Below, in pieces: positions 1-64,000 of a stretch of DNA of 64,000 nucleotides (positions are counted from its first letter, which is position 1; every line of letters begins with the position of its first letter). Origin of the DNA: Thermoanaerobaculia bacterium (GTDB lineage: Bacteria; Acidobacteriota; Thermoanaerobaculia; Gp7-AA8). The DNA lies in the NCBI GenBank assembly GCA_035546335.1, contig DATKDP010000016.1, positions 135,380-199,379 on the forward strand, in the 5' to 3' direction. The notes under the pieces are model-generated. The model was not told where the DNA came from and did not search any database. It saw only the letters and a list, made by a program, of their open reading frames with translations. Both the position numbers and the translations under genes were made by a program.

Positions 1-1
1 G

Positions 2-1294
2 CTCGACCGGGAAGCCTTCGAACGCGGTACGTCGGTCTATTTCCCCGGTCGGGCCGTGCCGATGCTCCCCGAACGGCTTTCAAACGGGATCTGCTCGCTG
101 AATCCTCGCGTCGACCGGCTGACCTTTTCCGTCGAAGTCGAGATCGACGGCCGGGGCCGATTCGTCGATCGGCGGATCTTCAAGTCGGTCATTCGCACGG
201 TCGAGCGGATGACCTACACGGAAGTCAACGCGATTCTCACCGATCCGACGGCACTTCTCGAAGAGCGCTACGGTCATCTGCTTCCTCTCTTCGGCAGGAT
301 GCGCGATCTCTACGAGATCCTTCGAAGGCGGCGCGAGGCTCGAGGATCGATCGACTTCGATCTGCCCGAGGCGGATGTGCTTCTCGGCGAAGAAGGGGAG
401 ATCGAGTCGATCCGGGCCAGCGAGCGCAACATCGCTCATCGGTTGATCGAGGAGCTCATGCTCGTGGCGAATGAGATCGTCGCCCAGCAGCTGATTTTCG
501 CAGCGCAGCCTGGTGTGTTCCGAGTCCATGAGCCGCCCGACTTTCAGAAACTCTCCGACCTGAAGACGATTCTGAAAGAATTTCGACATTCGCTGCGTGC
601 CGACCCGGAAGACGTTCGGCCTGGAGAGCTTCAGCGAGTCCTCCACGACATTGCCGGCACGCCCGAGGAGCGGTTCCTCAGCGAGATCATTCTGCGGACG
701 ATGAAACGCGCGTTCTATCTGGAAGAACCGATCGGCCATTTCGCGCTCGCTCTTCAGCATTACTGCCACTTCACTTCGCCGATCCGGCGCTATCCCGATC
801 TGATCGTGCACCGGATGCTCGGCGAGCTCCTCGCTGATGGTCCGATGACCGGAGATCGTCGCGATCGGATCGATGGCCTGTTGCCGGCACAAGCGCGGCA
901 GTCGAGCGAGCGTGAGCGCCGGGCGGAAGAAGCCGAGCGCGAAGTGCTCGAATGGAAGAAGGTCATCTTCATGCGCGACAAGATCGGCCTCGAGTTTCCC
1001 GGCCGCGTCACCGGAGTCGTCGCGTTCGGGCTCTTCGTCGAGCTCGACGAGATCTTCGTGCAGGGCCTCGTGCCGGTGGCATCGATCGGTGGTGATTTCT
1101 GGCTCTACCTCGACCGCGAGCACCGGCTGCGGGGGGAGAGCAGCGGGCGGGAGCTGAGGCTCGGCGATCGCGTCGTCGTTCAGGTTCGTCAGATCGACGA
1201 AGATCGACGGCAGATCGAGCTCAGGCTCCTCGAGATCGAAGGCGCCGCCGCCCTCGCCGGTCGCGAACGGGATCGAAGTCGTCGCAGACGTTGA
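2..1294 (+). CDS. rnr: Ribonuclease R, C-terminal part (5' end outside window); RNB catalytic core plus S1 domain and basic tail
   Basis: Frame continuous from base 2 (LDREAFERGTSVYFPGRAVPMLPERLSNGICSLNP). RNB signature HFALALQHYCHFTSPIRRYPDLIVHR. C-terminal S1-like region and Arg-rich tail. Confidence 0.85.
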   Translation, partial: LDREAFERGTSVYFPGRAVPMLPERLSNGICSLNPRVDRLTFSVEVEIDGRGRFVDRRIFKSVIRTVERMTYTEVNAILTDPTALLEERYGHLLPLFGRMRDLYEILRRRREARGSIDFDLPEADVLLGEEGEIESIRASERNIAHRLIEELMLVANEIVAQQLIFAAQPGVFRVHEPPDFQKLSDLKTILKEFRHSLRADPEDVRPGELQRVLHDIAGTPEERFLSEIILRTMKRAFYLEEPIGHFALALQHYCHFTSPIRRYPDLIVHRMLGELLADGPMTGDRRDRIDGLLPAQARQSSERERRAEEAEREVLEWKKVIFMRDKIGLEFPGRVTGVVAFGLFVELDEIFVQGLVPVASIGGDFWLYLDREHRLRGESSGRELRLGDRVVVQVRQIDEDRRQIELRLLEIEGAAALAGRERDRSRRRR

Positions 1295-1376
1295 ATCATG
1301 ACAAATAATTATGTACATTGCTGACTTCTTCGTCAGCCGGCGGCGGCCGGGGCGAGCGAGAGAATGCGGGGCGACG

Positions 1377-2459
1377 ATGACCGATACGATCGAAGCGACA
1401 TTGGGTGACCTGCGGCAGGAGCGGCTCGAGATCGAGTCGACGCTGCGCAGCCGGAGTGGAGAGTTGACCGAGGGCTCGGCGGCAGAGCTCGACCGGAGGT
1501 ATGGAAAACTGCAAGCGGCGTTCGCGAATCTCGCCGGCAAGGCTTCCTCGGAGTCCGTGCGAATCGAGATCATGCTCGAACTGATCCGCATCATGGAGAA
1601 CCGGTTGGTCTATCTCGAGAACTTCGCGTACGAGCCGACCTCGGATAATCGAGGTCTCGCCACTCTGGCCGGACGTTTCCTCGAGTATCTCGAGGAAAGC
1701 CGAAGCACCGTTCTCACGCCGCTCGAACGGACGTATTTTCGGGGAATCACGGCGCTTCATGCCGGCGAGGGAGAGCGGGCACGCGCAGAGCTCGAGGCTG
1801 CGTGCGCGTCGGAGGAGTCGGACGAGGCGAACGACATCAAATACAAGTCGTACGTGATTCTCGGGAACCTGCTGCATCAGGAGCGCCGCTACGAAGCGGC
1901 GCGGGACGCTCATGACCGGTCGTTGAAGTACTCGGGAAACGAGAACGTTGCCGCGCAGGCGCTGGCATTCAAGGCGCTGAACTGTTATGCGCTTCAATCG
2001 TATGACGAGGCGCTCTCCCTTTTCGAGGAGGCGCTGTCCCGTTTTCGGCCGGACGAGCCGTTCTTCAACTCCTACTTTCATCGCAACGCTCTCCTGTTCT
2101 GCGGATCGATTCACGTCGTCAGAAAGGAGTACGCGAAGGCTACCTCCTGCTATCGGCGAGTCCTCGATCATGTCGAGCCGAGCTCGTACGATTACTTCGA
2201 CGCGCTCTCGCAGATCGGAAGAATCAGCTATGCTGAGGGGAGATACGACGAGGCGATCGAGGCGCTAAGCCGGGCGGTCGAATCACACCGGTTCAGCGAG
2301 AACGAGCACCTGGTCGACACCTACTTCTGGCTGGCCCGCAGTTACGTGAAGAAAAACCAGCCGCAGGAGGCGAAGGAGCTGCTGGAGAAGATCACCGCCT
2401 CCGAAGTGCAGTACCCCAAGAAGCCGCAGGCCGCCGAACTGCTCAAGCAGGTCTCCTGA
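1377..2459 (+). CDS. TPR-repeat protein, hypothetical
   Basis: Repeated A/Y/L-rich 34-aa TPR-like units (YEAARDAHDRSLKY, YDEALSLFEEAL, YDEAIEALSRAVE). Start taken at ATG 1377 (MTDTIEA) rather than the track's 1311, to avoid the hairpin at 1318-1340. Confidence 0.55.
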   Translation: MTDTIEATLGDLRQERLEIESTLRSRSGELTEGSAAELDRRYGKLQAAFANLAGKASSESVRIEIMLELIRIMENRLVYLENFAYEPTSDNRGLATLAGRFLEYLEESRSTVLTPLERTYFRGITALHAGEGERARAELEAACASEESDEANDIKYKSYVILGNLLHQERRYEAARDAHDRSLKYSGNENVAAQALAFKALNCYALQSYDEALSLFEEALSRFRPDEPFFNSYFHRNALLFCGSIHVVRKEYAKATSCYRRVLDHVEPSSYDYFDALSQIGRISYAEGRYDEAIEALSRAVESHRFSENEHLVDTYFWLARSYVKKNQPQEAKELLEKITASEVQYPKKPQAAELLKQVS

Positions 2460-2496
2460 TCTGCAGTTGCAGCTCGCCGATCGGAGAGTATTAGTC

Positions 2497-2516
2497 ATTC
2501 ACCCCCAAAGGTGAAT
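2497..2516. terminator. Candidate bidirectional hairpin between convergent genes
   Basis: ATTCACC-cccaaa-GGTGAAT: 7-bp stem, 6-nt loop, in the 80-bp gap between the stops of the TPR gene and the RR-PP2C gene. No clear U-tract. Confidence 0.3.
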
Positions 2517-2538
2517 CCGTCGCGCGCCTTCGCCTCGC

Positions 2539-3732
2539 TCAGACGAATCGAGTGAGAACGAAAGCAATGTCGTCGCGGAAGTCTTCGGTCGACGCGAAGC
2601 CGGCGATGTCGTCGTAGAGGCGATCGTAGATCACGTCGATGCCGGCGGCCTGCGACTCCTCGAGAATCGTCGTGATTCGGTCGATCGAGTAAAACTCTCC
2701 GGTTTCCCCCTTGCGATCGGTCAACCCATCCGTATAGACGAAAAGAAGATCACCCGGCCCGACTGGTGTGGTGTGCTCTTCGAACCGCATGCCGCGCATG
2801 GCGCCAAGGAGATGTCCCGGCATTTCGCGGATATTCGCTTTTCCCTCCCTTCGCTCGAACAGGACGAAGGGGGGATGGGCGGCATTCGAGAACGTGAGCG
2901 AGCTTCCCGATTTGTCGAGTCGAAGCAGTTGTGCCGTGGCGAACTGGGAAGGAAGGCTGACGTCGACGAGGAAGTCATTCAATCCAGCCATGAACTCGGC
3001 GAGCGAGGCGGCCGATCCCGCCTCGGAGTGGAGATAGCTCTTGAGCAGGGAGACGAGAATCGCTGCCGGGAGTCCGTGCCCTGACACATCGGCGACGAAG
3101 ACATAGAGAGACTCGTCCTGGATGAAGTAGTCGTAGAAGTCTCCCGACAGGGTCTCGGTCGGGATATAGGCCGATCGAATCTCCATCTCGCGCAGGCGAA
3201 GCGAACGTTTCGGCAGGAGCGATTCCTGGACTCGGCGCGCGATCTCGAGATCCTTGTTGAAGCGCTGGTTGAGCGCCATGATGCGGTCGGATTTCTCTTT
3301 GACCTCTTCATAGAGGTGACGAAGCTGCTCGGACTGCTCGGCCATCCGGTCCTGGTAGGCCTTCACACGAAGCAGAGCCCGGACTCTCGCCAGAATGACG
3401 TCGATCTCCGAGGATTTTGTGACGAAGTCGTCGGCGCCGGAATCGAGTCCGTCGACGACGTTGCGCGTCGAGTCGGCGCCGGTGAGCATGAGGACCGGTA
3501 TGTTCTGAACCTGGGGATCGGCCTTGATCTGGCGGCATACCTCGTAGCCGTCCATTCCCGGCATGCGATAGTCGACCATCACACAATCGACCGATCCGTT
3601 CCTCAGCAGCGTGATTCCCTCCTCGCCGGAACTGGCATGGGAGACGCCGTAGCCGGCACGCTCGAGGACGCGGCGCATGAGCACAATATCGTTCGAGTTG
3701 TCGTCGATGATGACGATCCGTTGCTGCTTCAT
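2539..3732 (-). CDS. Response regulator receiver domain fused to a PP2C/SpoIIE-type Ser/Thr phosphatase (RsbU-like output)
   Basis: N-terminal receiver (IVIIDDNSND ... VDCVMVDYRMPGMDGYEV ... LTG ... KS). C-terminal PP2C motifs (SGDFYDY, FVADVSGHG, YTDGLTD). Confidence 0.8.
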   Translation of the reverse strand: MKQQRIVIIDDNSNDIVLMRRVLERAGYGVSHASSGEEGITLLRNGSVDCVMVDYRMPGMDGYEVCRQIKADPQVQNIPVLMLTGADSTRNVVDGLDSGADDFVTKSSEIDVILARVRALLRVKAYQDRMAEQSEQLRHLYEEVKEKSDRIMALNQRFNKDLEIARRVQESLLPKRSLRLREMEIRSAYIPTETLSGDFYDYFIQDESLYVFVADVSGHGLPAAILVSLLKSYLHSEAGSAASLAEFMAGLNDFLVDVSLPSQFATAQLLRLDKSGSSLTFSNAAHPPFVLFERREGKANIREMPGHLLGAMRGMRFEEHTTPVGPGDLLFVYTDGLTDRKGETGEFYSIDRITTILEESQAAGIDVIYDRLYDDIAGFASTEDFRDDIAFVLTRFV

Positions 3733-3892
3733 CGTTCTGTCGTGCCTTCCGGTCGAAGGGAGGTACCGCTGTCTGCCTTCCCGTCTTCGCCCGCTTCAGG
3801 AGTGAATTGCAACTCGAATACCGTACGGCCCATTCGATCCCTTCTGCGTTCTTTCGCGTCCGTACTGTAAACTCCCCGGAGACGAAATCACA

Positions 3893-4480
3893 ATGAAACT
3901 GATCGTCGGGTTGGGAAACCCGGGCCGCGAGTACGACAAGACGAGACACAACATCGGGTTCCGCGTGGTCGACGCCTTCGCCCGGAAGTTCAGAGTCGCT
4001 TTCGACAGGCACGAGAAGGACGCGCTCACCGGGCGGGGCCGGGTTGCGGGACGGGCGGTGGTCCTTGCAAAACCGCTGACCTGGATGAATCTGTCCGGCT
4101 CGGCCGTCAAGGGTCTGGCCGGACTGTATGTCGACTCGATGAGCGACATGATGGTCGTGTACGATGACATCGACCTGCCGGCGGGCCGGCTGCGGATCCG
4201 GGAGAGAGGCTCGGCAGGAACGCACAATGGAATGAAATCGATCGTGGCGGCGATTGGAACCGAGGAATTTCCGAGGCTGCGAGTCGGCATCGGGGGCGGC
4301 TCGAGCGAGCAGATGCTGAGCGAGTACGTTCTCGATGCGTTTTCCCCCGAAGAGGAGATCCTCATCGAGCGGGCTGTCGGTCGGGCCGTCGATGCGCTGG
4401 TTCTCTTTGCTCGAGGCGAGCTTCTTCGGGCGATGAACGAGTTCAATCGCGATCCCGAGATCGGGCTCGCGGAGGAGTGA
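3893..4480 (+). CDS. pth: Peptidyl-tRNA hydrolase
   Basis: MKLIVGLGNPGREYDKTRHNIGF ... canonical Pth N-terminus and length (195 aa). Confidence 0.9.
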   Translation: MKLIVGLGNPGREYDKTRHNIGFRVVDAFARKFRVAFDRHEKDALTGRGRVAGRAVVLAKPLTWMNLSGSAVKGLAGLYVDSMSDMMVVYDDIDLPAGRLRIRERGSAGTHNGMKSIVAAIGTEEFPRLRVGIGGGSSEQMLSEYVLDAFSPEEEILIERAVGRAVDALVLFARGELLRAMNEFNRDPEIGLAEE

Positions 4481-6081
4481 TGACGCGGATCATGGAACGA
4501 CTTCCGGCGACGTTGGCTGAGCTGCAGGCCAGCGGTCATCGAGTGCGTTCCGTCAAGGACGAGATGCGGGAGAACCTTCTGCTGAAGCTCGCTCGCAGGG
4601 AGATCACCTTCCCCGGAGTCCACGGGTACGAGCGGACGGTCATCCCCGCGCTGCACAACGCGATCCTTTCGCGCCACGACGTCATCCTTCTCGGATTGCG
4701 AGGGCAGGCGAAGACGCGCATTCTGCGAGCCTTGACCATGCTGCTGGACGAGCGGATTCCCGCCATCGAGGGATGCGAGATCAACGATCCGCCCGACGCT
4801 CCGTCCTGCAAGCGATGCAGAAGAATGGCTGCCGAGCTGGGAGATCGTCTTCCTCTTCGGTGGATCCATCGATCCGAGCGTTATCGCGAGAAACTGGCGA
4901 CCCCCGACGTCACGGTGGCGGATCTGATCGGCGACATCGATCCGATCAAGGCGGCGAATCAGCGGCTGACCTATGCCGACGAGGAAGTGATCCACTACGG
5001 CATCATCCCGAGGACCAATCGGGGAATCTTCGCCATCAACGAGCTGCCCGATCTGGCACCTCGAATCCAGGTCTCGCTGCTCAACATCCTCGAGGAGCGC
5101 GACCTTCAGATCCGTGGGTTTCCCATCCGGATTCCACTCGACGTCGTGCTCGTCTTCAGCGCGAATCCGGAAGATTACACGAATCGCGGAAACATCATCA
5201 CACCGCTCAAGGATCGGATCGATTCGCAGATCCTCACGCATTATCCGGTCGATGTGGCGACGGCGATGCGGATCACCGAGCAGGAAGCATGGCTCGATCG
5301 CCGCAGCGACGAGCTCCGTATCGAGATCCCTTCCTACGTCCGGGAGCTCGTCGAGCACGTCGCCTTCGTCGCGCGCGAATCGGATCTCGTCGACCAGTCC
5401 TCGGGGGTCTCGGCGCGCATGACCATCTCCGCGATGGAGCTCCTCCAGTCGAATCTCGAGCGCCGCGCCGCGCTGACGAGCGATCCTTTCGTTTTTCCCA
5501 GGCTCGCCGATCTGTCGATGATCCTCCCCGCCATCACCGGAAAAGTGGAGATGGTGTACGAAGGAGAGCAGCAGGGAGCGGAGGTCGTCGCCCGAAAGCT
5601 GGTCGGACAAGCCGTGGCTCGCCTCTTTCATCGAAGGTATCCGCCGGTCGAGCGCGCAGGGCGCCCGCTCGGGGGAAGCGAACGCCGGCGAGGATACGGC
5701 GAGCCGGAGGGAGAGCTCGACGATCTGCTCGGAACGAGCAGGCGTGCTCCGGCGCGCGCCAGCGAGTCCGCCGATCAGACGAGCGTGGAGGGAGAGGCCG
5801 ATTACGACGCCATCGTCGAGTGGTTCATGCAGGGAAACAAGATCACGCTTTCCGACGAACAGCCCTTTGCACACTATTTCGAAGAGCTGTGCCGCGTGCC
5901 GAAGCTCGCGGAGATCGCTCGGAGATTCATGAAACCGCATCATGACGCCGAGCTGGCTTTCGGAATGGAGTTGATTCTCGAAGGGCTTCATCAGGCACTC
6001 CGGTTGACCCGCGAGGATCTCGATTCGACGATCACGTTCGCGGAAGCGATGAAGTTCAACATCCTTCGAACGGTGAAGTGA
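4477..6081 (+). CDS. AAA+ ATPase of the Mg-chelatase ChlI/BchI-like class
   Basis: Degenerate P-loop LLGLRGQAKT. ChlI-like sensor region RGIFAINELPDL ... LLNILEERDLQIRGFPIRIPLDVVLVFSANPEDY ... ITPLKDRID. ATGA overlap with the pth stop. Confidence 0.6.
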   Translation: MMTRIMERLPATLAELQASGHRVRSVKDEMRENLLLKLARREITFPGVHGYERTVIPALHNAILSRHDVILLGLRGQAKTRILRALTMLLDERIPAIEGCEINDPPDAPSCKRCRRMAAELGDRLPLRWIHRSERYREKLATPDVTVADLIGDIDPIKAANQRLTYADEEVIHYGIIPRTNRGIFAINELPDLAPRIQVSLLNILEERDLQIRGFPIRIPLDVVLVFSANPEDYTNRGNIITPLKDRIDSQILTHYPVDVATAMRITEQEAWLDRRSDELRIEIPSYVRELVEHVAFVARESDLVDQSSGVSARMTISAMELLQSNLERRAALTSDPFVFPRLADLSMILPAITGKVEMVYEGEQQGAEVVARKLVGQAVARLFHRRYPPVERAGRPLGGSERRRGYGEPEGELDDLLGTSRRAPARASESADQTSVEGEADYDAIVEWFMQGNKITLSDEQPFAHYFEELCRVPKLAEIARRFMKPHHDAELAFGMELILEGLHQALRLTREDLDSTITFAEAMKFNILRTVK

Positions 6082-6082
6082 G

Positions 6083-6511
6083 ATGGTGAAGATCACGACG
6101 GACATTCCGGCGACCCTGTCGCGCCAGATGGAGCGGTTGATCCGCGAAGGATGGTTTCCCAGTGAAGAGGCGATCGTTCGCGAGGCAATCGTTCAGTTTC
6201 TCGACGCCAAGTCGTTCCTCGGCGATTCCCCCCGGATGCTCCATCGCTTCGCCGCCGATGCCCTGAACGAATCGAAGCCGGAGACCGCCCTCAAATTCGT
6301 CGACCGCGGAATCTCGCTTCTGACCTCCCAGGGGTTCGTCGATCTCACGCTCTACCAATCGATGGTGGAGCTCCGCGTCCAGATTCTCCTCGTTCTCGGG
6401 CGTGACGCCGACGCCCGCTCGATGCTCGAGGAAGCGCGCGAGCGGCTGCCGAACAGCCCCGGAATCGCCAAGTGGCTCTCGCGACTCTCGCGGCGCGAGA
6501 CTCCCGCATGA
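6083..6511 (+). CDS. Small ribbon-helix-helix (CopG/ParD-like) protein with a TPR-like C-terminal half
   Basis: N-terminal ITTDIPATLSRQMERLIREGWFPSEEAIVREAIVQFL is a classic RHH beta-strand plus two helices. Sits between the AAA+ and vWA genes with overlapping ends. Confidence 0.45.
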   Translation: MVKITTDIPATLSRQMERLIREGWFPSEEAIVREAIVQFLDAKSFLGDSPRMLHRFAADALNESKPETALKFVDRGISLLTSQGFVDLTLYQSMVELRVQILLVLGRDADARSMLEEARERLPNSPGIAKWLSRLSRRETPA

Positions 6512-7602
6512 GACACCGCTACGGCTGGCTGGATCCCGAGCTGATCCGGAGACTTCTGAGCGAGCTCGGTCTGCGCAGGCTCTTCAATCACCTGCTGCTC
6601 CAGTCGGGAGGCGACGTCGAGGAGGCGATGCAGTGGATGCGCGCTCTGCAGCAGCAGGGCTATCTCGATCCGAACATCGATCTGGAGGCCTTCTTCGCGC
6701 GACTGGCCGAGGAGAACGTGTTCGGCCCCGACGGTCAGGGAAATCTGGTGCTCGGTGCGGCGGGGGAGCGGCAGATCCGCAGAGACGCACTGGACGAGAT
6801 CTTCGGAGGACTGAAGAAGTCTTCAGCCGGCTACCACTCGGTGGCATCGGCGGGAGAAGGAAGCGAGCGGCTGACCGAGACGCGCCCCTATCGATTCGGT
6901 GACGATCCCGCATCCCTCGATTCCGTCCGAACCGTTCAGAATGCCCTGCGCAACGGCAATCCGTTCGAACGGATCACGATCACCGAAGATGATCTGGAAG
7001 TCTTCGAGACGGAGCACAACAGCAGTTGTGCCACGGTGGTGATGATCGACGTCTCGCATTCGATGATTCTCTATGGCGAGGACCGCATCACGCCCGCGAA
7101 GAAAGTCGCTCTGGCGCTGACCGAACTGATTCTCACGAAGTATCCGAAGGATTCGATCGATGTCGTCCTCTTCGGCGACGACGCGACGGAGATCCCGGTG
7201 TCGGAGATCCCCTACGTCAAAGTGGGCCCCTATCACACGAACACGAAGGCGGGACTGGAGCTCGCGCAGAACATCCTCCGCCGGAGAAAGCACAACAACA
7301 AGCAGATCTTCATGATCACCGACGGGAAGCCGTCGGCGTTAGTTGAGAACGGTCGTCTCTACACCAATTCGTTCGGTCTCGACATGAGGATCGTCAACCG
7401 AACCCTGGAAGAGGCGGACCACTGCAGGAGGGCCCAGATCCCGATCACGACGTTCATGCTGGCAACGGACACGATGCTGGTGAACTTCGTCGAGCAGCTC
7501 TCGAAGATCAACCGCGGACGCGCCTTCTACTCCTCCCCTGATCGCCTGGGTGAGTACATCCTCGCCGACTACATTCGCAACCGGCGAAAATTCGTCCACT
7601 GA
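6508..7602 (+). CDS. von Willebrand factor A (vWA) domain protein
   Basis: VVMIDVSHSM (MIDAS DxSxS) ... FGDDATEI ... IFMITDGKPSA. Start taken at ATG 6508 (ATGA overlap with the upstream stop). The track start at 6472 is an alternative. Confidence 0.7.
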   Translation: MRHRYGWLDPELIRRLLSELGLRRLFNHLLLQSGGDVEEAMQWMRALQQQGYLDPNIDLEAFFARLAEENVFGPDGQGNLVLGAAGERQIRRDALDEIFGGLKKSSAGYHSVASAGEGSERLTETRPYRFGDDPASLDSVRTVQNALRNGNPFERITITEDDLEVFETEHNSSCATVVMIDVSHSMILYGEDRITPAKKVALALTELILTKYPKDSIDVVLFGDDATEIPVSEIPYVKVGPYHTNTKAGLELAQNILRRRKHNNKQIFMITDGKPSALVENGRLYTNSFGLDMRIVNRTLEEADHCRRAQIPITTFMLATDTMLVNFVEQLSKINRGRAFYSSPDRLGEYILADYIRNRRKFVH

Positions 7603-7603
7603 T

Positions 7604-10252
7604 TCAGGGGTAATACCCCCGGACCGTCTTTGCCTTTCCATCGGTCACTTCCACCGAGACCTGCCGCCATTTCGAGCCGGCCTGCACTCCATCGGGGGGG
7701 TAGAATCCGAGCAGATACTGCGAGCGAAGCTCCTGCTGGATCTCGTTGTAGATCCTGCTGAGGTCGACGACGTTGTCGATGTAGTAGACGTTCCCGCCGG
7801 TCTCGGACGCGAATCGCCCGAACTTGTACCGCGCATCGATCTCGTTGGCCCTGATGCCGATGCCGATTCCGTAGATCGGCACGCTGGTCCGCTTCGCGTA
7901 CTCGAGCGCCTGATCGAACGAGAATCGGGAGGCCGTGTCTTTGCCGTCGGTGATCACGATGAGCGCCCGCTGCCCTTTGATGCTCTGAAAGTTGTAGAGG
8001 GAGAAGACGATCGCATCGTACAGGGCGGTCGCTTCCTCGGCGCGCAGCGAAGCGAGACCGGCGTGAAGGGCCGAAAGCTGCCTGCTCCACTTCTGCAGCA
8101 CGACCGGCTGCGTGTCGAACGAGACGAGAAACGCCTGGTCGCCTGGCTTGAGCACCGACTTCAGGAACTGCGCTCCCGTTTTCTGCGCCTCCGGCATCCG
8201 GTCGCGCATCGACCCGGAACTGTCGATGGCGATGCCGAGCGAGAGCGGGAGATTCTGCACGTACTCGAATTTGGCCAGTTTGACCGTGGTTCCCTCGTCC
8301 TTGACCGTGAAGGCCGATTCGGTCAGCCCGAGCACCGGCCGCCCGCGGCTGATCACAGTGGTCGGAAGCTCGACGAGATGCACTTCGACCTGCTGGAGAA
8401 ACTCGGGAGAGTTCAGGAAGACGACATCCTCCGCCGGCTGCAGGGTCTCGTCCTCGAGCGTTGCGACCGCTCGCAGATAGGCGATTCCGAGATCGGCGGG
8501 AACCCGGATCGTCTGGACGAAGGGTGGAGAGTAGAGGGTCGCCAGCCTCGTCTCGTTCAGATAGAGCTCGATGTTCTCGAGGGTCTTTCCCTCCGGGATC
8601 GACGCATCGATCTCCACGCGCACATTGCCCTGGACGTTGGCGGCGATTCGGGGGGAGACGATGCGCACGCGGAAGGGGTCGGCTCCGACGTTCACGACGA
8701 GCTCGTCTCCACTGACGATTTTTTGATTCGCATCGAGGCCGACCGCGCGAACGCGACGCGCCTGCGGAACCTCGCCGAGATCGAGATTGAGCGCGAAGGG
8801 AGGCGAGCGCTTCACCATGATCTTCTTCCCGTCGAGATAGAACTCGACGGACTTGATCTCTTCGCCCGTGACGATCGTGTCGATGTGATGCAGGCCGGTC
8901 AGCAGGTCGTTGGGCAGCGGAACGAGGCGGAGCCGCGATTCGCCCTCGATGAAGTTGCTCTGGATGCGGGCGATCGTCTCGGCTCCGTCGGCCTTCCGCG
9001 CCGCGAGCGCGGGATCTTCCTGGACCGCAGGGACATCGAGCGTGGCCTCGACGATCGCCTCGGCGCCCGAGTTCGCGTCGATGATCTTGATCCGGGAGAC
9101 ATAGCCGGCAGGGCGCAGAAAACGCTCGATGACGATGGGAATCGTCTCTCCCGCCTGCTCTGCGGGGATGTCGTACTTGTATCGATAGGTCTCGAACATC
9201 TTTCCGTCTTTGAGCACCTCGCCGCTGACGTCGACGTTGTAATAGCCGACTCCATCGATGTCGTTGAGTCGAAGGTGATCGCGGGTGATGGGAATCGTCA
9301 TCTGCACCGAGGTGCGCGCTCCCCGTTTGCCGGGATACCGAGTGGACACCTCACCCGTGACCAGTCTGGGGGCCGCTGGGTTGGAGAGAACCGCCGTGCG
9401 GAGGATCTTGTTGATGTCCTCCTCGTTGACTTTCGGCGGGCTGTAGATCGATTGCAGTTGCGTGGAGTTCTGTTGCGACTGAAACACCGCCGTCAGGATC
9501 TCGCGGCCATCTTTGCAGTCGAAGCCGATTTTGCTCACCCGGGACATGGCGTCGAGCGACTCGAAGAAAACCGCGTTGACGGCTCGCTGGAGGTCGCCTA
9601 GATAGCTGGCGATGATCTCGGTGGAGAGCAGATCCTGGAGCGATTCGTTGGAGCTCCCCATGCCGATCGGCGTCCAGAGCCGGTAGTCGCCTCCGTTGCG
9701 AGGTCTGTAGAAAAGAAGGCGCACGTCGTGTCCTATGCCGGGGATGTGGTGATAGCGCCAGATCTCGAGCGGCTGAAGATAGCGGTCGCACTCGGTGGGC
9801 AGGCGGTCGCCCGGCCGCCCGTGGATCAGGTAGATCTTCGTGCGATCGGACGTCATGTACTTGAACTGTTGTCTCGCTTCCTCCAGCATCTCGCCGTACT
9901 GTTCTCGGTAGTCGTTGTAGGCGCTCTTCGGATCGGGATCGCGCCGCCTCCAGAACTCCTCGATGTAGAGGTCGCGCTGGGCATCCGATTCGAGGAGAAG
10001 AAAGGTGTTGAGCTCGGTCTGGAGCAGGATCGGCTCGACGTCCTTGAGAAACGTCTGATATTTCTCGCTGAGCTTCGCGATCGCGTCCCGTCGCTCGCGC
10101 CGCGACAGCTTCCGCACTCCGGGATCTGCCGTCGGATCGGGCTTCGCGATCTGCGCGGCTTCGGCAGGCGCTGGATTGTTTGCAGCGGCATGGACGTTGA
10201 TGGACGGGAAGATCAGGAAGACCGCTGCTGCTGCGACGAGAATGTTCTTCAT
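7604..10252 (-). CDS. Secreted GWxTD-domain protein with a C-terminal vWA domain
   Basis: Signal peptide MKNILVAAAAVFLIFPSINVHA. GWxTD-like core (EFWRRRDP ... TDRTKIYLIHGRPGDR ... EIWRYHH). vWA MIDAS IAIDSSGSM ... ITDGKDT near the C-terminus. Confidence 0.7.
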   Translation of the reverse strand: MKNILVAAAAVFLIFPSINVHAAANNPAPAEAAQIAKPDPTADPGVRKLSRRERRDAIAKLSEKYQTFLKDVEPILLQTELNTFLLLESDAQRDLYIEEFWRRRDPDPKSAYNDYREQYGEMLEEARQQFKYMTSDRTKIYLIHGRPGDRLPTECDRYLQPLEIWRYHHIPGIGHDVRLLFYRPRNGGDYRLWTPIGMGSSNESLQDLLSTEIIASYLGDLQRAVNAVFFESLDAMSRVSKIGFDCKDGREILTAVFQSQQNSTQLQSIYSPPKVNEEDINKILRTAVLSNPAAPRLVTGEVSTRYPGKRGARTSVQMTIPITRDHLRLNDIDGVGYYNVDVSGEVLKDGKMFETYRYKYDIPAEQAGETIPIVIERFLRPAGYVSRIKIIDANSGAEAIVEATLDVPAVQEDPALAARKADGAETIARIQSNFIEGESRLRLVPLPNDLLTGLHHIDTIVTGEEIKSVEFYLDGKKIMVKRSPPFALNLDLGEVPQARRVRAVGLDANQKIVSGDELVVNVGADPFRVRIVSPRIAANVQGNVRVEIDASIPEGKTLENIELYLNETRLATLYSPPFVQTIRVPADLGIAYLRAVATLEDETLQPAEDVVFLNSPEFLQQVEVHLVELPTTVISRGRPVLGLTESAFTVKDEGTTVKLAKFEYVQNLPLSLGIAIDSSGSMRDRMPEAQKTGAQFLKSVLKPGDQAFLVSFDTQPVVLQKWSRQLSALHAGLASLRAEEATALYDAIVFSLYNFQSIKGQRALIVITDGKDTASRFSFDQALEYAKRTSVPIYGIGIGIRANEIDARYKFGRFASETGGNVYYIDNVVDLSRIYNEIQQELRSQYLLGFYPPDGVQAGSKWRQVSVEVTDGKAKTVRGYYP

Positions 10253-10283
10253 GGTTTCAATGGGCCCCGAAGTTTGGTGAGCA

Positions 10284-11444
10284 ATGCGAATTTACCTCGA
10301 TAACAACGCCACGACTCCAATCCATCCAGCCGTCCTCGAAACGCTCGATCGGACGCTCCGGTCGAGCTGGGGCAACGCATCAAGTATTCATGAAGAAGGC
10401 CAGCGGGCCCGGCGTGAGCTGGAGCAGGCGAGGGAATCCGTTGCTGCTCTCATCCACTGCGAGCCTCGCGAGCTGGTCTTCACGAGCGGCGGCACCGAAT
10501 CGAACAATGCCGCGATCCATGGCTCTGTTGTAGCCTCATTCCCCTCGCAGGCCGGTTACAACATCGTCACAAGTGCCATCGAGCATCCTTCGGTCCTCGA
10601 GCCTCTCCGTGATCTCGAAGCTCGCGGCTGCAGCGTCACGCGCGTTGCACCCGGGCGCGACGGCGCCATCTCCGCCCGCGCCATGATCGATGCGATTTGT
10701 CCCGATACCCGGCTCGTCTGCCTGATGCTGGCCAACAACGAGACCGGAGTCCTGCAGCCGGTGGCCGAGGTGGCCGCAGCCTGTCGCGAGCGGGGCATCC
10801 ACATGCATTGCGACGCCGTGCAGGGAGGAGGGAAGGTCGAAGTCGATGTTCGCCGCCTCGACTGCGATACGCTCTCGCTGTCGGGCCACAAGATGCACGG
10901 GCCGAAGGGAATCGGAGCCCTCTTCGTCCGCCCGGGGACCACGCTCCACCCGCATCTCGCCGGAGGAGCCCAGGAGCGGCGTCGCCGTGCCGGTACCGAG
11001 AACGTCCCGCAGGCGGTTGCGTTCGGCGTCGCGTCTGCGATCGCGTGGCAGGAGACGTCGGTGTGGAGCGAGATCGCGCTCTTGCGCGATCGTCTGGAAA
11101 CAGAGCTGCGGCTGCTGATTCCCGGACTCGTGATCCATGGGGAAGGGACCACCCGCCTGCCCAACACATCGAATCTGCGCTTCCCGGGGGTCGACGCCGA
11201 GGGGCTGGTGATCGCACTCGATCTCCAGGGTGTCGCCGTCTCGACCGGCTCGGCCTGTTCCTCGGGACGCGTCGAGCCGAGCCATGTTCTTCTGCAGATG
11301 GGACTTTCGGAAGAAGACGCGAAGAGCTCGGTTCGCATATCATTGAGCAGGTTCACGGCTGCCGCGGAGATCGATCGCCTGATCGAGCTTCTCGGTGAGC
11401 TCGTTCCGAAAACGCGAAGGGATGCGGCGATACGCGCGAGCTGA
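10284..11444 (+). CDS. Cysteine desulfurase (NifS/IscS family, class V aminotransferase fold)
   Basis: MRIYLDNNATTP ... FTSGGTESNN ... SLSGHKMHGPKGIGALFVR. PLP-Lys in SGHK. Confidence 0.85.
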   Translation: MRIYLDNNATTPIHPAVLETLDRTLRSSWGNASSIHEEGQRARRELEQARESVAALIHCEPRELVFTSGGTESNNAAIHGSVVASFPSQAGYNIVTSAIEHPSVLEPLRDLEARGCSVTRVAPGRDGAISARAMIDAICPDTRLVCLMLANNETGVLQPVAEVAAACRERGIHMHCDAVQGGGKVEVDVRRLDCDTLSLSGHKMHGPKGIGALFVRPGTTLHPHLAGGAQERRRRAGTENVPQAVAFGVASAIAWQETSVWSEIALLRDRLETELRLLIPGLVIHGEGTTRLPNTSNLRFPGVDAEGLVIALDLQGVAVSTGSACSSGRVEPSHVLLQMGLSEEDAKSSVRISLSRFTAAAEIDRLIELLGELVPKTRRDAAIRAS

Positions 11445-12583
11445 TGATGAACGGGCGGAAGATCCTCGAGGGTGACCTCGCCGCTCTGCAGCTTCCCGAC
11501 GTCCTCAGTTTCATTGCGATGATCCGCAAGAGCGGGAAGATGGTCCTGCAGCAGGGATCGCTCGAGCGGACCATTCACTGGAAGGACGGCGAGGTAGCAT
11601 TCGCCACTTCCAATTCACCCGAGCATTCCCTCGGACTCTTTCTTCTTCGAAACGGAAAGATCACTCAGGAGCAGTATGAGGAATCACGGGAGCGAATGAC
11701 TCCGCAGACGCGGCATGGAAAGCTGCTGGTACAGATGGGGGTGATCTCACCGAAGGATCTCTGGTGGGCGGTCAAGAATCAGGTTCTGGAGATCATCTAT
11801 TCGATGTTCACCTGGCGCGACGGGTCGTTCGTCTTTCTCGACGAGGTCGAAGAGATCAGCCAGGAACGAATCATTCTCTCGATCAATCCATCCGTCGTCA
11901 TCATGGAGGGGGTGAGGAGAGTCGATGAAGAGGCGAGAATCCGCGAAAAGATCACCAGTCTGGATATGATCTTCGTCCGCCTGCCCGGGGCCGAGCCGAT
12001 CCTTCCCGACTTCGACATCACGCACGAGGAGGTGCGCCTGTTTCACGAGATCGACGGACATCGCTCGATTCGAGACCTGATCGGCTCGACCGATCTGACC
12101 GAGTTCGAAGTGACACGGATCCTTTTCCAGCTCATCTCCGCGCGTCTGATCGAGCCGGTCTCGCCGGAGAAAAGCGGAAGGCCCGTATTTCTCGATGTCG
12201 AGGACTCACCGGAACTGCTCAAGATCGTTTCCACCTACAACGACATGTTCGATCGTCTCTACGCGACTCTTCAGTCCGCGGTCGGCGAAGAGCGAGCACG
12301 CGAGATCTTCACCAACGTGCTGCAGAGCTCCGATACCGACGAGCTCTGGTCGGGAGTGTTTTTCGACCCTTCCGGGCGGTTCGACGAGAACATGCTGATC
12401 GCCAACATCTCCGAGCTTCCGTTCGAGAAGAGAAAGTCGGTTCTCGACGAAGGGTTGAATACTCTTCTGTCGATTCAGCTCTTCGAGGTGTCGCAGCATC
12501 TCGACGCTGCGACCAAGGTGCAGGTGTTTCGATTCATCTCCGATCAGAAAGCTCAGATCGAGAAAGCGACTGCCGAGTTTTGA
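11444..12583 (+). CDS. DUF4388-domain protein, hypothetical
   Basis: N-terminal GDLAALQLPDVLSFIAMIRKSGKMVL motif typical of DUF4388. Start overlaps the stop of the desulfurase (TGATGATG). Confidence 0.55.
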   Translation: MMNGRKILEGDLAALQLPDVLSFIAMIRKSGKMVLQQGSLERTIHWKDGEVAFATSNSPEHSLGLFLLRNGKITQEQYEESRERMTPQTRHGKLLVQMGVISPKDLWWAVKNQVLEIIYSMFTWRDGSFVFLDEVEEISQERIILSINPSVVIMEGVRRVDEEARIREKITSLDMIFVRLPGAEPILPDFDITHEEVRLFHEIDGHRSIRDLIGSTDLTEFEVTRILFQLISARLIEPVSPEKSGRPVFLDVEDSPELLKIVSTYNDMFDRLYATLQSAVGEERAREIFTNVLQSSDTDELWSGVFFDPSGRFDENMLIANISELPFEKRKSVLDEGLNTLLSIQLFEVSQHLDAATKVQVFRFISDQKAQIEKATAEF

Positions 12584-12595
12584 GCGAGGAAACGA

Positions 12596-13396
12596 ATGTG
12601 GCCAACACTTTTCAAAGTCGGTGACATCGAGATCACCACATTCGGGGCGATGATGGCTCTCGCCTTCGTCGTCGGAGGCTGGATTCTCACCCGCCGGTTT
12701 CGCCGTTACGGTCTGGGCGACGACGACGCCTCCTCGATCGTCATCGCCGCCGCGGTCGGAGGCATCCTCGGGGCGAAGATCTACTACGCCATTCTCTATG
12801 GCGACCTCACTCTGGTCTTTTCACGAGCCGGGCTCGTCTGGTACGGCGGCTTCCTCGGAGGCGTGATCGCATCTGCCATCGTCGCCAGGCTCCACAAACT
12901 CCGTTTCCTCGTCGTTGCCGATGCCGCGTCTCCCGGCCTCGCCGTCGGATATGCCCTCGGACGCATCGGCTGCTTTCTTGTCGGCGATGACTATGGAAGA
13001 CCGACGGATGGTTGGTTCGGAGTCGCCTTCCCGAAGGGGGCCCCGCCGACGACAGCTGAGAGTCTGCGCTCGTTCGGCGTCGCCATCGACCCCACACTTC
13101 CCGGCGACGCACTGCTCCGCGTGCATCCGACCCAGCTCTACGAAGCGGCGGCGGCGCTGCTCATCTTCGGAGCTCTGATCGTTTTCGCCCGGCGTCCGCT
13201 CGCTGCGGGGCGGGTGTTCGGCCTCTTCCTCGTGCTCGCCGGAATCGAGCGCTTTCTCGTGGAGATCCTCAGAGCGAAGGATGATCGATTCTTCGGCCCG
13301 CTGACGCTCGCGCAGGCCATCAGCGTTGCCGTCGTCGCGATCGGCATCGTCTTGCTCGTGCGCCGCGAATCGGAGATCATCGACACCAGGGAGTGA
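12596..13396 (+). CDS. lgt: Prolipoprotein diacylglyceryl transferase
   Basis: LVWYGGFLGGVIA ... GYALGRIGCFLVGDDYGRPT ... multi-TM Lgt signature. Confidence 0.9.
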   Translation: MWPTLFKVGDIEITTFGAMMALAFVVGGWILTRRFRRYGLGDDDASSIVIAAAVGGILGAKIYYAILYGDLTLVFSRAGLVWYGGFLGGVIASAIVARLHKLRFLVVADAASPGLAVGYALGRIGCFLVGDDYGRPTDGWFGVAFPKGAPPTTAESLRSFGVAIDPTLPGDALLRVHPTQLYEAAAALLIFGALIVFARRPLAAGRVFGLFLVLAGIERFLVEILRAKDDRFFGPLTLAQAISVAVVAIGIVLLVRRESEIIDTRE

Positions 13397-13522
13397 CGCT
13401 GTCTCGCTCACGATGTCGACATGCTGTCATCCCGAGCGGGTGGTGGGCGGGAAGGCGAGGGATCTCCCCTCTGGTCCAATGGAACCGGGGAGTATGCTTG
13501 ACCCGGAGAAATTGCAGACACC

Positions 13523-14692
13523 ATGGCGCATTTCCGCTTCGTGACAGCAGGTGAATCGCACGGTCCCTCACTCACCGTGATCGTCACCGGTGTCCCCGCC
13601 GGTCTGCGCCTCGATCGCGGCCGGATCGACCGTGAGCTCAAACGCCGTCAGCACGGCCACGGACGCGGCGGACGGATGAAGATCGAGAGCGACGAGGCGG
13701 AGATCACCGGCGGCGTCCGCGGTGGCGAAACGCTCGGATCTCCGATCGCGATCTCGATTCGGAACCGCGACTTTGCGGCGTGGGAGAGCGCGATGGGGGT
13801 GTGGGACGTCGATCAGCAAGAGGCCTCCCGCCGCCGCGTTCATGCGCCACGGCCGGGTCACGTCGACCTCGCCGGCGGAATGAAGTACGACCGCCATGAT
13901 CTTCGCGACGTCCTGGAGCGTGCCTCCGCGCGCGAGACTGCGGCCCGCGTCGCCGCGGGAGCCATCGCCAGAGAGCTGCTCCGCTCCTTCGACATCGAAA
14001 TTCGCTCGGGAGTCGTCGCCATCGGAAGGAGCGGCGATCCGCAGTACAGTCCTTCGTGGAGTGAGCTCGTCGCAGTCGACGACGCGTCGCCGTTGCGCGC
14101 CGCCGGAGCCGGCGAAGCGGAGATGGTCGCCGAGGTGGATCGAGCGAGAGAGGCGGGGGAAACGGTCGGAGGTGTGATCGTCGTCGCGGCGCACGGAATC
14201 CCGGTGGGGCTCGGCAGTTACGTTCAATGGGACGAGAAGCTCGACGGCAGAATCGCTCAGGCGATCATGTCGGTCCATGCCGTGAAGGCGGTGTCGATCG
14301 GAACCGGAGTCGCCGCTGCCTCCTCGTGGGGCTCGGAGGTTCATGACGCGATCCACTTCGAGGAGACCAGACGCTATCACCGGCTGACGAACAGAGCGGG
14401 AGGCCTCGAGGGAGGCGTCACCAACGGAGAAGACGTCGTCGTCCGCGCATTCATGAAGCCGATCTCCACGCTGCGCCGCGGCGTTCCCTCGGTCGACATC
14501 GAATCGCGTGAGGCGCAGAGATCGCAATGGGAGCGGAGTGACGTGACTGCGGTCCCCGCCTGCGGCATCGTCTGCGAGGCGATGCTGGCGATCATTCTCG
14601 CCGACGCGATGCGGCAGAAGTTCGGGGGCGACTCCCTCGAGGAGATGCGCCGCAACTACGATGCGTACCTAGAGCAATTACAGCGTTTCTGA
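13523..14692 (+). CDS. aroC: Chorismate synthase
   Basis: FRFVTAGESHGPSLTVIVTGVPAGL ... RRQHGHGRGGRMKIE. Confidence 0.9.
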   Translation: MAHFRFVTAGESHGPSLTVIVTGVPAGLRLDRGRIDRELKRRQHGHGRGGRMKIESDEAEITGGVRGGETLGSPIAISIRNRDFAAWESAMGVWDVDQQEASRRRVHAPRPGHVDLAGGMKYDRHDLRDVLERASARETAARVAAGAIARELLRSFDIEIRSGVVAIGRSGDPQYSPSWSELVAVDDASPLRAAGAGEAEMVAEVDRAREAGETVGGVIVVAAHGIPVGLGSYVQWDEKLDGRIAQAIMSVHAVKAVSIGTGVAAASSWGSEVHDAIHFEETRRYHRLTNRAGGLEGGVTNGEDVVVRAFMKPISTLRRGVPSVDIESREAQRSQWERSDVTAVPACGIVCEAMLAIILADAMRQKFGGDSLEEMRRNYDAYLEQLQRF

Positions 14693-14704
14693 CCGGAGCC
14701 GGCA

Positions 14705-15853
14705 ATGCAGGACGTCATCGACAAGGAGGCGCTGCGCCGGAGCGAGTTCCCCGTCACCGAGCGGCTGATCTATCTCAACCACGCCGCGGTGGGGCCGCTG
14801 CCCCGCTCGACGAGCGAGGCGATGCAGGCGCACGCCGTCGACCAGCGCGACTTCGGTGCGCTCCACTGGCGCGCCTGGATGGCCGCCCACGACGGCTTCC
14901 GCGATCGCGCCGCTCGCCTGATCAACGCTTCGAAGAGCGAGATCGCCATCCTCAAGAACACCTCGGAAGGGCTCTCGTTCGTCGCCGAGGGGTTCCGCTG
15001 GCGCGACGGCGACAACGTCGTCACGACGGACATGGAGTTTCCGTCGAATTACACGCCGTGGAAGCGGCTCGAGAGGCGAGGCGTGGAGTGCCGCCTCGTG
15101 CGCAACCGCGACGGCGGCTTCGATGCGTCCGATATCGAGCGGCTGATCGACGAGCGGACCCGGATCGTCGCGCTCTCCTCCGTCTCGTTCCACAATGGAT
15201 TCGCCCCCGATCTCGACGCCGCCGGCCGGCTCTGCTCTGAGCGCGGAGTCTTCTTCTGCGTCGATGCGATCCAGAGCCTCGGCGCGATCCCGCTCGATGT
15301 CCGTCGCTCGGGAATCTCGTTTCTCGCCGCGGATGGTCACAAGTGGCTCCTCGGGCCGGAGGGGACGGCGATCTTCTTCTGCAGCGAGGAGGCGCGGGAA
15401 CAACTCGATGTTCTCGAGAGCGGCTGGACCAACGTGTTGAGGCACGGGACCTTCATCGACGAGAGCGTGGATCTGCGCGAGGACGGGCGCCGGTTCGAAG
15501 CGGGATCGCTGAACACCAACGGCGTCTACGGGATGAACGCATCACTCGATCTTCTCGAGCGCACCGGCATCGATGCGATCGAGCGCGAAGTGATCCGCCT
15601 GGCGATGCGCATGGCCGATCGGCTCGAAGCGATCGGCTTCGTGATCGGAACGCCGCGCCCGATCCGGTCGGGCATCGTCGCCGCCGCGCCGCCGCCCGGG
15701 GGCGAATCGCTGCTCTTTCTCCACCGCCGCCTCGAGCAGCGCGGCATCGTCTGCGCCCCGCGCGAAGGGATGCTCCGCTTCTCGCCGCACTTCTACAATA
15801 CCGACGACGAGATCGACCGGGTCGTCGAGGCGCTGCGGGAAGAGAGGGAGTGA
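14705..15853 (+). CDS. Class V aminotransferase (selenocysteine lyase / isopenicillin-N epimerase-like)
   Basis: LIYLNHAAVGPLP ... FLAADGHKWLLGPEGTAIFF. PLP-binding Lys in DGHKW. Confidence 0.75.
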   Translation: MQDVIDKEALRRSEFPVTERLIYLNHAAVGPLPRSTSEAMQAHAVDQRDFGALHWRAWMAAHDGFRDRAARLINASKSEIAILKNTSEGLSFVAEGFRWRDGDNVVTTDMEFPSNYTPWKRLERRGVECRLVRNRDGGFDASDIERLIDERTRIVALSSVSFHNGFAPDLDAAGRLCSERGVFFCVDAIQSLGAIPLDVRRSGISFLAADGHKWLLGPEGTAIFFCSEEAREQLDVLESGWTNVLRHGTFIDESVDLREDGRRFEAGSLNTNGVYGMNASLDLLERTGIDAIEREVIRLAMRMADRLEAIGFVIGTPRPIRSGIVAAAPPPGGESLLFLHRRLEQRGIVCAPREGMLRFSPHFYNTDDEIDRVVEALREERE

Positions 15854-15989
15854 AGTGGCCGAACTTTGTCGCGGATGCGACGCGAGGGTCAGGCGTTCTT
15901 GCGATGATCACACCTGGCATCCGCGACAAGTTCGGCTTGTGACCGATCGCGCGGACAGGTGAATCTCGCGACGATCGTTCCCCTCTCCC

Positions 15990-16260
15990 CATCAGCCAAC
16001 CTTACCAGAGGCAGCGACGTGACCATGGGGAGAGGGTCAGGGTGAGGGGCACGGCACAACATGCTGGCGAGTCCTTCGCTCACAGTTCGCCGGGGCCGGA
16101 CGAAGCTGTTCGCCTTCCGAGAGTCGAGCGAGCCTGATGCGGCATCTCGCGGCTCACTGCTTCGTCCCTACGAGAGCCGGAGGGGCACACTCACATGCTT
16201 GCGAGTCCTTCGCCCGCGGGGAGGATCGGAAGAATCGTTGACGGAATGGCCCGATTCCGT
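15990..16260. repeat. Intergenic repeat cluster: 12-bp-stem hairpin (16000-16062), a copy of dispersed repeat module M1 (about 16125-16215), flanked by 23-bp direct repeats (16061-16083 and 16197-16219)
   Basis: CCCCTCTCCCCAT...ATGGGGAGAGGG inverted repeat. CGGACGAAGCTgTTCGC ... TGCTTCGTCCCTACGAG matches the M1 copies at 23582 and 58845. catgctGgcgagtccttcgcTcac vs catgctTgcgagtccttcgcCcgc. Confidence 0.5.
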
Positions 16261-16279
16261 GATCATTCAAATAACAGCC

Positions 16280-17752
16280 ATGGAGCCAGTCGTCATCGTC
16301 GTCTCTCTCGTGACGCTCGTCCTCGGCGGGGCCGGCGGATTTTTTCTCGCGGCGTCGCGCAGGACGGCGGTCGAACAGCGGCTCGCAGCCGAGCGCGATC
16401 ACGCCATCCGCGAGCGCGCACGAAGCGAGGCGGCCGCCTCCGATCTGCAGCGCCGCCTCGAATCGGAGCAGCAGCTCAGGATCGCCGCCGAAACGAAACA
16501 GGAAGCGGCGCGTGGAACGCTCGACGACATGACCGGCTTCGCCAATGCCCTCCGGCCGCTCCTCGAGGAGAGCTTCTCGCAGCACTCGAATCGGGCAGCC
16601 GAGCGGGCGATCGATCATCTGCTCCAGGTCGTCAAGCCGCATCTCGATGGCAACAGGGGAGAGATCGTCTCGACACTCGACACCAAGAAGCTGGAGATCG
16701 AAGGGCTGATGGCCCCGATCCGCGAGATGCTGAACCGCTACCAGAGCGAGCTGCGCACGAGCGAGCAGCAGCGAACCGAGGGCTACGCAGGCCTGCAGGA
16801 GCAGATCCGCGCGCTGCTCGAAGCGACGCGGGCGACCCAGCAGGAGGCCTCGAAGCTCTATGGCGCGTTGAAGGCGCCGAACATTCGCGGAACGTGGGGG
16901 GAGAGCACGCTGCGCAACTGCGTCGAGATCGCCGGCCTGAGCGAGTTCTGCGACTTCGACGTCCAGATGACCTTCGAGACGGAGGAGAAGAAGCGGCTTC
17001 GCCCCGACATGATCGTCCGGCTTCCCGACGATCGCATCATCGCCGTCGATGCCAAGGCTCCCTACAGCTCCTACATCGAGGCGATGGAAGCGACCGACGA
17101 GAAGCGCCGGCGCGATCTGCTCCTCCTCCATGCTGCGAGTCTGCGGCGCCACATCGTGGAGCTGAGCCGGAAGGAGTATCAGGACAACGTCCAGAAGCAG
17201 CTCGACAAGACGCTCAACTTCACCGTCATGTTCATCGGCAGCGAGGCGTTCCTCTCCTCGGCGATGATCGCCGACCCGTCGCTCTTCGAGCTCGCCGCGG
17301 AGAAGAACATCGTGCTCGCCTCGCCGACGATTCTCGTTCCGCTGCTCAAGGCTCTCGCCTCCGGCTGGAAAGCGGAGAGGCTGGAGGAGAACGCCCTCCG
17401 CGCGCTGACGATCGGCCACGCGCTCTACGAGCAGTTCGTCCGCATCTTCGACAACATCCAGGCCGTCGGCAAGGCTCTCGGCATGACCGTCGCACGCTAC
17501 AACACGGCGATCGGATCGATGGACAACCTGGTGCCGAAGGGACGACAGTTGCAGGAATACGTCAGCTCGAAATCACTCCCCGAGCTCTCGGTCATCGAGG
17601 AGCCTCTCCGCGAGTCGGTCAAGCTCCAGGCGCAGACCCTCCTCCCCATCGCCGGTCTTGCCGGCGGTGACGAATCGCTCGATCCGGACCAGGACGACGA
17701 GCAGGAGGACGAAGAAACCGATCTCGTTCTCGAACGGACTTCGGAATCGTGA
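16280..17752 (+). CDS. rmuC: DNA recombination protein RmuC
   Basis: Coiled-coil N-terminus then RmuC core NIRGTWGESTLRNCVEIAGL ... DMIVRLPDDRIIAVDAKAP. Start taken at ATG 16280 (MEPVVIVV, N-terminal TM), not the track's 16061, which runs through repeat DNA. Confidence 0.85.
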   Translation: MEPVVIVVSLVTLVLGGAGGFFLAASRRTAVEQRLAAERDHAIRERARSEAAASDLQRRLESEQQLRIAAETKQEAARGTLDDMTGFANALRPLLEESFSQHSNRAAERAIDHLLQVVKPHLDGNRGEIVSTLDTKKLEIEGLMAPIREMLNRYQSELRTSEQQRTEGYAGLQEQIRALLEATRATQQEASKLYGALKAPNIRGTWGESTLRNCVEIAGLSEFCDFDVQMTFETEEKKRLRPDMIVRLPDDRIIAVDAKAPYSSYIEAMEATDEKRRRDLLLLHAASLRRHIVELSRKEYQDNVQKQLDKTLNFTVMFIGSEAFLSSAMIADPSLFELAAEKNIVLASPTILVPLLKALASGWKAERLEENALRALTIGHALYEQFVRIFDNIQAVGKALGMTVARYNTAIGSMDNLVPKGRQLQEYVSSKSLPELSVIEEPLRESVKLQAQTLLPIAGLAGGDESLDPDQDDEQEDEETDLVLERTSES

Positions 17753-17794
17753 TCCTCCTCCGCCTTCCGCCATTCGTTACGCGGTGCCGTCGCC

Positions 17795-18445
17795 ATGAAT
17801 GACCGCCTGCTGAAGCTCGTCGTCACCCTTCTGATCATCGGCGGAATGCTGATCGCCGCGCTCTTCATGCTCGTCCGAATCCCGAGGATGATGATCCGCG
17901 AGGGGATGGCGACGGTCGCAAAGAAAGAGCAGCACATCGACCTTTCGGCGCTCGTGACGCAGATCCGCGACCTGAGCCGGCTGGAGACGACGTCGATGCG
18001 GGTGGTGAACGTCTCGCGCATCGACCAGTCGTACGGCGCCATTCCCGACAAGCTCGCCGGCGACTCCATCACCTTTCTCGCCGTCGGCGACGTGATCGCC
18101 GGGATCGATCTGTCGCAGATCACCCGCGAAGACGTCTACCTCGATCGCGAAGGGGTCCTGGTGATGAAACTTCCTCTTCCCGAGATCCTAGTCACGCGCC
18201 TCGACAACAAGGAGTCGAAGGTCATCACACGCGATACCGGCATGCTCAGAAGAGCGGACGTGAATCTCGAGAGCCGCCTGCGCCAGCAGGCCGAGTCGTC
18301 GGTGCGCGATGAAGCGCTGCGGAAGGGAATCCTCCCGCTCGCGGCGACGAACGCCGAAGTGAAGCTGTCGGGCTTCCTCAATACCGTCGGATTCCAGCGC
18401 GTTCGTTTCGAGAGCCGCCTGGTGACGCCGGAGCACCCGAGGTGA
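17795..18445 (+). CDS. DUF4230-like membrane-anchored hypothetical protein
   Basis: Single N-terminal TM (LVVTLLIIGGMLIAALFMLV) followed by a DUF4230-like profile. Confidence 0.45.
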   Translation: MNDRLLKLVVTLLIIGGMLIAALFMLVRIPRMMIREGMATVAKKEQHIDLSALVTQIRDLSRLETTSMRVVNVSRIDQSYGAIPDKLAGDSITFLAVGDVIAGIDLSQITREDVYLDREGVLVMKLPLPEILVTRLDNKESKVITRDTGMLRRADVNLESRLRQQAESSVRDEALRKGILPLAATNAEVKLSGFLNTVGFQRVRFESRLVTPEHPR

Positions 18446-18525
18446 GGGGCGAGAGGCGAGAGGCCAGAGACGAGGGGCGAGAGGCGAGTCGGTGAGTGAC
18501 GAGAGGCGAGAGTTCGAGGCGGGGT
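18441..18525. repeat. Purine-rich degenerate tandem repeat (GAGGCGAGAG-like units)
   Basis: ggtgaggggcgagaggcgagaggccagagacgaggggcgagaggcgag ... begins at the stop codon of the DUF4230 gene. Confidence 0.6.
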
Positions 18526-18554
18526 CCGATTCGCACACAGGTCCTGCTTGCGAT

Positions 18555-18717
18555 CTGGCCGAAGTCCCGAAGGGACGATTGAAAATAGCCCGGGACGAAG
18601 TCCCGGGTAGGGTAGCGCACAAGACACGAAGACCGCCAGTCCCGTAGGGACGGTTGACCGCCCGGGATGATGTCGCCGATTCGCCAGGGGCGGGCGCGGG
18701 ACGCCCGCTCTCCCCTG
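18555..18717. repeat. Three roughly 35-bp tandem units (GAAGTCCCGnAGGGAC cores) followed by a copy of dispersed hairpin module M2 (18686-18717)
   Basis: gaagtcccgaagggacg / gaagtcccgggtagggt / cagtcccgtagggacgg, then GGGGCGGGCGCGGGACGCCCGCTCTCCCC. Confidence 0.55.
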
Positions 18718-18725
18718 CGGTGGTA

Positions 18726-19766
18726 TCACCCTCCGGCGCCGTGGTCCCGCCGAAGGCGCCATCGCGCATCCACTTCGTCGATGAAGTGCGCGCGTCCCGT
18801 CGCGAGCCACTCCTCGAGCGCGTCCACGGCAGGGAGCTCGAGATCTCCGACTATCGACAGGCTCGCGGCGGAAGACACCTGCGCGAGCGGCTTCGTCAGG
18901 TGGGCGATGATCCGTGCGCTCCGCAAAATGCTCCAGCCGATCTCGTCCTCGCCATCCATCCGGATCCGGCGCGCCCCGCAACGCGACAGCATCGCCGCAG
19001 CTCTCCAGTTCTCATTCTCGAATGATTCCGGCAGGATCACATGGTCGATCAGGCCGTGCTCGGACGCGAGAGCGGCGATGTGCCGTTCCGTAGCGACGAG
19101 CAGGCTCTCGGGATTCGTGTGGAAGATGCGCTCGTACTCCTCCTCGGCGACATCCGACCGCTCGGCGAGGCTGCGGAGAGCGGAAGGGTCGCTGTCGATG
19201 GGAGCGGAGGCGAGAAACGCCGCGCCGTGCCGCGCAGCCGACGCTGCGAGGCGCTCGAGCGTTCCGAGGCTCGTCGTGACGGGATCGATGATCGGGATGA
19301 ACGCTCCCCAGAATCTCCCTTCGTCTCCCGCCTGTTGAAAGAGTCGCTCGAGATCGCCGAGATCGTCGGGCCAGCAGGCGATTGCGAGCGCTGTGCTTCC
19401 GTCGGGTGCCGGCAGCGATCCGGCGGACGAAACGAGAACGAGCGTCGCGAGGTTTTGCCCGGAGCAGAACTGAGCCGCCGCTTCGCCTGCGCCGAACAGA
19501 CTCTCGGCAAAGCCTGTGGCGTCGATCAGCAGCGGAGCAGTGAAGGGTCGTCGCTCCAGCTCGTCGCCGAGCGCCCGTTCGACGTCATGACAAACGATCG
19601 TGTCGGACCGCTCGGGGGCAGTCGACGTCAGATTGAAGTAATCGACGGCGACGGGAGCGTCTCGTTTCGGAGCGTACGCGCTGATGAGAGTCGAGCAGAA
19701 AAAGGGAGGTTCAGGATCGGCTCTCCGCTCGAGGCGGATCTGCTCCGACTTCCGGTAGGTGATCAA
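18726..19766 (-). CDS. Conserved hypothetical protein
   Basis: Coherent 340-aa ORF with coding-like composition. A TTG start at 19766 abuts the ribE stop. No recognisable motif. The annotated ATG at 19862 would overlap ribE by 100 nt. Confidence 0.4.
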   Translation of the reverse strand: MITYRKSEQIRLERRADPEPPFFCSTLISAYAPKRDAPVAVDYFNLTSTAPERSDTIVCHDVERALGDELERRPFTAPLLIDATGFAESLFGAGEAAAQFCSGQNLATLVLVSSAGSLPAPDGSTALAIACWPDDLGDLERLFQQAGDEGRFWGAFIPIIDPVTTSLGTLERLAASAARHGAAFLASAPIDSDPSALRSLAERSDVAEEEYERIFHTNPESLLVATERHIAALASEHGLIDHVILPESFENENWRAAAMLSRCGARRIRMDGEDEIGWSILRSARIIAHLTKPLAQVSSAASLSIVGDLELPAVDALEEWLATGRAHFIDEVDARWRLRRDHGAGG

Positions 19767-20374
19767 CGGTTCGCCACTCCCGGGCGATACGGCTCGAGCA
19801 GGCGCCGCGCGTATTTGGCCAGGATGTCGATCTCGATGTTCGACGGATCGCCGATCTCGCACGCTCCCAGATTCGTCTTCTGCAGTGTTTCGGGGATCAG
19901 CGCGACGCCGATCTCGTTGCCGGCGGGATCGACGATCGTCAGCGAGACGCCGTCGACGGCGATCGATCCCTTCTGGACGAGAAGCTCCGAATGATCCTCT
20001 TCGAGCCGCCAGCGATAGACGGAGAAGTCTCCCGCCGATTCTTTCGTCACCAGCGTGGCCACGGTGTCGACGTGACCCTGCACGATGTGTCCCCCGAGCC
20101 TCTCGGAGAGCCGCATTGCGCGCTCGAGATTCACGCGTCTGCCGGCAGGGAGCCGCTCGAATGTCGTCCGGCGCAGCGTTTCGGGAGAGAGGTCGGCATG
20201 GAATGACCTCGCCCCATCCGGAAAAACAGTGACGCAGACGCCGTTGACGGCGACGCTCTCTCCCTTTTCGAGATCGAGCGGAACATCGATCGAGCCGATG
20301 ATGATGCGGGCGCCGGCCTCCAGCGGCTCGAACGCCTCGAGCGTTCCCATGTTGCGGATGATGCCTGTGAACAT
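19763..20374 (-). CDS. ribE: Riboflavin synthase alpha subunit
   Basis: MFTGIIRNMGTL ... two lumazine-binding repeats (GESVAVNGVCVTV, GSIAVDGVSLTI). 203 aa. ATG overlaps the ribD stop. Confidence 0.9.
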   Translation of the reverse strand: MFTGIIRNMGTLEAFEPLEAGARIIIGSIDVPLDLEKGESVAVNGVCVTVFPDGARSFHADLSPETLRRTTFERLPAGRRVNLERAMRLSERLGGHIVQGHVDTVATLVTKESAGDFSVYRWRLEEDHSELLVQKGSIAVDGVSLTIVDPAGNEIGVALIPETLQKTNLGACEIGDPSNIEIDILAKYARRLLEPYRPGVANR

Positions 20375-21474
20375 CAGATCGCCGTTTCCTGATCGGGGTA
20401 GGCGGTCACCACGAGGTCGTTTCCCGATCTCTCCACCGAATCGAACCGGAAACGGGGCGCGTCTGTCAACCGCGACACTCCGCCGGACGGAGAGTAGAGC
20501 GCGGGCGCCGACTCCCCTCCGAGAAGCACGGGCGCGATGAAGAGGATCATCTTCTGCCACAGCCTTCTCCGGATCACGTCGGTGTGCAGTGCCGAGCCTC
20601 CTTCGACGATGACCGAGCGTACGCCTCTTTCGTAGAGCGCGCGCAGAACTTCGAGGAGATCGATGCGCCCTTCGCCGTCGCTCACCGAGGCGATGACCTC
20701 GGTATTCTTCGCGCCCTCGTAGCGCTCCGGGCGTGTCGTGAACAGCACCGTCGGACGATCGTCGGCGAGCAGAGTGGACGATGCCGGGATCTTTCCCCGC
20801 GAGTCGACGATCGCACGAATCCAGGGGGTGATCGACGTATTCAGCCCGAGCCGCCGCGTGAGCTCCGGGTCGTCGGTCACGACCGTGCCGCTGCCGACGA
20901 GAATCGCATCGTGCTCCTCGCGCAGGAGGAAGTTCCGCTGGCGCGATTCGGTCGAAGTGATCCATCGGCTCTCGCGATTGATGGTTGCCAGCTTGCCGTC
21001 GAGCGACATGCCCCCCTTCAGCACGACGAACGGGAGGCGGGTGCGAACCGAGTGGAGGAAGACTTCGTTGAGCCGTCGCGCCTCTTCCTCGAGCAGGCCG
21101 GCCTCGACGGCGATTCCGGCGGCCCTCAATCGTTCGATCCCCTGACCGTCGACGAGAGTGTTGGGATCGCGTGTGGCGATCACCACGCGCGCCACCCGCG
21201 CGTTCACCAGCGCCTCGGCGCAGGGAGGCGTCCGTCCTGTGTGGGCGCACGGCTCGAGGCTGACGTAGACCGTCGCGCCGGCCGGGTCCTCCCGGCATGC
21301 GCTCAGCGCCTCGACCTCGGCGTGCGGCTCGCCGGCCCGCCGATGAAATCCCTCGCCGATGACCGTCGAGCCCCTGGCGATGACGCAGCCGACCATCGGG
21401 TTCGGGCTGACGGAGTGAAGGCCGAGCCTTGCCAGCTCGAGAGCGCGACGCATCGCGGCGTGATCATCTTCCAT
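20374..21474 (-). CDS. ribD: Bifunctional riboflavin biosynthesis deaminase/reductase
   Basis: MEDDHAAMRRALELARLG ... HAEVEAL ... PCAHTGRTPPCAEAL (CMP/dCMP deaminase zinc motif), then a reductase domain. Start at the internal Met of the longer track ORF. Confidence 0.9.
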   Translation of the reverse strand: MEDDHAAMRRALELARLGLHSVSPNPMVGCVIARGSTVIGEGFHRRAGEPHAEVEALSACREDPAGATVYVSLEPCAHTGRTPPCAEALVNARVARVVIATRDPNTLVDGQGIERLRAAGIAVEAGLLEEEARRLNEVFLHSVRTRLPFVVLKGGMSLDGKLATINRESRWITSTESRQRNFLLREEHDAILVGSGTVVTDDPELTRRLGLNTSITPWIRAIVDSRGKIPASSTLLADDRPTVLFTTRPERYEGAKNTEVIASVSDGEGRIDLLEVLRALYERGVRSVIVEGGSALHTDVIRRRLWQKMILFIAPVLLGGESAPALYSPSGGVSRLTDAPRFRFDSVERSGNDLVVTAYPDQETAI

Positions 21475-21526
21475 TCGTGGCGGTAGTCTCGCACGAAGCG
21501 CCGTCGATGTCAGCCTGCGTCCCGCA

Positions 21527-21733
21527 CCACGCGCGACGATCCCGCCAACCAGTGGGGAGAGCGGGCGTCCCGCGCCCGCCCCTGCAACACGCGCGACGAT
21601 GCCGCCAACCCGCCGGGGAGAGCGGGCGTCCCGCGCCCGCCCCTGTAACACGCGCGACGATGCCGCCAACCCGCCGGGAGAGCGGGCGTCCCGCGCCCGC
21701 CCCCGCAACACGCGTGACGATCCCGCCAACAGC
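21527..21733. repeat. 3.5 tandem copies of a roughly 59-bp repeat, each carrying hairpin module M2, in the 5' leader of ribD
   Basis: cacgcgcgacgat[c/g]ccgccaacc..ggggagagcgggcgtcccgcgcccgcccctg[c/t]aa repeated at 21527, 21587, 21646, with a partial copy at 21704. Confidence 0.8.
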
Positions 21734-21766
21734 GTTCTCCCATCGGCGTCATGCCAGCATGTCGTT

Positions 21767-22413
21767 TCACCCGACGATCTCCCCCGCATGAAGCCGCCTG
21801 AGGAAGATCTCGAGGGGAAGGACGAGTGTGCCGTCGACTTCGAGCTCGCGGTCGCCGCGATAGACGATGTAGCTCTTCGCTCTCGTTCCGGAGAGAAAGG
21901 CCTCGATTCCCTTCCTGTGCTCGCGGCGGAAGTCGCGAGCGTGGTTGACCTCGATGGCGACGACATCGCGACCCCGCCACCAGACGAAATCGACCTCGCT
22001 TCCGCTCGGCGTCGCCCAGTAGCCGAGGGAGCCCTTGACGCCCTGGTAATGGAGATGACTCCGGATCTCGTGAAGGACGAGATGCTCGAGGAGAACACCA
22101 TCCCAGTCCGGTGGCAGCGGCTGATCGAGCCCGCCGGCGGCCGCGTGGAGAACACCGGAATCGAACCAGTAGAACTTCGGGAGCGCTACCTCCTTGACTT
22201 TCGATCGCGGCCTGTAGGCCGGAAGCCAGTGGCCGATGAGGGTATCGACGAGGATCTCGAAGTAGCCGCGCGCCGTCTCGCGCGAGACGCGGGAAGAAGG
22301 TTGACCAGGTGGGCGTCGCCGAAATTCGAGCGGATCCAGGTGCTCTTGCCGGTCCCGCGCGGGCCGAAGAGAAAGAACGACGTCGGAGGAGGGCGCAGTT
22401 CACGTGGAAACAT
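21767..22413 (-). pseudogene. DUF4143/AAA_14-family ATPase remnant with internal deletion and frameshift
   Basis: N-terminal 40 aa MFPRELRPPPTSFFLFGPRGTGKSTWIRSNFGDAHLVNLL (Walker A). It is then joined out of frame to the C-terminal DUF4143 part SRETARGYFEILVDTLIGHWLPAYRPRSKVKEVALPKFYWFDSGVLHAA ... HAGEIVG*. The roughly 200-aa AAA core is absent. Confidence 0.65.
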
Positions 22414-22666
22414 CGATACCAAATTTACCGTCAAATTGGTGTCGATGTCTACAGGGCGACCGGTTGTGTCGTCACAGGTGGACATCCACTTGGGGTCGGG
22501 CGTCCCCATGGGGGTCGGGCGTCCTCGCCGCCGCAGGCAAAATGCGGCAGCTCTGAGCAGGCTGAGTAGATCTGTCCCGTTGTTTCTCAGCCTCCACGAC
22601 ACCAGGGTCTGACCCCCCGCGCGGCGGGACTCCCAGGTCATCGAGCAACCGAGGTATTCGTGGAAC

Positions 22667-22750
22667 GTGGACGACCACGAAGTTCGCTACGACCCCTCAA
22701 AGGCCGCGCAGAATCTGAAGAACCATGGGGTGTCGTTCGAAGAGGCGGCG
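22667..22750 (+). pseudogene. BrnT (DUF497) toxin N-terminal stub
   Basis: V(M)DDHEVRYDPSKAAQNLKNHGVSFEEAA matches the BrnT N-terminal FEWDPxKAxxNxxKHGVSFEEA motif. The reading frame degenerates immediately after. Confidence 0.55.
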
Positions 22751-22789
22751 CATCCACCTTCCTGCCCGCCTTTGCTCCACGCCCGTTAC

Positions 22790-23570
22790 GGCGCTTCAAC
22801 AAGGCATCCTCGAGGAGATGAGACTCTGGACTCCGGAGAAGGGAACGCCACAAGGCGCGGTGATCAGCCCGTTGCTGGCGAATCTCTATTTGCACCCTGT
22901 CGACGTGGAAATGCGCGAGGCGGGGCTCCGAATGATTCGCTATGCAGACGACATGGTCATCCTGTGCGGGAGTCGCGAAGAGGCGGAACACGCACTGACC
23001 AAGCTCCGAAGCGCCCTCGAAGCGAAGCAACTCACGCTCCACCCGGTCAAGACGAAGCTCGTCGATGCGACGCTACGGCTAGGATTCCAGTTTCTCGGAT
23101 ACGACTTCTTCGGAGGACGACGGTATCCGCGCGAGCCGAGTGAACGGAAACTGCGCGAGCAGATCCGGAAACGAACTCGCAGGAATCGATCCGACAATCT
23201 GAAGACGATCATCGAAGATCTCAACAAGGTACTTCGAGGATGGTTCGCGTATTTCAAGCACCCTCACGCCGGGCGTTCGAAGGTCTCGACGGCTACATTC
23301 GCTACCGGCTCAGAGCCATTCTGAGCAAGCGAAGCCGACGCGGCCGGAAACGACGCCGTGGGCGTGGAAAGGACCATTTCCGCTGGCCCAACGCCTACTT
23401 CCGTGCGCAAGGTCTCTTCTTCCTTCACGAGAACCATCTGCGCGCCCTACGGTCCCATGCAGGGTGAACCACCAACTGGAGAGCCGGATGCGGGGAGATC
23501 CGCCAGTCCGGTTCGGAGGGAGGGGGAGGCCGGGAGGCCTCTCCCTCCCCCTATCTCGGGGCCGCCCGCT
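22790..23570 (+). mobile_element. Group II intron remnant: 5'-truncated, frameshifted RT/maturase ORF plus RNA domain V (23481-23514)
   Basis: RT motifs GTPQGAVISPLLANLYL, IRYADDMVILC, thumb/X LRGWFAYFKH. After a frameshift near 23265 comes LDGYIRYRLRAILSKR ... RWPNAYFRAQGLFFL, the maturase C-terminus. Domain V GAGCCGGATGCGGGGAGATCCGCCAGTCCGGTTC. RT domains 0-3 and RNA domains I-III are missing. Confidence 0.7.
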
Positions 23571-23581
23571 CTCCCTGGATG

Positions 23582-23750
23582 ATGGCAAGCACCCGGACGA
23601 AGCTATTGCGCTTCGTTACTGCTTCGCAAGCCCTCTGTTCTATCCCTCGCGCAAATGCTTCGTCCCTACGATGGGCGTTGCGAATTTGTTGGCGCACCCG
23701 CGCATCCGGGGGCGGGCGTGGGATGCCCGCCCCCGGTTCGGACTTTACGG
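23582..23750. repeat. Dispersed repeat copy (module M1 followed by hairpin module M2)
   Basis: atggcaagcacccggacgaagctattgcgc ... tcgcgcaaatgcttcgtccctacga ... gggggcgggcgtgggatgcccgccccc. About 85% identical to the inverted copy at 58845-58985. Gives near-identical spurious peptides MASTRTKLLR in the ORF track. Confidence 0.8.
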
Positions 23751-25253
23751 AATCTTCGGCGTCGCGAAGAACGACTGCGACCGGCCGCCGCGCGTGTAGC
23801 GTGTCACATAGAGGCGGAGGTACTGGCCGCTGCGCGCCTGCTCGACGCTGCGCCGGAACTGCTCGGTACTGGTGAGCGGCTGCCCGTTCACCTGGGTGAT
23901 CACGTCGCCGGGCTGCAACCCTGCTTCGCCGGCGGGGGAGACCTCCCGCACGCTGGTGATCACGACTCCTTGGACGTCGTCTCCGAGTCCGAACTGGCGG
24001 CGGAGCATCGGAGTGATCTGCTGGACCGAGACACCGAGCCTGTTCTGCGCGGGACGGTCGGGGCCGCTTTCGGACTCGCCGTCGGGGGCGAGCGAGGCGG
24101 GCCGCTCTTTGGTCGTCGCGGTCACGGTGCGTTGCTGGCCGTTTCGCAGCAGAGTGATGCGGACCTGAGCGCCGGGACCCTTCTCGGAGACGTAGTCGAT
24201 CAGGTCGCGGGTGCTGTTCACCGCCTGCCCGTCGACCTGGGTGATCACGTCGCCCGGCTGAAGTCCGGCCTTCTCCGCCGGCTCGCCCGCCACGACGGCC
24301 TCGACGAACGCGCCGCGCACGGAAGGCAGACTGAAGGCGTCTCTCCGCTCGGGACTGATATTGGTGACGTTGATGCCGAGGTAGCCGCGGCTGACGCGCC
24401 CCTTCTCCCGGAGCTGCGGGAGAATTTTCCTCGCCACGTTGATCGGAGTGGCGAATCCGAGTCCCTGGGCCATGGCGCGCATCGCGGTGTTGATTCCGAC
24501 GACGTCGCCGTTGATGTTGCACAGCGGTCCGCCGGAATTGCCGAAGTTGATCGCCGCATCGGTCTGGATGAAGTTCTCGAAGGACGAGGTCGCCTCGCTG
24601 ATCCCGAGGGCGCGGTTCTTGGCGGAGATGACCCCGACGGTCAGGGTGTTCTCGAACTGGAGGGGATTGCCGATGGCGATCGCCCAGTCGCCGACGCGGA
24701 TGGCGTCGGAGTCTCCGAGCGTGACGGTGGGAAGCTGTTCCTTGACCTCGATCTTGATCAGTGCGATGTCGGTGGCGGGATCGCGGCCGATGACTTTCGC
24801 ATCGGCGACCTTGTCCGCCTCGCCGTACTGCACGCGGATGCTCGTCGCTCCCTCCACGACGTGATTGTTGGTCAGGATGTAGCCGTCAGCGGAGATGATG
24901 AAGCCCGAGCCCCCGCTGAGCTGCCGTCGCTCCTCTTCCTCTCCCTGCTGCCGCCGTGGATCGGGAAAGAAAAAGTCGAAGGGATTGACCTCGCGTCCCC
25001 GCCGTTCGCTGCTGCGGTAGATCTCGGTCGTGGTGATGGAGACGACGGCTGGCATCACGCGCGCCGCGACGTCCGCGAACGAGGGGATCGTCATCGTGGG
25101 CACGGCTGCCTGGGTCGTCTGAATCGGCGGCGGTGCCGGTTGGGCGCTCGAAGGCCTCAGCCATCCGAAGTCTGCGGTGATGATCATTCCGAATGCGATC
25201 GATGCGACGATGATCGCTCCGATCGAAAGGTTGCGCTTCATTGCCTGCGTCAT
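23745..25253 (-). CDS. Periplasmic serine endoprotease DegP/HtrA family with two PDZ domains
   Basis: Signal/TM N-terminus. Catalytic triad context TNNHVV ... DIALIKI ... GNSGGPL. Two PDZ segments (GAFV ... GLQPGDVITQV, repeated). Confidence 0.85.
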   Translation of the reverse strand: MTQAMKRNLSIGAIIVASIAFGMIITADFGWLRPSSAQPAPPPIQTTQAAVPTMTIPSFADVAARVMPAVVSITTTEIYRSSERRGREVNPFDFFFPDPRRQQGEEEERRQLSGGSGFIISADGYILTNNHVVEGATSIRVQYGEADKVADAKVIGRDPATDIALIKIEVKEQLPTVTLGDSDAIRVGDWAIAIGNPLQFENTLTVGVISAKNRALGISEATSSFENFIQTDAAINFGNSGGPLCNINGDVVGINTAMRAMAQGLGFATPINVARKILPQLREKGRVSRGYLGINVTNISPERRDAFSLPSVRGAFVEAVVAGEPAEKAGLQPGDVITQVDGQAVNSTRDLIDYVSEKGPGAQVRITLLRNGQQRTVTATTKERPASLAPDGESESGPDRPAQNRLGVSVQQITPMLRRQFGLGDDVQGVVITSVREVSPAGEAGLQPGDVITQVNGQPLTSTEQFRRSVEQARSGQYLRLYVTRYTRGGRSQSFFATPKIP

Positions 25254-25399
25254 GGAATTCGAATCCTCCTCGGAAACCGCCGGCCGGCGGCTATGGTCAT
25301 GGAAAGCATCTCACACACCAGAAGTGAGACGTACTCTGCGGGAAAAATGTTTCAGCGGAAGTTTGTCATGCCGGAGGGCGTTCACACATTGTTGACCTG

Positions 25400-26437
25400 A
25401 TGACAGACTTCCAGATGCATCCGTTCCGGATCGGCGGGGTCACCGTCGATCCGCCGCTGGCCCTCGCCCCCATGGCCGAGGTGACCGATACCTATTATCG
25501 GTCTCTTGTCAAAGAGGTAGGAGGCGTGGGTCTCGTGGTTTCGGAGTTCATCTCGGCCGAGGGCCTCACCAGGAACAACGAGCGCAGCTCCCGGATGCTG
25601 GCCTTCTCCGAGAGCGAGCGGCCGGTAGCCATCCAGATCTACGGCGGCGACCCCGAACGGATGGACGATGCGGCGGCGATCGTCGAGCGCGAGGGTGTCG
25701 ACATCGTCGACGTCAACATGGGCTGTCCGGTGAAGAAGGTGGTCAACAGCGGTGCGGGCTCTGCATTGCTCAAGGACTTCGATCGGGCGGCGCGCATCGT
25801 CGAGAAGATTCGCCGGCGCGTGAAGATTCCGGTGACGGTGAAGGTCCGCAAGGGATGGGAGAGCGACGACGTGCTTCCGCTGCTGAAGCGCTTCGAGGAG
25901 ATCGGTGTCGCCTCGATCGCGATTCACGGCCGGACGCGCAACGAGGCCTACACCGGCGCGAGCGACTGGGCCTACATCCGGGAGGTGAAGCGCGAGCTCA
26001 CCATCCCCGTCTTCGGCAATGGCGACGTCAGAACGCCGGAGGACGCGATCCGGATGTTTCGTGAGACCGGCTGCGACGGGGTGATGATCGGCCGCGCGGC
26101 GCTTCACAATCCGTTCATCTTCCGCGACATCGGCGCGTTCCTGAGCGGCGAGCGCGTGTGCGACGAGGTGGAGCGTCGCATCGGCGCGATGATCCGTTAT
26201 CTCGAGAAGATCGATGCCGCTCCACAGGCGGACAAGTGGAAGCTGCACAAGGCGCGGACGGTCATCGGCTGGTTCTCGAAGGGAATTCCGCATTCGAAGG
26301 ATCTGCGCCAGGGCCTCGCGGACATCACCTCGATCGATGATGTCATCCGGCTTCTCGATACGCATCTCCGCCATGCCGTCTCGGGCACGTTCGATCCCGG
26401 CGACCTCGAAGCGGCCACCCTCTCGCTGGCAGGGTGA
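25400..26437 (+). CDS. dusB: tRNA-dihydrouridine synthase
   Basis: LAPMAEVTDTYYRSL ... IYGGDPE ... VDVNMGCPVKKV ... VKVRKGW. FMN-binding TIM barrel Dus signature. Confidence 0.9.
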   Translation: MTDFQMHPFRIGGVTVDPPLALAPMAEVTDTYYRSLVKEVGGVGLVVSEFISAEGLTRNNERSSRMLAFSESERPVAIQIYGGDPERMDDAAAIVEREGVDIVDVNMGCPVKKVVNSGAGSALLKDFDRAARIVEKIRRRVKIPVTVKVRKGWESDDVLPLLKRFEEIGVASIAIHGRTRNEAYTGASDWAYIREVKRELTIPVFGNGDVRTPEDAIRMFRETGCDGVMIGRAALHNPFIFRDIGAFLSGERVCDEVERRIGAMIRYLEKIDAAPQADKWKLHKARTVIGWFSKGIPHSKDLRQGLADITSIDDVIRLLDTHLRHAVSGTFDPGDLEAATLSLAG

Positions 26438-27441
26438 CAGCGCGCGGAGCGACGATGGCGTTTCCCGAGCACATCGCAGCCGTTCTCGAACAGTACGCGG
26501 TTCGCTCCGACACGAAGGCGGCGCTCCACGACCTCTACGTCTCGCTCGGGGGCGTCGTTCTCGAATGCTTTGCCGATCTGGCGGAGAAGATCACCGTTCC
26601 CGCGATGCTCACTCCGGAGGATACTCTGGGCATCGTCCCGATGGCGATCGAGCGCTATCTTCGCAGGAATCATCCCCTCTGGGCGAACGATCAGCCCACC
26701 CCGGGCTTCTGGTTCCCGCGCGATCTCGGAGGACGGGCTTCGGGGATGGCGGTTCCGGCGGGAGTGCTCGGCGGGGATCAGCGAAGTGAGCTGACGAGCC
26801 TCCTGGAGACGACGGTGCGAAGGATCGTCGGAGAGAGCCAGCCGATCGGCGAAGGCCTGCTGATCGTCGGCCGCAACGCGCATTTCGGAGGGCGCCCGGA
26901 GACGATCTCGTTCGACGTCGTCGCTCGCGATCTCGACGATGCGATCGCGGTCGGACTGGCAGCGGGTCGCCAGCATACGATTCCCGGCTCGGTAGGGGAG
27001 ACGAGCGGGAGCATCGACATGAGATTCGGTGTGGCGCTTCTGTGGGAAGTGCAGCCGAACGTGCTCAAGCCGGCAGGAGCGCGGAATCGCGCGATCAGCG
27101 GCTTCTACCGGCGGCATCGAAACTGGCACATCACCACGCTGACGGCAGGGTTGCTGTGGCTGAGACAGCGCGAGATCACGACCTTCATTCTGCGGGGAGA
27201 GGCGCTCGTGCCGACGCATCAGGTCAACCCCGAGCAGCCGATCGGAGCGGAGATCGTTCGCCATCACAACCGTACCGTTTCGAGGGTCGCGCGATCGCTC
27301 TCGATCGATCTCGCGGCGCCGAACGAGACCGAGGTGGAGACCTTGCTCGCGACCGAGGTGATGAACACGGCGCTGCGCGCGCATGTCGAATCGGGTCCGG
27401 CGCACGAGTTTTTGTGGCGCGTGCGGTGGCATGCGCCGTAG
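26434..27441 (+). CDS. Conserved hypothetical protein, translationally coupled to dusB
   Basis: ATGA overlap with the dusB stop. Non-repetitive 335-aa ORF with no recognisable motif. Confidence 0.4.
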   Translation: MTARGATMAFPEHIAAVLEQYAVRSDTKAALHDLYVSLGGVVLECFADLAEKITVPAMLTPEDTLGIVPMAIERYLRRNHPLWANDQPTPGFWFPRDLGGRASGMAVPAGVLGGDQRSELTSLLETTVRRIVGESQPIGEGLLIVGRNAHFGGRPETISFDVVARDLDDAIAVGLAAGRQHTIPGSVGETSGSIDMRFGVALLWEVQPNVLKPAGARNRAISGFYRRHRNWHITTLTAGLLWLRQREITTFILRGEALVPTHQVNPEQPIGAEIVRHHNRTVSRVARSLSIDLAAPNETEVETLLATEVMNTALRAHVESGPAHEFLWRVRWHAP

Positions 27442-27454
27442 CGGCGCTTTTGCT

Positions 27455-27665
27455 GTGGGGAGAGCGGGCGTCCCGCGCCCGCCCCCGTGCGGCGGAACAG
27501 CCTTTGCGTTTCGGAAACTGGTTTAGGCGGACGGCAAAGGGGCGGGCGCGGGACGCCCGCTCTCCCTCGCGCAAATGCTTCGTCCCTACGAGGGATGAAG
27601 TGGGCTTGGTTGCATCGTCGCGGGTGCGACAGGGGCGGGCGCGGGACGCCCGCTCTCCAGGGGGC
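27455..27665. repeat. Dispersed repeat cluster: M2 (reverse) ... M2 + 3' part of M1 ... M2
   Basis: ggagagcgggcgtcccgcgcccgcccc (27462-27492). ggggcgggcgcgggacgcccgctctcc immediately followed by ctcgcgcaaatgcttcgtccctacgagg (27538-27594). ggggcgggcgcgggacgcccgctctcc (27631-27660). Confidence 0.8.
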
Positions 27666-27740
27666 AGAATAGGAGTCCGGTTGCGCCTGTTACTCGATGC
27701 CGTGACGCAAACTGCGGAGAAGACGAGCCTCCGGGTCGGG

Positions 27741-29060
27741 ATGATCTCGCTCGGCTGCCCGAAGAATCTCGTCGATGCCGAGATCATGCTCGGACAGCTG
27801 CGCGAAGAGGCCGCGGTCGAGCTGACGCACGAGCTCGACGAGGCCGATGTCGTCATCGTCAACACCTGCGGCTTCATCGATGCAGCGAAACAGGAATCGA
27901 TCGACACGATTCTCGAGGTCGCCGAGCGAAAAAAATCTTCCCCCACACGCCTCGTCGTGACCGGCTGCATGGTGCAGAAGTACCGGACGGAGCTGGCGGA
28001 GTCGATTCCGGAGATCGATGCGTTCGTCGGACTCGATCATCTCGAGAAAATCACCTCCGCCGTCACCGGGGCCGACGTCTGCGATGCGGCGCCCGTCCGG
28101 CGCAAGATGTCGGTGCGGCTCTACGAAGACCTTCCCCGCGTGCTCACGCAGGGAGTCTCGCACGGCTATCTCAAGGTCTCGGAAGGATGCTCGAATCCGT
28201 GCACCTTCTGCGCGATCCCGCAGATGCGCGGCAAGTTTCGCAGCCGCTCGATCGACTCGCTGGTGCGCGAGGCGCAGCAGCTGGAGCGGCAGGGGGTGAT
28301 GGAGCTCTGTCTCGTCGCTCAGGACACGACGCGTTACGGCGAGGACCTCGGTGTGGCGAATGGGTTGACGAGCCTGATCGAGAGACTGCTGGGCGAGACC
28401 GATTTCCGCTGGATCCGCTTTCTCTACGCCTATCCCGGGAGCATCGACTGGAGTCTGTTCGAGCTGATGGGACGCGAGCCCCGCTTCGTCTCCTATTGTG
28501 ACATTCCGCTCCAGCACGTGAGCGAGCGTGTTCTGCGCACGATGCGGCGCCCCGGCTCTCCGGAGGAGTACCGCAAGATGATCGGGCGCATGCGCGATCT
28601 GGTTCCCGACATCTCGCTCCGGACGACGTTCATCACCGGGCATCCCGGCGAGACGCCGAGCGATTTCGGTCAGCTCCACGACTTCGTCGCCTGGGCGGAG
28701 TTCGATCAGATGGGGGCTTTCTGCTATTCGCCGGAGGACCACACTCCCGCCGGCCGAATGACGGACATCCCATCGCGCAGAACCGCCGAGCGGCGTCGCG
28801 CAAAGCTCATGGAGCTGCAGCAGCAGATCTCGTTCGCGAGAAATCAGGCGAAAGTCGGTACGACACTCGATGCGATCATCACCGGCGTCTGCTCCGAGAC
28901 CGAGCACCTTCTCGAGGGGCGCCTCATCGGCCAGGCTCCGGAGATCGACGGGCGCCTTCTCGTCAACGACGGCATCGAGCGGATCGCATCGATGCCCGCA
29001 TTCGCGCGGGTCGAGATCACGGATGCCCATCCGTACGACTTGGTCGGCGGGGTGGTCTGA
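27741..29060 (+). CDS. rimO: Ribosomal protein S12 methylthiotransferase (RimO; MiaB-family radical SAM with TRAM domain)
   Basis: MTTase N-domain (GCPKN ... VVIVNTCGFI). Radical SAM CSNPCTFC. C-terminal TRAM. Start taken at ATG 27741; the track's longer 27042 start runs through repeat DNA. Confidence 0.85.
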   Translation: MISLGCPKNLVDAEIMLGQLREEAAVELTHELDEADVVIVNTCGFIDAAKQESIDTILEVAERKKSSPTRLVVTGCMVQKYRTELAESIPEIDAFVGLDHLEKITSAVTGADVCDAAPVRRKMSVRLYEDLPRVLTQGVSHGYLKVSEGCSNPCTFCAIPQMRGKFRSRSIDSLVREAQQLERQGVMELCLVAQDTTRYGEDLGVANGLTSLIERLLGETDFRWIRFLYAYPGSIDWSLFELMGREPRFVSYCDIPLQHVSERVLRTMRRPGSPEEYRKMIGRMRDLVPDISLRTTFITGHPGETPSDFGQLHDFVAWAEFDQMGAFCYSPEDHTPAGRMTDIPSRRTAERRRAKLMELQQQISFARNQAKVGTTLDAIITGVCSETEHLLEGRLIGQAPEIDGRLLVNDGIERIASMPAFARVEITDAHPYDLVGGVV

Positions 29061-29065
29061 AAAAA

Positions 29066-29087
29066 GGCCACCCGTTTCCGGGTGGCC
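29066..29087. terminator. Bidirectional intrinsic terminator between the convergent rimO and TonB-dependent receptor genes
   Basis: GGCCACCCG-tttc-CGGGTGGCC: perfect 9-bp stem. A-tract (aaaaaa) on one side gives a U-tract for the minus-strand transcript. Confidence 0.55.
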
Positions 29088-29116
29088 TTCGAGGTTGAAT
29101 CAGGTCTCGACTGAGA

Positions 29117-32100
29117 TCAGAAAATGACTTTCAGTGCCAGCTGATACTGGCGAGGATCGCCGGTGTAGGAGTTGGTCTTTCCGAAGTTCGCGTTCCGCGT
29201 GAACGTCCAACGATCCTGAGAAGAGCTGAACGATCCGAGGAAGAGGGAGCGGTTGGCACCCGGGACGAATTCGTTCTTCGTGTTCAGGACGTTGAAAATC
29301 TCGCCGATCAGCTCGAGCTCGAAGTTCCTGATCACGGGGAAGCGCTTCGCGATGCGCATGTCGAGCATCGAGAAGTCGGGCTGATCGTGCCTGTTGCGCT
29401 CTTCCATCGTGGCTCCCTGCAGGAAGGCGGAGAGACCGGCTCGGGACAGGCCCGTCGCCGCCGTCAGGTCGATCACATTGCCGCTGCTGTCGACGAAGAC
29501 CGGGGTGAAGACGCCGATTCCTCCGAGGCCGTTACCGAGGCCGCTGACCGTTCGGGTGAAGGGGATGCCGCTTCTCCAGTTGTAGATTCCCGAGATCAGA
29601 ATCCCCAGGGGAGCTTCGTAGGTGCCGCTGAGCACGACCTTGTGCGTCACGTCGTAGTCGGCTCGTCCTTCGTTCAGCTTCGCGTTGAAGGGATCGAGTG
29701 TGAAGGCGCTCGAGGTCGACCGTTCATTCGAATCCTGGTCGATGGCCTCGGACCAGGTGTAGTGAGCGAGCCAGCTGTACTTGCTGCCGCCGGTGGCCAG
29801 CTTCTTCGTCGAGAGCGTCACTGCCTTGTAGTCGCCTTCCGCATCGCTCCGATGCTCGGTGACGTCGGTGAAGCGGGTGTAGGGGCGGGCGGGATTGTTG
29901 TTCGAGTAGACGACCAGGTCGCCGTAGCGGAGTCCGGTCGGTACTGCGTTGATGTTGATCATGCGCTGCTGCTTGTCGAGCTTGGCGTACGACCCTTCGA
30001 GGCTGACGCTGTATGACGTGCCGATCTGCTGCTCGTAGCCGAGGCTGGTGCGGGTGCTCTCCATCGCCTCGAGGTCTTTGGAAACGGTACGTATCGTCGC
30101 CGAGGTGCGCGCGGCGGCTTCGAATTCTGCTCGCCCGAGAACGCCCGGGTAGACCGGGCAGAGCGTCGAGGTCGTGCAGTTGATGTCGACCTGGCTGAAG
30201 AGTCCGCCGATCTGGCCGAGGGGGTCGGCGAAGAGAATCGATGGAATGTAGTTGTAGTACAGACCGGCGCCGCCGCGAAGGACGGAGCTTCCGGTGCCGA
30301 ACAGATCGTAGGCGAAGCCGAGGCGCGGAGCCCAGTTGTCCTTGTCACGCTGGAAGTTCGTGAGGAACTCGGGGAATTCGGGCGCGACGTTCCGGATCGG
30401 TTTCGGGACTGTCTGCGTGTCGTAGCGGAGCCCGACGTCGAGAGTCAGCTGCGAGGAGAGGCGCATCGAGTTCTGGATGAAAGCGCCGTAGTAGGTGTAG
30501 TCGAAGCGGTTGTTGCCCCTCTCGATGCCGACGGGCCCGAGGCCCTGGCGGAAGCGGCTGGGAGTGTTGGAGACGAAGTTCGCGGCATTCGAGAAATCCC
30601 AGTTTCCGGCGAAGTTGCGCGGGAAGAGGTTGTCGAGCTTCGTCTCGATGATCTCGAAGCCGGTCTTGATGTGATGGTCGCCCATGAGGAGCGAGAAGTT
30701 CTCCTTCAACTGACGGCGATCCTCGATGAGGTCGTTCGGAAGGAAATCGGACTGCCCGAAGGCGAGATTGATTCCGCCGATGAATGTGCGCGGCACTGCG
30801 GTCGAGAGCGGATCGCGCGGCCGCTCTTCCTTGCTCACCTGGAGAATGATCTGGTTGAACATCGACGGGGTGAGAACCGACTCGGCCTGGAGGACGGCGC
30901 TGTTGAAGTCGTTCTTGAACACCCCCTGATTGGAGCGGAGCGCGTTCACGCCTTCGCTTCCGAAGTTCTCGAACGTGGAATAGTTGTCGCGGAAGGAGAG
31001 ATGATGGTTCGAAGCGAGATTCGCGTCGAGCTTGATGAGATAGACCTGCTGATCCTCGGTCGTCGTGAAGCGGAACTCGTCGGCGATCGGGTTGCCGACC
31101 AGCGATTCCACACGAGCGATCGTTGCTGCCCGCGTCGCCTCCGGAAGGGCGAGAAAGGCCGTGTTCTGCCGCACGTCATTGAGGACGACTGCGCGGGAGA
31201 AATCCTGAAGGTCGGCGTTGATGAAGAAATGGACGCGATCCTGGACGATCGGGCCGCCGAGGGCGAACCCGTACTGCGCGATGTCCTTCGGATCGAACGA
31301 GTCGCTGACGTTCAGTCCATCGATGACCCTCGGCCGGCTCGAGGCCCAGTCGGCGTCGCGCTTGTAGTAGAAGCCCTGCCCTTTGATCTCGTTGGTTCCA
31401 CTCTTGGTGATCGCGTTGAGCGTCGCGCCGACGCCTTTGGCGTACTCGGCGCTGTAGGCCGAGCGAATCACCTGGAACTCCTGGATCGCCGCCTGGCTGA
31501 AGGTGTAGGGTGCGCGCGTGCCGCCTCGCTGCTCCCCGAAAAAGTCGGAGTTGGCATCGGCGCCATCGATGTTGTAGTCGGTCGAGACTCCGCGCGCTCC
31601 GTTCGCCGCCACGCGCTCGCCGAACGTGGTGACCACGCCGGGTGTGAGAAGTGCCAGGTCGCGGAAGTCGCGTCCGAGGATTGGCAGCGATTCGATCTGG
31701 AACTCGGTGACCGCCGCCGTCAGATCGGACTGGGTGGTGTCGACCAGCGGTGCCGACGCAGTGACGGTGATCTCCTGGGCGAGCTGCGGTGTGATCCGCA
31801 GGTTGATGGTCGAGGCCGTGCCGAGGAGCACGGTCACCCGGTCGTTTCTCGCCTCGCCGAAGCCGGCCAGTTCTGCGTGGACCCGGTAGCTGCCGGGGCG
31901 GAGAAGCGAAACGAGGTATTCGCCGTTCGAATCGGTCACCGCGGAGCGGGTCGATCCGGTTTCGGTGTTGGTCACGGTCACCGTCACGCCGGGAAGTGGC
32001 GTGCCGTCGTCGCCGGCGATGGTGCCGCGAATCTGTCCGGTCGTTGCCCCGGTCTGACCAAAGACCACGGTCGTCGCCAGAGCGATGCACATCACAAACA

Positions 32101-32125
32101 AAATCGGTTTTCGCAATCGAGACAT
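29117..32125 (-). CDS. TonB-dependent outer-membrane receptor with N-terminal carboxypeptidase-regulatory-like domain
   Basis: Signal peptide, then CarboxypepD_reg (GTIAGDDGTPLPGVTVTVTNTETGSTRSAVTDSNGEY). Plug and 22-strand barrel length. C-terminal aromatic residue. Start at ATG 32125 (MSRLRKPILF). Confidence 0.8.
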   Translation of the reverse strand: MSRLRKPILFVMCIALATTVVFGQTGATTGQIRGTIAGDDGTPLPGVTVTVTNTETGSTRSAVTDSNGEYLVSLLRPGSYRVHAELAGFGEARNDRVTVLLGTASTINLRITPQLAQEITVTASAPLVDTTQSDLTAAVTEFQIESLPILGRDFRDLALLTPGVVTTFGERVAANGARGVSTDYNIDGADANSDFFGEQRGGTRAPYTFSQAAIQEFQVIRSAYSAEYAKGVGATLNAITKSGTNEIKGQGFYYKRDADWASSRPRVIDGLNVSDSFDPKDIAQYGFALGGPIVQDRVHFFINADLQDFSRAVVLNDVRQNTAFLALPEATRAATIARVESLVGNPIADEFRFTTTEDQQVYLIKLDANLASNHHLSFRDNYSTFENFGSEGVNALRSNQGVFKNDFNSAVLQAESVLTPSMFNQIILQVSKEERPRDPLSTAVPRTFIGGINLAFGQSDFLPNDLIEDRRQLKENFSLLMGDHHIKTGFEIIETKLDNLFPRNFAGNWDFSNAANFVSNTPSRFRQGLGPVGIERGNNRFDYTYYGAFIQNSMRLSSQLTLDVGLRYDTQTVPKPIRNVAPEFPEFLTNFQRDKDNWAPRLGFAYDLFGTGSSVLRGGAGLYYNYIPSILFADPLGQIGGLFSQVDINCTTSTLCPVYPGVLGRAEFEAAARTSATIRTVSKDLEAMESTRTSLGYEQQIGTSYSVSLEGSYAKLDKQQRMININAVPTGLRYGDLVVYSNNNPARPYTRFTDVTEHRSDAEGDYKAVTLSTKKLATGGSKYSWLAHYTWSEAIDQDSNERSTSSAFTLDPFNAKLNEGRADYDVTHKVVLSGTYEAPLGILISGIYNWRSGIPFTRTVSGLGNGLGGIGVFTPVFVDSSGNVIDLTAATGLSRAGLSAFLQGATMEERNRHDQPDFSMLDMRIAKRFPVIRNFELELIGEIFNVLNTKNEFVPGANRSLFLGSFSSSQDRWTFTRNANFGKTNSYTGDPRQYQLALKVIF

Positions 32126-32357
32126 ACAAGCCCCCTGTGAGATTGAATTGGTGGACGACGTTGTAATCGACATTCTAGCGCGTTGTCGTTCTGGACGGAT
32201 CGAAAAACGTTTGACGCTCACCCGCCCATCGCGCCCTGAGATCGGTCGTCGCTTTGGCGCCAACCGAAAGCCGCCTGCCGAGTATTGTCGCAGCTCGTGA
32301 GGTAAAAGTGAAAACCCCGTGAAGATCACTCGACGGCTCGCTGGAGAGTGTGCCACA

Positions 32358-33695
32358 TCAGAAGCTGTTGAGGAAGGCCTGATTCGTCGGGAACTTCTGC
32401 AATCGCTCGAGGAGCATCTTCATCGCGGTCATCGGATCGGTCCCGGCCAGAGCCCGTCTCAACGTGTGAATTTTCGGTAACGTCGTCGCCGACAGCAGCT
32501 TTTCCTCTTTTCGCGTCCCGGTCTGTGCGATGTTGATCGCAGGGAAGATGCGCCGCTCGAAGAGTCCGCGATCGAGCACGATCTCCGTGTTCCCGGTTCC
32601 TTTGAACTCCTGGAAGATGACCTCGTCCATTCTGGAGCCGGTGTCCACCAGCGCCGTGGCGATGATGGTCAAAGAGCCCCAGTCTTCGGCGTTGCGCGCG
32701 GCACCGAAGAAGCGGCGCGGCTTCTCCATGGTTCTCGCATCGATTCCGCCGGAGAGGATCTTCCCGCTGCCCCGCTGCTCGTTGTTGTAGGCTCGCGACA
32801 TTCTGGTGATGGAATCACAGAGGATGACCACATCCTTCTTCATCTCCACCAGACGCCGGGCGCGCTCGAGCACCACCTCGGCGATGGTGATGTGATTCTC
32901 CGCCGTTTCGTCCGAGCTCGAGGCGATCACATCTCCCTTCTCGACCGAGCGGCGGAAGTCGGTGACCTCCTCGGGACGCTCGTCGACGAGAAGTACGATC
33001 AGTGTGACTTCGGGATGATTGGTATTGATCCCGTGCGCGATGTCCTTCAGCAGCGTCGTCTTTCCCGTTTTCGGCGCGGCGACGATGAGACAGCGCTGGC
33101 CTTTCCCGATCGGCGAGAGCAGATCGATCACTCTCGTGGTCAGGCGATTCGGCTCGGTCTCGAGCTTGAACATCTCGCTCGGATCGACCGAGATCAGCTC
33201 GGAAAACGGCCGGCGCGCCTCGCGGAACTCCTCGAGCGGCATGCCTTCCACCTGGTCGATTGCCGTCAGCTCGAGTGCGCCGTTGTTCGTTCTGCGCGCC
33301 GTTCCTTCGAGCAGCAGTCCGCCCTGCAGAAAAAGCTTGTCGATCAGCGCGCGCGGGACGAGAGGGTCGCTTGCCTGCGGCACGTAATTGTTCGAGCTGC
33401 GAACCAGCATGCCGCTGCCGTTCGGCTTGATGAAGAGGACGCCGCTCGCGGGTGCGGGCTCGCCTGCCGGCTGGCTCGAGCCCCCTGCCTGCTGTTGTTC
33501 TGCGCGCGGCTCCCCGCGCGAGCGTCCACGCCGCCGGGACCGCCGCTTCCGGCCGCCGCCGTCGCTTCGTGGCTCTGCTCCCTCCCCGGGCATCGGAACT
33601 CCGTTCGAGCCGGTTGCGGACGGCTGAGAAGCCGAGGGCTGTGGCCGCCGCCTGCGGCGACGCCGTTTGCGTGGGTTGCGATTTTCAGGAGTCAT
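32358..33695 (-). CDS. rho: Transcription termination factor Rho with an Arg-rich N-terminal extension
   Basis: Walker A AAPKTGKTTLL. Q/R loops. C-terminal Rho signature IATALVDTGSRMDEVIFQEFKGTGN. Confidence 0.9.
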   Translation of the reverse strand: MTPENRNPRKRRRRRRRPQPSASQPSATGSNGVPMPGEGAEPRSDGGGRKRRSRRRGRSRGEPRAEQQQAGGSSQPAGEPAPASGVLFIKPNGSGMLVRSSNNYVPQASDPLVPRALIDKLFLQGGLLLEGTARRTNNGALELTAIDQVEGMPLEEFREARRPFSELISVDPSEMFKLETEPNRLTTRVIDLLSPIGKGQRCLIVAAPKTGKTTLLKDIAHGINTNHPEVTLIVLLVDERPEEVTDFRRSVEKGDVIASSSDETAENHITIAEVVLERARRLVEMKKDVVILCDSITRMSRAYNNEQRGSGKILSGGIDARTMEKPRRFFGAARNAEDWGSLTIIATALVDTGSRMDEVIFQEFKGTGNTEIVLDRGLFERRIFPAINIAQTGTRKEEKLLSATTLPKIHTLRRALAGTDPMTAMKMLLERLQKFPTNQAFLNSF

Positions 33696-34069
33696 GCAAT
33701 GTCATCAATAACGGCTGCTCGCCTCTCGACGTACCAGAAAGCTGATTTCGAAAAGCTCGGGGCGGAGAGTAACGTTCTCAACGCCTGGCGGAGCGCCTTC
33801 GCCAAGATCATGCACGAGGTGCGGCCGGTAGTATAGCGGAACAGGGAGTACTGATTGCAAGTGGCAAGTTGGCTTTGCGGTTTTGCACCGGCCGTGCGCC
33901 CGCGCGGGTGAATGGCGCCGCGTCCGCAGCCGCGAGTGACCCGATCGGGCCGATTGATGCTCGCGACGAGCTCGATCGTGCCGAAATCGGGCTCGCGGAA
34001 GGCCTGTTCGTTGACGCCTTTCCGAGCACTGTGTGAAAATGCAGGGACTTGCTGAATACGAATATCCCC

Positions 34070-36913
34070 ATGCGCGAAGAGATTCTCGTGGTCGAGTACG
34101 AGCCGCGGTATACGGAGCGGGTCAAGCAGGCCCTGTCGGGTCAGCAGCTTTCGCCCTTGTTCGCGAAGGACGGCGAGGAAGCCATGCTCGCACTCGAGAG
34201 CGGTCACCCGCGCCTGATCGTTCTCTCCTCGGTCGTTCCCCGCGTGAGCACCACGGAACTGATCCGGCGCATCCGAAGTCACTCGCTTCACCGCGACACG
34301 CCGATTCTTCTCACCATGTCGGGATACACAGGGCAATCTCCGAGCTCCGATGCCGCGCGGATCGGCGCATCCGACATTCTCGCAAAGCCGTACTCGGAGG
34401 TCGAATTCCTGGCAAAAGTCAGGACGATCCTCGGGCTCCCAGGCGCGGCCGCTCCGGCGGACGAGCCTGAGACGTTGATCATTCCATCCCCTCTGCGCGC
34501 GGCTCGGGCGCCGCAGCCGGACGAGGGGGACGCGACGCTCACCTCCGGCGACATTTTCGGCGAGGTTCTGGCCGACCAGAAGACGGTTCCACAGCCTTCG
34601 CGAAGGGCGTCGGCAAGAATGTCGAGCGACGATCTCGACAAGATGCTCGCCGACACGCTTTCCGGGGTCCGTCCCACGCCGGCGCGGAGAAAGCCGGCGG
34701 AAGCATCATCGCCGGAACCGAAACCGGAACCGAAGTCGAGGGGAGGGATGAGCGACATCGACCGGTTGCTCGAGGATACCCTTTCGGGACTGGAGAAGAC
34801 GGTTCGAATGAAGGTGCCCTCGGTCGAGCCGCCCGCAGCAGCGCAGTCGGCCGCACCTCCGCCAGCGGCCGCACCCCGTTCCACCGCGGTTCCACCTCCC
34901 GCCCCTCCGCCGTTCGAGCCATCGACTGCCGGGAAGGTCTCGATCTCGTCGCCGGTGCTGCCGCCGGAGCATGCCGAGCCGCTCATGGAGAAGGAAGACA
35001 CCGCGGCCGAGAGCGATGGAGCTCGTTTCGGGCAGTACGTGCTCCTCGATCGGATCGCGACGGGCGGCATGGCCGAGGTGTGGAAGGCCCGGATGCGCGG
35101 AGTCGAAGGATTCCAGAAGATCGTCGCCATCAAGAAGATCCTTCCGCACCTTTCGGACAACGAAGAATTCGTGACGATGTTCGTCGACGAGGCGAAGCTC
35201 GCCGCACAGTTGAACCACAACAACATCATTCACATCTATGACCTCGGCCGCATCGCGAGCTCCTACTACATCGCGATGGAATACATCGACGGTCATGATC
35301 TGAAAACGATCCTGAAGAAGGGGGAGGAGCGCGGGCTGCCGATTCCGCTCGAGCTCGCGATCTTCATCGCATCGAAAGTCGCGGCGGCGCTCGACTATGC
35401 ACATCGCCGGCGCGATTTCAACGAGAAGGAGCTGGAGCTCGTTCATCGCGACGTCTCGCCGCAGAACGTTTTGATCTCTCACGAGGGCGACATCAAGCTG
35501 TGCGATTTCGGCATCGCCAAAGCCGCCTCGAAGGCCTCTCACACCCACGCAGGCTCGTTGAAAGGGAAGCTGCAGTACATGTCTCCGGAGCAGGCGTGGG
35601 GCCGGCGCATCGATCGCCGTTCCGATCTGTTCGCACTCGCCACGGTCCTGTTCGAGATGCTGGCGGGAAGAAAACTTTTCAGCGGCGAGAACGAGCTCTC
35701 CATTCTCGACGAAGTGCGCGAAGCTCGCGTCGTCGCTCCCTCGTCGATCAACGACGAGGTGCCGCCGTCGGTCGATGCCATCGTTCTCAAGGCGCTGGAG
35801 AAGGAGCCCGACAATCGCTACCAGTCCGCAGGAGAGATGGCGCGCGATCTCGATGCGGTGCTCTACGGCTTCCGTCCGACACCGACCAGCGCCGATCTCG
35901 CAATCTACATGCATCGTCTCTACAGTGCGGAAGCGGCGCACTTCGCGCCGGTCTCTCCTCTTCCGGCGCCGTTCGAGGATCAGGACGACGGGGCTTTCTC
36001 GATCGAGCCCGCCACGGTCATCCAGCGTCCAAGGCCCGCAATTCCTCACCCGGCCGTGTCAGAGCAGACGATCGAAGAGCCGTTCGCCATCGCGCCGCCC
36101 CAACCGGCGAAAAAGAAACGTTCTCTCGCGCTCGTCGCCGTCGCGCTCGTCGTCGTGGCGGGCCTCGCCACCGGAGGATACCTCGTCATGCGACCGAGCG
36201 AGCCGGCAGCGCAGCAGACTGTGGCGCCGCGTGTCGCCGCTGCGGCTCCTGCTGCTGCTCCCTCCGCCGCCTCCGACACTTCGGCAGCGCCCATGGACGT
36301 CATGGACCCGGCCGTTGCACCCCTCCCCCAGGTCGGATCGGCACTCCCGCCGACCGATCAGGCGCGAGTCGATGAAGAGGTTCGCCGCCGCCTCGATGCG
36401 GAGCGCCAGCGACTCGAACAGCAGAAGACCCAGATTCTCACAGCCGATCGAGCGCGGCAGCAGCAGGCCGCGCCCCCCGAAACCGTGGCGGCTGCGGTTC
36501 CATCCGTAGTCCCGAGTGCGACGACGAGAGAGCCCGAGCCTCCACCTCCGGCGGTTTCGACCGCGCAGCAGGCAGCGGCGGTACCGCCGCCCTCGGAGCC
36601 GGCGCGAACGACGGTGCGTGAGGGAGAGTTGGTCGAGCAGGGAACCGAAGGACTGCTGCCACCGGAGGTCATCGAACAATTCAGGCCTCCCTATCCCCCT
36701 CTGGCCCGTTCGCAAAGGGTCGAGGGCGTGGTGATCGTTTCGGCATTGATCTCCGAAACGGGTCAGGTTCTCGAGACGCGCATTCTGCGAGGGATACCCC
36801 TATTGAATGATGCGGCGCTCCAGGCGGTGCGCCGATCGAAGTTCCGTCCCGGCACGAAAGATGGCGTCCGTGTGAAAGCCTACAAGACGATGACCGTTCC
36901 ATTTAGACTGTAG
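34070..36913 (+). CDS. Multidomain signalling protein: pseudo-receiver (REC-like), Pro/Ala-rich linker, Ser/Thr protein kinase-like domain, TM helix, Pro-rich periplasmic linker, C-terminal TonB_C domain
   Basis: REC-like fold with D-to-S at the phospho-acceptor (LIVLSSVVP) and EY instead of DD. Kinase motifs GGMAEVW, VAIKK, HRDVSPQN, DFG, SPEQ. TM ALVAVALVVVAGLATGGYLV. TonB_C motif PPYPPLARSQRVEGVVIVSALISETGQVLETRILRGIPLLNDAALQAVRRSKFRPG. First ATG at 34070; the track's 34049 is a TTG. Confidence 0.75.
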   Translation: MREEILVVEYEPRYTERVKQALSGQQLSPLFAKDGEEAMLALESGHPRLIVLSSVVPRVSTTELIRRIRSHSLHRDTPILLTMSGYTGQSPSSDAARIGASDILAKPYSEVEFLAKVRTILGLPGAAAPADEPETLIIPSPLRAARAPQPDEGDATLTSGDIFGEVLADQKTVPQPSRRASARMSSDDLDKMLADTLSGVRPTPARRKPAEASSPEPKPEPKSRGGMSDIDRLLEDTLSGLEKTVRMKVPSVEPPAAAQSAAPPPAAAPRSTAVPPPAPPPFEPSTAGKVSISSPVLPPEHAEPLMEKEDTAAESDGARFGQYVLLDRIATGGMAEVWKARMRGVEGFQKIVAIKKILPHLSDNEEFVTMFVDEAKLAAQLNHNNIIHIYDLGRIASSYYIAMEYIDGHDLKTILKKGEERGLPIPLELAIFIASKVAAALDYAHRRRDFNEKELELVHRDVSPQNVLISHEGDIKLCDFGIAKAASKASHTHAGSLKGKLQYMSPEQAWGRRIDRRSDLFALATVLFEMLAGRKLFSGENELSILDEVREARVVAPSSINDEVPPSVDAIVLKALEKEPDNRYQSAGEMARDLDAVLYGFRPTPTSADLAIYMHRLYSAEAAHFAPVSPLPAPFEDQDDGAFSIEPATVIQRPRPAIPHPAVSEQTIEEPFAIAPPQPAKKKRSLALVAVALVVVAGLATGGYLVMRPSEPAAQQTVAPRVAAAAPAAAPSAASDTSAAPMDVMDPAVAPLPQVGSALPPTDQARVDEEVRRRLDAERQRLEQQKTQILTADRARQQQAAPPETVAAAVPSVVPSATTREPEPPPPAVSTAQQAAAVPPPSEPARTTVREGELVEQGTEGLLPPEVIEQFRPPYPPLARSQRVEGVVIVSALISETGQVLETRILRGIPLLNDAALQAVRRSKFRPGTKDGVRVKAYKTMTVPFRL

Positions 36914-36917
36914 CTCC

Positions 36918-36957
36918 CAGAATCGCAGAATCGCAGAATCGCAGAATCGCAGAATCG
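36918..36957. repeat. Perfect microsatellite (CAGAATCG)x5
   Basis: cagaatcg repeated five times head-to-tail between the kinase stop (36913) and the RBS/ATG of the next small ORF (36978). Confidence 0.9.
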
Positions 36958-36977
36958 CGAAAGCGGAGGTCAGACAC

Positions 36978-37205
36978 ATGCCGATTCTTACCGACCAGCA
37001 GCGCAAATTCTATGAAACAACCCTGCAGGTGACGAGGCAGGAGATCGGCGATCTGAAGGATCAGATCGAAGAGGAGCTGGCGAAGGTCAAGGATCGTATT
37101 GCGGAATTGCAGAATGCGATCAACGCCTCCAAACAGATGTACGAGGCGGCATGCAATCGTCTCGGCATCCCCAACGATCTCGATGACGAGGGTGAAGGCT
37201 CCTGA
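36978..37205 (+). CDS. Small coiled-coil protein (75 aa), hypothetical
   Basis: GGAGG 8 nt upstream of the ATG. Heptad-like QEIGDLKDQIEEELAKVKDRIAELQNAI. Ends 7 nt before btuF-like gene. Confidence 0.4.
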   Translation: MPILTDQQRKFYETTLQVTRQEIGDLKDQIEEELAKVKDRIAELQNAINASKQMYEAACNRLGIPNDLDDEGEGS

Positions 37206-37211
37206 CGCCTG

Positions 37212-38111
37212 ATGGCGAAGCGTTCACGACCACTCCTCCATTTCGCGTCGCTGTTTCTGCTCGTCTCCGCCTGTGACCGGCCGGGGGGGCTCGTCACTGA
37301 CGACCTCGGGCGCCGGCTCGCGATCCCGCAGCGCATCGATCGCATCGTCACCCTCGCCCCCAACGTCACGGAGATCGTCGCTTTTGTCGACAAGCAGCAT
37401 CTTCTCGTCGGCGCGGACACCTTTTCGAATTTTCCGCCGGAGATCCGCTCGTTGCCGAAAGTCGGCGGAGTATCGCCCAGCGTCGAGCGCATCGTCGAGC
37501 TGCGGCCCGATCTCGTGCTCGCATCGTCGAGCGTCGATCCTGCGGCGCTCGGCAGAGCTCTGGAGTCGGCCGGAATCCCTCTGTTCGCCGTGAGAACCGA
37601 CCGCCTCGCCGACATCTCGCGTGCGATCGATCGCGTCGAAGATCTTCTCGGTACTTCGAAAGGTGAGCACAGCAGACGGCTCACCAGGGCGATCGAGAGC
37701 GAGAGAAGAAGCCGGCCACGCCCTCCGATGATTCTCTTTCTGGCATCGGTGAATCCGCTCTATGTGGCGGGAAGAGCGACCTACATCGACGATCTGATCA
37801 CCTTGACCGGCGGAGCCAATGCCGTTGCCGCTCACGTGACGGGGTGGCCCCAATACTCTCTCGAAGCGCTGATCGCGAGCCAGCCGGAAATCATTCTTCA
37901 CCCTGCGTCACTTCTTTCCGGGGACGAGCGCGAGCGGCTGTTGCAGGCCGATCCGCGCTGGCGCGAGCTCGAAGCGGTACGCCTCGGTTCCTGGTTCGCC
38001 GTGGACGATGACATCTTCACCCGACCCGGCCCCCGCGTCGCGGCCGCTGCCGGGCAGTTGAATGGCATCCTCGATCGATGGGAAGCTGGACAATCAGACC
38101 GGTCTCGTTGA
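37212..38111 (+). CDS. ABC transporter periplasmic substrate-binding lipoprotein (BtuF / Fe-siderophore class)
   Basis: Lipobox LLVSAC. Class III SBP pattern (RIVTLAPNVTEIV ... LRPDLVLAS). Confidence 0.7.
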   Translation: MAKRSRPLLHFASLFLLVSACDRPGGLVTDDLGRRLAIPQRIDRIVTLAPNVTEIVAFVDKQHLLVGADTFSNFPPEIRSLPKVGGVSPSVERIVELRPDLVLASSSVDPAALGRALESAGIPLFAVRTDRLADISRAIDRVEDLLGTSKGEHSRRLTRAIESERRSRPRPPMILFLASVNPLYVAGRATYIDDLITLTGGANAVAAHVTGWPQYSLEALIASQPEIILHPASLLSGDERERLLQADPRWRELEAVRLGSWFAVDDDIFTRPGPRVAAAAGQLNGILDRWEAGQSDRSR

Positions 38112-39073
38112 GTCGCGAGACGGTCATCGGTGCACTCGTGCTCGGCGGCATTCTGCTGGGCGTGATGATTCTCTCGATGTTCTTCGGAGCCGTCGATCTC
38201 GGTCCGCGCGCCGTCTGGTCGGGCGATCACGTGGCGCGAACCATCCTGCTGCAGATCCGCCTGCCACGCGTTCTGCTCGCGGCACTGGTCGGAGCGATTC
38301 TCGCCGGAGCAGGCGCCACCTTCCAGACGATGCTTCGGAATCCTCTCGCCGATCCATTCATTCTCGGTGTCTCGGGCGGGGCCGCATGCGGTGCTGCGAT
38401 CGCCAGCGCCTTCCGGCTGGCCCGCTATCCGGGCGTTGTTCCGGCTTTCGCATTCGCGGGCGCCTGCCTGGCGATCGCGGTCGTTCTCGCCCTTTCCAGA
38501 CGTCACGGCACCTCGGATCCGGTGCGACTCCTGCTGGCCGGTCTCGTGCTCAATGCCTTCTTCTCGGCGCTGATCCTGCTGGCGCTGGCGCTCACTGCGG
38601 GGAGCGATCTGACCTCCGCGCTGCGGTGGATGATGGGAAGTCTCGCCGGAGCCGTATGGACCGACGTCCGGCTCCTCTCGATTGCCTTCGTCGTTTCCTT
38701 CGCGCTGCTGGTGACGGTGGCTGGCGATCTTCGCATGCTCGATTTCGGCGAGGACGACGCGCGCTCTCGGGGAGTCCCCCTCGAGCGAGTGCGCCTCACC
38801 GCGTTCCTCGCGGCCTCGCTCGCGACCGGAGCGGCGGTCGCGGTGAGCGGGATCATCGGGTTCGTCGGGCTTCTCGTACCGCACGCCATCCGGCTGGTGC
38901 TGCCGCGAGACTATCGTCTTCTTCTGCCTCTCTCGGTGCTGGGGGGCGCGACGCTGCTGGTCGCTTCGGATACTCTGGCGCGCGTGATGGTCGCGCCGGC
39001 AGAGCTGCCGATCGGTGCGGTCACGGCATTTCTCGGAGTGCCGTTTTTCCTGATTCTTCTTCGCAGGTCATGA
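38078..39073 (+). CDS. ABC transporter permease, FecCD/BtuC family
   Basis: Ten predicted TM segments. FecCD signature region LAGLVLNAFFSALI ... GIIGFVGLLVPH. A start at TTG 38108 is also possible. Confidence 0.8.
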   Translation: MGSWTIRPVSLSRETVIGALVLGGILLGVMILSMFFGAVDLGPRAVWSGDHVARTILLQIRLPRVLLAALVGAILAGAGATFQTMLRNPLADPFILGVSGGAACGAAIASAFRLARYPGVVPAFAFAGACLAIAVVLALSRRHGTSDPVRLLLAGLVLNAFFSALILLALALTAGSDLTSALRWMMGSLAGAVWTDVRLLSIAFVVSFALLVTVAGDLRMLDFGEDDARSRGVPLERVRLTAFLAASLATGAAVAVSGIIGFVGLLVPHAIRLVLPRDYRLLLPLSVLGGATLLVASDTLARVMVAPAELPIGAVTAFLGVPFFLILLRRS

Positions 39074-39870
39074 GTCTGATCGAGCTCGACGCGGTCGACT
39101 TTCACTATCGGGATGGCGTTTCCGCCGTTCGCGGGCTGAGTTCGCGGTTCGATGAAGGGGAGCTCGTCGCCATCATCGGGCCGAATGGTGCGGGAAAGTC
39201 GACCCTTCTCAAGCTGATTGCACGCGTCATCGCCCCCCAGGGGGGCGAGATCCGTTTCCGGGGGATCAGGATCGGGGAGATTGCTCCACGGGCGTATGCG
39301 CGGGAGGTTGGGTATCTGCCGCAGGAGCAGGAGAGCGTGTTCCCGATGAGGGCGCTCGAAGTGGTGGCGAGTGGCCGTGCTCCCTTTCTCCGGCGGTTCC
39401 AATGGGAATCGGAAGGCGATTACGAGCTGGCGCGCAGAGCGCTCGCCGATTGCGATGCTCTCCATCTCGCCGATCGATATCTCGACGAGATGAGCGGAGG
39501 AGAGCGGAAACGGATCTTCCTCGCGCGCGTTCTCTGCGGCGATCCGAAGCTCATTCTGCTCGACGAGCCGCTGACGGCGCTCGACGTTTCCCATACGCAG
39601 ACGTTCATCTCGCTGATTCGCCGGATCGTCGATCAGACGGGGAAGGCAGTGCTCTTCGTCTCGCACGACTTGAACTGGAGCGCGGCCTACGCCGACCGGA
39701 TGATGGTGATGAATGCGGGCTCGGTCGTCCTCGATGCCGGCCCGGCGGAGGTGATGCAGCCCGAGGTCATGAAACGCCATTTCGGATTCGATGCGCTGGC
39801 GGTTCGATCGGATGGGGAAGGGGGCGTGGCGTGGATCGTGCCCGACGCCGGGCGCCATAAACCTCGATGA
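39070..39870 (+). CDS. ABC transporter ATP-binding protein (BtuD/FecE-like)
   Basis: Walker A GPNGAGKST. ABC signature LSGGERKR. Walker B ILLLDEP. H-loop SHD. ATG overlaps the permease stop. Confidence 0.85.
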   Translation: MSLIELDAVDFHYRDGVSAVRGLSSRFDEGELVAIIGPNGAGKSTLLKLIARVIAPQGGEIRFRGIRIGEIAPRAYAREVGYLPQEQESVFPMRALEVVASGRAPFLRRFQWESEGDYELARRALADCDALHLADRYLDEMSGGERKRIFLARVLCGDPKLILLDEPLTALDVSHTQTFISLIRRIVDQTGKAVLFVSHDLNWSAAYADRMMVMNAGSVVLDAGPAEVMQPEVMKRHFGFDALAVRSDGEGGVAWIVPDAGRHKPR

Positions 39871-39964
39871 CCCTTTGTTATACTCGGCGCCGATCGCAGT
39901 CGGACGCCCGTTCGGACGGGTTCCCGGCGTCCAATCCGGCGTGCCCGTCACGATTCGACCGACC

Positions 39965-42139
39965 ATGATTCGCTTCGAAGACATACTCGACAGGGTCGAG
40001 AGCTTCAAGCCCGACTTCGACGAGGAGCTGCTGCAGAAGGCCTACATCTTCTCCGCACTCGAGCATCGGGGGCAGGTCCGTCGCTCGGGAGAGCCCTATC
40101 TCGTCCATCCTCTCAACGTCGCCTGGATCCTCGCCGACATGCGACTCGACGAGACGTCGATTGCGGTCGGGCTCCTCCACGACGTGCTGGAAGACACGCT
40201 GACCACCAAAGAGAAGCTCCAGGAGCTTTTCGGCGACGAGATCGCCGAGCTGGTCGATGGTCTCACCAAGATCTCGCGCTACTCCTACGTCTCCCGAGAG
40301 CAGGAGCAGGCCGAGACGTTCCGCAAGATGATCCTGGCGATGGCGTCCGATCTTCGCGTCGTTCTGGTCAAGCTCGCCGACCGCCTCCACAACATGCGCA
40401 CGCTGGAGTTTCTCCCGGCGGACAAGCGCGCGAACATCGCCAAGGAGACGATGGAGATCTACGCGCCGATCGCCAACCGGCTCGGGATGGGGATGCTCAA
40501 GAACGAGCTGGAGGATCTGTCGTTCCGGCATCTGATGCCGCGCGAGTACGAGGATCTTTCCTCGGCGGTGAAAGCGAAGATGACCGTGTCGGCGGACATC
40601 GTCGAGCGCATCCGGAAAACCATCGCCGGAAAAATGACCGAGAGCGGCATCCAGGTCGACGTGGGCGGGCGGGTCAAATCGATGCATTCGATCTACCAGA
40701 AGCTACGCCGCCAGGGCATCGACATCGGACAGCTCTATGACTACCTCGCGTTCCGCCTCATCACCCAGGACGTCAAGGACTGCTATGCGGCCCTCGGCAT
40801 CATTCACCAGACATGGCGCCCGGTCCCCGGGCGGATCAAGGACTACGTCGCCATGCCCAAGCCGAATTTCTATCAGTCGCTGCACACGACGGTCGTTGCG
40901 GAGAAGGGCCAGCCGTTCGAGGTGCAGATTCGTACGCGCGAGATGGATCTGGTGGCCGAGCAGGGGATCGCCGCCCACTGGAAGTACAAGGAAGGCCGCC
41001 TCGGTGCTTCGGCCGATGATGCGAGCTTTCTCTGGCTCCGCCAGCTGGTGGAGTGGCAGAACGACATCAAGGATCCGCGCGTCTTCATGAACTCGCTCAA
41101 GATCGATCTCTATCCCGACGAGGTCTACACCTTCACGCCGAAGGGAGATGTGTTCGCCTTCCCCCGGGGGGCGACCCCCCTCGACTTCGCCTACAGGGTC
41201 CATACCGACGTCGGGAACCGCTGCGTCGGCGCCCGCGTCAACGGCAAGCTCGTGCCGCTCCGCACGACGATCAGAAACGGCGACATCGTCGAGATTCTGA
41301 CCGGGCCGAACCAGACACCCAGCAGAGAATGGATCAACCTGGTCGTCACCTCGCGCGCGCGGCACAAGATCCGTCACTGGCTCAACACCGAGCAGAAGCA
41401 CCGTTCCATCGAGCTGGGAAAGAAGCTGCTGGAGAAGGAGGCGAAGCGTTATCGCGTCAGCCTTCGAAAGCTGGTCGCCGAGAACGCCCTCGACGGCGTG
41501 CTCTCCGAATACGGACTCGCGAGAGTCGAGGATCTCTATGCCGACGTCGGCTACGGCAAGGTCTCGCCGAAGGCGATCATCGAGAGGTTCGTGCCGGACG
41601 GAAAGAAAGAGAAGCGCGAGCCCGACACGGAAGGGATGCTCCAGCAGGCCGTGCGCAGGATCTTCCCCTTCACCTCCGGGCAGACGATTCTGGTCAAAGG
41701 TCACAACGATCTGATGACGTATCTGGCGCGCTGCTGTAATCCGGTCCCGGGAGAGGACATCATCGGGTACGTCACCCGCGGAAAGGGAATCGCGGTCCAC
41801 AGCGCCAATTGCCCCAACGTGAAAAACCTCATGTTCAACCCCGATCGCGAGATCGAGGTGGCGTGGGATGATCAGCGGGGCTCGGAGTTTCGCATCGAGC
41901 TCGAGGTGGTCATGGAAGATCGCCAGGGCATTCTCGCGAAAGTCATCTCCTCGATCGCCAACCTGAAAACCAACATTCACCACATCGAATCACACACCTC
42001 CGCGGGGCGCGGCACGGTCGAGCTCATCGTGGAGGTCGCCGACCTCAAACATCTGGAGAAGGTGATCCGGTCGATCTCCGGCGTGCCGGGGGTGCTGAGC
42101 GTGGAGAGGAAATACAACATCCGCCATGCCACGGCATGA
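39965..42139 (+). CDS. Bifunctional (p)ppGpp synthetase/hydrolase RelA/SpoT
   Basis: HD hydrolase (HPLNVAWILADM ... LLHDVLEDT). Synthetase, TGS and ACT domains. Start taken at ATG 39965 (MIRFEDIL). Confidence 0.9.
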   Translation: MIRFEDILDRVESFKPDFDEELLQKAYIFSALEHRGQVRRSGEPYLVHPLNVAWILADMRLDETSIAVGLLHDVLEDTLTTKEKLQELFGDEIAELVDGLTKISRYSYVSREQEQAETFRKMILAMASDLRVVLVKLADRLHNMRTLEFLPADKRANIAKETMEIYAPIANRLGMGMLKNELEDLSFRHLMPREYEDLSSAVKAKMTVSADIVERIRKTIAGKMTESGIQVDVGGRVKSMHSIYQKLRRQGIDIGQLYDYLAFRLITQDVKDCYAALGIIHQTWRPVPGRIKDYVAMPKPNFYQSLHTTVVAEKGQPFEVQIRTREMDLVAEQGIAAHWKYKEGRLGASADDASFLWLRQLVEWQNDIKDPRVFMNSLKIDLYPDEVYTFTPKGDVFAFPRGATPLDFAYRVHTDVGNRCVGARVNGKLVPLRTTIRNGDIVEILTGPNQTPSREWINLVVTSRARHKIRHWLNTEQKHRSIELGKKLLEKEAKRYRVSLRKLVAENALDGVLSEYGLARVEDLYADVGYGKVSPKAIIERFVPDGKKEKREPDTEGMLQQAVRRIFPFTSGQTILVKGHNDLMTYLARCCNPVPGEDIIGYVTRGKGIAVHSANCPNVKNLMFNPDREIEVAWDDQRGSEFRIELEVVMEDRQGILAKVISSIANLKTNIHHIESHTSAGRGTVELIVEVADLKHLEKVIRSISGVPGVLSVERKYNIRHATA

Positions 42140-42221
42140 ATCCGGGAACCGGCGCCTTTCCCGAGCCCGAGCCCGGACCCGAGCCCGGACTTTGACTCTC
42201 GAATCAAAAAAGTTTGTAGCG

Positions 42222-42416
42222 TCAGCGGGCGGCTTTCCGGATCTTCCCGCTGCGGATGCAACGGGTGCAGACATTCATTCGTTGCACGGCGTTGCCGACC
42301 ATCACGCGGACGCGCTGGAGATTGGGCAGCCAGCGCCGGCTGCTGACGTTGTGGGCGTGGCTGACGCGGTTTCCGAATACCGGTTTTTTCCCGCAAACTT
42401 CACAGATTCTGGCCAT
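42222..42416 (-). CDS. rpmB: 50S ribosomal protein L28
   Basis: [23 protein letters not shown] ... full-length L28. GAGGAG RBS 9 nt upstream. Confidence 0.9.
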
Positions 42417-42611
42417 TTTCCTGCTCCTCGGCTGCGAAAAAGCGTCGAATTGTAACCACGATCACGCTTTTCCGCAATCGCAGTCCGTATCGTTCCATCT
42501 GCCTCGGCCCGGCTCCCGGTTTCGCCTGCGCTCGGATCGTGCTGTACAATGGGCGCAGCCGGATCGTTCCGAAGGAGCGTACTTCTTTTTTTGACTGAAA
42601 ATGTTGCAGAG

Positions 42612-42640
42612 TTGACAGCAACAATAAAACGGTGTAATTT
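42612..42640 (+). promoter_or_regulatory. Sigma70-like promoter candidate for pilM (TTGACA-N17-TAATTT) within an unusually AT-rich island
   Basis: TTGACA at 42612-42617. 17-nt spacer. TAATTT at 42635-42640. About 75 nt upstream of the pilM start. The local AT content contrasts sharply with the rest of the window. Confidence 0.3.
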
Positions 42641-42713
42641 CGCACCATCTTTCAAAATATGCCTTAAGTTGCGGAGCCATAAAGAGAAGTGAGTGCGATG
42701 GATGGGGTGAGCG

Positions 42714-43772
42714 GTGTTCTTCTCAAAGAGCAAAAATGTCGTCGGTCTTGATATCGGCTCCTCAGCAATCAAGCTCGTCGAGCTGAAGGAGAAGAAAGCA
42801 AACAGCTTTCAGCTCCTGAAGGTCGGACTCGAGCAGCTGTCGCCCGAGGCCATCGTGGACGGTTCGATCATGGATTCGTCCCTGGTCGTCGACACGATCC
42901 AACGCCTGAACGCCTCCCAGGCGGTGAAGAATTCCAACTTCGCGACCTCGCTTTCGGGCCACTCGGTGATCATCAAAAAGATCTCGCTCCCGGCAATGTC
43001 CGCCGAAGAGCTCGCCGAGTCGATCCAGTGGGAAGCGGAGCAGTACATCCCCTTCGACATCAATGACGTCAACCTCGACTACGTTCCCCTGACTCCCCCG
43101 GGAACCGGCGAGAACATCGAGGTCATTCTCGTCGCCGTCAAGAAAGAGAAGATCAACGACTACACGTCGGTGATCGGCCAGGCGGGCAAAATGCCGGTGC
43201 TCGTCGACGTCGATGCGTTCGCTGTCCAGAACTGTTACGAGATGAACTACTCGATCGACGAGGGGCGGGTTCTCGCCCTGGTCAACATCGGCGCGTCGGT
43301 CACCAACGTGAACATTCTGCAGGGGACGACCTCGCTGTTCTGGCGCGACATCACCTTCGGAGGAAATCAATACACCGACGCGATTCAGCGTGAGCTGAAC
43401 CTTTCGTTCACGCAGGCCGAATCGCTCAAGCGCGGTGAACAGGTCGCCGATCGGAACATCCAGCAGGTGATTCCGATCCTGAACTCCGTCTCGGAGGACT
43501 TCGCGGGAGAGTTGCGCAAAACGCTCGACTTCTTCACCGCCACCTCGGGGGCCGACCGCGTGGACGAGCTGGTGCTCGCCGGCGGTGGGGCGACCGTTCT
43601 GAATCTCGATTCGATTCTGCGCGACAAGTTCGCGCTTCCGGTCGAGATCATGAATCCATTCAGAAACGTGACGTTCAGCGAGAGCGAGTTCAATCCCGAA
43701 TGGATCGCCGAGGTGGGGCCCAGCATGGCGGTGGCGGTGGGTCTGGCGATCAGGAAGTTGGGTGACGCGTGA
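42714..43772 (+). CDS. pilM: Type IV pilus assembly protein PilM (actin-like ATPase fold)
   Basis: VVGLDIGSSAIKLVEL ... conserved PilM order and length. GTG start. Confidence 0.85.
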   Translation: MFFSKSKNVVGLDIGSSAIKLVELKEKKANSFQLLKVGLEQLSPEAIVDGSIMDSSLVVDTIQRLNASQAVKNSNFATSLSGHSVIIKKISLPAMSAEELAESIQWEAEQYIPFDINDVNLDYVPLTPPGTGENIEVILVAVKKEKINDYTSVIGQAGKMPVLVDVDAFAVQNCYEMNYSIDEGRVLALVNIGASVTNVNILQGTTSLFWRDITFGGNQYTDAIQRELNLSFTQAESLKRGEQVADRNIQQVIPILNSVSEDFAGELRKTLDFFTATSGADRVDELVLAGGGATVLNLDSILRDKFALPVEIMNPFRNVTFSESEFNPEWIAEVGPSMAVAVGLAIRKLGDA

Positions 43773-44431
43773 TCAAGATCAATCTGATTCGGGAAGGACG
43801 TGCGGCGGTTCGGGGTCCGATTCCCGCGGGCGTCTCCCCGTCGGGCCCGAGCAGCGTCAACAACACACTGCTGGTGGGTCTCATCATCGTCGGCGTTCTC
43901 GTTTCGGGTGCGTACTGGATGCTGAAGGACCGCGAAAAGAAGGCCAAGGAGGCTCTGGTCGTGAGCCAGCGGGAGCAGGCGGCCAAGCTCGAAAAAATCA
44001 TCGCCGAAGTCGAGCGCTTCCAGAGACGGAAGGACATGCTCCAGAAGCGGATCGATCTGATCAACGAGCTGAAGCGGAATCAGAAGGGGCCCGTCCGCGT
44101 GCTCGACCGCATCAGCCAGGACCTGCCCGATCTGGTCTGGCTCGACAGGATGACGCTCACCGGCGCCAGGATCGATCTGAACGGGCGCGCACTCAATCCG
44201 AATGCGTTCGCGAACTACGTCGAGAACATCAAATCGGATCCGATGTTCGATGAGCCGGAAGTCGGTGCGGTTCGCGAATCCGGCCGGACGGCCGGAGGAG
44301 CCAGTGTCTACACCTGGAACATGTCGTTCAATTTCCGATGGGCGCCGGCTGCCGAAGTGACGCCGGCCAGCTCGCCTGGCGAGCCGGCCGAAGCCGGGGG
44401 CGACGCGGTCGAAGCGCCGCCTGCGAGTTAG
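43769..44431 (+). CDS. pilN: Type IV pilus assembly protein PilN
   Basis: MIKINLI ... single TM then coiled coil. Overlaps the pilM stop (GTGA). Confidence 0.8.
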   Translation: MIKINLIREGRAAVRGPIPAGVSPSGPSSVNNTLLVGLIIVGVLVSGAYWMLKDREKKAKEALVVSQREQAAKLEKIIAEVERFQRRKDMLQKRIDLINELKRNQKGPVRVLDRISQDLPDLVWLDRMTLTGARIDLNGRALNPNAFANYVENIKSDPMFDEPEVGAVRESGRTAGGASVYTWNMSFNFRWAPAAEVTPASSPGEPAEAGGDAVEAPPAS

Positions 44432-44441
44432 GAGAGGATGG

Positions 44442-45065
44442 ATGGCGATTACGACCGGACTCGAAGAAAAGCCGTGGTACTACGGAGTCGGTGTCGGCCT
44501 GGTCGTGGCCATCGCCCTGGTTGCCGCCACGCATTACCTCCTGGTGACGAAGATCAACGAGGAGATCGTGGCGAAGGATCGCGAGCTCGACGAGCTCGCC
44601 AAGAAGATCGAAGCCGGACGTGCCGCAGAGAAGAAGCTTCCGCAGTTCCGGGAGGAAGTGGCGCGCCTCGAGCTCGAGCTGGAAAAGCTGCGGAGAATCC
44701 TCCCCTCGACGCGCAACACCGAGGAGATGATCAAGAAGATCAAATCGCTGGTCGATCAGGGCGATTTCACCCTGCGCAGTCTCGTCTTCCCGAGGCTTGC
44801 GACGGGAGGGGGCGAGGACATCTACGCCGAGTGGCCCATCTCGGTCTCGGTCGAGGGCGGCTTCCACAACCTGGCGATTCTGTTCAATCGTCTCGGCAAC
44901 TTCTCGCGTATCGTCAACGTCGAGCGTTTCACCATCACGGCTCTGGGGGCGCAGGCGACCAATACGATCGCCGTGGAGTTCATCGCCAAGACGTTCGTCT
45001 ACATGGAACCGAAGGATGAGGTGCCGGCAGCGACGGGCAAGGCGAAGCCGGGGGGAGGGAAGTAA
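44442..45065 (+). CDS. pilO: Type IV pilus assembly protein PilO
   Basis: N-terminal TM, coiled coil, C-terminal PilO fold. GGAGAGG RBS. Confidence 0.75.
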   Translation: MAITTGLEEKPWYYGVGVGLVVAIALVAATHYLLVTKINEEIVAKDRELDELAKKIEAGRAAEKKLPQFREEVARLELELEKLRRILPSTRNTEEMIKKIKSLVDQGDFTLRSLVFPRLATGGGEDIYAEWPISVSVEGGFHNLAILFNRLGNFSRIVNVERFTITALGAQATNTIAVEFIAKTFVYMEPKDEVPAATGKAKPGGGK

Positions 45066-45589
45066 TGGGTGAGTCGCGGTTCTGCTCGAAGATCGTGCGC
45101 GTCGCGATGGCACTGTCGCTGTTTGCGCTCTTTGGAAATCTGATGGCGCAGCAGGAACAACCTCCCGCGCCCGCGGCGGGAGAAGAGGTCCTGCAACAGA
45201 ATCTCCAGGAAATTCTCGAGGAGCGAGAGGCTCCCGATTCCTACCGCTACGATCCGCAGGGTCGTCGCGATCCTTTCCGATCGCTGATCGGTCCGACTCC
45301 GAAGCTCAGTCGTGAGAACGCACCCCCGGGACCGCCCGGGTTCCTCATCGACGAGATGAATCTGATCGGAATCGTCAAGGGGAAGCAGGGGCTGACGGCG
45401 ATGGTCCGTGGTCCCGACAACAATGGGTATCTGCTGCGAGCCGGCGAGAAGGTGTTCGATGGCGAAGTCATTCGAATCACGCCGAACTCCGTCGTATTCC
45501 GCCAGGAAGTCAACGATCCGACCCGCATCGAGCGGTATCGTGAGGTCGTCAAGGAGCTGAAGGCGCAGGCAAGCGGCAAGAAGCGTTGA
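45065..45589 (+). CDS. pilP: Type IV pilus assembly lipoprotein PilP
   Basis: Signal peptide. C-terminal LIGIVKGKQGLTAMV ... VFDGEVIRITPNSVVF beta-domain. TAATG overlap with pilO. Confidence 0.7.
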   Translation: MGESRFCSKIVRVAMALSLFALFGNLMAQQEQPPAPAAGEEVLQQNLQEILEEREAPDSYRYDPQGRRDPFRSLIGPTPKLSRENAPPGPPGFLIDEMNLIGIVKGKQGLTAMVRGPDNNGYLLRAGEKVFDGEVIRITPNSVVFRQEVNDPTRIERYREVVKELKAQASGKKR

Positions 45590-45626
45590 AACATCGGATG
45601 CGAGTTGGTGTGTGGAGGGCCGTGTG

Positions 45627-48071
45627 ATGGTGAAGCTGGGGGGCAAGATGAAAGCACTACATCTCCTTCTTCTCGGAGGAGTGATCGCGTTCGGTGTTCA
45701 CTGCGCTTCGAGCGGGCCGATCGGATCATCGCAGTCCGATGCGCCCGACGCGTCGCTCTCCGCCAGTGCGCTCGTGTCGGTGCGCGCCGAGCCGGCTCCG
45801 ATTCCAAGAATCGTCCTGCAGACGACGGGCTCTCCTTCGTATACTTCCTATAGTCCGCAGCCCGAAGTGTTCGTCGTCGATCTCCCCCGGACATCCAAGG
45901 CGCCCGATCTCGTGCTGCCGCCTCCGGCTGACTGGCCGGCTTTCATCACCACGCTCACGGCGTACGAAGCGGTGGAGCTCGGCAGTCCGCTCACTCGCGT
46001 CACCATCCGAACCGACCGGAAGGTCTCGCCCAGAACTCAGGTGATCGACGGTGGCGTCACCATCGAATTCGACGAAGCGACCGCAGAATCGCTCGCTCCT
46101 CCGGAGCTCATCGAGCCCGAGCCGGTCGTCGTCGTCGATCAGATCACCTCCCCCGCAGCCTCTCAGTCCGCTCCCGCCGTTCGCTTCACGGGAGTCGAGG
46201 ATCGCGTCACCCCGGGAGCGCCGAAGGCGACGCGGCTGTTCGGCGTTCGGACCAGCGGCTCCGGCCCTTCGCTGGTGATCATTCTCGAGACCAATGGGGT
46301 CGCAGAGTACAAGGCGTTCCGCCTTTCCAGTCCCGAACGGATCGTCATCGATCTTTCCGGCGTGAAGAATGTCGCCCGCGAGAAGACCATGCCGCTGGGT
46401 GATCCCTACGTCAAGAGAATCCGTCTTTCTCAGTTCGCCACCTCGCCCCAGGAAGTCACCCGTGTCGTGCTCGATCTCGACGAGGTCGTCGACTATCGGC
46501 TGACCAAGGGGAATGAATCGCTGAAGCTCTCGTTCGGCGATGCGCCGATCGCTCCACCGGAAGCCATCGCCGTGCAGTCTGCCGGCAATCCCGCGCCGAA
46601 CAGGCCGGCCCGTTCAGGGGATCTCGTCGAGCAGATTCCGGCGATTGCCGAATCGTACGTTCCGAGCTCCCGCCCGGCGCCAGCGATCACGCACGTCGTG
46701 AATGCACCGCAGGAGCCGGCCGCGCCGCCGCGCCGCCCGACCACGACCCTCACGCCGCCGGCCTCGGACGATGTCTTCATCGAGCCGACCGAGCGAAGGG
46801 CCGCGACGATCGGGGGAACGATCAGCGGGGCTGGCAGCCGGCGATTGAGCGGCGCCGAAAGAATCTATACCGGAGAGCCGATCGATCTGAACCTCAAGGA
46901 CGCCGACATCAAGGATGTCCTTCGCCTCTTCGCGCAGCTCACCGGACTGAACATCGCAATCGACCCGCAGGTCTCGGGAACGGTGACGGTCGACTTCGCT
47001 GGTGTGCCGTGGGACCAGGCTCTCGAGCTGATCCTCCGTCAGAACGGGCTCGCCTTCGAGCTCGACGGGAACGTCATGCGCATCGGAACGCTGGCGCGCC
47101 TGAGCGCCGAGCAGGCGCAGGAGCGCAAGCTCGAGGAGGACAAGCGTCTCAACGTTCCGCTGACGACGATCAGCCACAAGCTCTCCTACGCCAGGGCTGG
47201 CGACATCCAGGGGCTGCTGAAAGACATCGCCTCACCGCGGGCGAAGATCGTCATCGACAGCCGCACGAATCAGCTGATCATCACCGAGATCCCCGAGTAT
47301 CTGCAGACGATGCTCAACATGATCGAGACGATCGACATCGCGACTCCGCAGGTGGTCATCGAGGCGAGGATCGTCGAGACGACGAAGAACTTCTCGCGCC
47401 AGCTCGGTGTCTCGTGGGGATTCCAGGGAGCGCTCGATCCTGCGCTCGGTACCGGAACCGGACTGCAGTTCCCGAACCGCATCGGCTTCGAAGGAGGTCC
47501 CTTCGACTTCGGCAGCGGAAACTCGATCATCAGTCTCACTCTGGGCAACGTGCTCGGAACGTTCGATCTCGATCTGATCCTGACGGCCGCCGAGAACGAG
47601 GGTCTGGTCCGCATCGTCTCCGCACCGAAGGTGACGACCCAGGACAACGAACAGGCCGACATCGAGAGCGGCGTTCAGATCCCGCTGCAGACCCGGGTGA
47701 ATTTCACGACGACGGTCACCTACATCAATGCCACGCTGCGGCTTGGAGTGCGCCCGCAGATCACCGAGGCGGGGACGGTGATCATGGAGATTCAGGTGCA
47801 GAAGGTGGAGCCGGCACTCGGTCTTCAGGTCGTGGGAACAGCCAACTCTCCGCTGCTCACGCGCCGGGCCCAGACCAAGCTGATGGTGCGCGACGGTGGC
47901 ACGACGGTGATCGGTGGAATCTATCAGGCGACCGAGAACCAGGCGCAATCGCGTGTCCCCTTCGTCCACTCGATCCCGGTGATCGGCAATCTGTTCAAGA
48001 ATCGAAACTTCGATACGCGGCATGACGAGCTGTTGATCTTCATCACTCCGCGCATCGTACGGAATACCTGA
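45627..48071 (+). CDS. pilQ: Type IV pilus secretin PilQ with N-terminal AMIN domains
   Basis: Two AMIN-like domains, N0/N1, and C-terminal secretin core (VVIEARIVETT ... VSAPKVTTQDNEQADIESG ... LIFITPRIV). GGAGG 9 nt upstream of ATG 45627. Confidence 0.85.
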   Translation: MVKLGGKMKALHLLLLGGVIAFGVHCASSGPIGSSQSDAPDASLSASALVSVRAEPAPIPRIVLQTTGSPSYTSYSPQPEVFVVDLPRTSKAPDLVLPPPADWPAFITTLTAYEAVELGSPLTRVTIRTDRKVSPRTQVIDGGVTIEFDEATAESLAPPELIEPEPVVVVDQITSPAASQSAPAVRFTGVEDRVTPGAPKATRLFGVRTSGSGPSLVIILETNGVAEYKAFRLSSPERIVIDLSGVKNVAREKTMPLGDPYVKRIRLSQFATSPQEVTRVVLDLDEVVDYRLTKGNESLKLSFGDAPIAPPEAIAVQSAGNPAPNRPARSGDLVEQIPAIAESYVPSSRPAPAITHVVNAPQEPAAPPRRPTTTLTPPASDDVFIEPTERRAATIGGTISGAGSRRLSGAERIYTGEPIDLNLKDADIKDVLRLFAQLTGLNIAIDPQVSGTVTVDFAGVPWDQALELILRQNGLAFELDGNVMRIGTLARLSAEQAQERKLEEDKRLNVPLTTISHKLSYARAGDIQGLLKDIASPRAKIVIDSRTNQLIITEIPEYLQTMLNMIETIDIATPQVVIEARIVETTKNFSRQLGVSWGFQGALDPALGTGTGLQFPNRIGFEGGPFDFGSGNSIISLTLGNVLGTFDLDLILTAAENEGLVRIVSAPKVTTQDNEQADIESGVQIPLQTRVNFTTTVTYINATLRLGVRPQITEAGTVIMEIQVQKVEPALGLQVVGTANSPLLTRRAQTKLMVRDGGTTVIGGIYQATENQAQSRVPFVHSIPVIGNLFKNRNFDTRHDELLIFITPRIVRNT

Positions 48072-48172
48072 GAAGGAAGATGGAACGAACGAGGCGGAGG
48101 GAGAGAGAGATGAGGCATCAGGGCTCGTTCATGAGATCCCGCTGCGGCGCTGCGTTCGAATCGGAGGCGACG

Positions 48173-48730
48173 ATGTTGCGAAGAATCGTGGTGTTGGCAT
48201 TCGCGGCCCTGACTGCTTCGCTGAGCTTCTCGTGCAGCGAGATCAGCCGCGACACGGCTCCGGTGGAGATGGTCGCCACCGTCAATCAGGAGATTCAGCT
48301 GATCGACTTCGCCGATGCAGGCTGCGGCGACCTCGGCACCATTCTCCTGCGGGCGATCACCAAGAGGACGGACGTCAGCGATACACGCTTTCTCGACATT
48401 CGGCTGCAGCGGCTTCGCGTCTCCTATGTGAGAACCGATGGCGGGAGCCTGATTCCGCAGCCGTTCGTCCAGACGATCTCGGGAATCCTTCCCGTGAACG
48501 GCACGGCGACGCTGAACCGCTTCTTCGTCTTCGAAGTCAATGCGTTGACGCAGGCGCCCTTCGCGGCGCTCCAGCCCAACAACGGTGGTATCGATCCCGA
48601 GACCGGGCAGCCCTTCGTGAAGATGGATGTCATTCTCGAGATCTTCGGTGAGACTCTTTCGGGAGAGAACGTCGCAACCACGGCACGTTTCCCTCTCACG
48701 TTCTGCTTCAACTGCGGAGGTTGTCGATAA
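48173..48730 (+). CDS. Lipoprotein of unknown function with Cys-rich C-terminus
   Basis: Lipobox LSFSCSE after signal peptide MLRRIVVLAFAALTA. Ends CFNCGGCR. Immediately downstream of pilQ. Confidence 0.45.
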   Translation: MLRRIVVLAFAALTASLSFSCSEISRDTAPVEMVATVNQEIQLIDFADAGCGDLGTILLRAITKRTDVSDTRFLDIRLQRLRVSYVRTDGGSLIPQPFVQTISGILPVNGTATLNRFFVFEVNALTQAPFAALQPNNGGIDPETGQPFVKMDVILEIFGETLSGENVATTARFPLTFCFNCGGCR

Positions 48731-48814
48731 CCAGCAATCGGCGTGACCATCAGACGCTCGATGAGGTACCGATTCATGCCAGGGGCGGGTGCAGGCGAGA
48801 TTATGGGGGATAGG

Positions 48815-51800
48815 ATGAAGACAATGCTTCGTTGGTCACTGATTTCGGCGCTGCTTGCGCTTGTACTGAGCGTCTTTGCCGCATGTCAGGGAGAGTCGCC
48901 GACGGCGCCGCCTCCGGGCGGTGGAGGCGGCACACCCCCGCCGGCCGGCGCGACCGTCACGATCACCGTCTCGAATCCCAATCCCCTGGTCTCCTCGATC
49001 ACCAACGTCACCGCCACGGTGACGCAGGGGGGAGCCCCCGTTCCGAACGGCACCGCGGTGGAATTCAGTACCAACCTCGGGACCTTCGAGGACAGCGGCA
49101 CGCAGACGACCATCCGCACGACGACCAACGGAGCGGCGACTGCCGTCCTCACGTCGGCCACGGCGGGTGTGGCGACCATCACCGTGCGAGTCAACAACGT
49201 GACACGGACTGCGACCGTGACGTTCCGCGATCGGACGCCGGACCCCGTACCGCCCGATCTGACCCTTGCGATCACGAGCATCACGCCCAGCAGCGGGCCT
49301 CCTGCCGGAGGCCAAGTCGTCACACTGAGGGGACGAAACATCCGCGAGCCGCTGCGCGTCCTGTTCGGGAATCAGGAAGCGCGCGTCATCTCCTTCACCG
49401 AGACCGAGATCAAGGTGGTCGTTCCTCCGATCAATCTCGGGACCGCCGAGCAGGCGCGCGAGGTGACCGTCACCGTATTCGGCGAGGCCGGCACCACGAG
49501 CGAGCAGCAGGCGACCGCACCGCAGCCGTTCCGCTACGAGCTCGATATTCTCACGCCGCAGATCACCGTCGTCACGCCGACGACGGGACCGAACGAGGGG
49601 AATACCCGCGTCACGATCATCGGGTCGGGCTTCCAGTCGCCGCTCAAGGTGTTCTTCGGCGCCGGCCCAACGGTCGTCGAGGCGCAGGTGCTCAGCGTCA
49701 ACTTCTCGCAGATCGTGGTGATGACGCCGCCTGCGACCGGGCTCGGCGCCGGTCTGCAGAACACGGTTGTCCCGGTTCGCGTCCTCAACGTGGCCTCGAA
49801 CACCGAAGCGACGCTGGCCGCGGCATTCCGCTACGGCCCGCTGATTCAGGTCAATGCGATCACGCCGGCCGATGGCCCGATCACGGGTGGAACGAGAATC
49901 ACCATCGATGGCTGGGGCTTCGACGAACCGGTGGCCGTCTCCATCGGCGGACGCAGTGCTCAGGTCATCAGCGTTTCCGGGACGCAGATCATCGTCATCG
50001 CGTCGGCGGTGCCGACTGCCGCGTGTGCGGATATCGTGAACCAGGCAGTCGTCGTCACGAACATCGAAGAGGGAACGAGCGCGACGTCACCATTCGGCTT
50101 CAACTTCCGCGTTCTTCCCGCACTCATCACTTCGATCACGCCGAATCCGGTCATCGAGGGTGGCGTCGTCACCATCGGGGTGACCAATGCCGGAACGGGT
50201 GTCATCCGTTTGACCATCGGCGGTCAGCCGGTCGTGCCCACCGCGGTCTCCTCGGTCGGAAACGTCACGAACTTCACGGTTCCCGTTCCGACGACGCTGG
50301 TTCTCAACGAAGAGGACTGCCCTGGAGGCGGAAAGAAATTCGTCGATACGCAGTTCGACGTCGGATTCCAGAATCTCTCGACCGGCTGCGCGAACGTATT
50401 GCCTCTCGGGGTGACGATCACGCCGCTCGATACCAGCTGCCGGCTCGGCCCCGACGCCGCCATGACCATCGATCGCTCGAACTTCACGGCCAACGTCGGT
50501 GAGTGCCAGGACGGGAACCTTACGGTGAAGAACATCGGAACGGATCCGCTGGTCATCTCCTCGATCACGAGCGACAAGCCGGAGTTCACGATCATCGGAG
50601 TGGTTCCGGGGACGACGCTCGCTCCCGATGCCAGTGTGACGTACATCGTGCGGTTCTGTCCCACGGTGCCCGGGGTCATCACGGCGAACATCACGCTCGT
50701 CTCGAATGACCCGACCCCGCCCGATCCGCTCATCGTCCAGGGCGCGACGAACATCCCGGACGCCGTGCTCACGATCGACAAGACGAACTACATCGCCGAC
50801 CTCGGCGGAACCGACGACGGTATTCTGACCGTGACGAACACCGGCACAGGGCCGTTGAATCTCTCGTCGATCTCCATCAGCGATCCCGAATTCTCGATCG
50901 TCACCGGCGGGCCGAATCCCGGCACGTTGCCGACGGTGATTGCGGCAGGGGACAACCGTACCTACATCGTTCGCTATGCGCCGACGGATACGGTGCCCGA
51001 CACCGCGCAGATCACGATCACGAGCAACGATCCGACTCCGCCGCCGCCGATCACCATCCAGGGGACGACGACGGCTCCCGACATCGCGCTGTCGATCTCG
51101 AAGACCGATTACAACGCGTGTCCTGGTCCTGGTGGCGTTCCCCCCACCGATACAGGAATACTGACCATTACGAACGTGGGCACCGGACCGCTCACCGTGA
51201 CCGCGATCCTGATCAGCGACACGGAGTTCTCGGTCTCCGGCGACTTTGCCACATCCATCGCCGCAGGTGCTTCGCGAGACTACACGATTACATACACACC
51301 AACGGATACCATTGCCGACACGGCGACCATCACCATCGTCAGCAACGATCCGGTCCCCCCGCCGCCGCTCACGATCACCGGCTCGGCCGACCCGCAGGAT
51401 ACGGGAGTCGCGATCACCAAGACCGACTACAACGCGTGTGTCGGCGGTACGCCCGACACAGGCACGCTCACGATCACCAATATCGGCTGTGCCGACCTGG
51501 TGATCAGTGCGATCACCGTTTCCGATCTCGAGTTCACCGTCACCGGTACTATTCCGATTACGCTCGCCCCTGGTGATTTCGCTGATTACACCGTCACCTA
51601 CACGCCGACGGACACGGTCGACGACCCTGCCACGATCACCATCACCAGCAACGACCCGACGCCGCCGGCGCCGATTGCCATCCAGGGCAAGTCGGGCGTC
51701 CAGGATGCGGGTGTGAGCATCGGCCGGACGACCTACGCAGCGTGTCTCGGTGACACCGACACGGCAACCGACACCCTGCGCGTCGACAACCTCGGATGCG

Positions 51801-53257
51801 CTCCCCTGACGGTCAACGCCATCAGTTCATCCGATCCGGAGTTCAACGTTCCGTCGGCGTTCCCGCAGGTCATTCCGGCCGGCGGCTTCGCGCTCTTCAC
51901 AGTCGAATACACGCCGACCGATCTGGTTGTCGACAACGCGACGCTCACGGTCGTCAGCAACGATCCGACTCCGCCGCCGGCGATCAATGTCACAGGCTCG
52001 GCGCTCGTGCCAAACGCACTGCTGACGCCGGAGAAGAACGCCTTTGCAGCATGCTTCGGCGAAACCGACGTGGCGGACATCACCGTTACGAATACCGGTG
52101 ACTGCGATCTGGAGGTCACCGCGATCACGAGCAATCGTGACGAGTTCACCATCGATACATCCACGCTGCCCGATACGATCGCCCCGGGCGACTCCGTGTC
52201 GTACGAGGTCACCTTCACCGCTCCAATGACCGGTGTGGTGAATGCACAGATCACCTTCGTCACGAACGACCCGACTCCTCCGGGACCGGTCGCTCTGACA
52301 GGTACGGCGCTCGAGCCGAATGCTCTGCTCGAGATCGCTCCGTCGACTGTCTTTGCGTGCGTAGGCTCTACCGCGACGACGAACCTCAGGATCACGAATA
52401 CCGGCACGTGTGACCTCGAGGTGACGAATCTCACGAGCAGCCATCCGACCTTCACGATCGACACGTCCACCTTGCCCGATACGATCGCGGCGGGGGCATT
52501 CCTCGACTACGAGATTACCTACACGCCGACTGTCAACGGCACGGTCAACGCGACGATCACGGCAACCACGAACGACCCGACGCCTCCCGGACCGGCGAGT
52601 GTCACCGGCATTACAGACCCGGCGCCCAACGCCTCGATGACCATCAGCAAGCAGACGTATTCTGCCGAGATCGGGAGCACGGATACCGGTGTACTCACGA
52701 TCACCAACACCGGCTGCTCGACGTTGCAGGTGAACGCGATCAACTCGACCGACTCGGAGTTCCAGGTGACCGGCCTCTCCGGAACGATTCCGGGAACCAT
52801 CGCACCAGGTGATTCCGAAACCTACACGGTCACCTACGCCCCGGTGGACAACGAGCCCGACAGCTCGAATCTGACACTCGACAGCAATGACCCGACCCCG
52901 CCGGCGGCCATCCCCGTGACCGGCAGCGTACCGCCGAACGCCGTTCTGGCGATCGACAAGACGATCTACTTCGTTCCGGTGGCACCGGGGACGGACACCG
53001 GGACGATCACGGTGACCAATACAGGAGGTGGGAGCCTGATCGTTCTCAGCATTACCGACGCATTCGATCCGAGTAACCGTTTCACCTACAGTGGACCGTT
53101 CGGCGTCGGGATACCCCCGAATACGAGCTTGATGTTCACGGTCACGTATACGGCTCCGGCTGCCGACGTTACAGCGGGGGTCGAGATCACGGTCAACACG
53201 AACGATCCGACCCCGCCGCCGGCACCCCACTTCATCGTGAGTGGGTCCTCACCGTAG
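48815..53257 (+). CDS. Giant cell-surface protein (about 1480 aa): lipoprotein signal, about four IPT/TIG domains, then about ten repeated choice-of-anchor-D / ASH-like Ig-fold domains
   Basis: Signal MKTMLRWSLISALLALVLSVFAAC. IPT/TIG (ITSITPSSGPPAGGQVVTLRGRN ... , VTPTTGPNEGNTRVTIIGSGF ...). Repeated roughly 100-aa units (ILTITNTGTGPL ... SDPEF ... PTDT ... ITITSNDPTPP). Confidence 0.7.
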   Translation: MKTMLRWSLISALLALVLSVFAACQGESPTAPPPGGGGGTPPPAGATVTITVSNPNPLVSSITNVTATVTQGGAPVPNGTAVEFSTNLGTFEDSGTQTTIRTTTNGAATAVLTSATAGVATITVRVNNVTRTATVTFRDRTPDPVPPDLTLAITSITPSSGPPAGGQVVTLRGRNIREPLRVLFGNQEARVISFTETEIKVVVPPINLGTAEQAREVTVTVFGEAGTTSEQQATAPQPFRYELDILTPQITVVTPTTGPNEGNTRVTIIGSGFQSPLKVFFGAGPTVVEAQVLSVNFSQIVVMTPPATGLGAGLQNTVVPVRVLNVASNTEATLAAAFRYGPLIQVNAITPADGPITGGTRITIDGWGFDEPVAVSIGGRSAQVISVSGTQIIVIASAVPTAACADIVNQAVVVTNIEEGTSATSPFGFNFRVLPALITSITPNPVIEGGVVTIGVTNAGTGVIRLTIGGQPVVPTAVSSVGNVTNFTVPVPTTLVLNEEDCPGGGKKFVDTQFDVGFQNLSTGCANVLPLGVTITPLDTSCRLGPDAAMTIDRSNFTANVGECQDGNLTVKNIGTDPLVISSITSDKPEFTIIGVVPGTTLAPDASVTYIVRFCPTVPGVITANITLVSNDPTPPDPLIVQGATNIPDAVLTIDKTNYIADLGGTDDGILTVTNTGTGPLNLSSISISDPEFSIVTGGPNPGTLPTVIAAGDNRTYIVRYAPTDTVPDTAQITITSNDPTPPPPITIQGTTTAPDIALSISKTDYNACPGPGGVPPTDTGILTITNVGTGPLTVTAILISDTEFSVSGDFATSIAAGASRDYTITYTPTDTIADTATITIVSNDPVPPPPLTITGSADPQDTGVAITKTDYNACVGGTPDTGTLTITNIGCADLVISAITVSDLEFTVTGTIPITLAPGDFADYTVTYTPTDTVDDPATITITSNDPTPPAPIAIQGKSGVQDAGVSIGRTTYAACLGDTDTATDTLRVDNLGCAPLTVNAISSSDPEFNVPSAFPQVIPAGGFALFTVEYTPTDLVVDNATLTVVSNDPTPPPAINVTGSALVPNALLTPEKNAFAACFGETDVADITVTNTGDCDLEVTAITSNRDEFTIDTSTLPDTIAPGDSVSYEVTFTAPMTGVVNAQITFVTNDPTPPGPVALTGTALEPNALLEIAPSTVFACVGSTATTNLRITNTGTCDLEVTNLTSSHPTFTIDTSTLPDTIAAGAFLDYEITYTPTVNGTVNATITATTNDPTPPGPASVTGITDPAPNASMTISKQTYSAEIGSTDTGVLTITNTGCSTLQVNAINSTDSEFQVTGLSGTIPGTIAPGDSETYTVTYAPVDNEPDSSNLTLDSNDPTPPAAIPVTGSVPPNAVLAIDKTIYFVPVAPGTDTGTITVTNTGGGSLIVLSITDAFDPSNRFTYSGPFGVGIPPNTSLMFTVTYTAPAADVTAGVEITVNTNDPTPPPAPHFIVSGSSP

Positions 53258-53286
53258 TCGGTGAGGTCGAATATTGAACCGACTCC

Positions 53287-53316
53287 GAAATGACCGCCCG
53301 CAAGGGCGGTCATTTC
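53287..53316. terminator. Strong hairpin downstream of the giant surface-protein gene
   Basis: GAAATGACCGCCC-gcaa-GGGCGGTCATTTC: perfect 13-bp stem with GNRA-like loop, 30 nt after the stop codon. Confidence 0.5.
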
Positions 53317-53371
53317 ACGTCAGGCAGCCCCGGGCAGGGCGGAACAATTGTTGCGCTGACAACGGCTTCAA

Positions 53372-54655
53372 GTGAGAATAGAACACGATCCCATGGCCGA
53401 ACCGCAGACGACACCGAAGATCGAGGAGTTGCGCGCCCGCCTGCGCTCCGATCCGAAATCGCGCCTCTTCTATCCCCTGGCCGAGGAGCTCCGCAAGATC
53501 GGCCGCCTTGACGATGCGAAGGAAGCGCTCCTCAACGGCCTCGCCTCGCATCCTTCCTACCTCTCCGCCTGGGTGAGCCTCGGGCGCGTCCTCAAGGAGA
53601 TGGACAACAATCAGGGAGCCGTCGACGCCTTCAACAAGGCTCTCTCCATCGATCCCGAGAACGTCGTCGCCGCACGCCTTCTCGGTGAGAGCTATCTGGC
53701 GCTCGGAGAGAAAATCGAGGCCATCAAGAAGTTCAAGCTCGTCGTCGCTCTCATGCCCGGGGACGAGGAAATGCAGGCCCGCGTCGAAGCGCTCGACCGC
53801 GAGCTGAATCCGGGAATGCGAGCAGTCCAGCCTGTGGAGGTCCCGGACCTCGACGAGACGTTGCTCGATACCGCCGAAGGGCTCGGCGAAGCGGGACAGA
53901 CCACCACCGAGGAGCCTCTGGCAGACGAAGCTCCGCTCGCCGCTTCGGAACAACTCGGTCAGGCCGCGCGCGAGCCCGAGCCATCCGCCGGCGTGGTGAC
54001 GAGTGTACCGGAACCGTACGAGACCACTCTGGTGCTCGAGGGCCTGCTGGGGGTGCCCGCCGCGGCCCATGAGGCAGTCTCTGCCCCCTTCGACGAGAAA
54101 GAGATGGAGGAGGAGGCGGGGGGGCAAGCAGCCCCGTTCGCTGAGGAGCCGGCCGGCGACGCCGACGAGGTCTTCGCCGCGAGTGCGACCGCCGAGTCGG
54201 TTGCCACTCCCGTCGATTCGAGCGCCGAGGAAGAGTCGGTATGGCTCGACGAGCCTGCGGAACGTGATGCCCCTGCCATGGAAGAGCCGCCACTGGGGGT
54301 TTCAGCCGGCGAAGCGGCCCCATTCAGTCTGAACGAATCCACCGCATCCGAAGTGGTCGGGGAGGAGCCGGGTGAGGTTCCGTCCCTCCCCTCTGCCGTC
54401 GATGCCGAGGCGGCGGACCAGATGGCGACGGTGACGATGGGGGATCTCTACGCATCGCAGGGATACTACGACTCGGCTCGGCGTATTTACGAGGGTCTGT
54501 TGCTACGGCAGCCTGGGAACGAAGAGCTGCGGCTGAAGATCGAGGCACTCCCCACGACGCCGCACGGGGAGCCGGTGATCCGGCGCCAGGAACTGGTGGG
54601 CCGTCTCGAGCAGTGGCTCGCGAAGGTGGGCCGGAGAGAGGCAGGGCGTGTTTAA
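53372..54655 (+). CDS. TPR-repeat protein with long acidic low-complexity middle region
   Basis: N-terminal TPRs (YLSAWVSLGRVLKEMDNNQGAVDAFNKALSID ...). C-terminal TPR (DLYASQGYYDSARRIYEGLL). Start uncertain (GTG 53372 or ATG 53393). Confidence 0.55.
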   Translation: MRIEHDPMAEPQTTPKIEELRARLRSDPKSRLFYPLAEELRKIGRLDDAKEALLNGLASHPSYLSAWVSLGRVLKEMDNNQGAVDAFNKALSIDPENVVAARLLGESYLALGEKIEAIKKFKLVVALMPGDEEMQARVEALDRELNPGMRAVQPVEVPDLDETLLDTAEGLGEAGQTTTEEPLADEAPLAASEQLGQAAREPEPSAGVVTSVPEPYETTLVLEGLLGVPAAAHEAVSAPFDEKEMEEEAGGQAAPFAEEPAGDADEVFAASATAESVATPVDSSAEEESVWLDEPAERDAPAMEEPPLGVSAGEAAPFSLNESTASEVVGEEPGEVPSLPSAVDAEAADQMATVTMGDLYASQGYYDSARRIYEGLLLRQPGNEELRLKIEALPTTPHGEPVIRRQELVGRLEQWLAKVGRREAGRV

Positions 54656-55001
54656 GGAGCAACTGACGTCGATTCTGGAGAAGGTCGAGGGGGCGGTTGC
54701 CGCGAGCCTCGTCGGGCTGGATGGGATCGAGGTGGAACGTGTGGGTGATCGCGAGATTCCGCTGGAGACGCTCGCGGCCGAGTTCGGCTCGTTCGTCAAG
54801 TCGATCAGTCAGGCGGGAAGCGATCTCGATGCAGGGAGTGTGGAGCAGTTCTCGCTCGTCACCGAGAAGTACATTACATTTCTTTCGTCCGTCACGACGG
54901 AGTACTTCATACTGCTCGTGCTCCGGGCGGGGGGAAACTATGGGCGGGCGCGTTTCGAGCTGGCGAAGGCCCGCTTCGCATTGCGTGACGAACTGAGTTG
55001 A
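54648..55001 (+). CDS. Roadblock/LC7-domain protein (MglB-like fold)
   Basis: [15 protein letters not shown] ... typical Roadblock/LC7 alpha-beta-beta core, 117 aa. GTG start overlapping the upstream stop. Confidence 0.55.
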
Positions 55002-55011
55002 GGACGAGGCA

Positions 55012-55488
55012 TTGAACTTCAAAGAACTACTCGAGTTGATCGACAAGGTCGCCGACCGTGGAATCGCCTCGGTGGAGATCGAGAAAGCAGGAGTGCGAGT
55101 CCGCGTCGATGGGAGAGTCTTCGCATCCGCTCCGGTGGAGGCGGCTCCAGGAGCCGTTGTGCAGAATCCCCTGCCCCTGCATCCTCCTGCGACATCCGTT
55201 GCGACTGCGGCCGCGGCGGCCGCCGCGGTCGAGGCGGAGCAGGAGGCTTCGTGGCACATCATCACCTCTCCGATCGTCGGAACGTTCTATCGTTCGCAGA
55301 ATCCGGAATCGGAGGCTTTCGTCAGTGTGGGTGACCGGGTGGGCAAGGGGAGTGTTCTCTGCATCATCGAAGCGATGAAGCTGATGAACGAGATCGAGAG
55401 CGACGTCGACGGCGTCGTGATGAAGGTGTATCCGCAGAACGCGCAGCCGGTCGAGTACGGCGAGAAGCTGTTTGCGATCACGTTGTGA
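55012..55488 (+). CDS. accB: Biotin carboxyl carrier protein of acetyl-CoA carboxylase
   Basis: Biotinyl-lysine motif [13 protein letters not shown]. Confidence 0.85.
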
Positions 55489-55556
55489 GCGGCCGAACCG
55501 GCGGCGCCCGCCCCGTTGCCGGCAGGTGACGGGGTAATCCTTCAGAAGAGACGACG

Positions 55557-56893
<1,337 letters not shown>

Positions 56894-56897
<4 letters not shown>

Positions 56898-57532
56898 CTC
56901 TTCAGCGGTCGCATGTTCCCCACATCTATGCTCTGACGCCTCCTTCCGCCGGAGACCGCTGCCAGGATGTTGTGGAACAGCTCGTCGCCGCCGGGCTGCA
57001 ATGGATCCAGGTCCGCGCGAAAGGGATCTCCGACGCCGAGCTCTTTCAGGCCGTCGAGCTGATCGCCGCCGCGATGCCGGCGAAAGTGCAGCTCTTCGTC
57101 AACGACCGCGCGGATGTGGCCCTCGCCTGCAGCGCCGATGGGGTGCACCTGGGCGAGCACGATCTTCCCCCCACCGCGGCGAGGGTCGTCGCCGGCGATC
57201 GGAAGCTGCTCATCGGGTACTCCACGCACTCTCTCGAAGCGGCCGTTGGAGCAGCAGCGGACCCGGCAGTCGACTACATCGCCATCGGGCCCATCTTCCG
57301 CTCTCCCACCAAAAACATCCGTCCACCCCTCGGCCTCGAAGTTCTCCGCCAGTTGCGTGACAAGACCGACAAGCCCGTCATTGCGATCGGCGGGATCGAC
57401 GCCACGAACATTCGCATGGTCCTCGATGCGGGGGCCGATTCGGCGGCCGTCATCTCGGCCCTCTACGGCGATGGCGGTACGATCGTCGAGAATTCTCGGC
57501 GACTCCTCGAATCGGTGGAGCAGCGAGCTTGA
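56894..57532 (+). CDS. thiE: Thiamine-phosphate synthase
   Basis: IQVRAKG ... [20 protein letters not shown] ... [12 protein letters not shown] ... IGGI. Confidence 0.85.
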
Positions 57533-58068
57533 AGATCTACCTCATCGGGTTCATGGGAGCGGGGAAGACGACGATCGGGCGCCTTCTCGCCGACCGCCTC
57601 GGCGTGCCCTTCTTCGATCTCGACGAGCTCGTGGAAGCTTCCGAGGGGATGTCGATCAAGGAGCTCTTCGCCGACAAGGGAGAGCCGCATTTCAGAAAAC
57701 GAGAGCGGGATCTGCTGCAGTCGACACGCTACCTCGAGGATGCGGTCATCGCCACCGGCGGCGGGACCTTCACCTTCGAGGAGAACATCCAACTCATTCA
57801 GTCGGAAGGGCTCTCGATCTATCTGGCTGCGTCATTCCCCCTCCTTCTGAGTCGCATCGGCGAGAAGGCAGCCGAGCGGCCGCTCTTCCGCGACGAGATG
57901 GCGACGCATCAGCTTCATCAGAGTCGCCTGAAATTCTACAGGCTCAGCGATCTGACCATCGAGATCCGCGAAGAGGAGACACCCGAGGAGGTTCTCCAGC
58001 GAATCGTCATTCTCCTCCCGAAGGAGATTCTCGCAGGAGCCAGGCGGCGCGGAGGGCGTGTCTCGTGA
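57529..58068 (+). CDS. aroK: Shikimate kinase
   Basis: IYLIGFMGAGKTTIGRLLA ... P-loop and LID region. Confidence 0.85.
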   Translation: MKIYLIGFMGAGKTTIGRLLADRLGVPFFDLDELVEASEGMSIKELFADKGEPHFRKRERDLLQSTRYLEDAVIATGGGTFTFEENIQLIQSEGLSIYLAASFPLLLSRIGEKAAERPLFRDEMATHQLHQSRLKFYRLSDLTIEIREEETPEEVLQRIVILLPKEILAGARRRGGRVS

Positions 58069-58811
58069 GATCTCTCGTCGTCAGCGATTTGCACTCGAAT
58101 CTGCCGGCCTTGACCGCGGTCCTCAAGAAGGTCCAGCGCAAGAGGATCGATAGGATCTTCTGCCTCGGAGACTTCGTGGGATACGGTGCGCATCCGAACC
58201 AGGTTCTCGACACGATGCGCAGCTTCAAGGCGACGAAGGTCTATGTTCGCGGCAATCATGATCGTGTCGCCGCAGGATACGACGAAGGGGAGGGGTTCAA
58301 TCATGTCGCCCGCACCGCGGCTCTATGGACTCGCGATCGCCTCAGCGGTCCGAATCGACGGTTTGTCCGTTCGCTGCCTGTCGGACCTCTCACGACTCCC
58401 GACGGCGTAATGATCTGTCACGGCTCTCCCGCTGATGAAGACGAATATCTGTTCGGCGACTTTCACGCAGCCGCAGTGTTCGATGCCTTCGACGCAGCAA
58501 TCACTTTTTTCGGCCACACGCATTTCCCCATGGTCTTCGCGCTCGATGAGAACGCCGGGACGATCGCGACGAACTACATTCCTGCCGGCGGAACGTTCCG
58601 GCTGGAAGAGGAGAAGAGATATCTGGTCAATCCCGGTTCGGTCGGCCAGCCGCGCGATCGGAATCCGCATTCGTCCTTCGCCATCTTCGACGACGAGCGG
58701 CGGACGGTTCAGTTCTTTCGCGTGCCCTACGACATTCGCCAGGCGCAGACGGCGATCCTCCGCGCTGCACTTCCACCGATCCTGGCTGGGCGTCTGGCCA
58801 TCGGAACATGA
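58065..58811 (+). CDS. Metallophosphoesterase (YfcE / MJ0936-like calcineurin-fold phosphodiesterase)
   Basis: SDLHSN ... GDFVGYG ... GNHD ... GHTH motifs. GTG start overlapping the aroK stop. This is the 3' part of a longer out-of-frame track ORF. Confidence 0.7.
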   Translation: MRSLVVSDLHSNLPALTAVLKKVQRKRIDRIFCLGDFVGYGAHPNQVLDTMRSFKATKVYVRGNHDRVAAGYDEGEGFNHVARTAALWTRDRLSGPNRRFVRSLPVGPLTTPDGVMICHGSPADEDEYLFGDFHAAAVFDAFDAAITFFGHTHFPMVFALDENAGTIATNYIPAGGTFRLEEEKRYLVNPGSVGQPRDRNPHSSFAIFDDERRTVQFFRVPYDIRQAQTAILRAALPPILAGRLAIGT

Positions 58812-58839
58812 GCGTCCCCGTCATCCCGAGCTCTGTAGC

Positions 58840-59135
58840 TCCTCGTAGGGACGAAGCATTTGCGCCAGGGACAGACCAAGAGGCTTGCGACGCCGCAAGG
58901 CAGCGCAATAGCTTCGTCCGGGTGCTTGCCATGAGCTAACCAAGCCCTGCGGGGAGAGCGGGCGTCTCGCGCCCGCCCCTGTCCCGAATTGCGAACCTCA
59001 GCGCGCAGTCGTTCCGGCGCGAGTGTCACAGCCTCGCAGTACTCGGGGGAAGCTATTGCGCTGCGCTGCGGTCATGCGAGCCTGTTGTGGCGGCGCTCGC
59101 GCAAATGCCTCGCCCCTGCGAGAGAGGTTGCAGTC
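58840..59135. repeat. Dispersed repeat cluster: M1 (reverse), M2 (reverse), second degenerate M1 (forward)
   Basis: ctcgtagggacgaagcatttgcgcc ... cgtccgggtgcttgccat (58845-58935). ggggagagcgggcgtctcgcgcccgcccc (58945-58985). gaagctattgcgctgcg ... tcgcgcaaatgcctcgcccctgcgag (59050-59130). Confidence 0.8.
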
Positions 59136-59316
59136 ACGTTGGTCGCGGTAGGAGGGGGAAGGATCTGCCGGCAACTCACGTTGATATAAATAACTTGTGG
59201 GCTTGTGACCACGTCCGGAGACACACTGTCCACTTTCGTGGAGTCGTCCCGCCAACGATCCGAGCTCGTCAAGAGGCAAGTTACTGGAAGTGTGGAACTT
59301 ATTGGTGTAAGTCTAC

Positions 59317-59332
59317 TGGCACGCGGAACGCA
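59317..59332 (+). promoter_or_regulatory. Weak sigma-54-type promoter candidate (TGGCAC-N7-cGCA, GG/GC spacing correct)
   Basis: TGGCACgcggaacGCA about 38 nt upstream of ATG 59370. The -12 element is imperfect. An NtrC-family activator is encoded 3.4 kb downstream. Confidence 0.2.
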
Positions 59333-59369
59333 GGAGGGACGGTTCAGCCGCCCCGAGGAGACGAGTCCA

Positions 59370-61493
59370 ATGCGAAGATCGACAATTCTCATCACAGCAT
59401 CGATTCTGGCCGTTGCGCTTCCGCTCGCAGCCGATGACAAGCACCAGTCGTATGTGACCTATGACTCGGGTGGGAGCATCGTCGTCCAGCAGTTCGATGG
59501 ACGTGAAGTCGAAGCGCGCGCGAACCTGCCGATTTTCCCGGGAGACGAATTTCGCACGACGCGTCGGGGACGAGCCGAAGTGCGTCTGGCTGATGGCAAC
59601 GTGATGGCGCTCAGCCGCGACACGGCGGTCCGTTTCCAGTCGATTCTCGACAGTTACGAGGGGGAAGGCGAATCGACGGTCGCGCAGCTGCTCGGCGGAC
59701 AAGTGATGGTTCATCGTCTCTCCTCGAGCAACACACCGTTGCGACTCGACACCGAGACGGCCAGCTATGCCAGTACACGTGATGCGAGCTATTCGGTCGA
59801 GACGCTGAATCGCGGGCAGGACGTGATCACTGTGTATCGCGGATCGGTCGAAGTGCGAACGCCGTCGCGAGTTGCACGATTGCGCGCCGGCGAGCGGGGC
59901 ACGATCGACGGCGATGGGGTGCACGGAACGACGCAGGCTGGTGGCGCGATGGGTGACTTCGAGGATTGGTCTATGCGCCGAGCCGATCGTTACATGGGGC
60001 GAAGCAGTCGCTATCTCGACGCTCGTCTTGCCTACGCCGAGGATGACCTCGCATCGTACGGCTCGTGGGTTTACGCCAGCGACTATGGCAGCCATGTCTG
60101 GCGGCCGCGAGTGTCCTACGGCTGGCGTCCCTACTACTACGGTTCGTGGATCTCGAGCCCTTCCGGGGCTCTCGTCTGGGTTTCTGACGAGCCATGGGGC
60201 TGGGCGCCGTATCACTACGGGCGGTGGGCGTGGTCGAGCCGCTACGGGTGGGTCTGGATTCCGGGTGGGGGCTACGCTCCTGCGTGGGTCTACTGGGCCT
60301 TCGGTCCCACGTACGTCGGGTGGGTGCCGGCAGGATGGTTCGACTGCTATCGGCCGTACTACCCCTGGCTCTACCGTCCGCACGTGCGCGGAGGAATCAG
60401 CATCGGATTCGGGTTTTACGGGCGTGTCCGGCTGGGCAACGTCGATCTTCAGCCCTGGACTTTCGTCACGCCGGGCGTGCTCGTGTCGCGGCGTGTCGAT
60501 CGCGCGGCGCTGACCACCGACGACATCAAACGGAGACTCGTGCGCGATGGTGATGGTGCTGCGATCGCCAAGGGATCCGTCCGTTTCGGTCGCGATGAAT
60601 TGAGAGATCCGCATGCTGCGGTTCGGGAGATCTCCCGCCGCGGCATCGGAGGCGGTACCGGCAAAGAGGGCTCGGGGACCACGTCGGATTTGACTCCTTT
60701 TTTCCGGCGTGACCCCGAGCTTTCGCCGGCCGTGCGAGACCATGTTGCTCGCCTGAGTCGTCCTGCCGACGGGGGCGATGGTGTGCGGACACGGATCACG
60801 ACAGGAGGCGGCGAGAGCGGCCGGATCATTCGAGGAGCCGACGGCAGCGGACGCGATGCTTCGCGGGTCGTTCCGCGAGCCGGAACCGGCGGAACCGAAG
60901 GGGGCACCGCGTCTCCGTCGGGCACGATCGGCCGCAGGCCTGCGAGCGGTTCCGACTCGCCGGCGACACAGACTCCGGGAAGGGCGATCGGTCGCGAGCG
61001 GGAAGGCTCGTCCACTTCCGGCGCCACGCCGAGAACACCCGGGTCAGTGCAGAGGTCGGACGAGGGCGACTGGAGGAGACTCGAGCGCCCGCGGACGGAA
61101 GGAGAGGTGTCTGCGCCGCGCACTGTGCCGCGGCAGCAGTCTTCAGGAGATCGCGAATGGCGGCGTGGCACCGTGCCGCGCGATTCCGCCGCGCCCGCGC
61201 CGGCGGCGGCTGGAGGGTCCTCGAGGATCGCGGCGCCACGCAGCTCGGGCGAGGAGCGCGTGACTCCGCGCGACGTTTCCCGACGTATCATCGATCAGAT
61301 CGGGGGTCCCCGAGTCTCGCCGGCGAGTCCGGGTGCGAAGCCGAGCACGAAGGAGGCGCCACCGAGCTCCCGGAGCGCGCAGCCCCGTATCGAGAGCCGG
61401 CCACGTCAGGAGGCTCCGAAGCAGCGCGAAGCACCGAAACAGGAATCGAAGCCGTCTCAGGGAAGCGAGCGGCGCTCGATCAAGAGGGATTAG
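59370..61493 (+). CDS. Secreted FecR-domain protein with Trp/Tyr-rich repeat region and long disordered Arg/Gly/Ser/Pro-rich C-terminus
   Basis: Signal peptide MRRSTILITASILAVALPLAADD. FecR-like segment (PIFPGDEFRTTRRGRAEVRLADGNVMAL ... VYRGSVEV). W/Y-rich region (YGWRPYYYGSWIS ... WGWAPYHYGRWAWSSRYGWVWIPGGGYAPAWVYW). GAGGAG RBS. Confidence 0.55.
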   Translation: MRRSTILITASILAVALPLAADDKHQSYVTYDSGGSIVVQQFDGREVEARANLPIFPGDEFRTTRRGRAEVRLADGNVMALSRDTAVRFQSILDSYEGEGESTVAQLLGGQVMVHRLSSSNTPLRLDTETASYASTRDASYSVETLNRGQDVITVYRGSVEVRTPSRVARLRAGERGTIDGDGVHGTTQAGGAMGDFEDWSMRRADRYMGRSSRYLDARLAYAEDDLASYGSWVYASDYGSHVWRPRVSYGWRPYYYGSWISSPSGALVWVSDEPWGWAPYHYGRWAWSSRYGWVWIPGGGYAPAWVYWAFGPTYVGWVPAGWFDCYRPYYPWLYRPHVRGGISIGFGFYGRVRLGNVDLQPWTFVTPGVLVSRRVDRAALTTDDIKRRLVRDGDGAAIAKGSVRFGRDELRDPHAAVREISRRGIGGGTGKEGSGTTSDLTPFFRRDPELSPAVRDHVARLSRPADGGDGVRTRITTGGGESGRIIRGADGSGRDASRVVPRAGTGGTEGGTASPSGTIGRRPASGSDSPATQTPGRAIGREREGSSTSGATPRTPGSVQRSDEGDWRRLERPRTEGEVSAPRTVPRQQSSGDREWRRGTVPRDSAAPAPAAAGGSSRIAAPRSSGEERVTPRDVSRRIIDQIGGPRVSPASPGAKPSTKEAPPSSRSAQPRIESRPRQEAPKQREAPKQESKPSQGSERRSIKRD

Positions 61494-61755
61494 GCTGGCT
61501 GCGGGGCTCACACCCGACGCCCACCCTCGCTTCCAATGACACTGGCCGTGCGGTCATCCTGAACGAGCGCGGGGGGCGGGTGTGAGTGAAGGATCTGCGT
61601 TCTTAGACAGCTGCCGATCGCAGATTCTTCGCTCACGCCCACCCAACCGCCTCGCTCAGGACAGTGCGCCGCGCGGCTCACTGCGTCGCCGACCCAAGCC
61701 GCATTTGCAGGTCAATCACCACTTTCATTGATCTCGATTCGGATTCACTCCTACA

Positions 61756-62010
61756 ATGGCGGCAGGCATGGCCGTCCGTGTTCTCTTCATCATCTACTGC
61801 CTCGAGGCAGGTATTTTTTTCGTCATGATTCCGTGGACGAGGTTCTGGGCGCTGAATCCGATCCTGCACACGGCGCCGATTCTCAATCTCCTGGTCGACA
61901 ACGGGTTTTTCCGCGGCTTTGTCTCCGGCTTCGGAGTCATCCACATCGTCATCGGAGCCCACGAGCTCGCCCGCGTTCTCGCCGCGCGCAACTCCGGCAG
62001 ATCGCGGTGA
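61756..62010 (+). CDS. Small two-TM membrane protein (84 aa), hypothetical
   Basis: Two hydrophobic helices (VLFIIYCLEAGIFFVMIPW; GFVSGFGVIHIVIGA). Stop overlaps the GTG start of the thiE-like gene. Confidence 0.3.
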   Translation: MAAGMAVRVLFIIYCLEAGIFFVMIPWTRFWALNPILHTAPILNLLVDNGFFRGFVSGFGVIHIVIGAHELARVLAARNSGRSR

Positions 62011-62603
62011 AGAGCTACGCCATCGCCAATGCCGGGCAAGAGGTCTCGCCTCGATTCGTCGAGCGCATCGCCCTTCTCTCCGAGCTCGGCGTCGACTACA
62101 TCCAGCTCAGAGCGAAGAGTGCTCCGCCGCGCTTTGTCTTCGAGATGGCGCTGACCTGCCGTCGCACGATCGATCGAGCGACGACGAAGTTCGTGGTGAA
62201 TGGCCGGGCGGACGTCGCGATCGCCGCCGGCGCCGACGGTGTACACCTTCCTGCCGACGAGTTGCCGGAAGACGCAGTGCGCCGCGCCGGCCCGTCGCTG
62301 ATCATCGGTCGATCGTGTCATACGCTCGTCGAGTGCCAGGCGGCTTCCCGTGCCGGGGCGGATTACGTTTTGTTCGGTTCCGTGTTCGCGCCGCGGTCGA
62401 AGGAAGGAGAGGCGCGAGTCGACCGCGATCTGCTGGCGCGCGCCGCCACCGGGAGTGAGCTCGAGGTGTTCGCGATCGGCGGAATCGCGCGCGACAATCT
62501 CGAGTTCTTCCGAGGATTGCCGATTGCCGGACTCGCCGGGATCACCCTCTTCATGGAGGACGAGCCGCTCTCGGAGATCGTGCGCGAGATCGCTGCGCTT
62601 TAG
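62007..62603 (+). CDS. Second thiamine-phosphate synthase-like (ThiE/TenI family) protein
   Basis: IQLRAK ... VVNGRADVAIAAGADGVHLP ... IIGRSCH ... GADYVLFGSVFAPRSK ... IGGI. Confidence 0.55.
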   Translation: MKSYAIANAGQEVSPRFVERIALLSELGVDYIQLRAKSAPPRFVFEMALTCRRTIDRATTKFVVNGRADVAIAAGADGVHLPADELPEDAVRRAGPSLIIGRSCHTLVECQAASRAGADYVLFGSVFAPRSKEGEARVDRDLLARAATGSELEVFAIGGIARDNLEFFRGLPIAGLAGITLFMEDEPLSEIVREIAAL

Positions 62604-62819
62604 CAGCGGGATTAGAAGCGGCCTGAGTAACGGTGCTACTCACGGTATAGACGGTGTAGAGGAAAGGACACCGCTCAGGATGACGGCGCGGCACATGTCC
62701 TGAGAGCGGGATGCGCCGAGGAGACTTGAGAAACAGCCGGGAGATCGGCGTGGCGTGCTGATGGATGCGCATTCCTGCGTTATCCTTCTGTCCAGCGCCG
62801 TTCCGGCGCGGGAGCGTGC

Positions 62820-64000
62820 ATGGATCGAATCCTCATCGTCGAGGACAAGGAATCGCTGGCGAAGATGCTTCAGGAGACGCTCTCGGCGGAGAAGATCGAA
62901 GCCGATATCGCCCACTCTGCAGAGCAGGCGGAGCGCCGGCTCACCTCGGGTCAGCGCTATTCCGTCGTCCTGACCGACCTTCGCCTCCCTGGACGTGGCG
63001 GAATCGACGTTCTGCGACAGGTCAAAGAGATCGCACCGGAGTGTCCGGTCATCATCATGACCGGATACGGCACGATCGACGAAGCGGTCGAGGCGATGAA
63101 GCTCGGCGCGTGGGACTTCATTCAGAAGCCGATCGATACCGATCATCTGCTCTTCCTCATCGAGCGCTGCCGTGAGCACACGCGGCTCCGGTTCGAAAAT
63201 CTCCTGCTGAAGGAGGAGTTCCAGAAGCGGCACGCCATGCCGGCGATCGTCGGTGAGGATGTGCAGATGAAGCGCCTTTCGACCGAGATTCAGAAGGTCG
63301 CCGGGACCGATGCCACTGTCCTGCTGCAGGGCGAGTCAGGAACGGGAAAGGAGTTGTTCGCACGTGCGATTCACCAGCTCTCCCCCCGGCGTGATCGAGC
63401 GTTCGTGGCCATCAACTGTGCCGCCATGCCGGAGACTCTGATCGAGAACGAGCTCTTCGGACACGAGCGCGGTGCCTATACGGGAGCTTCCAGCCGGCAG
63501 ATGGGAAAGTTCGAGCTGGCCGACAGCGGCACGCTCTTTCTCGACGAGATCGGCGAGCTCGGCTTCGGTGTGCAGTCGAAACTGTTGCGCGTCCTTCAGG
63601 AGCGCAGGTTCGAGCGCATCGGCGGGACGGCGACGATCGATGTCGACGTTCGCGTGATCTGCGCCACGAATCGTGAGCTGAAGGACGAGGTGAAGATGGG
63701 CCGCTTCCGCGAAGATCTCTTCTTCAGAGTCCACGTCTTTCCGATCACCATTCCACCGCTTCGCGAGCGCCCGGCTGATTTCGATCCGCTCATCGACTTC
63801 TTCCTTCAGAAGTTCTCGCGGGAGCTCGGTAAGAAGCCGGCGCGCCTGAGCGATGATGCACGAAGCGCCATCCGGAGATATCCCTGGCCTGGGAACATCC
63901 GTGAGCTCGAGAATTGCCTCGAGCGTGCCGTGATCCTTTGCGATCGCGACATGATCACGCCGGAGGATCTCAACCTTTCGCTCGGACTCGAAGCGGAAGA
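62820..64000 (+). CDS. Sigma-54-dependent response regulator (NtrC family), 3' end outside window
   Basis: Receiver (ILIVEDKESL ... VVLTDLRLPG ... IIMTGYG ... KP). Sigma-54 AAA+ (LLQGESGTGKELFARAIH, GAFTGA-like ERGAYTGA, ESGTLFLDEIG, RVICATN). Confidence 0.85.
   Translation, partial: MDRILIVEDKESLAKMLQETLSAEKIEADIAHSAEQAERRLTSGQRYSVVLTDLRLPGRGGIDVLRQVKEIAPECPVIIMTGYGTIDEAVEAMKLGAWDFIQKPIDTDHLLFLIERCREHTRLRFENLLLKEEFQKRHAMPAIVGEDVQMKRLSTEIQKVAGTDATVLLQGESGTGKELFARAIHQLSPRRDRAFVAINCAAMPETLIENELFGHERGAYTGASSRQMGKFELADSGTLFLDEIGELGFGVQSKLLRVLQERRFERIGGTATIDVDVRVICATNRELKDEVKMGRFREDLFFRVHVFPITIPPLRERPADFDPLIDFFLQKFSRELGKKPARLSDDARSAIRRYPWPGNIRELENCLERAVILCDRDMITPEDLNLSLGLEAE

Follow-up and report, generated by a model that had tools for sequence, protein, structure and literature searches.

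The window, that is, the whole 64,000-nucleotide stretch of DNA that was analysed, comes from a Thermoanaerobaculia (Acidobacteriota) MAG and contains genes for an AAA+ ATPase, a small ribbon-helix-helix (RHH)-like/TPR protein and a vWA protein, preceded by pth and facing a GWxTD gene on the opposite strand. ORF calls and translations confirmed that the AAA+, RHH-TPR, vWA and GWxTD reading frames are all real. The genes and the motifs within them are as follows:

3893..4480, + strand: pth, peptidyl-tRNA hydrolase (Pept_tRNA_hydro E 1e-62; TIGR00447 182 bits)
4480..6081, + strand: AAA+ ATPase, 533 aa (100% identical to database protein P0001)
4693..4716, + strand: non-canonical Walker A of the ATPase, GLRGQAKT, with Ala for the usual Gly before Lys
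5029..5055, + strand: non-canonical Walker B of the ATPase, FAINELPDL, with Asn for Asp
6083..6511, + strand: RHH-like/TPR accessory protein, 142 aa (AF2 model, TPR_14)
6218..6232, + strand: invariant LGDSP at the RHH/TPR junction, opening the invariant stretch FLGDSPRMLHRFAADALNxSKPE
6508..7602, + strand: vWA protein, 364 aa (100% identical to database protein P0391)
7048..7062, + strand: MIDAS motif DxSxS of the vWA protein (D181-V-S183-H184-S185), conserved across phyla
7604..10252, − strand: secreted GWxTD / Big_7 / acidobacterial-VWFA protein, 882 aa (TIGR04514, TIGR03436, PF17957)

In this lineage pth is the first gene of the operon. Its stop codon (4478-4480) shares one nucleotide with the ATG of the ATPase gene at 4480 (TGATG). 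With the alternative start GTG 4477, the overlap with pth would read GTGA; we prefer the ATG because the 533-aa P0001 is identical to the resulting protein over its full length. The overlap reported in an earlier note on this DNA thus holds, though not as ATGA and not for a product of 534 aa. That note had also described three overlapping genes, which is correct for pth/ATPase and for RHH-TPR/vWA, whereas the ATPase stop (6079-6081) and the RHH-TPR start (ATG 6083) are separated by 1 nt. The RHH-TPR stop and the vWA start do overlap as ATGA, but the vWA gene begins at ATG 6508, as in P0391, and not at GTG 6472, which makes its product 364 aa long instead of 376. Between the vWA stop (7600-7602) and that of the GWxTD gene (7604-7606 on the minus strand) lies 1 nt and not 2; the two genes are indeed convergent. 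No terminator-like site was found inside 4477-7602.

The ATPase and the vWA protein

In the ATPase, a variable, low-complexity linker joins the AAA+ module (approximately residues 40-390) to a C-terminal domain of some 95 aa that is conserved. It matches AAA_5, Mg_chelatase and Sigma54_activat, and its best PDB matches are ChlI structures; ChlI 8osf aligns to residues 40-276 (E 6e-8), a range that takes in the ChlI-type insert between the two Walker motifs. When the family profile was compared with the PDB, LonB and ChlI both scored at about 1e-5. Archaeal LonB (4zpx, 3k1j) therefore fits as well as ChlI, from Walker B to the sensor region, but this match covers residues 163-296 only, and the window ATPase has neither the protease domain nor the membrane anchor of LonB. 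At the level of sequence, the ATPase is a member of the ChlI/BchI-LonB clade and forms a family of its own, which comprises 644 representative clusters at E<=1e-30.

The departures from the usual nucleotide-site motifs are a property of the whole family. In 31 family sequences from several phyla, G72-L-R-G-Q-A-K78, aligned to GDRGTGKS of ChlI, is invariant, as are N187 and E188, where AINE aligns to YVDE of ChlI. Sensor-1 N229, the Arg finger R246 and sensor-2 R313 are invariant too. The canonical Walker A GxxGxGK[ST] and Walker B hhhhDE are not present in any of these 31 members.

Curated equivalog models leave the ATPase far below their cut-offs: it scored 38.1 bits against 466.95 for BchI/ChlI (TIGR02030) and 40.9 against 499.55 for ChlD (TIGR02031), and it likewise fell far short of the CobS-type cut-offs. 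No match to the MoxR family AAA_3 (PF07726) was obtained for the window ATPase at E<=0.01; among its relatives, 12 of 31 matched AAA_3 (best E 5.5e-5), more weakly than they matched Mg_chelatase or Sigma54_activat. The profile searches that had been proposed to place the ATPase thus speak against its belonging to a chelatase or to a NorQD, CbbQO or CobST system.

In the vWA protein, an N-terminal 'Rv0959_3rd'-type domain is followed by a C-terminal vWA domain from about residue 176. P0391 carries PF27098 and PF13519, and its listed homologues carry PF27098 as well; the PF27098 assignment is the precomputed Pfam annotation, not a re-scored match. The VWA_2 match has E 2e-10. Across 34 vWA sequences from several phyla, the MIDAS residues D181, S183, H184, S185 and D272 never vary and T244/T246 are conserved to at least 90%, so the metal-coordinating set DxSxS...T...D is complete. 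The protein is cytoplasmic and soluble. It has no AAA match and no ChlD-like AAA N-domain, and neither the protein nor its family profile found sequence relatives in the PDB. The structure model, built from an alignment of close homologues only (81-86% identity), has a pLDDT of 51 and gives AAA-vWA docking no structural support. At this quality the fold search with the model cannot be interpreted, and the weak matches of its N-domain to MarR/GntR/DtxR winged-helix proteins (E>=0.19) serve as a lead only.

Of 80 genomes, drawn from at least 7 phyla, most have the ATPase and vWA genes side by side, and either of the two may come first. We observed the stand-alone pair in Acidobacteriota, Bacteroidota, Ignavibacteria, Chlorobi, Planctomycetota, Zixibacteria and Eisenbacteria. 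All-against-all clustering of the neighbourhoods in the 80 genomes revealed no conserved third gene, the shared clusters being the pair itself and its antisense ORFs; pth adjoins the ATPase gene in close relatives only. The recurrent Pfam neighbours (MurB, PriA, GT9, M1 peptidase, Crp and histidine kinase) have no common theme. The earlier characterisation of the pair as uncharacterised is supported by these results, as no client gene is linked to it in the neighbourhoods or among the large ORFs of the window and the equivalog scores are far below cut-off.

Both genes are strongly conserved. Within the same genomes (L001-L007), identity is 81-83% for vWA and 73-76% for AAA, compared with 62-66% for pth, an essential gene, and 57-59% for RR-SpoIIE; between phyla the pair retains 48% identity. 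As the pair evolves more slowly than pth in the same genomes, its client probably belongs to conserved core physiology.

The RHH-TPR accessory protein

The 142-aa protein encoded between the two is composed of a probable ribbon-helix-helix (residues 1-47), an invariant linker and five TPR-type helices (50-139). Its AF2 model (mean pLDDT 86) has helices at residues 10-21, 28-47, 50-62, 66-82, 88-104, 108-121 and 126-139, and the N-terminus of the monomer is extended. TPR_14 is matched above threshold (24.7 bits vs 23.5) and recurs in 35 of 37 members. The top PDB fold matches of the model are all TPR proteins (E 4e-3 or weaker), with the peptide-binding Hop, RPAP3, SGT and SycD among them. The RHH identity of residues 1-47 is probable, given the predicted secondary structure and profile matches that all lie below threshold: CdrS in 15 of 37 members (best E 0.0039), RHH_1 in 8 (0.012), NikR in 3 (0.023) and ParD TIGR02606 in 4 (0.046). 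A profile of the N-terminal 47 residues found no solved RHH protein, only chance matches.

We identified 1548 homologues. Residues L46-N62 are invariant in 37 sequences; the model is of low confidence at this RHH/TPR junction, with pLDDT <50 at residues 42-45 and an average of 61 over 41-50. The LGDSP motif could supply an acidic ligand to the vWA MIDAS.

The gene is confined to one Thermoanaerobaculia sub-lineage, where vWA lies directly downstream in 75 of 78 loci and AAA directly upstream in 56, with 8 more having it within 3 kb. No locus with an ATPase of <=62% identity has it, and these loci comprise the other Acidobacteriota and all further phyla. The neighbourhood survey suggested in the earlier note therefore has a divided outcome: the insert is kept within the sub-lineage and missing beyond it. 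Accordingly, the RHH-TPR gene, proposed as a "dedicated RHH regulator or adaptor", is a dedicated partner within this sub-lineage but no general component of the pair.

Like ParD, CopG and Arc regulators and antitoxins, the protein probably combines an N-terminal strand-helix-helix with a C-terminal partner-binding region. It differs from them in having a TPR array rather than a toxin-binding tail, in the lack of a toxin gene and in its sub-threshold profile matches; unlike typical antitoxins, it is also extremely conserved (65-72% identity among the matches listed). We propose that in this sub-lineage the 142-aa protein was added directly upstream of vWA as a dimerising, probably DNA-binding ParD/CopG-like RHH head on a peptide-binding TPR body. 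It would most likely bind the vWA protein or the ATPase through the TPR domain or the LGDSP loop, and in that capacity would serve this lineage as a regulator or adaptor that also autoregulates its own RHH-vWA transcript.

It is possible, though not likely, that the protein is a purely transcriptional autoregulator of the RHH-vWA (or pth-AAA-RHH-vWA) transcript that makes no contact with the motor or its adaptor, its TPR part only sensing a small ligand or oligomerising. The strand-helix-helix fit of the N-terminus and the weak matches listed above agree with such a role, as does the JGI label of the homologues, 'Arc/MetJ-type RHH transcriptional regulator'. A promoter-like box (-10-like TANNNT) stands 4-14 nt before the RHH-TPR start in 47 of 86 loci, and in six of them it is abutted by an upstream palindrome, TGTCC-N4-10-GGACA. 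As a general operator this palindrome was rejected: it is confined to loci with one shared divergent upstream gene and is absent from the window. No operator conserved across the RHH-TPR loci was found, and none in the window. Moreover, conservation of the protein peaks in the linker and the first TPR helix (at least 17 residues invariant) and not in the DNA-reading strand, a pattern typical of a protein-protein interface. The almost absolute linkage to vWA also speaks against an autoregulator alone and in favour of an accessory protein that contacts the pair.

Proposed role of the pair and its known counterparts

AAA+/vWA pairs are found repeatedly where difficult complexes are matured or remodelled, as in Mg/Co chelatases, Rubisco, NO reductase and CO dehydrogenase. 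We suggest that the ATPase and the vWA protein make up an orphan remodelling pair of this known kind. Our best explanation, to which we assign a probability of about 0.6 as a whole, is that 4480-7602 constitutes a translationally coupled operon around an ancient, widespread, stand-alone two-gene module, with an AAA+ ring motor, a vWA adaptor and a lineage-specific RHH-TPR accessory. By analogy with every characterised AAA+/vWA pair, the ATPase would form a ring motor, since the trans-acting Arg finger is conserved. The vWA protein would be its adaptor, with the MIDAS metal gripping an acidic side chain of a client presumably encoded elsewhere in the genome, and nucleotide turnover would remodel that client by cofactor insertion or by complex assembly or disassembly. 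The replacements in Walker A (Gly to Ala) and Walker B (Asp to Asn) count against this explanation: hydrolysis could be weak or lacking, which would make the protein a switch gated by nucleotide and not a motor. Gene order, domain make-up, invariant motifs, phyletic distribution and linkage are observations; ring formation, ATP turnover, client binding by the MIDAS and the part played by the RHH-TPR protein are inferred.

The MoxR-class pairs (RavA-ViaA, CbbQ-CbbO, NorQ-NorD, CoxD-CoxE, CobS-CobT and the Bat operon) likewise combine a motor with a MIDAS adaptor. The Bat operon even adds TPR proteins, BatC and BatE, and 8 of 37 RHH-TPR homologues weakly match the BatC TPR model. The window system differs from this class in that its ATPase is not of the MoxR type, no client gene is adjacent and the soluble vWA protein has a distinct N-domain.

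A further counterpart may be found in mycobacteria, where Rv0958 ('possible magnesium chelatase') and Rv0959 (orthologues MSMEG_5512 and MSMEG_5511) are likewise adjoining genes for a Mg-chelatase-like AAA+ protein and a vWA protein. The window vWA protein carries PF27098, named after the third domain of Rv0959, followed by VWA_2, and its gene stands next to a Mg-chelatase-like AAA+ gene. This points to the equivalence of the two pairs, as read from the Pfam family name and not from a direct sequence comparison. Rv0959 is much longer (about 670 aa) with extra N-terminal domains, and mycobacteria, unlike the window, are not known to have an RHH-TPR gene. In the literature searched, Rv0958/Rv0959 and their orthologues turned up in high-throughput lists but in no study of their function. 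Among these, MSMEG_5512 co-purified with RNA polymerase, with no DNA association found (PMC7092591), and both proteins of the mycobacterial pair were among ClpC1 interactors (PMC10433963).

A bolder version of our explanation, which taken as a whole we consider doubtful, is that the Rv0958/Rv0959-type pair is a housekeeping remodeller of core machinery, with the RHH-TPR protein as a third subunit in Thermoanaerobaculia, the LGDSP Asp in the vWA MIDAS and the RHH head tethering the machine to DNA. The client may then be RNA polymerase, in view of the co-purified M. smegmatis ATPase, or the ribosome. The pair would correspond, in bacteria, to the midasin-type AAA+/MIDAS factors, and the GQAKT/INE site would make a slow, gated motor.

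Few AAA+/vWA pairs are as widespread or as strongly conserved as this family, which appears to include the uncharacterised M. tuberculosis pair. Should the client prove to be core machinery, a real gap in bacterial cell biology would be closed; if the pair is one more cofactor-insertion chaperone, it would be a routine addition to a known class. The RHH-TPR partner, being small and invariant and having to contact something in the system, is a possible handle on function.

It is highly improbable that the pair is instead a divergent Mg or Co tetrapyrrole chelatase motor, equivalent to ChlI/ChlD or CobS/CobT, with the H/CobN subunit encoded elsewhere. The best PDB and NCBIfam matches are admittedly ChlI, ChlD and 'putative cobaltochelatase', and the ChlI/BchI and ChlD/BchD proteins share with the window pair the ChlI-type insert, the Arg finger, the sensors and a partner with a C-terminal MIDAS vWA domain. 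Prosthecochloris, however, is a phototrophic genus with bacteriochlorophyll chelatase genes of its own, and it has the pair in addition (L045), which is also widespread in non-phototrophs. The scores (34-41 bits against cut-offs of 467-779), the non-canonical GQAKT and INE motifs, the extra C-terminal domain of the ATPase and the vWA protein without a ChlD AAA-like N-domain all separate the window pair from the chelatases. CobN/ChlH homologues were looked for in the ten largest remaining window ORFs and not found; within this set the earlier statement that no chelatase H-subunit is present holds. Nor is such a gene conserved in any neighbourhood. A screen for B12 resistance in M. marinum, in which a transposon insertion was recovered 49 bp upstream of the Rv0958 orthologue (PMC11237697), is compatible with a chelatase.

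No more credible is an anti-phage conflict system of the vWA-MoxR type, a group reportedly described in one earlier paper. The AAA+/vWA architecture resembles such systems, and in one locus (L019) the AAA-vWA junction harbours inserted toxin-antitoxin cassettes. On the other hand, none of the four proteins matched PADLOC anti-phage models at E<=0.01, and the ATPase, with weak AAA_3 matches in 12 of 31 members, is not MoxR. Conservation above that of pth, stable housekeeping synteny and the lack of an effector domain fit a housekeeping pair better than a defence system, and the distribution does not appear patchy or island-associated.

The suggestion in the earlier note that the module acts on, or assembles, the secreted GWxTD-vWA protein is largely refuted; only the proximity of the two in this one window, with stop codons 1 nt apart, speaks for it. 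The GWxTD gene adjoins the pair in 0 of 160 related loci, the closest relatives included; the survey proposed in the earlier note thus finds no conservation of the convergent gene. The GWxTD protein is exported, with a hydrophobic signal-like N-terminus (judged by inspection), whereas the module proteins lack signal peptides. It scored 53.4 bits against a cut-off of 28 for TIGR04514 and 160.9 against 81.25 for TIGR03436 (acidobact_VWFA), and also matched Big_7 (PF17957). TIGR03436 is an Acidobacteria-named VWA subfamily domain, and paralogy of its vWA domain with the cytoplasmic one was rejected, as no specific relationship between the two emerged (hhalign E 0.17). The GWxTD protein is thus an unrelated convergent neighbour outside the module. 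In the closest relatives, the genes downstream of the pair encode peptidase S8 and serS.

The AAA+/vWA pair and its probable operon

The window encodes a conserved pair, a ChlI-type AAA+ protein and a vWA protein with a MIDAS (metal site), without a linked client. ORF calling and translations confirmed the four ORFs that the earlier note had claimed. The genes are arranged as follows:

3893–4480, plus strand: pth
4480–6081, plus strand: AAA+ ATPase
6083–6511, plus strand: small gene for a 142-aa RHH-TPR protein
6508–7602, plus strand: vWA protein
7604–10252, minus strand: 882-aa secreted GWxTD protein

Database entries from a Thermoanaerobaculia (Acidobacteriota) MAG are 100% identical to the ATPase (P0001), the small protein (P0121) and the vWA protein (P0391). 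The ORFs are real, but from these identical entries the start codons read earlier for the ATPase and the vWA protein had to be corrected. The ATPase starts at ATG 4480 (533 aa), sharing one base with the pth stop (TGATG), and the vWA protein at ATG 6508 (364 aa), overlapping the stop of the small ORF (ATGA). A single base after the ATPase stop, the small ORF begins with its ATG. One base, and not the two reported before, also separates the vWA stop (7600–7602) from that of the GWxTD gene (7604–7606, minus strand). Since the plus-strand genes overlap or abut and we found no terminator-like site within 4477–7602, pth, AAA, RHH-TPR and vWA appear to form a single operon with translational coupling in this genome.

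The ATPase matches the Pfam models AAA_5, Mg_chelatase and Sigma54_activat, while the NCBIfam models ChlD, ChlI and 'putative cobaltochelatase' score just 34–41 bits against curated cut-offs of 467–779. Among solved structures, those of ChlI come closest to it (8osf, E 6e-8, residues 40–276 aligned), and the 8osf alignment takes in the insert, specific to ChlI, that separates Walker A from Walker B. A profile built from 31 diverse members of the family matched archaeal LonB and ChlI/BchI equally weakly (~1e-5); MoxR-type AAA_3 gave weak matches, in 12 of the 31 members only. On these results the ATPase belongs to the ChlI/LonB/sigma-54/MCM group, has a ChlI-like architecture and forms a family of its own; it is not a chelatase subunit. 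The family is large: a word-indexed search gave over 8000 clusters (90% identity), and 644 of the 50%-identity representatives score E ≤ 1e-30.

Two non-canonical motifs, Walker A GLRGQAKT and Walker B INELPDL, are strictly invariant across phyla. Sensor 1 (ANPEDY), the arginine finger (PLKDRI) and sensor 2 (GVSxR) are invariant too, and conventional. Conservation of the trans-acting arginine is an argument for ring assembly and for a nucleotide site that is predicted to be functional, if unusual.

The vWA protein carries VWA_2. Of its MIDAS residues, D181, S183, H184, S185 and D272 never vary among 34 sequences from several phyla, and conservation is 90% or more at T244/T246. Both for the identical database protein and for every homologue listed, the precomputed Pfam annotation consists of PF27098 'Rv0959_3rd' and PF13519. 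This family annotation links the pair with two neighbouring genes of M. tuberculosis, Rv0958 ('possible magnesium chelatase') and Rv0959, for which we found no functional study in the searchable literature. The M. smegmatis ATPase orthologue, MSMEG_5512, appeared in an RNA-polymerase-centred AP-MS screen, yet without DNA association (PMC7092591), and both it and MSMEG_5511 are among the ClpC1 interactors (PMC10433963). MSMEG_5511 is mildly lower in a pafBC mutant (PMC5656591), and in M. marinum a B12-resistance screen yielded a transposon insertion that lies upstream of the Rv0958 orthologue (PMC11237697).

A PDB sequence and family profile search found no solved structure with sequence-level kinship to the vWA protein. 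Our structure prediction was poor (pLDDT 51) because near-identical homologues were its sole alignment input, and a fold search from the model was not interpretable.

Neighbourhood of the pair across phyla

For the gene-neighbourhood survey that the earlier note had asked for, we scanned species-representative genomes. The 80 loci returned come from Acidobacteriota, Bacteroidota (Flavobacteriia, Chitinophagia, Sphingobacteriia and Cytophagia), Ignavibacteria, Chlorobi (Prosthecochloris), Rhodothermales, Planctomycetota, Zixibacteria and Eisenbacteria. In most of them tblastn places the vWA gene next to the ATPase gene: it follows the ATPase gene in Acidobacteriota, Planctomycetota, Zixibacteria and Ignavibacteria, and precedes it in most Bacteroidota and in Prosthecochloris. 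Unlike most other lineages, five Rhodothermales loci (L028–L030, L038 and L041) lack a vWA gene in the 7 kb flanking the ATPase gene on each side.

When the ORFs of all 80 loci were clustered all against all, no shared third gene emerged; the sole cross-locus clusters were the pair and its antisense ORFs. The next most recurrent neighbours (MurB, PriA, GT9, M1 peptidase, Crp, histidine kinase) reflect lineage-level synteny with housekeeping genes. Of the four proteins, not one matched a PADLOC defence model. Identity to the window in the seven closest genomes is 81–83% for vWA, 73–76% for the ATPase, 62–69% for RHH-TPR, 62–66% for pth and 57–59% for the divergent response regulator. The values for the pair, above those of pth, argue that it is more strongly constrained than this essential translation factor.

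The GWxTD, Big_7 and acidobacterial VWFA domains of the 882-aa protein were confirmed. The suggestion that the AAA+/RHH/vWA module acts on this protein is refuted: no GWxTD homologue occurs in the flanks of any of 160 related loci, and by hhalign (E 0.17) the vWA domain of the 882-aa protein is not specifically related to the cytoplasmic one. The convergent arrangement is, on these grounds, best read as a local accident. In close relatives, peptidase S8 and serS lie downstream of vWA.

In the genome loci, the ATPase–vWA junction is a hot spot for insertion of unrelated genes:

Genes found at the ATPase–vWA junction
L019, 6036–7486 (Bacteroidota MAG): two ParE-toxin cassettes, each after a small ORF
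L016: metallo-beta-lactamase-fold (MBL hydrolase) gene
L011: HpcH-type aldolase, with similar ORFs in L009 and L010
L058: GNAT acetyltransferase
L007: M1 peptidase, between the ATPase and RHH genes
L001: class-V aminotransferase

Between the two ParE cassettes lies a chimeric 122-aa ORF (L019, 6557–6925) that, by eye, resembles the vWA N-terminus at its own N-terminus and the ATPase C-terminus at its C-terminus; it looks like a duplication scar. An M1-family metallopeptidase gene adjoins the pair in 6 of the 80 loci, from Thermoanaerobaculia and Flavobacteriaceae and hence two phyla (L003, 11202–13376; L007, 4708–6669; L053, 8510–10153; L056, 12629–14266; L069, 9013–10635; L079, 9023–10666), which may be chance.

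The small RHH-TPR gene

The 142-aa protein has 1548 homologues, 65–72% identical among those listed, in Thermoanaerobaculia-type assemblies; JGI labels them 'Arc/MetJ-type RHH transcriptional regulator'. Its AlphaFold model is confident (pLDDT 86) and shows an extended N-terminus, helices 10–21 and 28–47, a low-confidence hinge and then five helices. The PDB fold matches are all TPR domains of the peptide-binding kind (Hop, RPAP3, SGT, SycD, PilF), with modest E-values, and 35 of 37 members pass the TPR_14 threshold. For the N-terminus, a ribbon-helix-helix is probable: RHH_1, CdrS, NikR and ParD models were each matched by 3 to 15 of the 37 members (E 0.004–0.05), and a profile of the N-terminal 47 residues retrieved no solved RHH protein. 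Conservation peaks in the hinge and first TPR helix (FLGDSPRMLHRFAADALNxSKPExALKF, with L46–N62 invariant in 37 sequences) rather than in the putative DNA-reading strand. LGDSP forms an exposed, flexible loop, and its invariant Asp48 is of a type that MIDAS sites bind; as a hypothesis only, we consider it a candidate ligand.

In the genome set, the small gene is confined to genomes whose ATPase is at least ~73% identical to that of the window. Other Thermoanaerobaculia and Acidobacteriota (ATPase identity up to 62%) lack it, as do all other phyla, and where it is missing the ATPase and vWA genes often abut directly. A metagenome scan with the small gene returned 80 loci. In 75 of the 78 with room for it, the vWA gene follows directly, and in another two it lies within ~0.5 kb. 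The ATPase gene directly precedes the small gene in 56 and lies within 3 kb in 8; in 10 loci the upstream sequence that was available does not contain it, and four of those 10 offered 5 kb. By these counts the insert noted earlier is a dedicated partner, linked above all to the vWA gene, but one restricted to a sub-lineage.

A -10-like TANNNT box ends 4–14 nt before the RHH-TPR start codon in 47 of 86 loci, with exact TACAAT in 27; the chance rate, a rough estimate and not tool-computed, is ~5%. This suggests that in many relatives the small gene has a promoter of its own, from which RHH-vWA would be transcribed leaderless or nearly so. The small gene of the window has no such box and is coupled directly to the ATPase stop. 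Directly 5′ of the box, a palindrome, TGTCCGGAT..GGACA, occurs only in loci sharing one divergent upstream gene; it is not in the window and may be an operator for some regulator.

Loci with upstream elements
-10-like box: L004, L006, L082, L088, L095, L098, L107, L109, L118, L119, L127, L128, L141, L144, L145, L147, L148, L152–L155, L159, L162, L165 and others
Palindrome: L088, 4892–4907; L107, 369–384; L118, 4966–4981; L152, 326–341; L155, 1976–1991; L159, 4906–4921

Predicted mechanism and further features of the window

Established AAA+/vWA pairs include ChlI/ChlD, CobS/CobT, CbbQ/CbbO, NorQ/NorD, CoxD/CoxE and RavA/ViaA. By analogy with their behaviour, the ATPase would be a ring motor and the vWA protein its adaptor, whose MIDAS metal would grip an acidic residue of the client, so that nucleotide turnover would remodel it. 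The extra C-terminal domain of the ATPase and the vWA N-domain are the obvious candidates for docking surfaces. ChlD holds AAA, linker and vWA in one arrangement, of which these two domains, once docked, would be a non-covalent version. In architecture, with a putative dimerising, probably DNA-binding head and a putative partner-binding body, the RHH-TPR protein resembles a regulator or antitoxin-like adaptor; it would most likely bind the vWA protein (or the ATPase) and modulate or target the machine, possibly with autoregulation. We give the overall picture of motor, adaptor and RHH-TPR accessory a probability of about 0.6, and the specific role of the RHH-TPR protein less.

The pair is, as had been proposed, uncharacterised, and it represents a known kind of system whose family is already catalogued. 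Absent from the searchable literature are the invariant GQAKT/INE nucleotide site, a demonstration that in many phyla the pair stands alone as a module, and the RHH-TPR partner specific to one lineage. We regard the pair as a solid 'conserved orphan' and not as a categorically new system.

Elsewhere in the window, 23479–23554 (plus strand) matches the group II intron model of Rfam (RF00029, 52.6 bits). The adjacent 581-aa ORF (23655–25400) has no Pfam match, which leaves the intron match without a recognised reverse transcriptase. At 18563–18607 (minus strand), an Acido-Lenti-1 small RNA motif (RF01687, 50 bits) fits the acidobacterial origin. A DUF4388/PatA_N protein (11444–12583, plus strand), which begins at the stop of a nifS-like gene, weakly matches an MshE-related c-di-GMP-binding motif and c-di-GMP-activated NfrB. 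Finally, a 954-aa ORF at 34049–36913 (plus strand) joins a response-regulator receiver, a Ser/Thr protein kinase and a C-terminal TonB_C domain in an unusual fusion.

What the first reader, a model, noticed from the sequence alone, without database searches (positions are those of the whole stretch)
21767..23570. Compact graveyard of three decayed mobile/defence genes: DUF4143 ATPase with internal deletion, BrnT toxin stub, and the 3' half of a group II intron
Reading the minus strand by hand shows an ATPase whose Walker-A N-terminus (40 aa) is fused out of frame to its C-terminal DUF4143 domain, with the AAA core deleted. 250 bp away on the plus strand a BrnT-type toxin starts normally but loses frame after about 28 aa. 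It is followed by a group II intron-encoded RT/maturase lacking RT domains 0-3, with a frameshift before its C-terminus, and then a recognisable domain V hairpin (23481-23514). No BrnA antitoxin, no intron domains I-III and no target exon are identifiable. The arrangement looks like an old defence/TA islet that was invaded by a group II intron and then eroded by deletions, and it sits directly upstream of ribD.
Basis: seen in the sequence. Interest (0 to 1): 0.6.

Follow-up and report, generated by a model that had tools for sequence, protein, structure and literature searches.

The report
Three dead gene remnants between degP and ribD
The three broken genes are real, but they are ordinary decaying accessory DNA wedged into a normally tiny gap between two housekeeping genes, and the intron remnant belongs to a hairpin-targeting family and carries a small inverted piece of itself at its broken end.

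Summary
On the minus strand, 21770-22413 is an AAA_14/DUF4143 ATPase pseudogene. It has a Walker-A N-terminus, about 170 codons deleted with a frame change, and an intact DUF4143 C-terminus. On the plus strand there is a 28-codon BrnT start (22667-22750). It is followed by the 3' 757 nt of a group II intron: RT motifs 4-7, a frameshifted maturase domain, and domains V/VI (RF00029, 52.6 bits), ending at 23554.

- **Setting.** In 13 relatives degP, ribD and ribE are adjacent, with a 50-330 bp hairpin-containing spacer. Here the spacer is 2270 bp, so the whole segment is lineage-specific accessory DNA.
- **No coherent islet.** Intact homologues of the ATPase sit alone, without BrnT.
- **Intron target.** Full-length relatives of the intron always lie 1-5 nt after a GC-rich hairpin (IIC-like). 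The intron therefore probably landed beside a REP or terminator hairpin, not inside brnT.
- **New detail.** The 49 nt between the BrnT stub and the RT (22749-22797) are an inverted copy of intron domain III and the base of domain IV. This marks a complex deletion.
- **Further decay.** The branch-point A is mutated to C.

These are ordinary decay products of known element types, so interest is low. A side observation is that truncations in this intron family cluster at the same RT3/RT4 position.

The parts
21770..22288 (-). ATPase pseudogene, C-terminal part (DUF4143 domain); stop codon at 21767-21769
   Evidence: Pfam PF13635 at E=2.2e-19. tblastn of P0123 residues 202-374 gives 77% identity in frame -1.
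22289..22293 (-). Deletion junction of the ATPase pseudogene. About 170 codons (about 0.5 kb: Walker B and the AAA core) are missing and the frame shifts.
   Evidence: Homologue residues about 32-201 have no counterpart. The flanking matches are in frames -2 and -1.
22294..22413 (-). ATPase pseudogene, N-terminal 40 codons with Walker A (GPRGTGKST)
   Evidence: Translation. 77-83% identity to the N-termini of P0122, P0123 and P0125, and 71% to P0126. Weak P-loop Pfam hits.
22667..22748 (+). BrnT-type toxin stub (GTG start, about 28 codons)
   Evidence: PF04365 positions 1-22 at E=1.2e-4, below the cut-off. PDB 7VD7 'toxin' at E=0.02. Hits to the N-termini of annotated BrnT genes in 152 plasmid records.
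22749..22797 (-). Inverted 49-nt patch of the intron's own ribozyme: the distal hairpin and 3' strand of the last helix before the ORF (domain III by position), through the base of domain IV. It corresponds to intron nt 394-442 of L004 or 422-470 of L002.
   Evidence: blastn on the minus strand gives 92-94% identity, E about 1e-12 to 1e-14, at the same position in 13 or more relatives. RNAalifold shows a covarying hairpin.
22798..23267 (+). Intron-encoded protein remnant: RT motifs 4-7 and the first half of the maturase (X) domain. Collinear with intron nt 1117 onward; up to 4 nt (CTTC, 22794-22797) may be shared with the patch.
   Evidence: RVT_1 positions 114-203/205 at E=3e-19 and GIIM positions 2-43. 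blastn to L004/L002. tblastn of full IEPs from residue about 142-171.
23267..23272 (+). Frameshift inside the maturase domain
   Evidence: tblastn matches switch from frame 3 to frame 2 here. GIIM is split between two ORFs. The frameshift is reproduced in the Logan contig L163.
23270..23467 (+). C-terminal part of the intron-encoded protein in the second frame (rest of X; no endonuclease domain); stop at 23465-23467
   Evidence: GIIM positions 43-75 at E=1.6e-3. tblastn in frame 2.
23481..23514 (+). Intron domain V (34 nt, AGC triad, GAGA loop)
   Evidence: RF00029 at 52.6 bits, E=1.8e-7. RF04356 aligns to 23481-23514.
23517..23554 (+). Intron domain VI and the 3' end (..CCCCUAU). The branch-point A is replaced by C at 23547.
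   Evidence: RF00029 alignment. Nearly all relatives whose intron 3' end was located read C(U/G)ACCxCxAU with the A.
23555..23575 (+). 3' flank: CTC followed by a REP-like palindrome remnant that lacks its central 10 nt (GGGGC^CGCCCGCTCTCCC)
   Evidence: Comparison with the nine REP copies in the window.
23582..23671 (+). Dispersed repeat about 90-120 nt long with 17-nt terminal inverted repeats (MITE-like); part of the 3' flank, not of the intron
   Evidence: 89% identity to 58843-58932 on the minus strand. Sequences. Folds are not better than shuffles.
21524..21730 (.). Tandem array of 60 bp x 3.4, each unit holding one REP-like palindrome. It fills the spacer between the ATPase stop and the ribD start.
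   Evidence: Tandem Repeats Finder score 344, 92% matches. REP motif hits.

Best explanation
The 2270-bp interval between degP (stop at 23745) and ribD (start at 21474) is lineage-specific accessory DNA. It has filled a spacer that normally holds only a short hairpin, and it is now decaying.

**Contents, none of which can function.**
- A solitary AAA_14/DUF4143 ATPase gene, killed by one out-of-frame deletion of about 0.5 kb.
- The first 28 codons of a brnT toxin gene.
- The last 757 nt of a group II intron.
- REP-like palindromes and a MITE-like repeat.

**The intron family.** It lacks an endonuclease domain and encodes a protein of about 415 aa. Its closest solved relatives are IIC reverse transcriptases. 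It inserts 1-5 nt downstream of GC-rich DNA hairpins.

**Inferred history.**
1. A full-length copy retrohomed beside one of the REP or terminator hairpins of this spacer, on the strand antisense to degP-ribD.
2. A complex deletion removed the rest of brnT (and presumably brnA), the target hairpin and intron nt 1-1116.
3. The junction was patched with 49 nt copied in inverted orientation from intron nt about 394-442. Templated patches of this kind are made by strand or template switching. Up to 4 nt of microhomology (CTTC) are possible at the patch/RT junction.
4. The relic then drifted: a frameshift in domain X and a branch-point A-to-C change.

**Shown versus inferred.** The identities, coordinates, junctions, synteny and hairpin targeting of relatives are shown. 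The order of events and the DNA-level nature of the rearrangement are inferred.
For: **Identity of the pieces.**

**Synteny.** In the closest degP relatives found (13 fully measured; degP 52-57% identical), degP is followed directly by ribD and then ribE. The spacer is 53-328 bp and always folds into a strong hairpin. The window has 2270 bp there.

**ATPase homologues.** They are solitary and have no BrnT neighbour.

**Intron family.**
- Full-length copies are 1.84-1.92 kb.
- The 5' end GTGCG is preceded by a hairpin plus a 1-5 nt spacer, and the stems differ between sites (L004-L007) while remaining paired.
- The hairpin signal against control windows gives p=2e-16.
- The best PDB matches are IIC RTs: GsI-IIC at E=5e-61 and the chain in 7UIM at E=3e-59, against 8e-43 and 3e-37 for the 6ME0 and LtrA chains.
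- A relative's IEP matches TIGR04416 above the cut-off.

**The inverted patch.**

**The junction is not a homing site.** The upstream flank has no hairpin, and neither the rest of BrnT nor BrnA is found downstream.

**Branch-point loss.**

**Hairpin-rich surroundings.** REP-like palindromes are abundant here.

**Second assembler.** The same sequence was obtained independently.

**Literature.**
- Most bacterial group II intron copies are truncated or inactivated, and IIC introns insert at terminator or other inverted-repeat motifs (PMC4424553).
- The same is stated in the abstract of PMC1702495.
Against: - No intact or less decayed version of this locus was found. The source species is absent from the genome collection, and the closest intron relative is only 68-74% identical in protein. 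The ancestral arrangement and the microhomologies therefore cannot be read directly.
- The break at intron nt about 1117 coincides with a cluster of truncation and deletion edges in independent copies of the family. This hints that the truncation may have arisen during reverse transcription rather than by later DNA deletion.
- The BrnT call rests on about 23 residues below Pfam's threshold.
- The original 5' exon hairpin is gone, so hairpin targeting of this particular copy is inferred from relatives.
Confidence: 0.75

Rival explanations
1. RNA-level origin. The copy was born truncated during retrohoming. cDNA synthesis from the 3' end stopped at a family-specific stall or cleavage site near nt 1117-1190. 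A second priming event from a free top-strand DNA end on the intron RNA at nt about 442 made the 49-nt inverted piece. This would be the group II counterpart of LINE-1 twin priming.
For: - Seven independent truncated or internally deleted copies, including this one, have the left edge of their 3' segment within about 100 nt at the RT3/RT4 boundary: window, L164, L041, L051, L060, L055 and L048.
- In L051 a strong hairpin plus CCA (-18.8 kcal/mol) lies immediately upstream of the truncated copy, as expected for a 5'-truncated insertion at a canonical site.
- The order flank, then rc(442->394), then 1117->end has the topology expected from twin priming.
- IIC RTs switch templates readily (abstracts of 10.1101/792986 and PMC8363836).
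Against: - The flank upstream of the patch is the middle of brnT with no hairpin, and the 3' flank is not brnT. At least one further DNA deletion is therefore still needed.
- About 675 nt lie between the patch and the direct segment.
- Among the copies whose upstream flank was examined, L164 has no adjacent hairpin and L041 only a weak one.
- No other inverted patch was seen in about 70 related loci.
- The sample of truncated copies is small and the boundaries are fuzzy, because the DNA just upstream aligns poorly.
Confidence: 0.15
2. Two intron copies once flanked one palindromic hairpin head to head. Such a palindrome can be targeted on either strand. The resulting long inverted repeat was unstable, and two deletions left 49 nt of the minus-strand copy next to the 3' part of the plus-strand copy.
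For: - REP palindromes are near-symmetric and clustered in this spacer.
- The family targets hairpins.
- Multi-copy genomes exist: four or more identical copies in one Acidobacteriota MAG and nine in an alphaproteobacterial MAG.
Against: - It needs two insertions and two independent deletions.
- No head-to-head pairs or minus-strand fragments were found within 4 kb of any relative.
- The patch abuts both neighbours with no extra intron sequence.
Confidence: 0.15
3. A coherent defence/toxin-antitoxin islet (ATPase plus BrnTA) was invaded by a group II intron that homed into brnT, and the islet then eroded.
For: - A homologue of the ATPase matches the PADLOC defence-candidate family PDC-S01 at E=9e-50.
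- The BrnT stub is adjacent to the intron.
- Another truncated copy (L041) also lies next to a TA-like gene pair.
Against: - ATPase homologues are solitary, without BrnT.
- The intron family inserts after hairpins, not into coding sequence.
- There is no hairpin at the brnT junction.
- The DNA 3' of the intron is a REP-linked repeat, not brnT.
- An inverted intron patch lies between brnT and the RT.
Confidence: 0.07
4. Assembly or sequencing artefact. The junctions or frameshifts are errors of a metagenome assembly, and the genes are intact in the organism.
For: The source is a metagenome-assembled genome. Repeats such as introns and REPs can cause mis-joins.
Against: - An independently built Logan contig from run SRR8556377 is 100% identical over 982 bp. 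It covers the BrnT stub, both patch junctions and the frameshift.
- The 49-nt patch is shorter than typical assembly k-mers, so single reads must span it.
- The 3' flank and the ATPase deletion are each internally consistent.
- The Logan contig may derive from the same reads, so this is not an independent sample. The ATPase junction was not re-found.
Confidence: 0.05

Closest known systems
Bacterial class C (IIC) group II introns, e.g. B.h.I1 of Bacillus halodurans and GsI-IIC of Geobacillus stearothermophilus
   Same: - The IEP has no endonuclease domain and is about 415 aa; the intron is about 1.9 kb.
- Full-length relatives sit just downstream of DNA stem-loops.
- The closest solved proteins are IIC RTs.
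- Domains V/VI fit RF00029.
- IIC behaviour is described in PMC1702495 and PMC4424553.
   Different: - Targets here are GC-rich REP-like palindromes without a T-run, rather than classical terminators.
- The IIC ribozyme features (short domain I, no EBS2) were not examined.
- The window copy lacks nt 1-1116, has lost its branch-point A and has a frameshifted ORF, so it is a relic, not an intron.
Fragmented or truncated bacterial group II intron copies (general phenomenon; review PMC4424553)
   Same: The copy is 5'-truncated and mutated, and it lies outside housekeeping genes among other repeats. The review states that the majority of bacterial copies are truncated or inactivated.
   Different: It carries a 49-nt inverted piece of its own domain III/IV at the truncation junction. 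I found no description of this in the papers searched.
LINE-1 5' inversion by twin priming (from my own knowledge, not tested)
   Same: The topology matches: upstream flank, then an inverted internal segment, then a 5'-truncated direct 3' segment.
   Different: - There is a large gap (about 675 nt) between the inverted and direct parts.
- There is no target-site signature upstream.
- The element is bacterial and lacks an endonuclease.
- A DNA-level template switch explains it as well.
BrnT/BrnA type II toxin-antitoxin (PF04365)
   Same: The N-terminal 22 profile positions match, including the ..DP.KA..N..KHGVSFEEA motif.
   Different: Only 28 codons remain, there is no BrnA, and the match is below Pfam's threshold. 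The stub is not a functional member.
AAA_14 + DUF4143 'ATP-binding protein' family (PADLOC candidate PDC-S01)
   Same: The DUF4143 domain is 76-84% identical to intact homologues, and the Walker A motif is retained. A homologue matches PDC-S01.
   Different: The AAA core (about 170 residues) is deleted and the frame is broken. The family's defence role is only a candidate, and homologues are solitary genes.

Membership tests
Group II intron | Domain V/VI ribozyme core | tested here: met
   RF00029 at 52.6 bits (gathering score 40), 23479-23554.
Group II intron | Intron-encoded RT/maturase in domain IV | tested here: met
   RVT_1 (positions 114-203) and GIIM match, but the protein is N-terminally truncated and frameshifted. 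A full-length relative matches TIGR04416 at 377 bits (cut-off 300).
Group II intron | Complete ribozyme (domains I-IV) with 5' GUGYG | tested here: not met
   Only nt 1117-1873 are collinear with relatives, and a 49-nt domain III/IV piece is present in inverted orientation. No other piece is found in the window.
Group II intron | Bulged branch-point adenosine in domain VI | tested here: not met
   C at 23547 where nearly all relatives whose 3' end was located have A.
Class C / IIC group II introns | Insertion just downstream of a DNA stem-loop (terminator, attC or other inverted repeat) | tested here: inconclusive
   Met for 34 insertion sites of relatives. For the window copy the 5' exon is lost and the present upstream flank has no hairpin.
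Class C / IIC group II introns | IEP without endonuclease domain, grouping with class C IEPs | tested here: inconclusive
   The ORF ends shortly after domain X. The best PDB matches are IIC RTs. No representative I could assign to classes D, E or F appeared among the PDB matches, and no phylogeny was made.
Class C / IIC group II introns | IIC ribozyme architecture (reduced domain I, no EBS2, IBS1/IBS3 only) | not tested
   Domain I is absent from the window. Relatives were not modelled, and the Rfam D1-D4 models gave no hits on L001-L003.
BrnT toxin (PF04365) | Full BrnT fold with profile match above threshold | tested here: not met
   Only profile positions 1-22 of 77 match, at 22.7 bits against a cut-off of 34.5.
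BrnT/BrnA module | Adjacent BrnA antitoxin gene | tested here: not met
   No Pfam match in the three forward frames of 23555-23800. The DNA directly after the stub is intron-derived.
AAA_14/DUF4143 ATPase | DUF4143 C-terminal domain | tested here: met
   PF13635 at 70.2 bits (cut-off 28.1).
AAA_14/DUF4143 ATPase | Intact AAA_14 P-loop core (Walker A and B) in one reading frame | tested here: not met
   AAA_14 matches only profile positions 5-26, at 14 bits. Homologue residues about 32-201 are absent and the frame changes.
Anti-phage defence system (PADLOC) | Match to a validated defence protein family | tested here: inconclusive
   The intact homologue P0123 matches PDC-S01 at E=9e-50, but this is a candidate family only. 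There are no partner genes in the contexts of homologues.

The most novel reading that the evidence does not exclude
The relic may not be a random deletion product. It may be a retrohoming accident at a family-specific hot spot. In this hairpin-targeting intron family, reverse transcription or the inserted RNA would fail recurrently about 700-750 nt from the 3' end, at the RT3/RT4 boundary. In this copy a second priming or template-switch event would have added an inverted domain III/IV segment. That would be a bacterial group II intron equivalent of LINE-1 5' truncation with twin-priming inversion.
Probability: 0.12. Interest if true: 0.55.

Novelty: new member of a known kind. Interest (0 to 1): 0.22.

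Why it matters
This mainly matters for annotation. The three ORF fragments should be marked as pseudogenes or intron relics, not as a reverse transcriptase, an ATP-binding protein or a toxin.

The locus also illustrates how a conserved degP-ribD-ribE junction with a terminator hairpin can act as a sink for accessory genes, REP-like repeats and a hairpin-targeting retroelement, which then decay by deletion.

Two details might interest group II intron specialists. One is the inverted templated patch at the truncation junction. The other is the apparent clustering of truncation edges at one position across phyla. If a proper survey confirmed the clustering, it would point to a defined weak spot in cDNA synthesis or RNA stability during retrohoming of endonuclease-less introns.

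Tried and rejected
- **Rest of brnT or brnA after the intron.** Looked in three frames of 23555-23800 against Pfam at E<=10 and found nothing.
- **Other copies in the window.** Looked for further copies of the intron, ATPase or BrnT and found none.
- **Source genome.**
  - The exact look-up of degP failed, and a mis-framed ribD look-up gave an error.
  - The exact look-ups of P0002 and of the 151-aa ATPase ORF also failed.
  - The genome-contig scan found only relatives at 68% identity or less, plus a 74% fragment.
  - The metagenome scan with degP found only relatives at 57% or less, so no 'intact island' is available.
- **Rfam models for domains I-IV.** A sensitive Rfam scan found nothing beyond domains V/VI in the window region or in L001-L003.
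- **REP interrupted by the intron.** I first thought the intron interrupts a REP palindrome. Alignment with other copies shows instead a REP with a 10-nt internal deletion after 'CTC', so this idea was dropped.
- **Extra G in the domain V loop as decay.** Rejected. The window's 5+4+5 upper stem-loop fits the RF00029 consensus without a gap, whereas relatives need one.
- **Head-to-head or inverted intron fragments near relatives.** None found.
- **Internal repeats in the intron that could explain the recurrent breakpoint.** None found.
- **The 90-120-nt repeat after the intron as a structured RNA.** Folding z-scores are -1.2 to -2.3, which is not convincing.
- **P0007 as another truncated copy at the hot spot.** Rejected. 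Its locus L165 has the upstream RT part as a separate ORF, and the intron is truncated at nt about 320 instead.
- **Plasmid tblastn with a full IEP to survey truncations.** Not informative in the 'best' listing.
Full report
**1. What is in the sequence**

*ATPase pseudogene (minus strand).*
- An ORF start at 22413 encodes MFPRELRPPPTSFFLFGPRGTGKSTWIRSNFGDAHLVNLL.
- A different frame encodes a 176-aa C-terminus ending at the stop codon 21767-21769.
- Pfam places DUF4143 on the C-terminal frame at E=2.2e-19. It finds only weak P-loop matches on the N-terminal piece.
- A database search found many intact 339-377-aa AAA_14+DUF4143 proteins, 76-84% identical over the C-terminal part.
- Their residues about 3-31 align to 22380-22294 in frame -2, and residues about 202-374 align to 22288-21770 in frame -1.
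- One deletion of about 170 codons, not a multiple of three, therefore removed the AAA core. No other lesion is visible.

*BrnT stub (plus strand).*
- The ORF at 22667 begins MDDHEVRYDPSKAAQNLKNHGVSFEEAA.
- This matches positions 1-22 of the BrnT profile at E=1.2e-4, below the threshold.
- It also matches a PDB toxin (7VD7, E=0.02) and the N-termini of annotated BrnT genes in 152 plasmid records.

*Intron remnant.*
- From 22798 the sequence is collinear with nt 1117-1873 of full-length relatives.
- It encodes RT motifs 4-7 and domain X, with a frame change at about 23267-23272.
- Domains V/VI match RF00029 at 52.6 bits. Domain V is at exactly 23481-23514, and the intron ends ..CCCCUAU at 23554.

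**2.

*(a) An inverted piece of the intron.*
- The 49 nt between the BrnT stub and the RT (22749-22797) are a reverse-complement copy of a conserved ribozyme segment of the same intron family.
- They correspond to nt 394-442 of L004, 422-470 of L002 and the equivalent position in at least 13 relatives, at 92-94% identity to the closest and E down to 4e-14.
- In an alignment of relatives this segment is the covarying GNRA-capped hairpin and 3' strand of the last helix before the ORF, running into the base of domain IV.
- Calling it domain III is an assignment by position.
- The three pieces abut without filler, and up to 4 nt (CTTC) could belong to either side of the patch/RT junction.

*(b) Branch-point loss.* The branch-point adenosine of domain VI is a C at 23547, whereas nearly all relatives whose 3' end was located keep the A.

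*(c) The 3' flank is recognisable.*
- After 'CTC' comes a copy of a REP-like palindrome (GGGGCGGGCG-CGGGA-CGCCCGCTCTCCCC) that lacks its central 10 nt.
- It is followed by a repeat of about 90-120 nt that recurs at 58843-58932.
- The palindrome occurs at least nine times in the window. Three of these lie in a 60-bp tandem array (21524-21730) between the ATPase stop and ribD.

**3. Context**

- The annotated fragment P0002 (HVT43145.1) identifies the source as a Thermoanaerobaculia MAG.
- ribD (20374-21474) and degP (23745-25253) are confirmed by NCBIfam.
- In the closest degP relatives retrievable (13 fully measured; 52-57% identity), degP is followed directly by ribD and ribE. The spacer is 53-328 bp and always contains a strong hairpin.
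- In the window the spacer is 2270 bp. The whole 'graveyard' is thus lineage-specific DNA lodged in a conserved gene junction.
- Intact homologues of the ATPase lie singly among unrelated housekeeping genes with no BrnT.
- The only link to defence is a match of a homologue to the PADLOC candidate family PDC-S01.

**4. What kind of intron**

- Full-length relatives were obtained from metagenome contigs (L002) and from GTDB genomes. They include four near-identical copies in one Acidobacteriota MAG (L004-L007) and nine in an alphaproteobacterial MAG.
- They are 1.84-1.92 kb long and encode a protein of about 415 aa with no endonuclease domain.
- Their 5' end GTGCG lies 1-5 nt after a GC-rich hairpin. 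The stem sequence differs between sites but stays paired.
- For 34 distinct sites, the 32 nt upstream fold with median -13.4 kcal/mol, against -6.6 for 1800 control windows (p=2e-16).
- The best solved-structure matches are IIC RTs: GsI-IIC at 5e-61 and the chain in 7UIM at 3e-59.
- This is the behaviour described for IIC introns (PMC1702495 abstract; PMC4424553).
- I call the family IIC-like. I did not test the ribozyme features that define IIC, and I did not build a phylogeny.

**5. How the remnant arose**

*Evidence that brnT was not the homing site.*
- The flank upstream of the patch is brnT codon 28 and has no hairpin (-4.1 kcal/mol).
- The DNA after the intron is not the rest of brnT.
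- At least one DNA-level deletion must therefore have joined brnT to the intron.

*The explanation needing fewest events.*
- A full-length copy retrohomed beside a REP or terminator hairpin of this spacer.
- One complex deletion then ran from brnT codon 29 to intron nt 1116.
- The junction was bridged by a 49-nt inverted templated patch made by strand or template switching.
- A frameshift and the branch-point mutation followed.

*Alternatives.*
- Two head-to-head copies flanking one palindrome, followed by two deletions. No such pairs were seen near relatives.
- An RNA-level accident (section 6).

*Assembly artefact is unlikely.* A Logan contig of SRR8556377 is identical over 982 bp spanning the stub, both junctions and the frameshift. 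It may come from the same reads, however.

**6. An unexpected side observation**

Independent defective copies of this family, from different phyla, have the left edge of their retained 3' segment within about 100 nt at the RT3/RT4 boundary.

| Copy | Left edge of the retained 3' segment |
|---|---|
| window | 'LQQGILEEM' |
| L164 | 'LRQKVLEEN' |
| L041 | same cluster |
| L051 | same cluster |
| L060 | same cluster |
| L055 | nt 1-99 joined to about nt 1186 |
| L048 | in-frame deletion ending about 15 codons upstream of the window's edge |

- Only three other breakpoints lie elsewhere: L045, L165 and L058.
- In L051 a strong hairpin plus CCA directly precedes the truncated copy, as expected for a 5'-truncated insertion at a canonical site.
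- L164 has no adjacent hairpin and L041 only a weak one.
- No internal repeat explains the cluster.
- The sample is small. Boundaries are blurred because the DNA just upstream aligns poorly.
- The cluster nevertheless raises the possibility that the window's truncation point was set during reverse transcription. In that case the inverted patch would resemble LINE-1 twin priming.
- IIC RTs are known to switch templates readily.
- I give this reading about 12-15%.

**7. Comparison with what is known, and verdict**

- Truncated and inactivated group II intron copies are the majority in bacteria (PMC4424553).
- Insertion of IIC-type introns after hairpins, orphan toxin stubs and deleted ATPase genes are all familiar.
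- The finding is a correct reading of three pseudogenes, but the 'islet invaded by an intron' story is not supported.
- Nothing here is functional.
- The novelty is limited to an uncharacterised IIC-like intron lineage in Acidobacteriota and other phyla, the inverted patch at the junction, and a possible truncation hot spot that deserves a proper survey.
- Interest is low, at about 0.2.

Noticed in passing
window 18690, 21561, 21622, 21682, 23712 (variant), 27464, 27542, 27635, 58958; array 21524-21730: A REP-like GC-rich palindrome (GGGGCGGGCG-CGGGA-CGCCCGCTCTCCCC) is dispersed in intergenic DNA. Three copies form a 60-bp x 3.4 tandem array just upstream of ribD. A very similar palindrome is the insertion target of an intact intron copy in another Acidobacteriota MAG (L007).
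   Followed up: partly
window 23582-23671 and 58843-58932 (-); partial copy at 27560-27594: A dispersed repeat of about 90-120 nt with 17-nt terminal inverted repeats (GGACGAAGCTATTGCGC / GCGCAAATGCTTCGTCC) is always attached to a REP palindrome. It looks MITE-like. RNA folds are not better than shuffles (z -1.2 to -2.3).
   Followed up: partly
window 18563-18607 (-): Acido-Lenti-1 RNA (RF01687, 50 bits) lies next to a REP copy. This is consistent with an acidobacterial origin.
   Followed up: no
window 22798; L164 ~1079; L041 ~3996; L051 ~3999-4010; L060 ~4009; L055 4008; L048 3958: Seven independent truncated or internally deleted copies of this intron family, from different phyla, share a breakpoint region about 100 nt wide at the RT3/RT4 boundary, about 700-750 nt from the 3' end. 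This may be a truncation hot spot during retrohoming.
   Followed up: partly
L055 3926-4709; L045 2761-4075; L048 3307-4756: These are internally deleted derivatives that keep both intron ends and sit behind a canonical hairpin.
- L055 is only 784 nt (nt 1-99 joined to about nt 1186-1887, with about 16 nt of overlapping alignment).
- L048 has an in-frame deletion of RT1-3.
They may be non-autonomous copies or decay products.
   Followed up: no
L041 3295-3825 and 3996-4703: A second Thermoanaerobaculia MAG has an internal 5'-truncated copy of the same intron family next to a small two-gene pair on the opposite strand that looks like a toxin-antitoxin module. The DUF433-like and PIN-like assignments are by eye and were not profile-tested.
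   Followed up: no
L051 4010-4717 and 4771 onward: A 5'-truncated copy is followed 53 nt later by a hairpin and the 5' end of another intron copy. This shows tandem insertions at neighbouring hairpins.
   Followed up: no
window 21475-21495 (-) versus L084-L121 spacers: In 11 of 13 relatives a TACAAT or GACAAT box lies about 8-14 nt upstream of the ribD start codon, which suggests a very short or absent leader. The window has GACTACCGCC at the same place, so the box is not conserved.
   Followed up: no
window 22493-22530: A direct repeat GGGGTCGGGCGTCC x2 lies in the ATPase-brnT intergenic region. Sixteen nt are identical to the reverse complement of the hairpin that precedes the intron copy in L059. 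It may be a degenerate REP relic.
   Followed up: no
L165 2101-3196: In a 5-Mb contig the intron ORF is split into two called genes, and the intron is truncated at nt about 320. It may be a real pseudogene or an indel error of a long-read assembly.
   Followed up: no

Follow-up and report, generated by a model that had tools for sequence, protein, structure and literature searches.

The DNA around positions 23582 to 23750 of the 64-kb stretch analysed here (the window) carries GC-rich hairpin repeats that recur between genes elsewhere in the same stretch, which raises the question of what kind of element they are and how they came to lie there. The window is ordinary chromosome of a Thermoanaerobaculia metagenome-assembled genome (MAG). 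Its RimO is 100% identical to HVT43149.1, and its genes include chorismate synthase, lgt, rho, relA/spoT, pilMNOPQ, accBC and thiE. A first-pass annotation had described two hairpin modules, M1 and M2, as a REP/MITE-like family. We conclude, with a probability of roughly 0.7, that M1 and M2, together with a linker module, M3, represent two REP-type families that form REPIN- or BIME-like clusters in Thermoanaerobaculia intergenic DNA and that were presumably spread by a RAYT.

The repeat families are real. On the two strands of the 64-kb window, the M2 core, GGGGCGGGCGYGGGAYGCCCGC, gave nine matches compared to 0.02 expected from shuffles (18687+, 21561-, 21622-, 21682-, 23709+, 27464-, 27539+, 27632+ and 58958-, the last with 1 mismatch), and two M1 motifs gave six and four matches compared to 0.17 and 0 expected. 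Self-comparison revealed 100% identity among seven M2 copies over a stretch of 27-31 nt that includes the loop. As first described, M2 contains the hairpin GCGGGCG-n5-CGCCCGC, consisting of a 7-bp GC stem and a 5-nt loop, to which the predicted fold adds a GGGG/CCCC extension and a TCT bulge. Every copy has GGAG(A)/GGGGAGAG as its head, rather than GT[AG]G, and CCC as its tail. No T-run follows any of the copies and the terminator scan did not report M2, which thus lies outside the definition of an intrinsic terminator. With nine copies and one half copy (23560-23577), M2 occupies five loci in the window, not the "at least seven" originally counted, and profiles built from the module copies found nothing further there.

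The single copy at 18687..18715 (+) follows the stop codon of a minus-strand gene (18726-19862) by 11 nt and is 80 nt away from an Acido-Lenti-1 RNA. The half copy at 23560..23577 (+), a right half (CGCCCGCTCTCC) with a weak profile hit at 23563-78, immediately follows the 3' end of a truncated group II intron and stands 5 nt before the M1 copy designated M1a. At 23709..23734 (+), 15 nt beyond the stop codon of htrA, a symmetric variant, GGGGCGGGCGTGGGATGCCCGCCCCC, forms a 12-bp hairpin, which may represent either M2 in diverged form or a 3' hairpin belonging to htrA itself. The copy at 58951..58979 (-), whose one mismatch is in the loop, is positioned between the inverted M1 copies M1b and M1c.

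The third module, M3 (GGTTGGCGGCATCGTCGCGCGTGTTGCA), precedes M2 in four copies. Near ribD, M3 and M2 alternate in a tandem array, M3-M2-M3-M2-M3-M2-M3, at 21521..21731 (-), with a 60/61-nt period and 3.4 units at 21524-21730. Its M2 copies are at 21554-82, 21615-43 and 21676-703, with 46 nt between the end of the array and the ribD start (21474), upstream of which it lies. The array is not a CRISPR, as its M3 "spacers" are themselves repeated at 72-92% identity. M3 is also present at 27603-31, where it forms a long-form unit with M2 (27603..27658, +) that stops 22 nt short of the annotated start codon of rimO (27681). Upstream of this unit, M2(-) at 27457-85 and M2(+) at 27539-65 make up a REPIN-like inverted pair (27457..27565, no strand assigned) with tails facing across a 53-nt spacer, and the pair is predicted to fold into one hairpin of -96 kcal/mol (z = -7.9). 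Inverted REPs around a short spacer, which is how a REPIN is recognized, are seen in this pair, in the M1b/M1c pair, and in the AA8 doublets described below.

A profile search of the window recovered four full copies and one half copy of M1. Read on the other strand, M1 is GTAG followed by GGACGAAGCATTTGCGC ... GCGCAATAGCTTCGTCC, which can also be written (CTC)GTAGGGACGAAGCATTTGCGC...GCGCAATAGCTTCGTCC. It forms a long imperfect hairpin in which conserved arms, pairing as a 15-17-bp interrupted stem, surround a variable core of ~37 nt. GTAG is located directly at the foot of the hairpin in four of the five copies and is replaced by GCAG in the fifth. At ~80-95 nt, M1 is longer than typical REPs of 20-40 nt.

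M1a (23582..23676, +; profile span 23583-23675) reads ATCGTAG-GGACGAAGCATTTGCGC ... GCGCAATAGCTTCGTCC-GGGTG on the minus strand and has the left extension ATGGCAAGCAC. M1b (58838..58932, -; profile span 58839-58931) is 88% identical to M1a over 90 nt. It lies 27 nt past the metallophosphatase stop codon (58811), which its GTAG head faces. M1c (59034..59125, +), which is inverted relative to M1b, has diverged (74% to M1b), and its head, the one with GCAG, faces the start of the FecR/DUF6600 gene (59205). The most diverged full copy, M1d, is upstream of rmuC at 16086..16176 (+), a correction of the interval 16125-16215 given earlier, and is flanked by a direct repeat of ~24 nt (16058-16081 and 16192-16215). 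Finally, M1e consists of the right arm only (CTCGCGCAAATGCTTCGTCCCTACGAGGG; 27566..27594, +; profile span 27561-27594) and joins the tail of the 27539 copy of M2 without a gap. A candidate degenerate M1 arm at 27430-27456 was set aside, being more simply the upstream gene's own terminator-like hairpin. Kinship of M1 with the Acido-Lenti-1 RNA was also rejected; GGGACGAAG is common to both, but the covariance model does not match M1.

The frame encoding MASTRTKLLR, ATGGCAAGCACCCGGACGAAGCTATTGCGC, occurs twice, in M1a and M1b, and had been attributed to spurious ORFs generated by the repeats. We agree with this assignment. Because the substitutions between M1a and M1b have no third-codon-position bias and M1c and M1d have no ATG, we rejected M1 as a coding sequence.

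For placement, we used a gene map built on Pfam scans and counted gaps of 40 nt or more. Each of the 14 module copies is intergenic, as the initial reading had it, and together they occupy six of the 22 gaps even though intergenic DNA constitutes only ~7% of the window. The modules make up 10-67% of their six gaps and ~19% of the window's intergenic DNA. M1d is located between an aminotransferase gene and rmuC, and the single M2 copy between the DUF4230 gene and Acido-Lenti-1 RNA on one side and the 3' end of a convergent gene on the other. The M3-M2 array separates ribD from an ATPase pseudogene, while the half-M2, M1a, and the M2 variant lie between the truncated group II intron and the 3' end of htrA. 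An unknown gene and rimO flank M2(-), M2(+) with the M1 arm, and M3 with M2; the metallophosphatase gene and the FecR-like gene flank M1b(-), M2(-), and M1c(+). Both orientations relative to the flanking genes are present, for M1 as well as for M2, again as annotated. Three M2 copies and the 23709 variant are 11-16 nt past stop codons, and together with M1b, 27 nt past its stop, this placement fits a role at transcript 3' ends.

At every locus, M2 (head GGAGAG) and M1 (head GTAG) are oriented head towards the nearest gene and tail inward; with so few loci, we give this pattern as an observation only. M1 is joined to the tail side of M2, and the group II intron fragment ends inside an M2 copy. 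Relatives of the intron were tried as a route to more M2 and abandoned: the nearest reverse transcriptase shows only 75% identity, and the intron that encodes it is followed by an unrelated 3' exon.

A comparison with a relative bears on how the repeats arrived at rimO. In the Acidobacteriota MAG GCA_038040385.1, the orthologous unknown gene-rimO pair (52% and 81% identity) is separated by a 25-nt spacer, whereas in the window the corresponding spacer contains 239 nt of repeats. Compared in this way at the sequence level, the two are an empty and a filled site, and this is evidence for insertion. The families are lineage-specific: neither M1 nor M2 is present in the relatives with ~80% RimO identity. 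The relative GCA_036380735.1 has, at equivalent places, another family, made up of the 9-mers ATAGGACGA and ATGGGACGA in palindromic arrays; one array is immediately upstream of its rimO. AA8-like contigs contain these arrays too, and the 9-mer shares [AG]T[AG]GGACGAA with the M1 head.

Among 185,579 species genomes, which do not include the source MAG, the exact M2 22-mer was found at 12 loci. Five of these are acidobacterial, and the other seven (in Actinomycetota and others) resemble chance GC hairpins. In JGI metagenomes, the 22-mer was present in two contigs, both from an AA8-like organism. The Acidobacteria gp7 AA8 MAG and the Ga0209468 contigs carry M2 in back-to-back inverted doublets of ~60 nt, GAGGAG-C-GCGGGCG-TCT-CGCCCGC-CTCCCGGGG-GCGGGCG-CGGGA-CGCCCGC-TCTCCTC. 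These doublets are placed exactly between genes, and one copy has a compensated stem change, from G-C to A-T. One IMG/VR contig contains two inverted M1-like copies, found with a gapped pattern for which we estimate about 0.5 matches by chance. Viral contigs yielded no M2, and all 16 of their matches to an M1 16-mer were fortuitous ones in coding sequence. Plasmids, searched with M1 by BLAST, likewise gave chance matches only.

The strongest evidence for the identity of M1 comes from published REPs that lie next to RAYT (tnpA_REP) genes, compiled in Table S1 of Quentin et al. 2018 (PMC6006769). In Anabaena cylindrica, the gene for the subclass-2.4 RAYT AFZ56567.1 is flanked by the REPs GTAGGGGCGAAGCATTGGC...GCCAATGCTTCGCCC (69 nt) and GTAGGGGTGAAGCATTCGC...GGCGAATGCTTCACCC (71 nt) (PMC6006769). 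These REPs and M1 both have GTAG at the foot of the hairpin, a variable loop of ~35-40 nt, a total length of ~70-80 nt, and a stem kept by compensatory changes, and the arm of the former, GTAGGG[A/G][C/T]GAAGCATT, is nearly the same as that of M1, GTAGGGACGAAGCATT. In a joint alignment of M1 with the Anabaena REPs, a 15-pair stem was 91% paired compared to 35-47% when slid, with compensatory changes at three of the pairs. There are also differences. M1 is found in an acidobacterium rather than a cyanobacterium, its inner stem is TTGCGC/GCGCAA, its 3' arm has one extra base, no adjacent RAYT gene was seen, and M1 is regularly joined to M2. Nevertheless, the arms of M1 are nearly identical to those of RAYT-flanking REPs, and because the GTAG foot, the arm, the size, and the stem pairing all match, M1 shows the testable defining features of a GTAG REP.

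The relationships of M2 are less clear-cut. M2 shares the 13-mer GCGGGCGTCCCGC with a subclass-2.6 REP of Aequorivita, GCTGG-CGCGGGCG-TCC-CGCCCGTG (PMC6006769, table), and the stem-loop of a subclass-2.7 REP of Calothrix, GTAGT-GCGGGCA-TCT-TGCCCGC, is identical to the partner hairpin of the Ga0209468 M2 doublet. Like these short REPs of the 2.6 and 2.7 REPtrons, M2 has a 7-8-bp GC stem and a TCC/TCT-type loop; unlike them, it has another head tetranucleotide, and the loop of the window copies is 5 nt. Likeness between short GC palindromes can be convergent. Since its head is GGAG(A) and not GT[AG]G, we classify M2 as REP-like and not as a canonical GTAG REP, and the absence of a canonical GTAG/GTGG head counts against a REP origin of this module. 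The perfect identity of its copies could have arisen from selection for a binding site or from gene conversion rather than from recent transposition.

In their organization, the modules resemble the E. coli REP/BIME elements and the Pseudomonas REPINs. They are extragenic palindromes with species-specific sequences, often at gene 3' ends (PMC3733652, PMC3116915), and they occur as singletons, as inverted pairs folding into long hairpins, and as clusters with conserved linker motifs. In contrast to those systems, M2 has the GGAG(A) head in place of GT[AG]G, and three M3-M2 units in direct orientation follow one another in a regular 60-nt tandem array.

The first-pass annotation had proposed looking for a cognate RAYT. 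Pfam scans of about 50 ORFs from the window and the M2-bearing loci examined revealed no RAYT or other Y1/HUH gene. A six-frame phmmer search of the same sequences with 11 RAYT/TIRYT queries found no RAYT, Y1 or HUH gene, although the positive controls were detected, and tblastn with E. coli RayT and consensus sequences gave no match. The window contains no RAYT or other transposase; mobilization by a RAYT and spread through the genome beyond these 64 kb are both inferred.

There are precedents for Y1-associated repeats in Acidobacteria, namely the inverted repeats of TIRYTs (GGGGWSAS, subclass 2.1) and the class-3 HUH-associated structures, of which Solibacter usitatus has about 600 copies (Di Nocera et al. 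2013, PMC3733652; Quentin et al. 2018, PMC6006769). The class-3 structures (CnGA-GCCGCGACC...) bear no resemblance to M1 or M2. The M2 end GGGGAGAG does fit GGGGWSAS, which is present in five of eight M2 copies, but this is a low-information motif, observed 29 times in the window with 20 expected. The inverted repeats of K. versatilis aba2776 and a homologue contain GGGGACAG and are not hairpins; the K. versatilis TIR that we inspected (GGGGAAAATCGGGGACAGACGAAATAAT) is not palindromic, unlike M2. Because GGGGWSAS occurs at near-chance frequency and the K. versatilis repeat is not a hairpin, the link between M2 and TIRYTs is weak and serves as a lead only.

How do other explanations compare? 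If M1 were a MITE, that is, a deletion derivative of an insertion sequence (IS) with a DDE transposase, mobilized in trans via terminal inverted repeats, with M2 as an unrelated hairpin, then its arms would be those repeats; they do repeat each other in imperfect inverted form over 17-18 bp, on either side of a variable core, and the ~24-nt direct repeat at M1d could be read in the same light. However, target-site duplications, which the first-pass annotation had suggested seeking, are not consistently present at M1a, M1b or M1c, and M1 is asymmetric, with GTAG at one end only. Furthermore, its arms match REPs located beside a Y1 transposase gene and not an IS, the window has no IS, and ~80 nt is very short for a MITE. 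We consider a MITE origin highly improbable. Thus, of the original REP/MITE-like label, the REP half is retained, given the GTAG foot, the match to RAYT-flanking REPs, the extragenic placement, and the empty site, while the MITE half is dropped for lack of target-site duplications and of an IS-type transposase. It is also very unlikely that we are dealing with structured RNAs, whether cis-acting regulators in leaders and 3' regions or genes for small RNAs, that were repeated because every copy has a role as RNA. The hairpins are stable, the M1 stem has compensatory changes, the four M2 copies 11-16 nt past stop codons share one transcript orientation while the five upstream of starts have the opposite one, and an Acido-Lenti-1 RNA is nearby. 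Yet covariation is confined to the palindrome, where a DNA hairpin explains it equally well, and comparison of M1, M2 and M3 with Rfam returned only chance-level miRNA matches, even at lax thresholds. Moreover, the copies lie in both orientations relative to transcription, folding z-scores of single copies are mostly not significant, and the flanking genes (ribD, rimO, rmuC, htrA, and the FecR-like gene) are functionally unrelated.

Selection could instead have kept M2 as a binding site, for example for a nucleoid or regulatory protein, or as a terminator-type hairpin, with local duplication and gene conversion accounting for its spread. Such a history would suit copies that are identical over 27-31 nt including the loop, that lie within about 11 kb apart from one further locus, that form a tandem array, and that in several cases come just after stop codons. 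It does not suit the missing U-tract and the failure of the terminator scan to pick up M2, nor the association of M2 with M1, which is of a bona fide REP type. In addition, another acidobacterial lineage has the same 22-mer in inverted doublets, and local duplication cannot account for these. Taken as a whole, selection of this kind is unlikely as the origin of M2. REPs are known binding sites for proteins (IHF, gyrase, and Pol I; PMC6006769), and this alternative therefore overlaps with our preferred explanation, that M1 and M2 are REP-type families.

If M1 and M2 are indeed REP-type families, the copies would have spread as single-stranded DNA hairpins through the action of an HUH/Y1 tyrosine transposase encoded by a single-copy gene elsewhere in the genome. 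From what is known of REPs and RAYTs (PMC6006769, PMC3733652, PMC3116915), such an enzyme would recognize the folded single strand together with the tetranucleotide at its foot. For M1, it would be a RAYT, most likely of subclass 2.4. Once resident, the copies would presumably be passive, serving as 3'-end hairpins that protect or terminate transcripts, as protein-binding sites, and as substrates for recombination.

It is conceivable, though rather unlikely, that M2 goes beyond this and represents a distinct, GGAG-headed class of REP that has its own single-strand DNA enzyme, is shared horizontally between the distant lineages Thermoanaerobaculia and "gp7", and acts as a docking site for mobile DNA. 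We raise this idea because M1 is always on the tail side of M2 and the group II intron ends inside an M2 copy. If it is correct, then M2, along with the palindromes of the relatives' 9-mer arrays, which share TAGGGACGAA, would be part of a set of hairpin elements in Acidobacteria that evolves together with HUH enzymes.

Our results leave the current understanding of REP biology unchanged. For this genome, the repeats account for the spurious ORFs and the unusually long intergenic regions, they may account for assembly breaks in MAGs of this kind, and they mark places at which rearrangements and further mobile elements collect. To our knowledge, nearly all work on REP and REPIN systems has concerned Proteobacteria and Cyanobacteria. 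The presence of a canonical long GTAG REP in an uncultured member of the Thermoanaerobaculia widens the range of this type of element, and the near-identity of its arms to those of cyanobacterial REPs suggests a strong constraint on the sequence from the cognate RAYT.

The region of the window from 21.7 to 23.6 kb has the appearance of a gene-fragment graveyard with repeats on both sides. At its left, between the tandem array in which the M3 module alternates with the short GC hairpin repeat M2 and a group II intron fragment, we observed a short P-loop ATPase-like ORF on the minus strand (21790-22403; FLFGPRGTGKST motif), which is apparently frameshifted and truncated and gave no match in Pfam. 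The intron itself (22660-23561) is 5'-truncated and frameshifted, with a BrnT-toxin fragment fused to its upstream side. It retains an RT/maturase fragment at about 22780-23470, related to full-length RTs of only about 360-390 aa, as well as domains V/VI, which score 52.6 bits in Rfam (23479-23554). By alignment to a relative whose RT is 75% identical, an M2 copy of which only the right half (CGCCCGCTCTCC) is present directly adjoins the intron 3' end.

Another M2 copy, at 18687, lies 80 nt from an Acido-Lenti-1 RNA on the minus strand (18563-18607; Rfam RF01687, 50 bits, E = 2.6e-8), and a weak second match was found at 18638-18689. More GTCCCGNAGGGAC-type hairpins surround the RNA at 18563-18607.

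M1d, the most diverged full copy of the long GTAG-tagged REP-type repeat M1, sits between the two copies of a direct repeat (CACATGCTKGCGAGTCCTTCGC, about 24 nt; 16058-16081 and 16192-16215), and a hairpin, GGGGAGAGGG/CCCTCTCCCC, is found just upstream, at 15980-16040. A sequence related to this direct repeat, ATGGCAAGCACCC, is found ahead of both M1a and M1b. The window also contains two intergenic simple tandem repeats: (GAGGCGA)x10 at 18439-18512, directly following the DUF4230 gene, and a perfect (CAGAATCG)x5 at 36918-36958. Downstream of the pilMNOPQ genes, the product of a plus-strand gene (48743-53257) is 1504 aa long and contains about nine Ig-like domains of the HYDIN/ASH/DUF1573 type in tandem; the diverged 306-321-nt repeats that encode these domains are a coding repeat without relation to M1 or M2.

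Outside the window, a long REP similar to M1, GTAGGGGCGAAGCATT...AATGCTTCGCCCCTAC, with GTAG at both ends, is present on an IMG/VR contig (L043) as two copies in inverted orientation (5557-5624 and 7390-7460). The 1.77 kb between them overlaps an intein-containing phage morphogenesis gene, and a Y1 transposase was not detected on this contig.

Relatives carry a different intergenic repeat family, whose members are long palindromes with arms made of 9-mers (ATAGGACGA / ATGGGACGA / ATAGGACCT) in tandem. Its hosts are a Thermoanaerobaculia MAG (locus L040: 3735-3835, 9868-9935, 11374-11480, 14639-14660, 20889-20931 and 21237-21290), in which one site is just upstream of rimO, and an AA8-like acidobacterium (locus L003, 4555-4635; locus L013, 9700-9795). 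No Rfam family matched the palindromes of these three loci. This different family and the M1 head have [AG]T[AG]GGACGAA in common.
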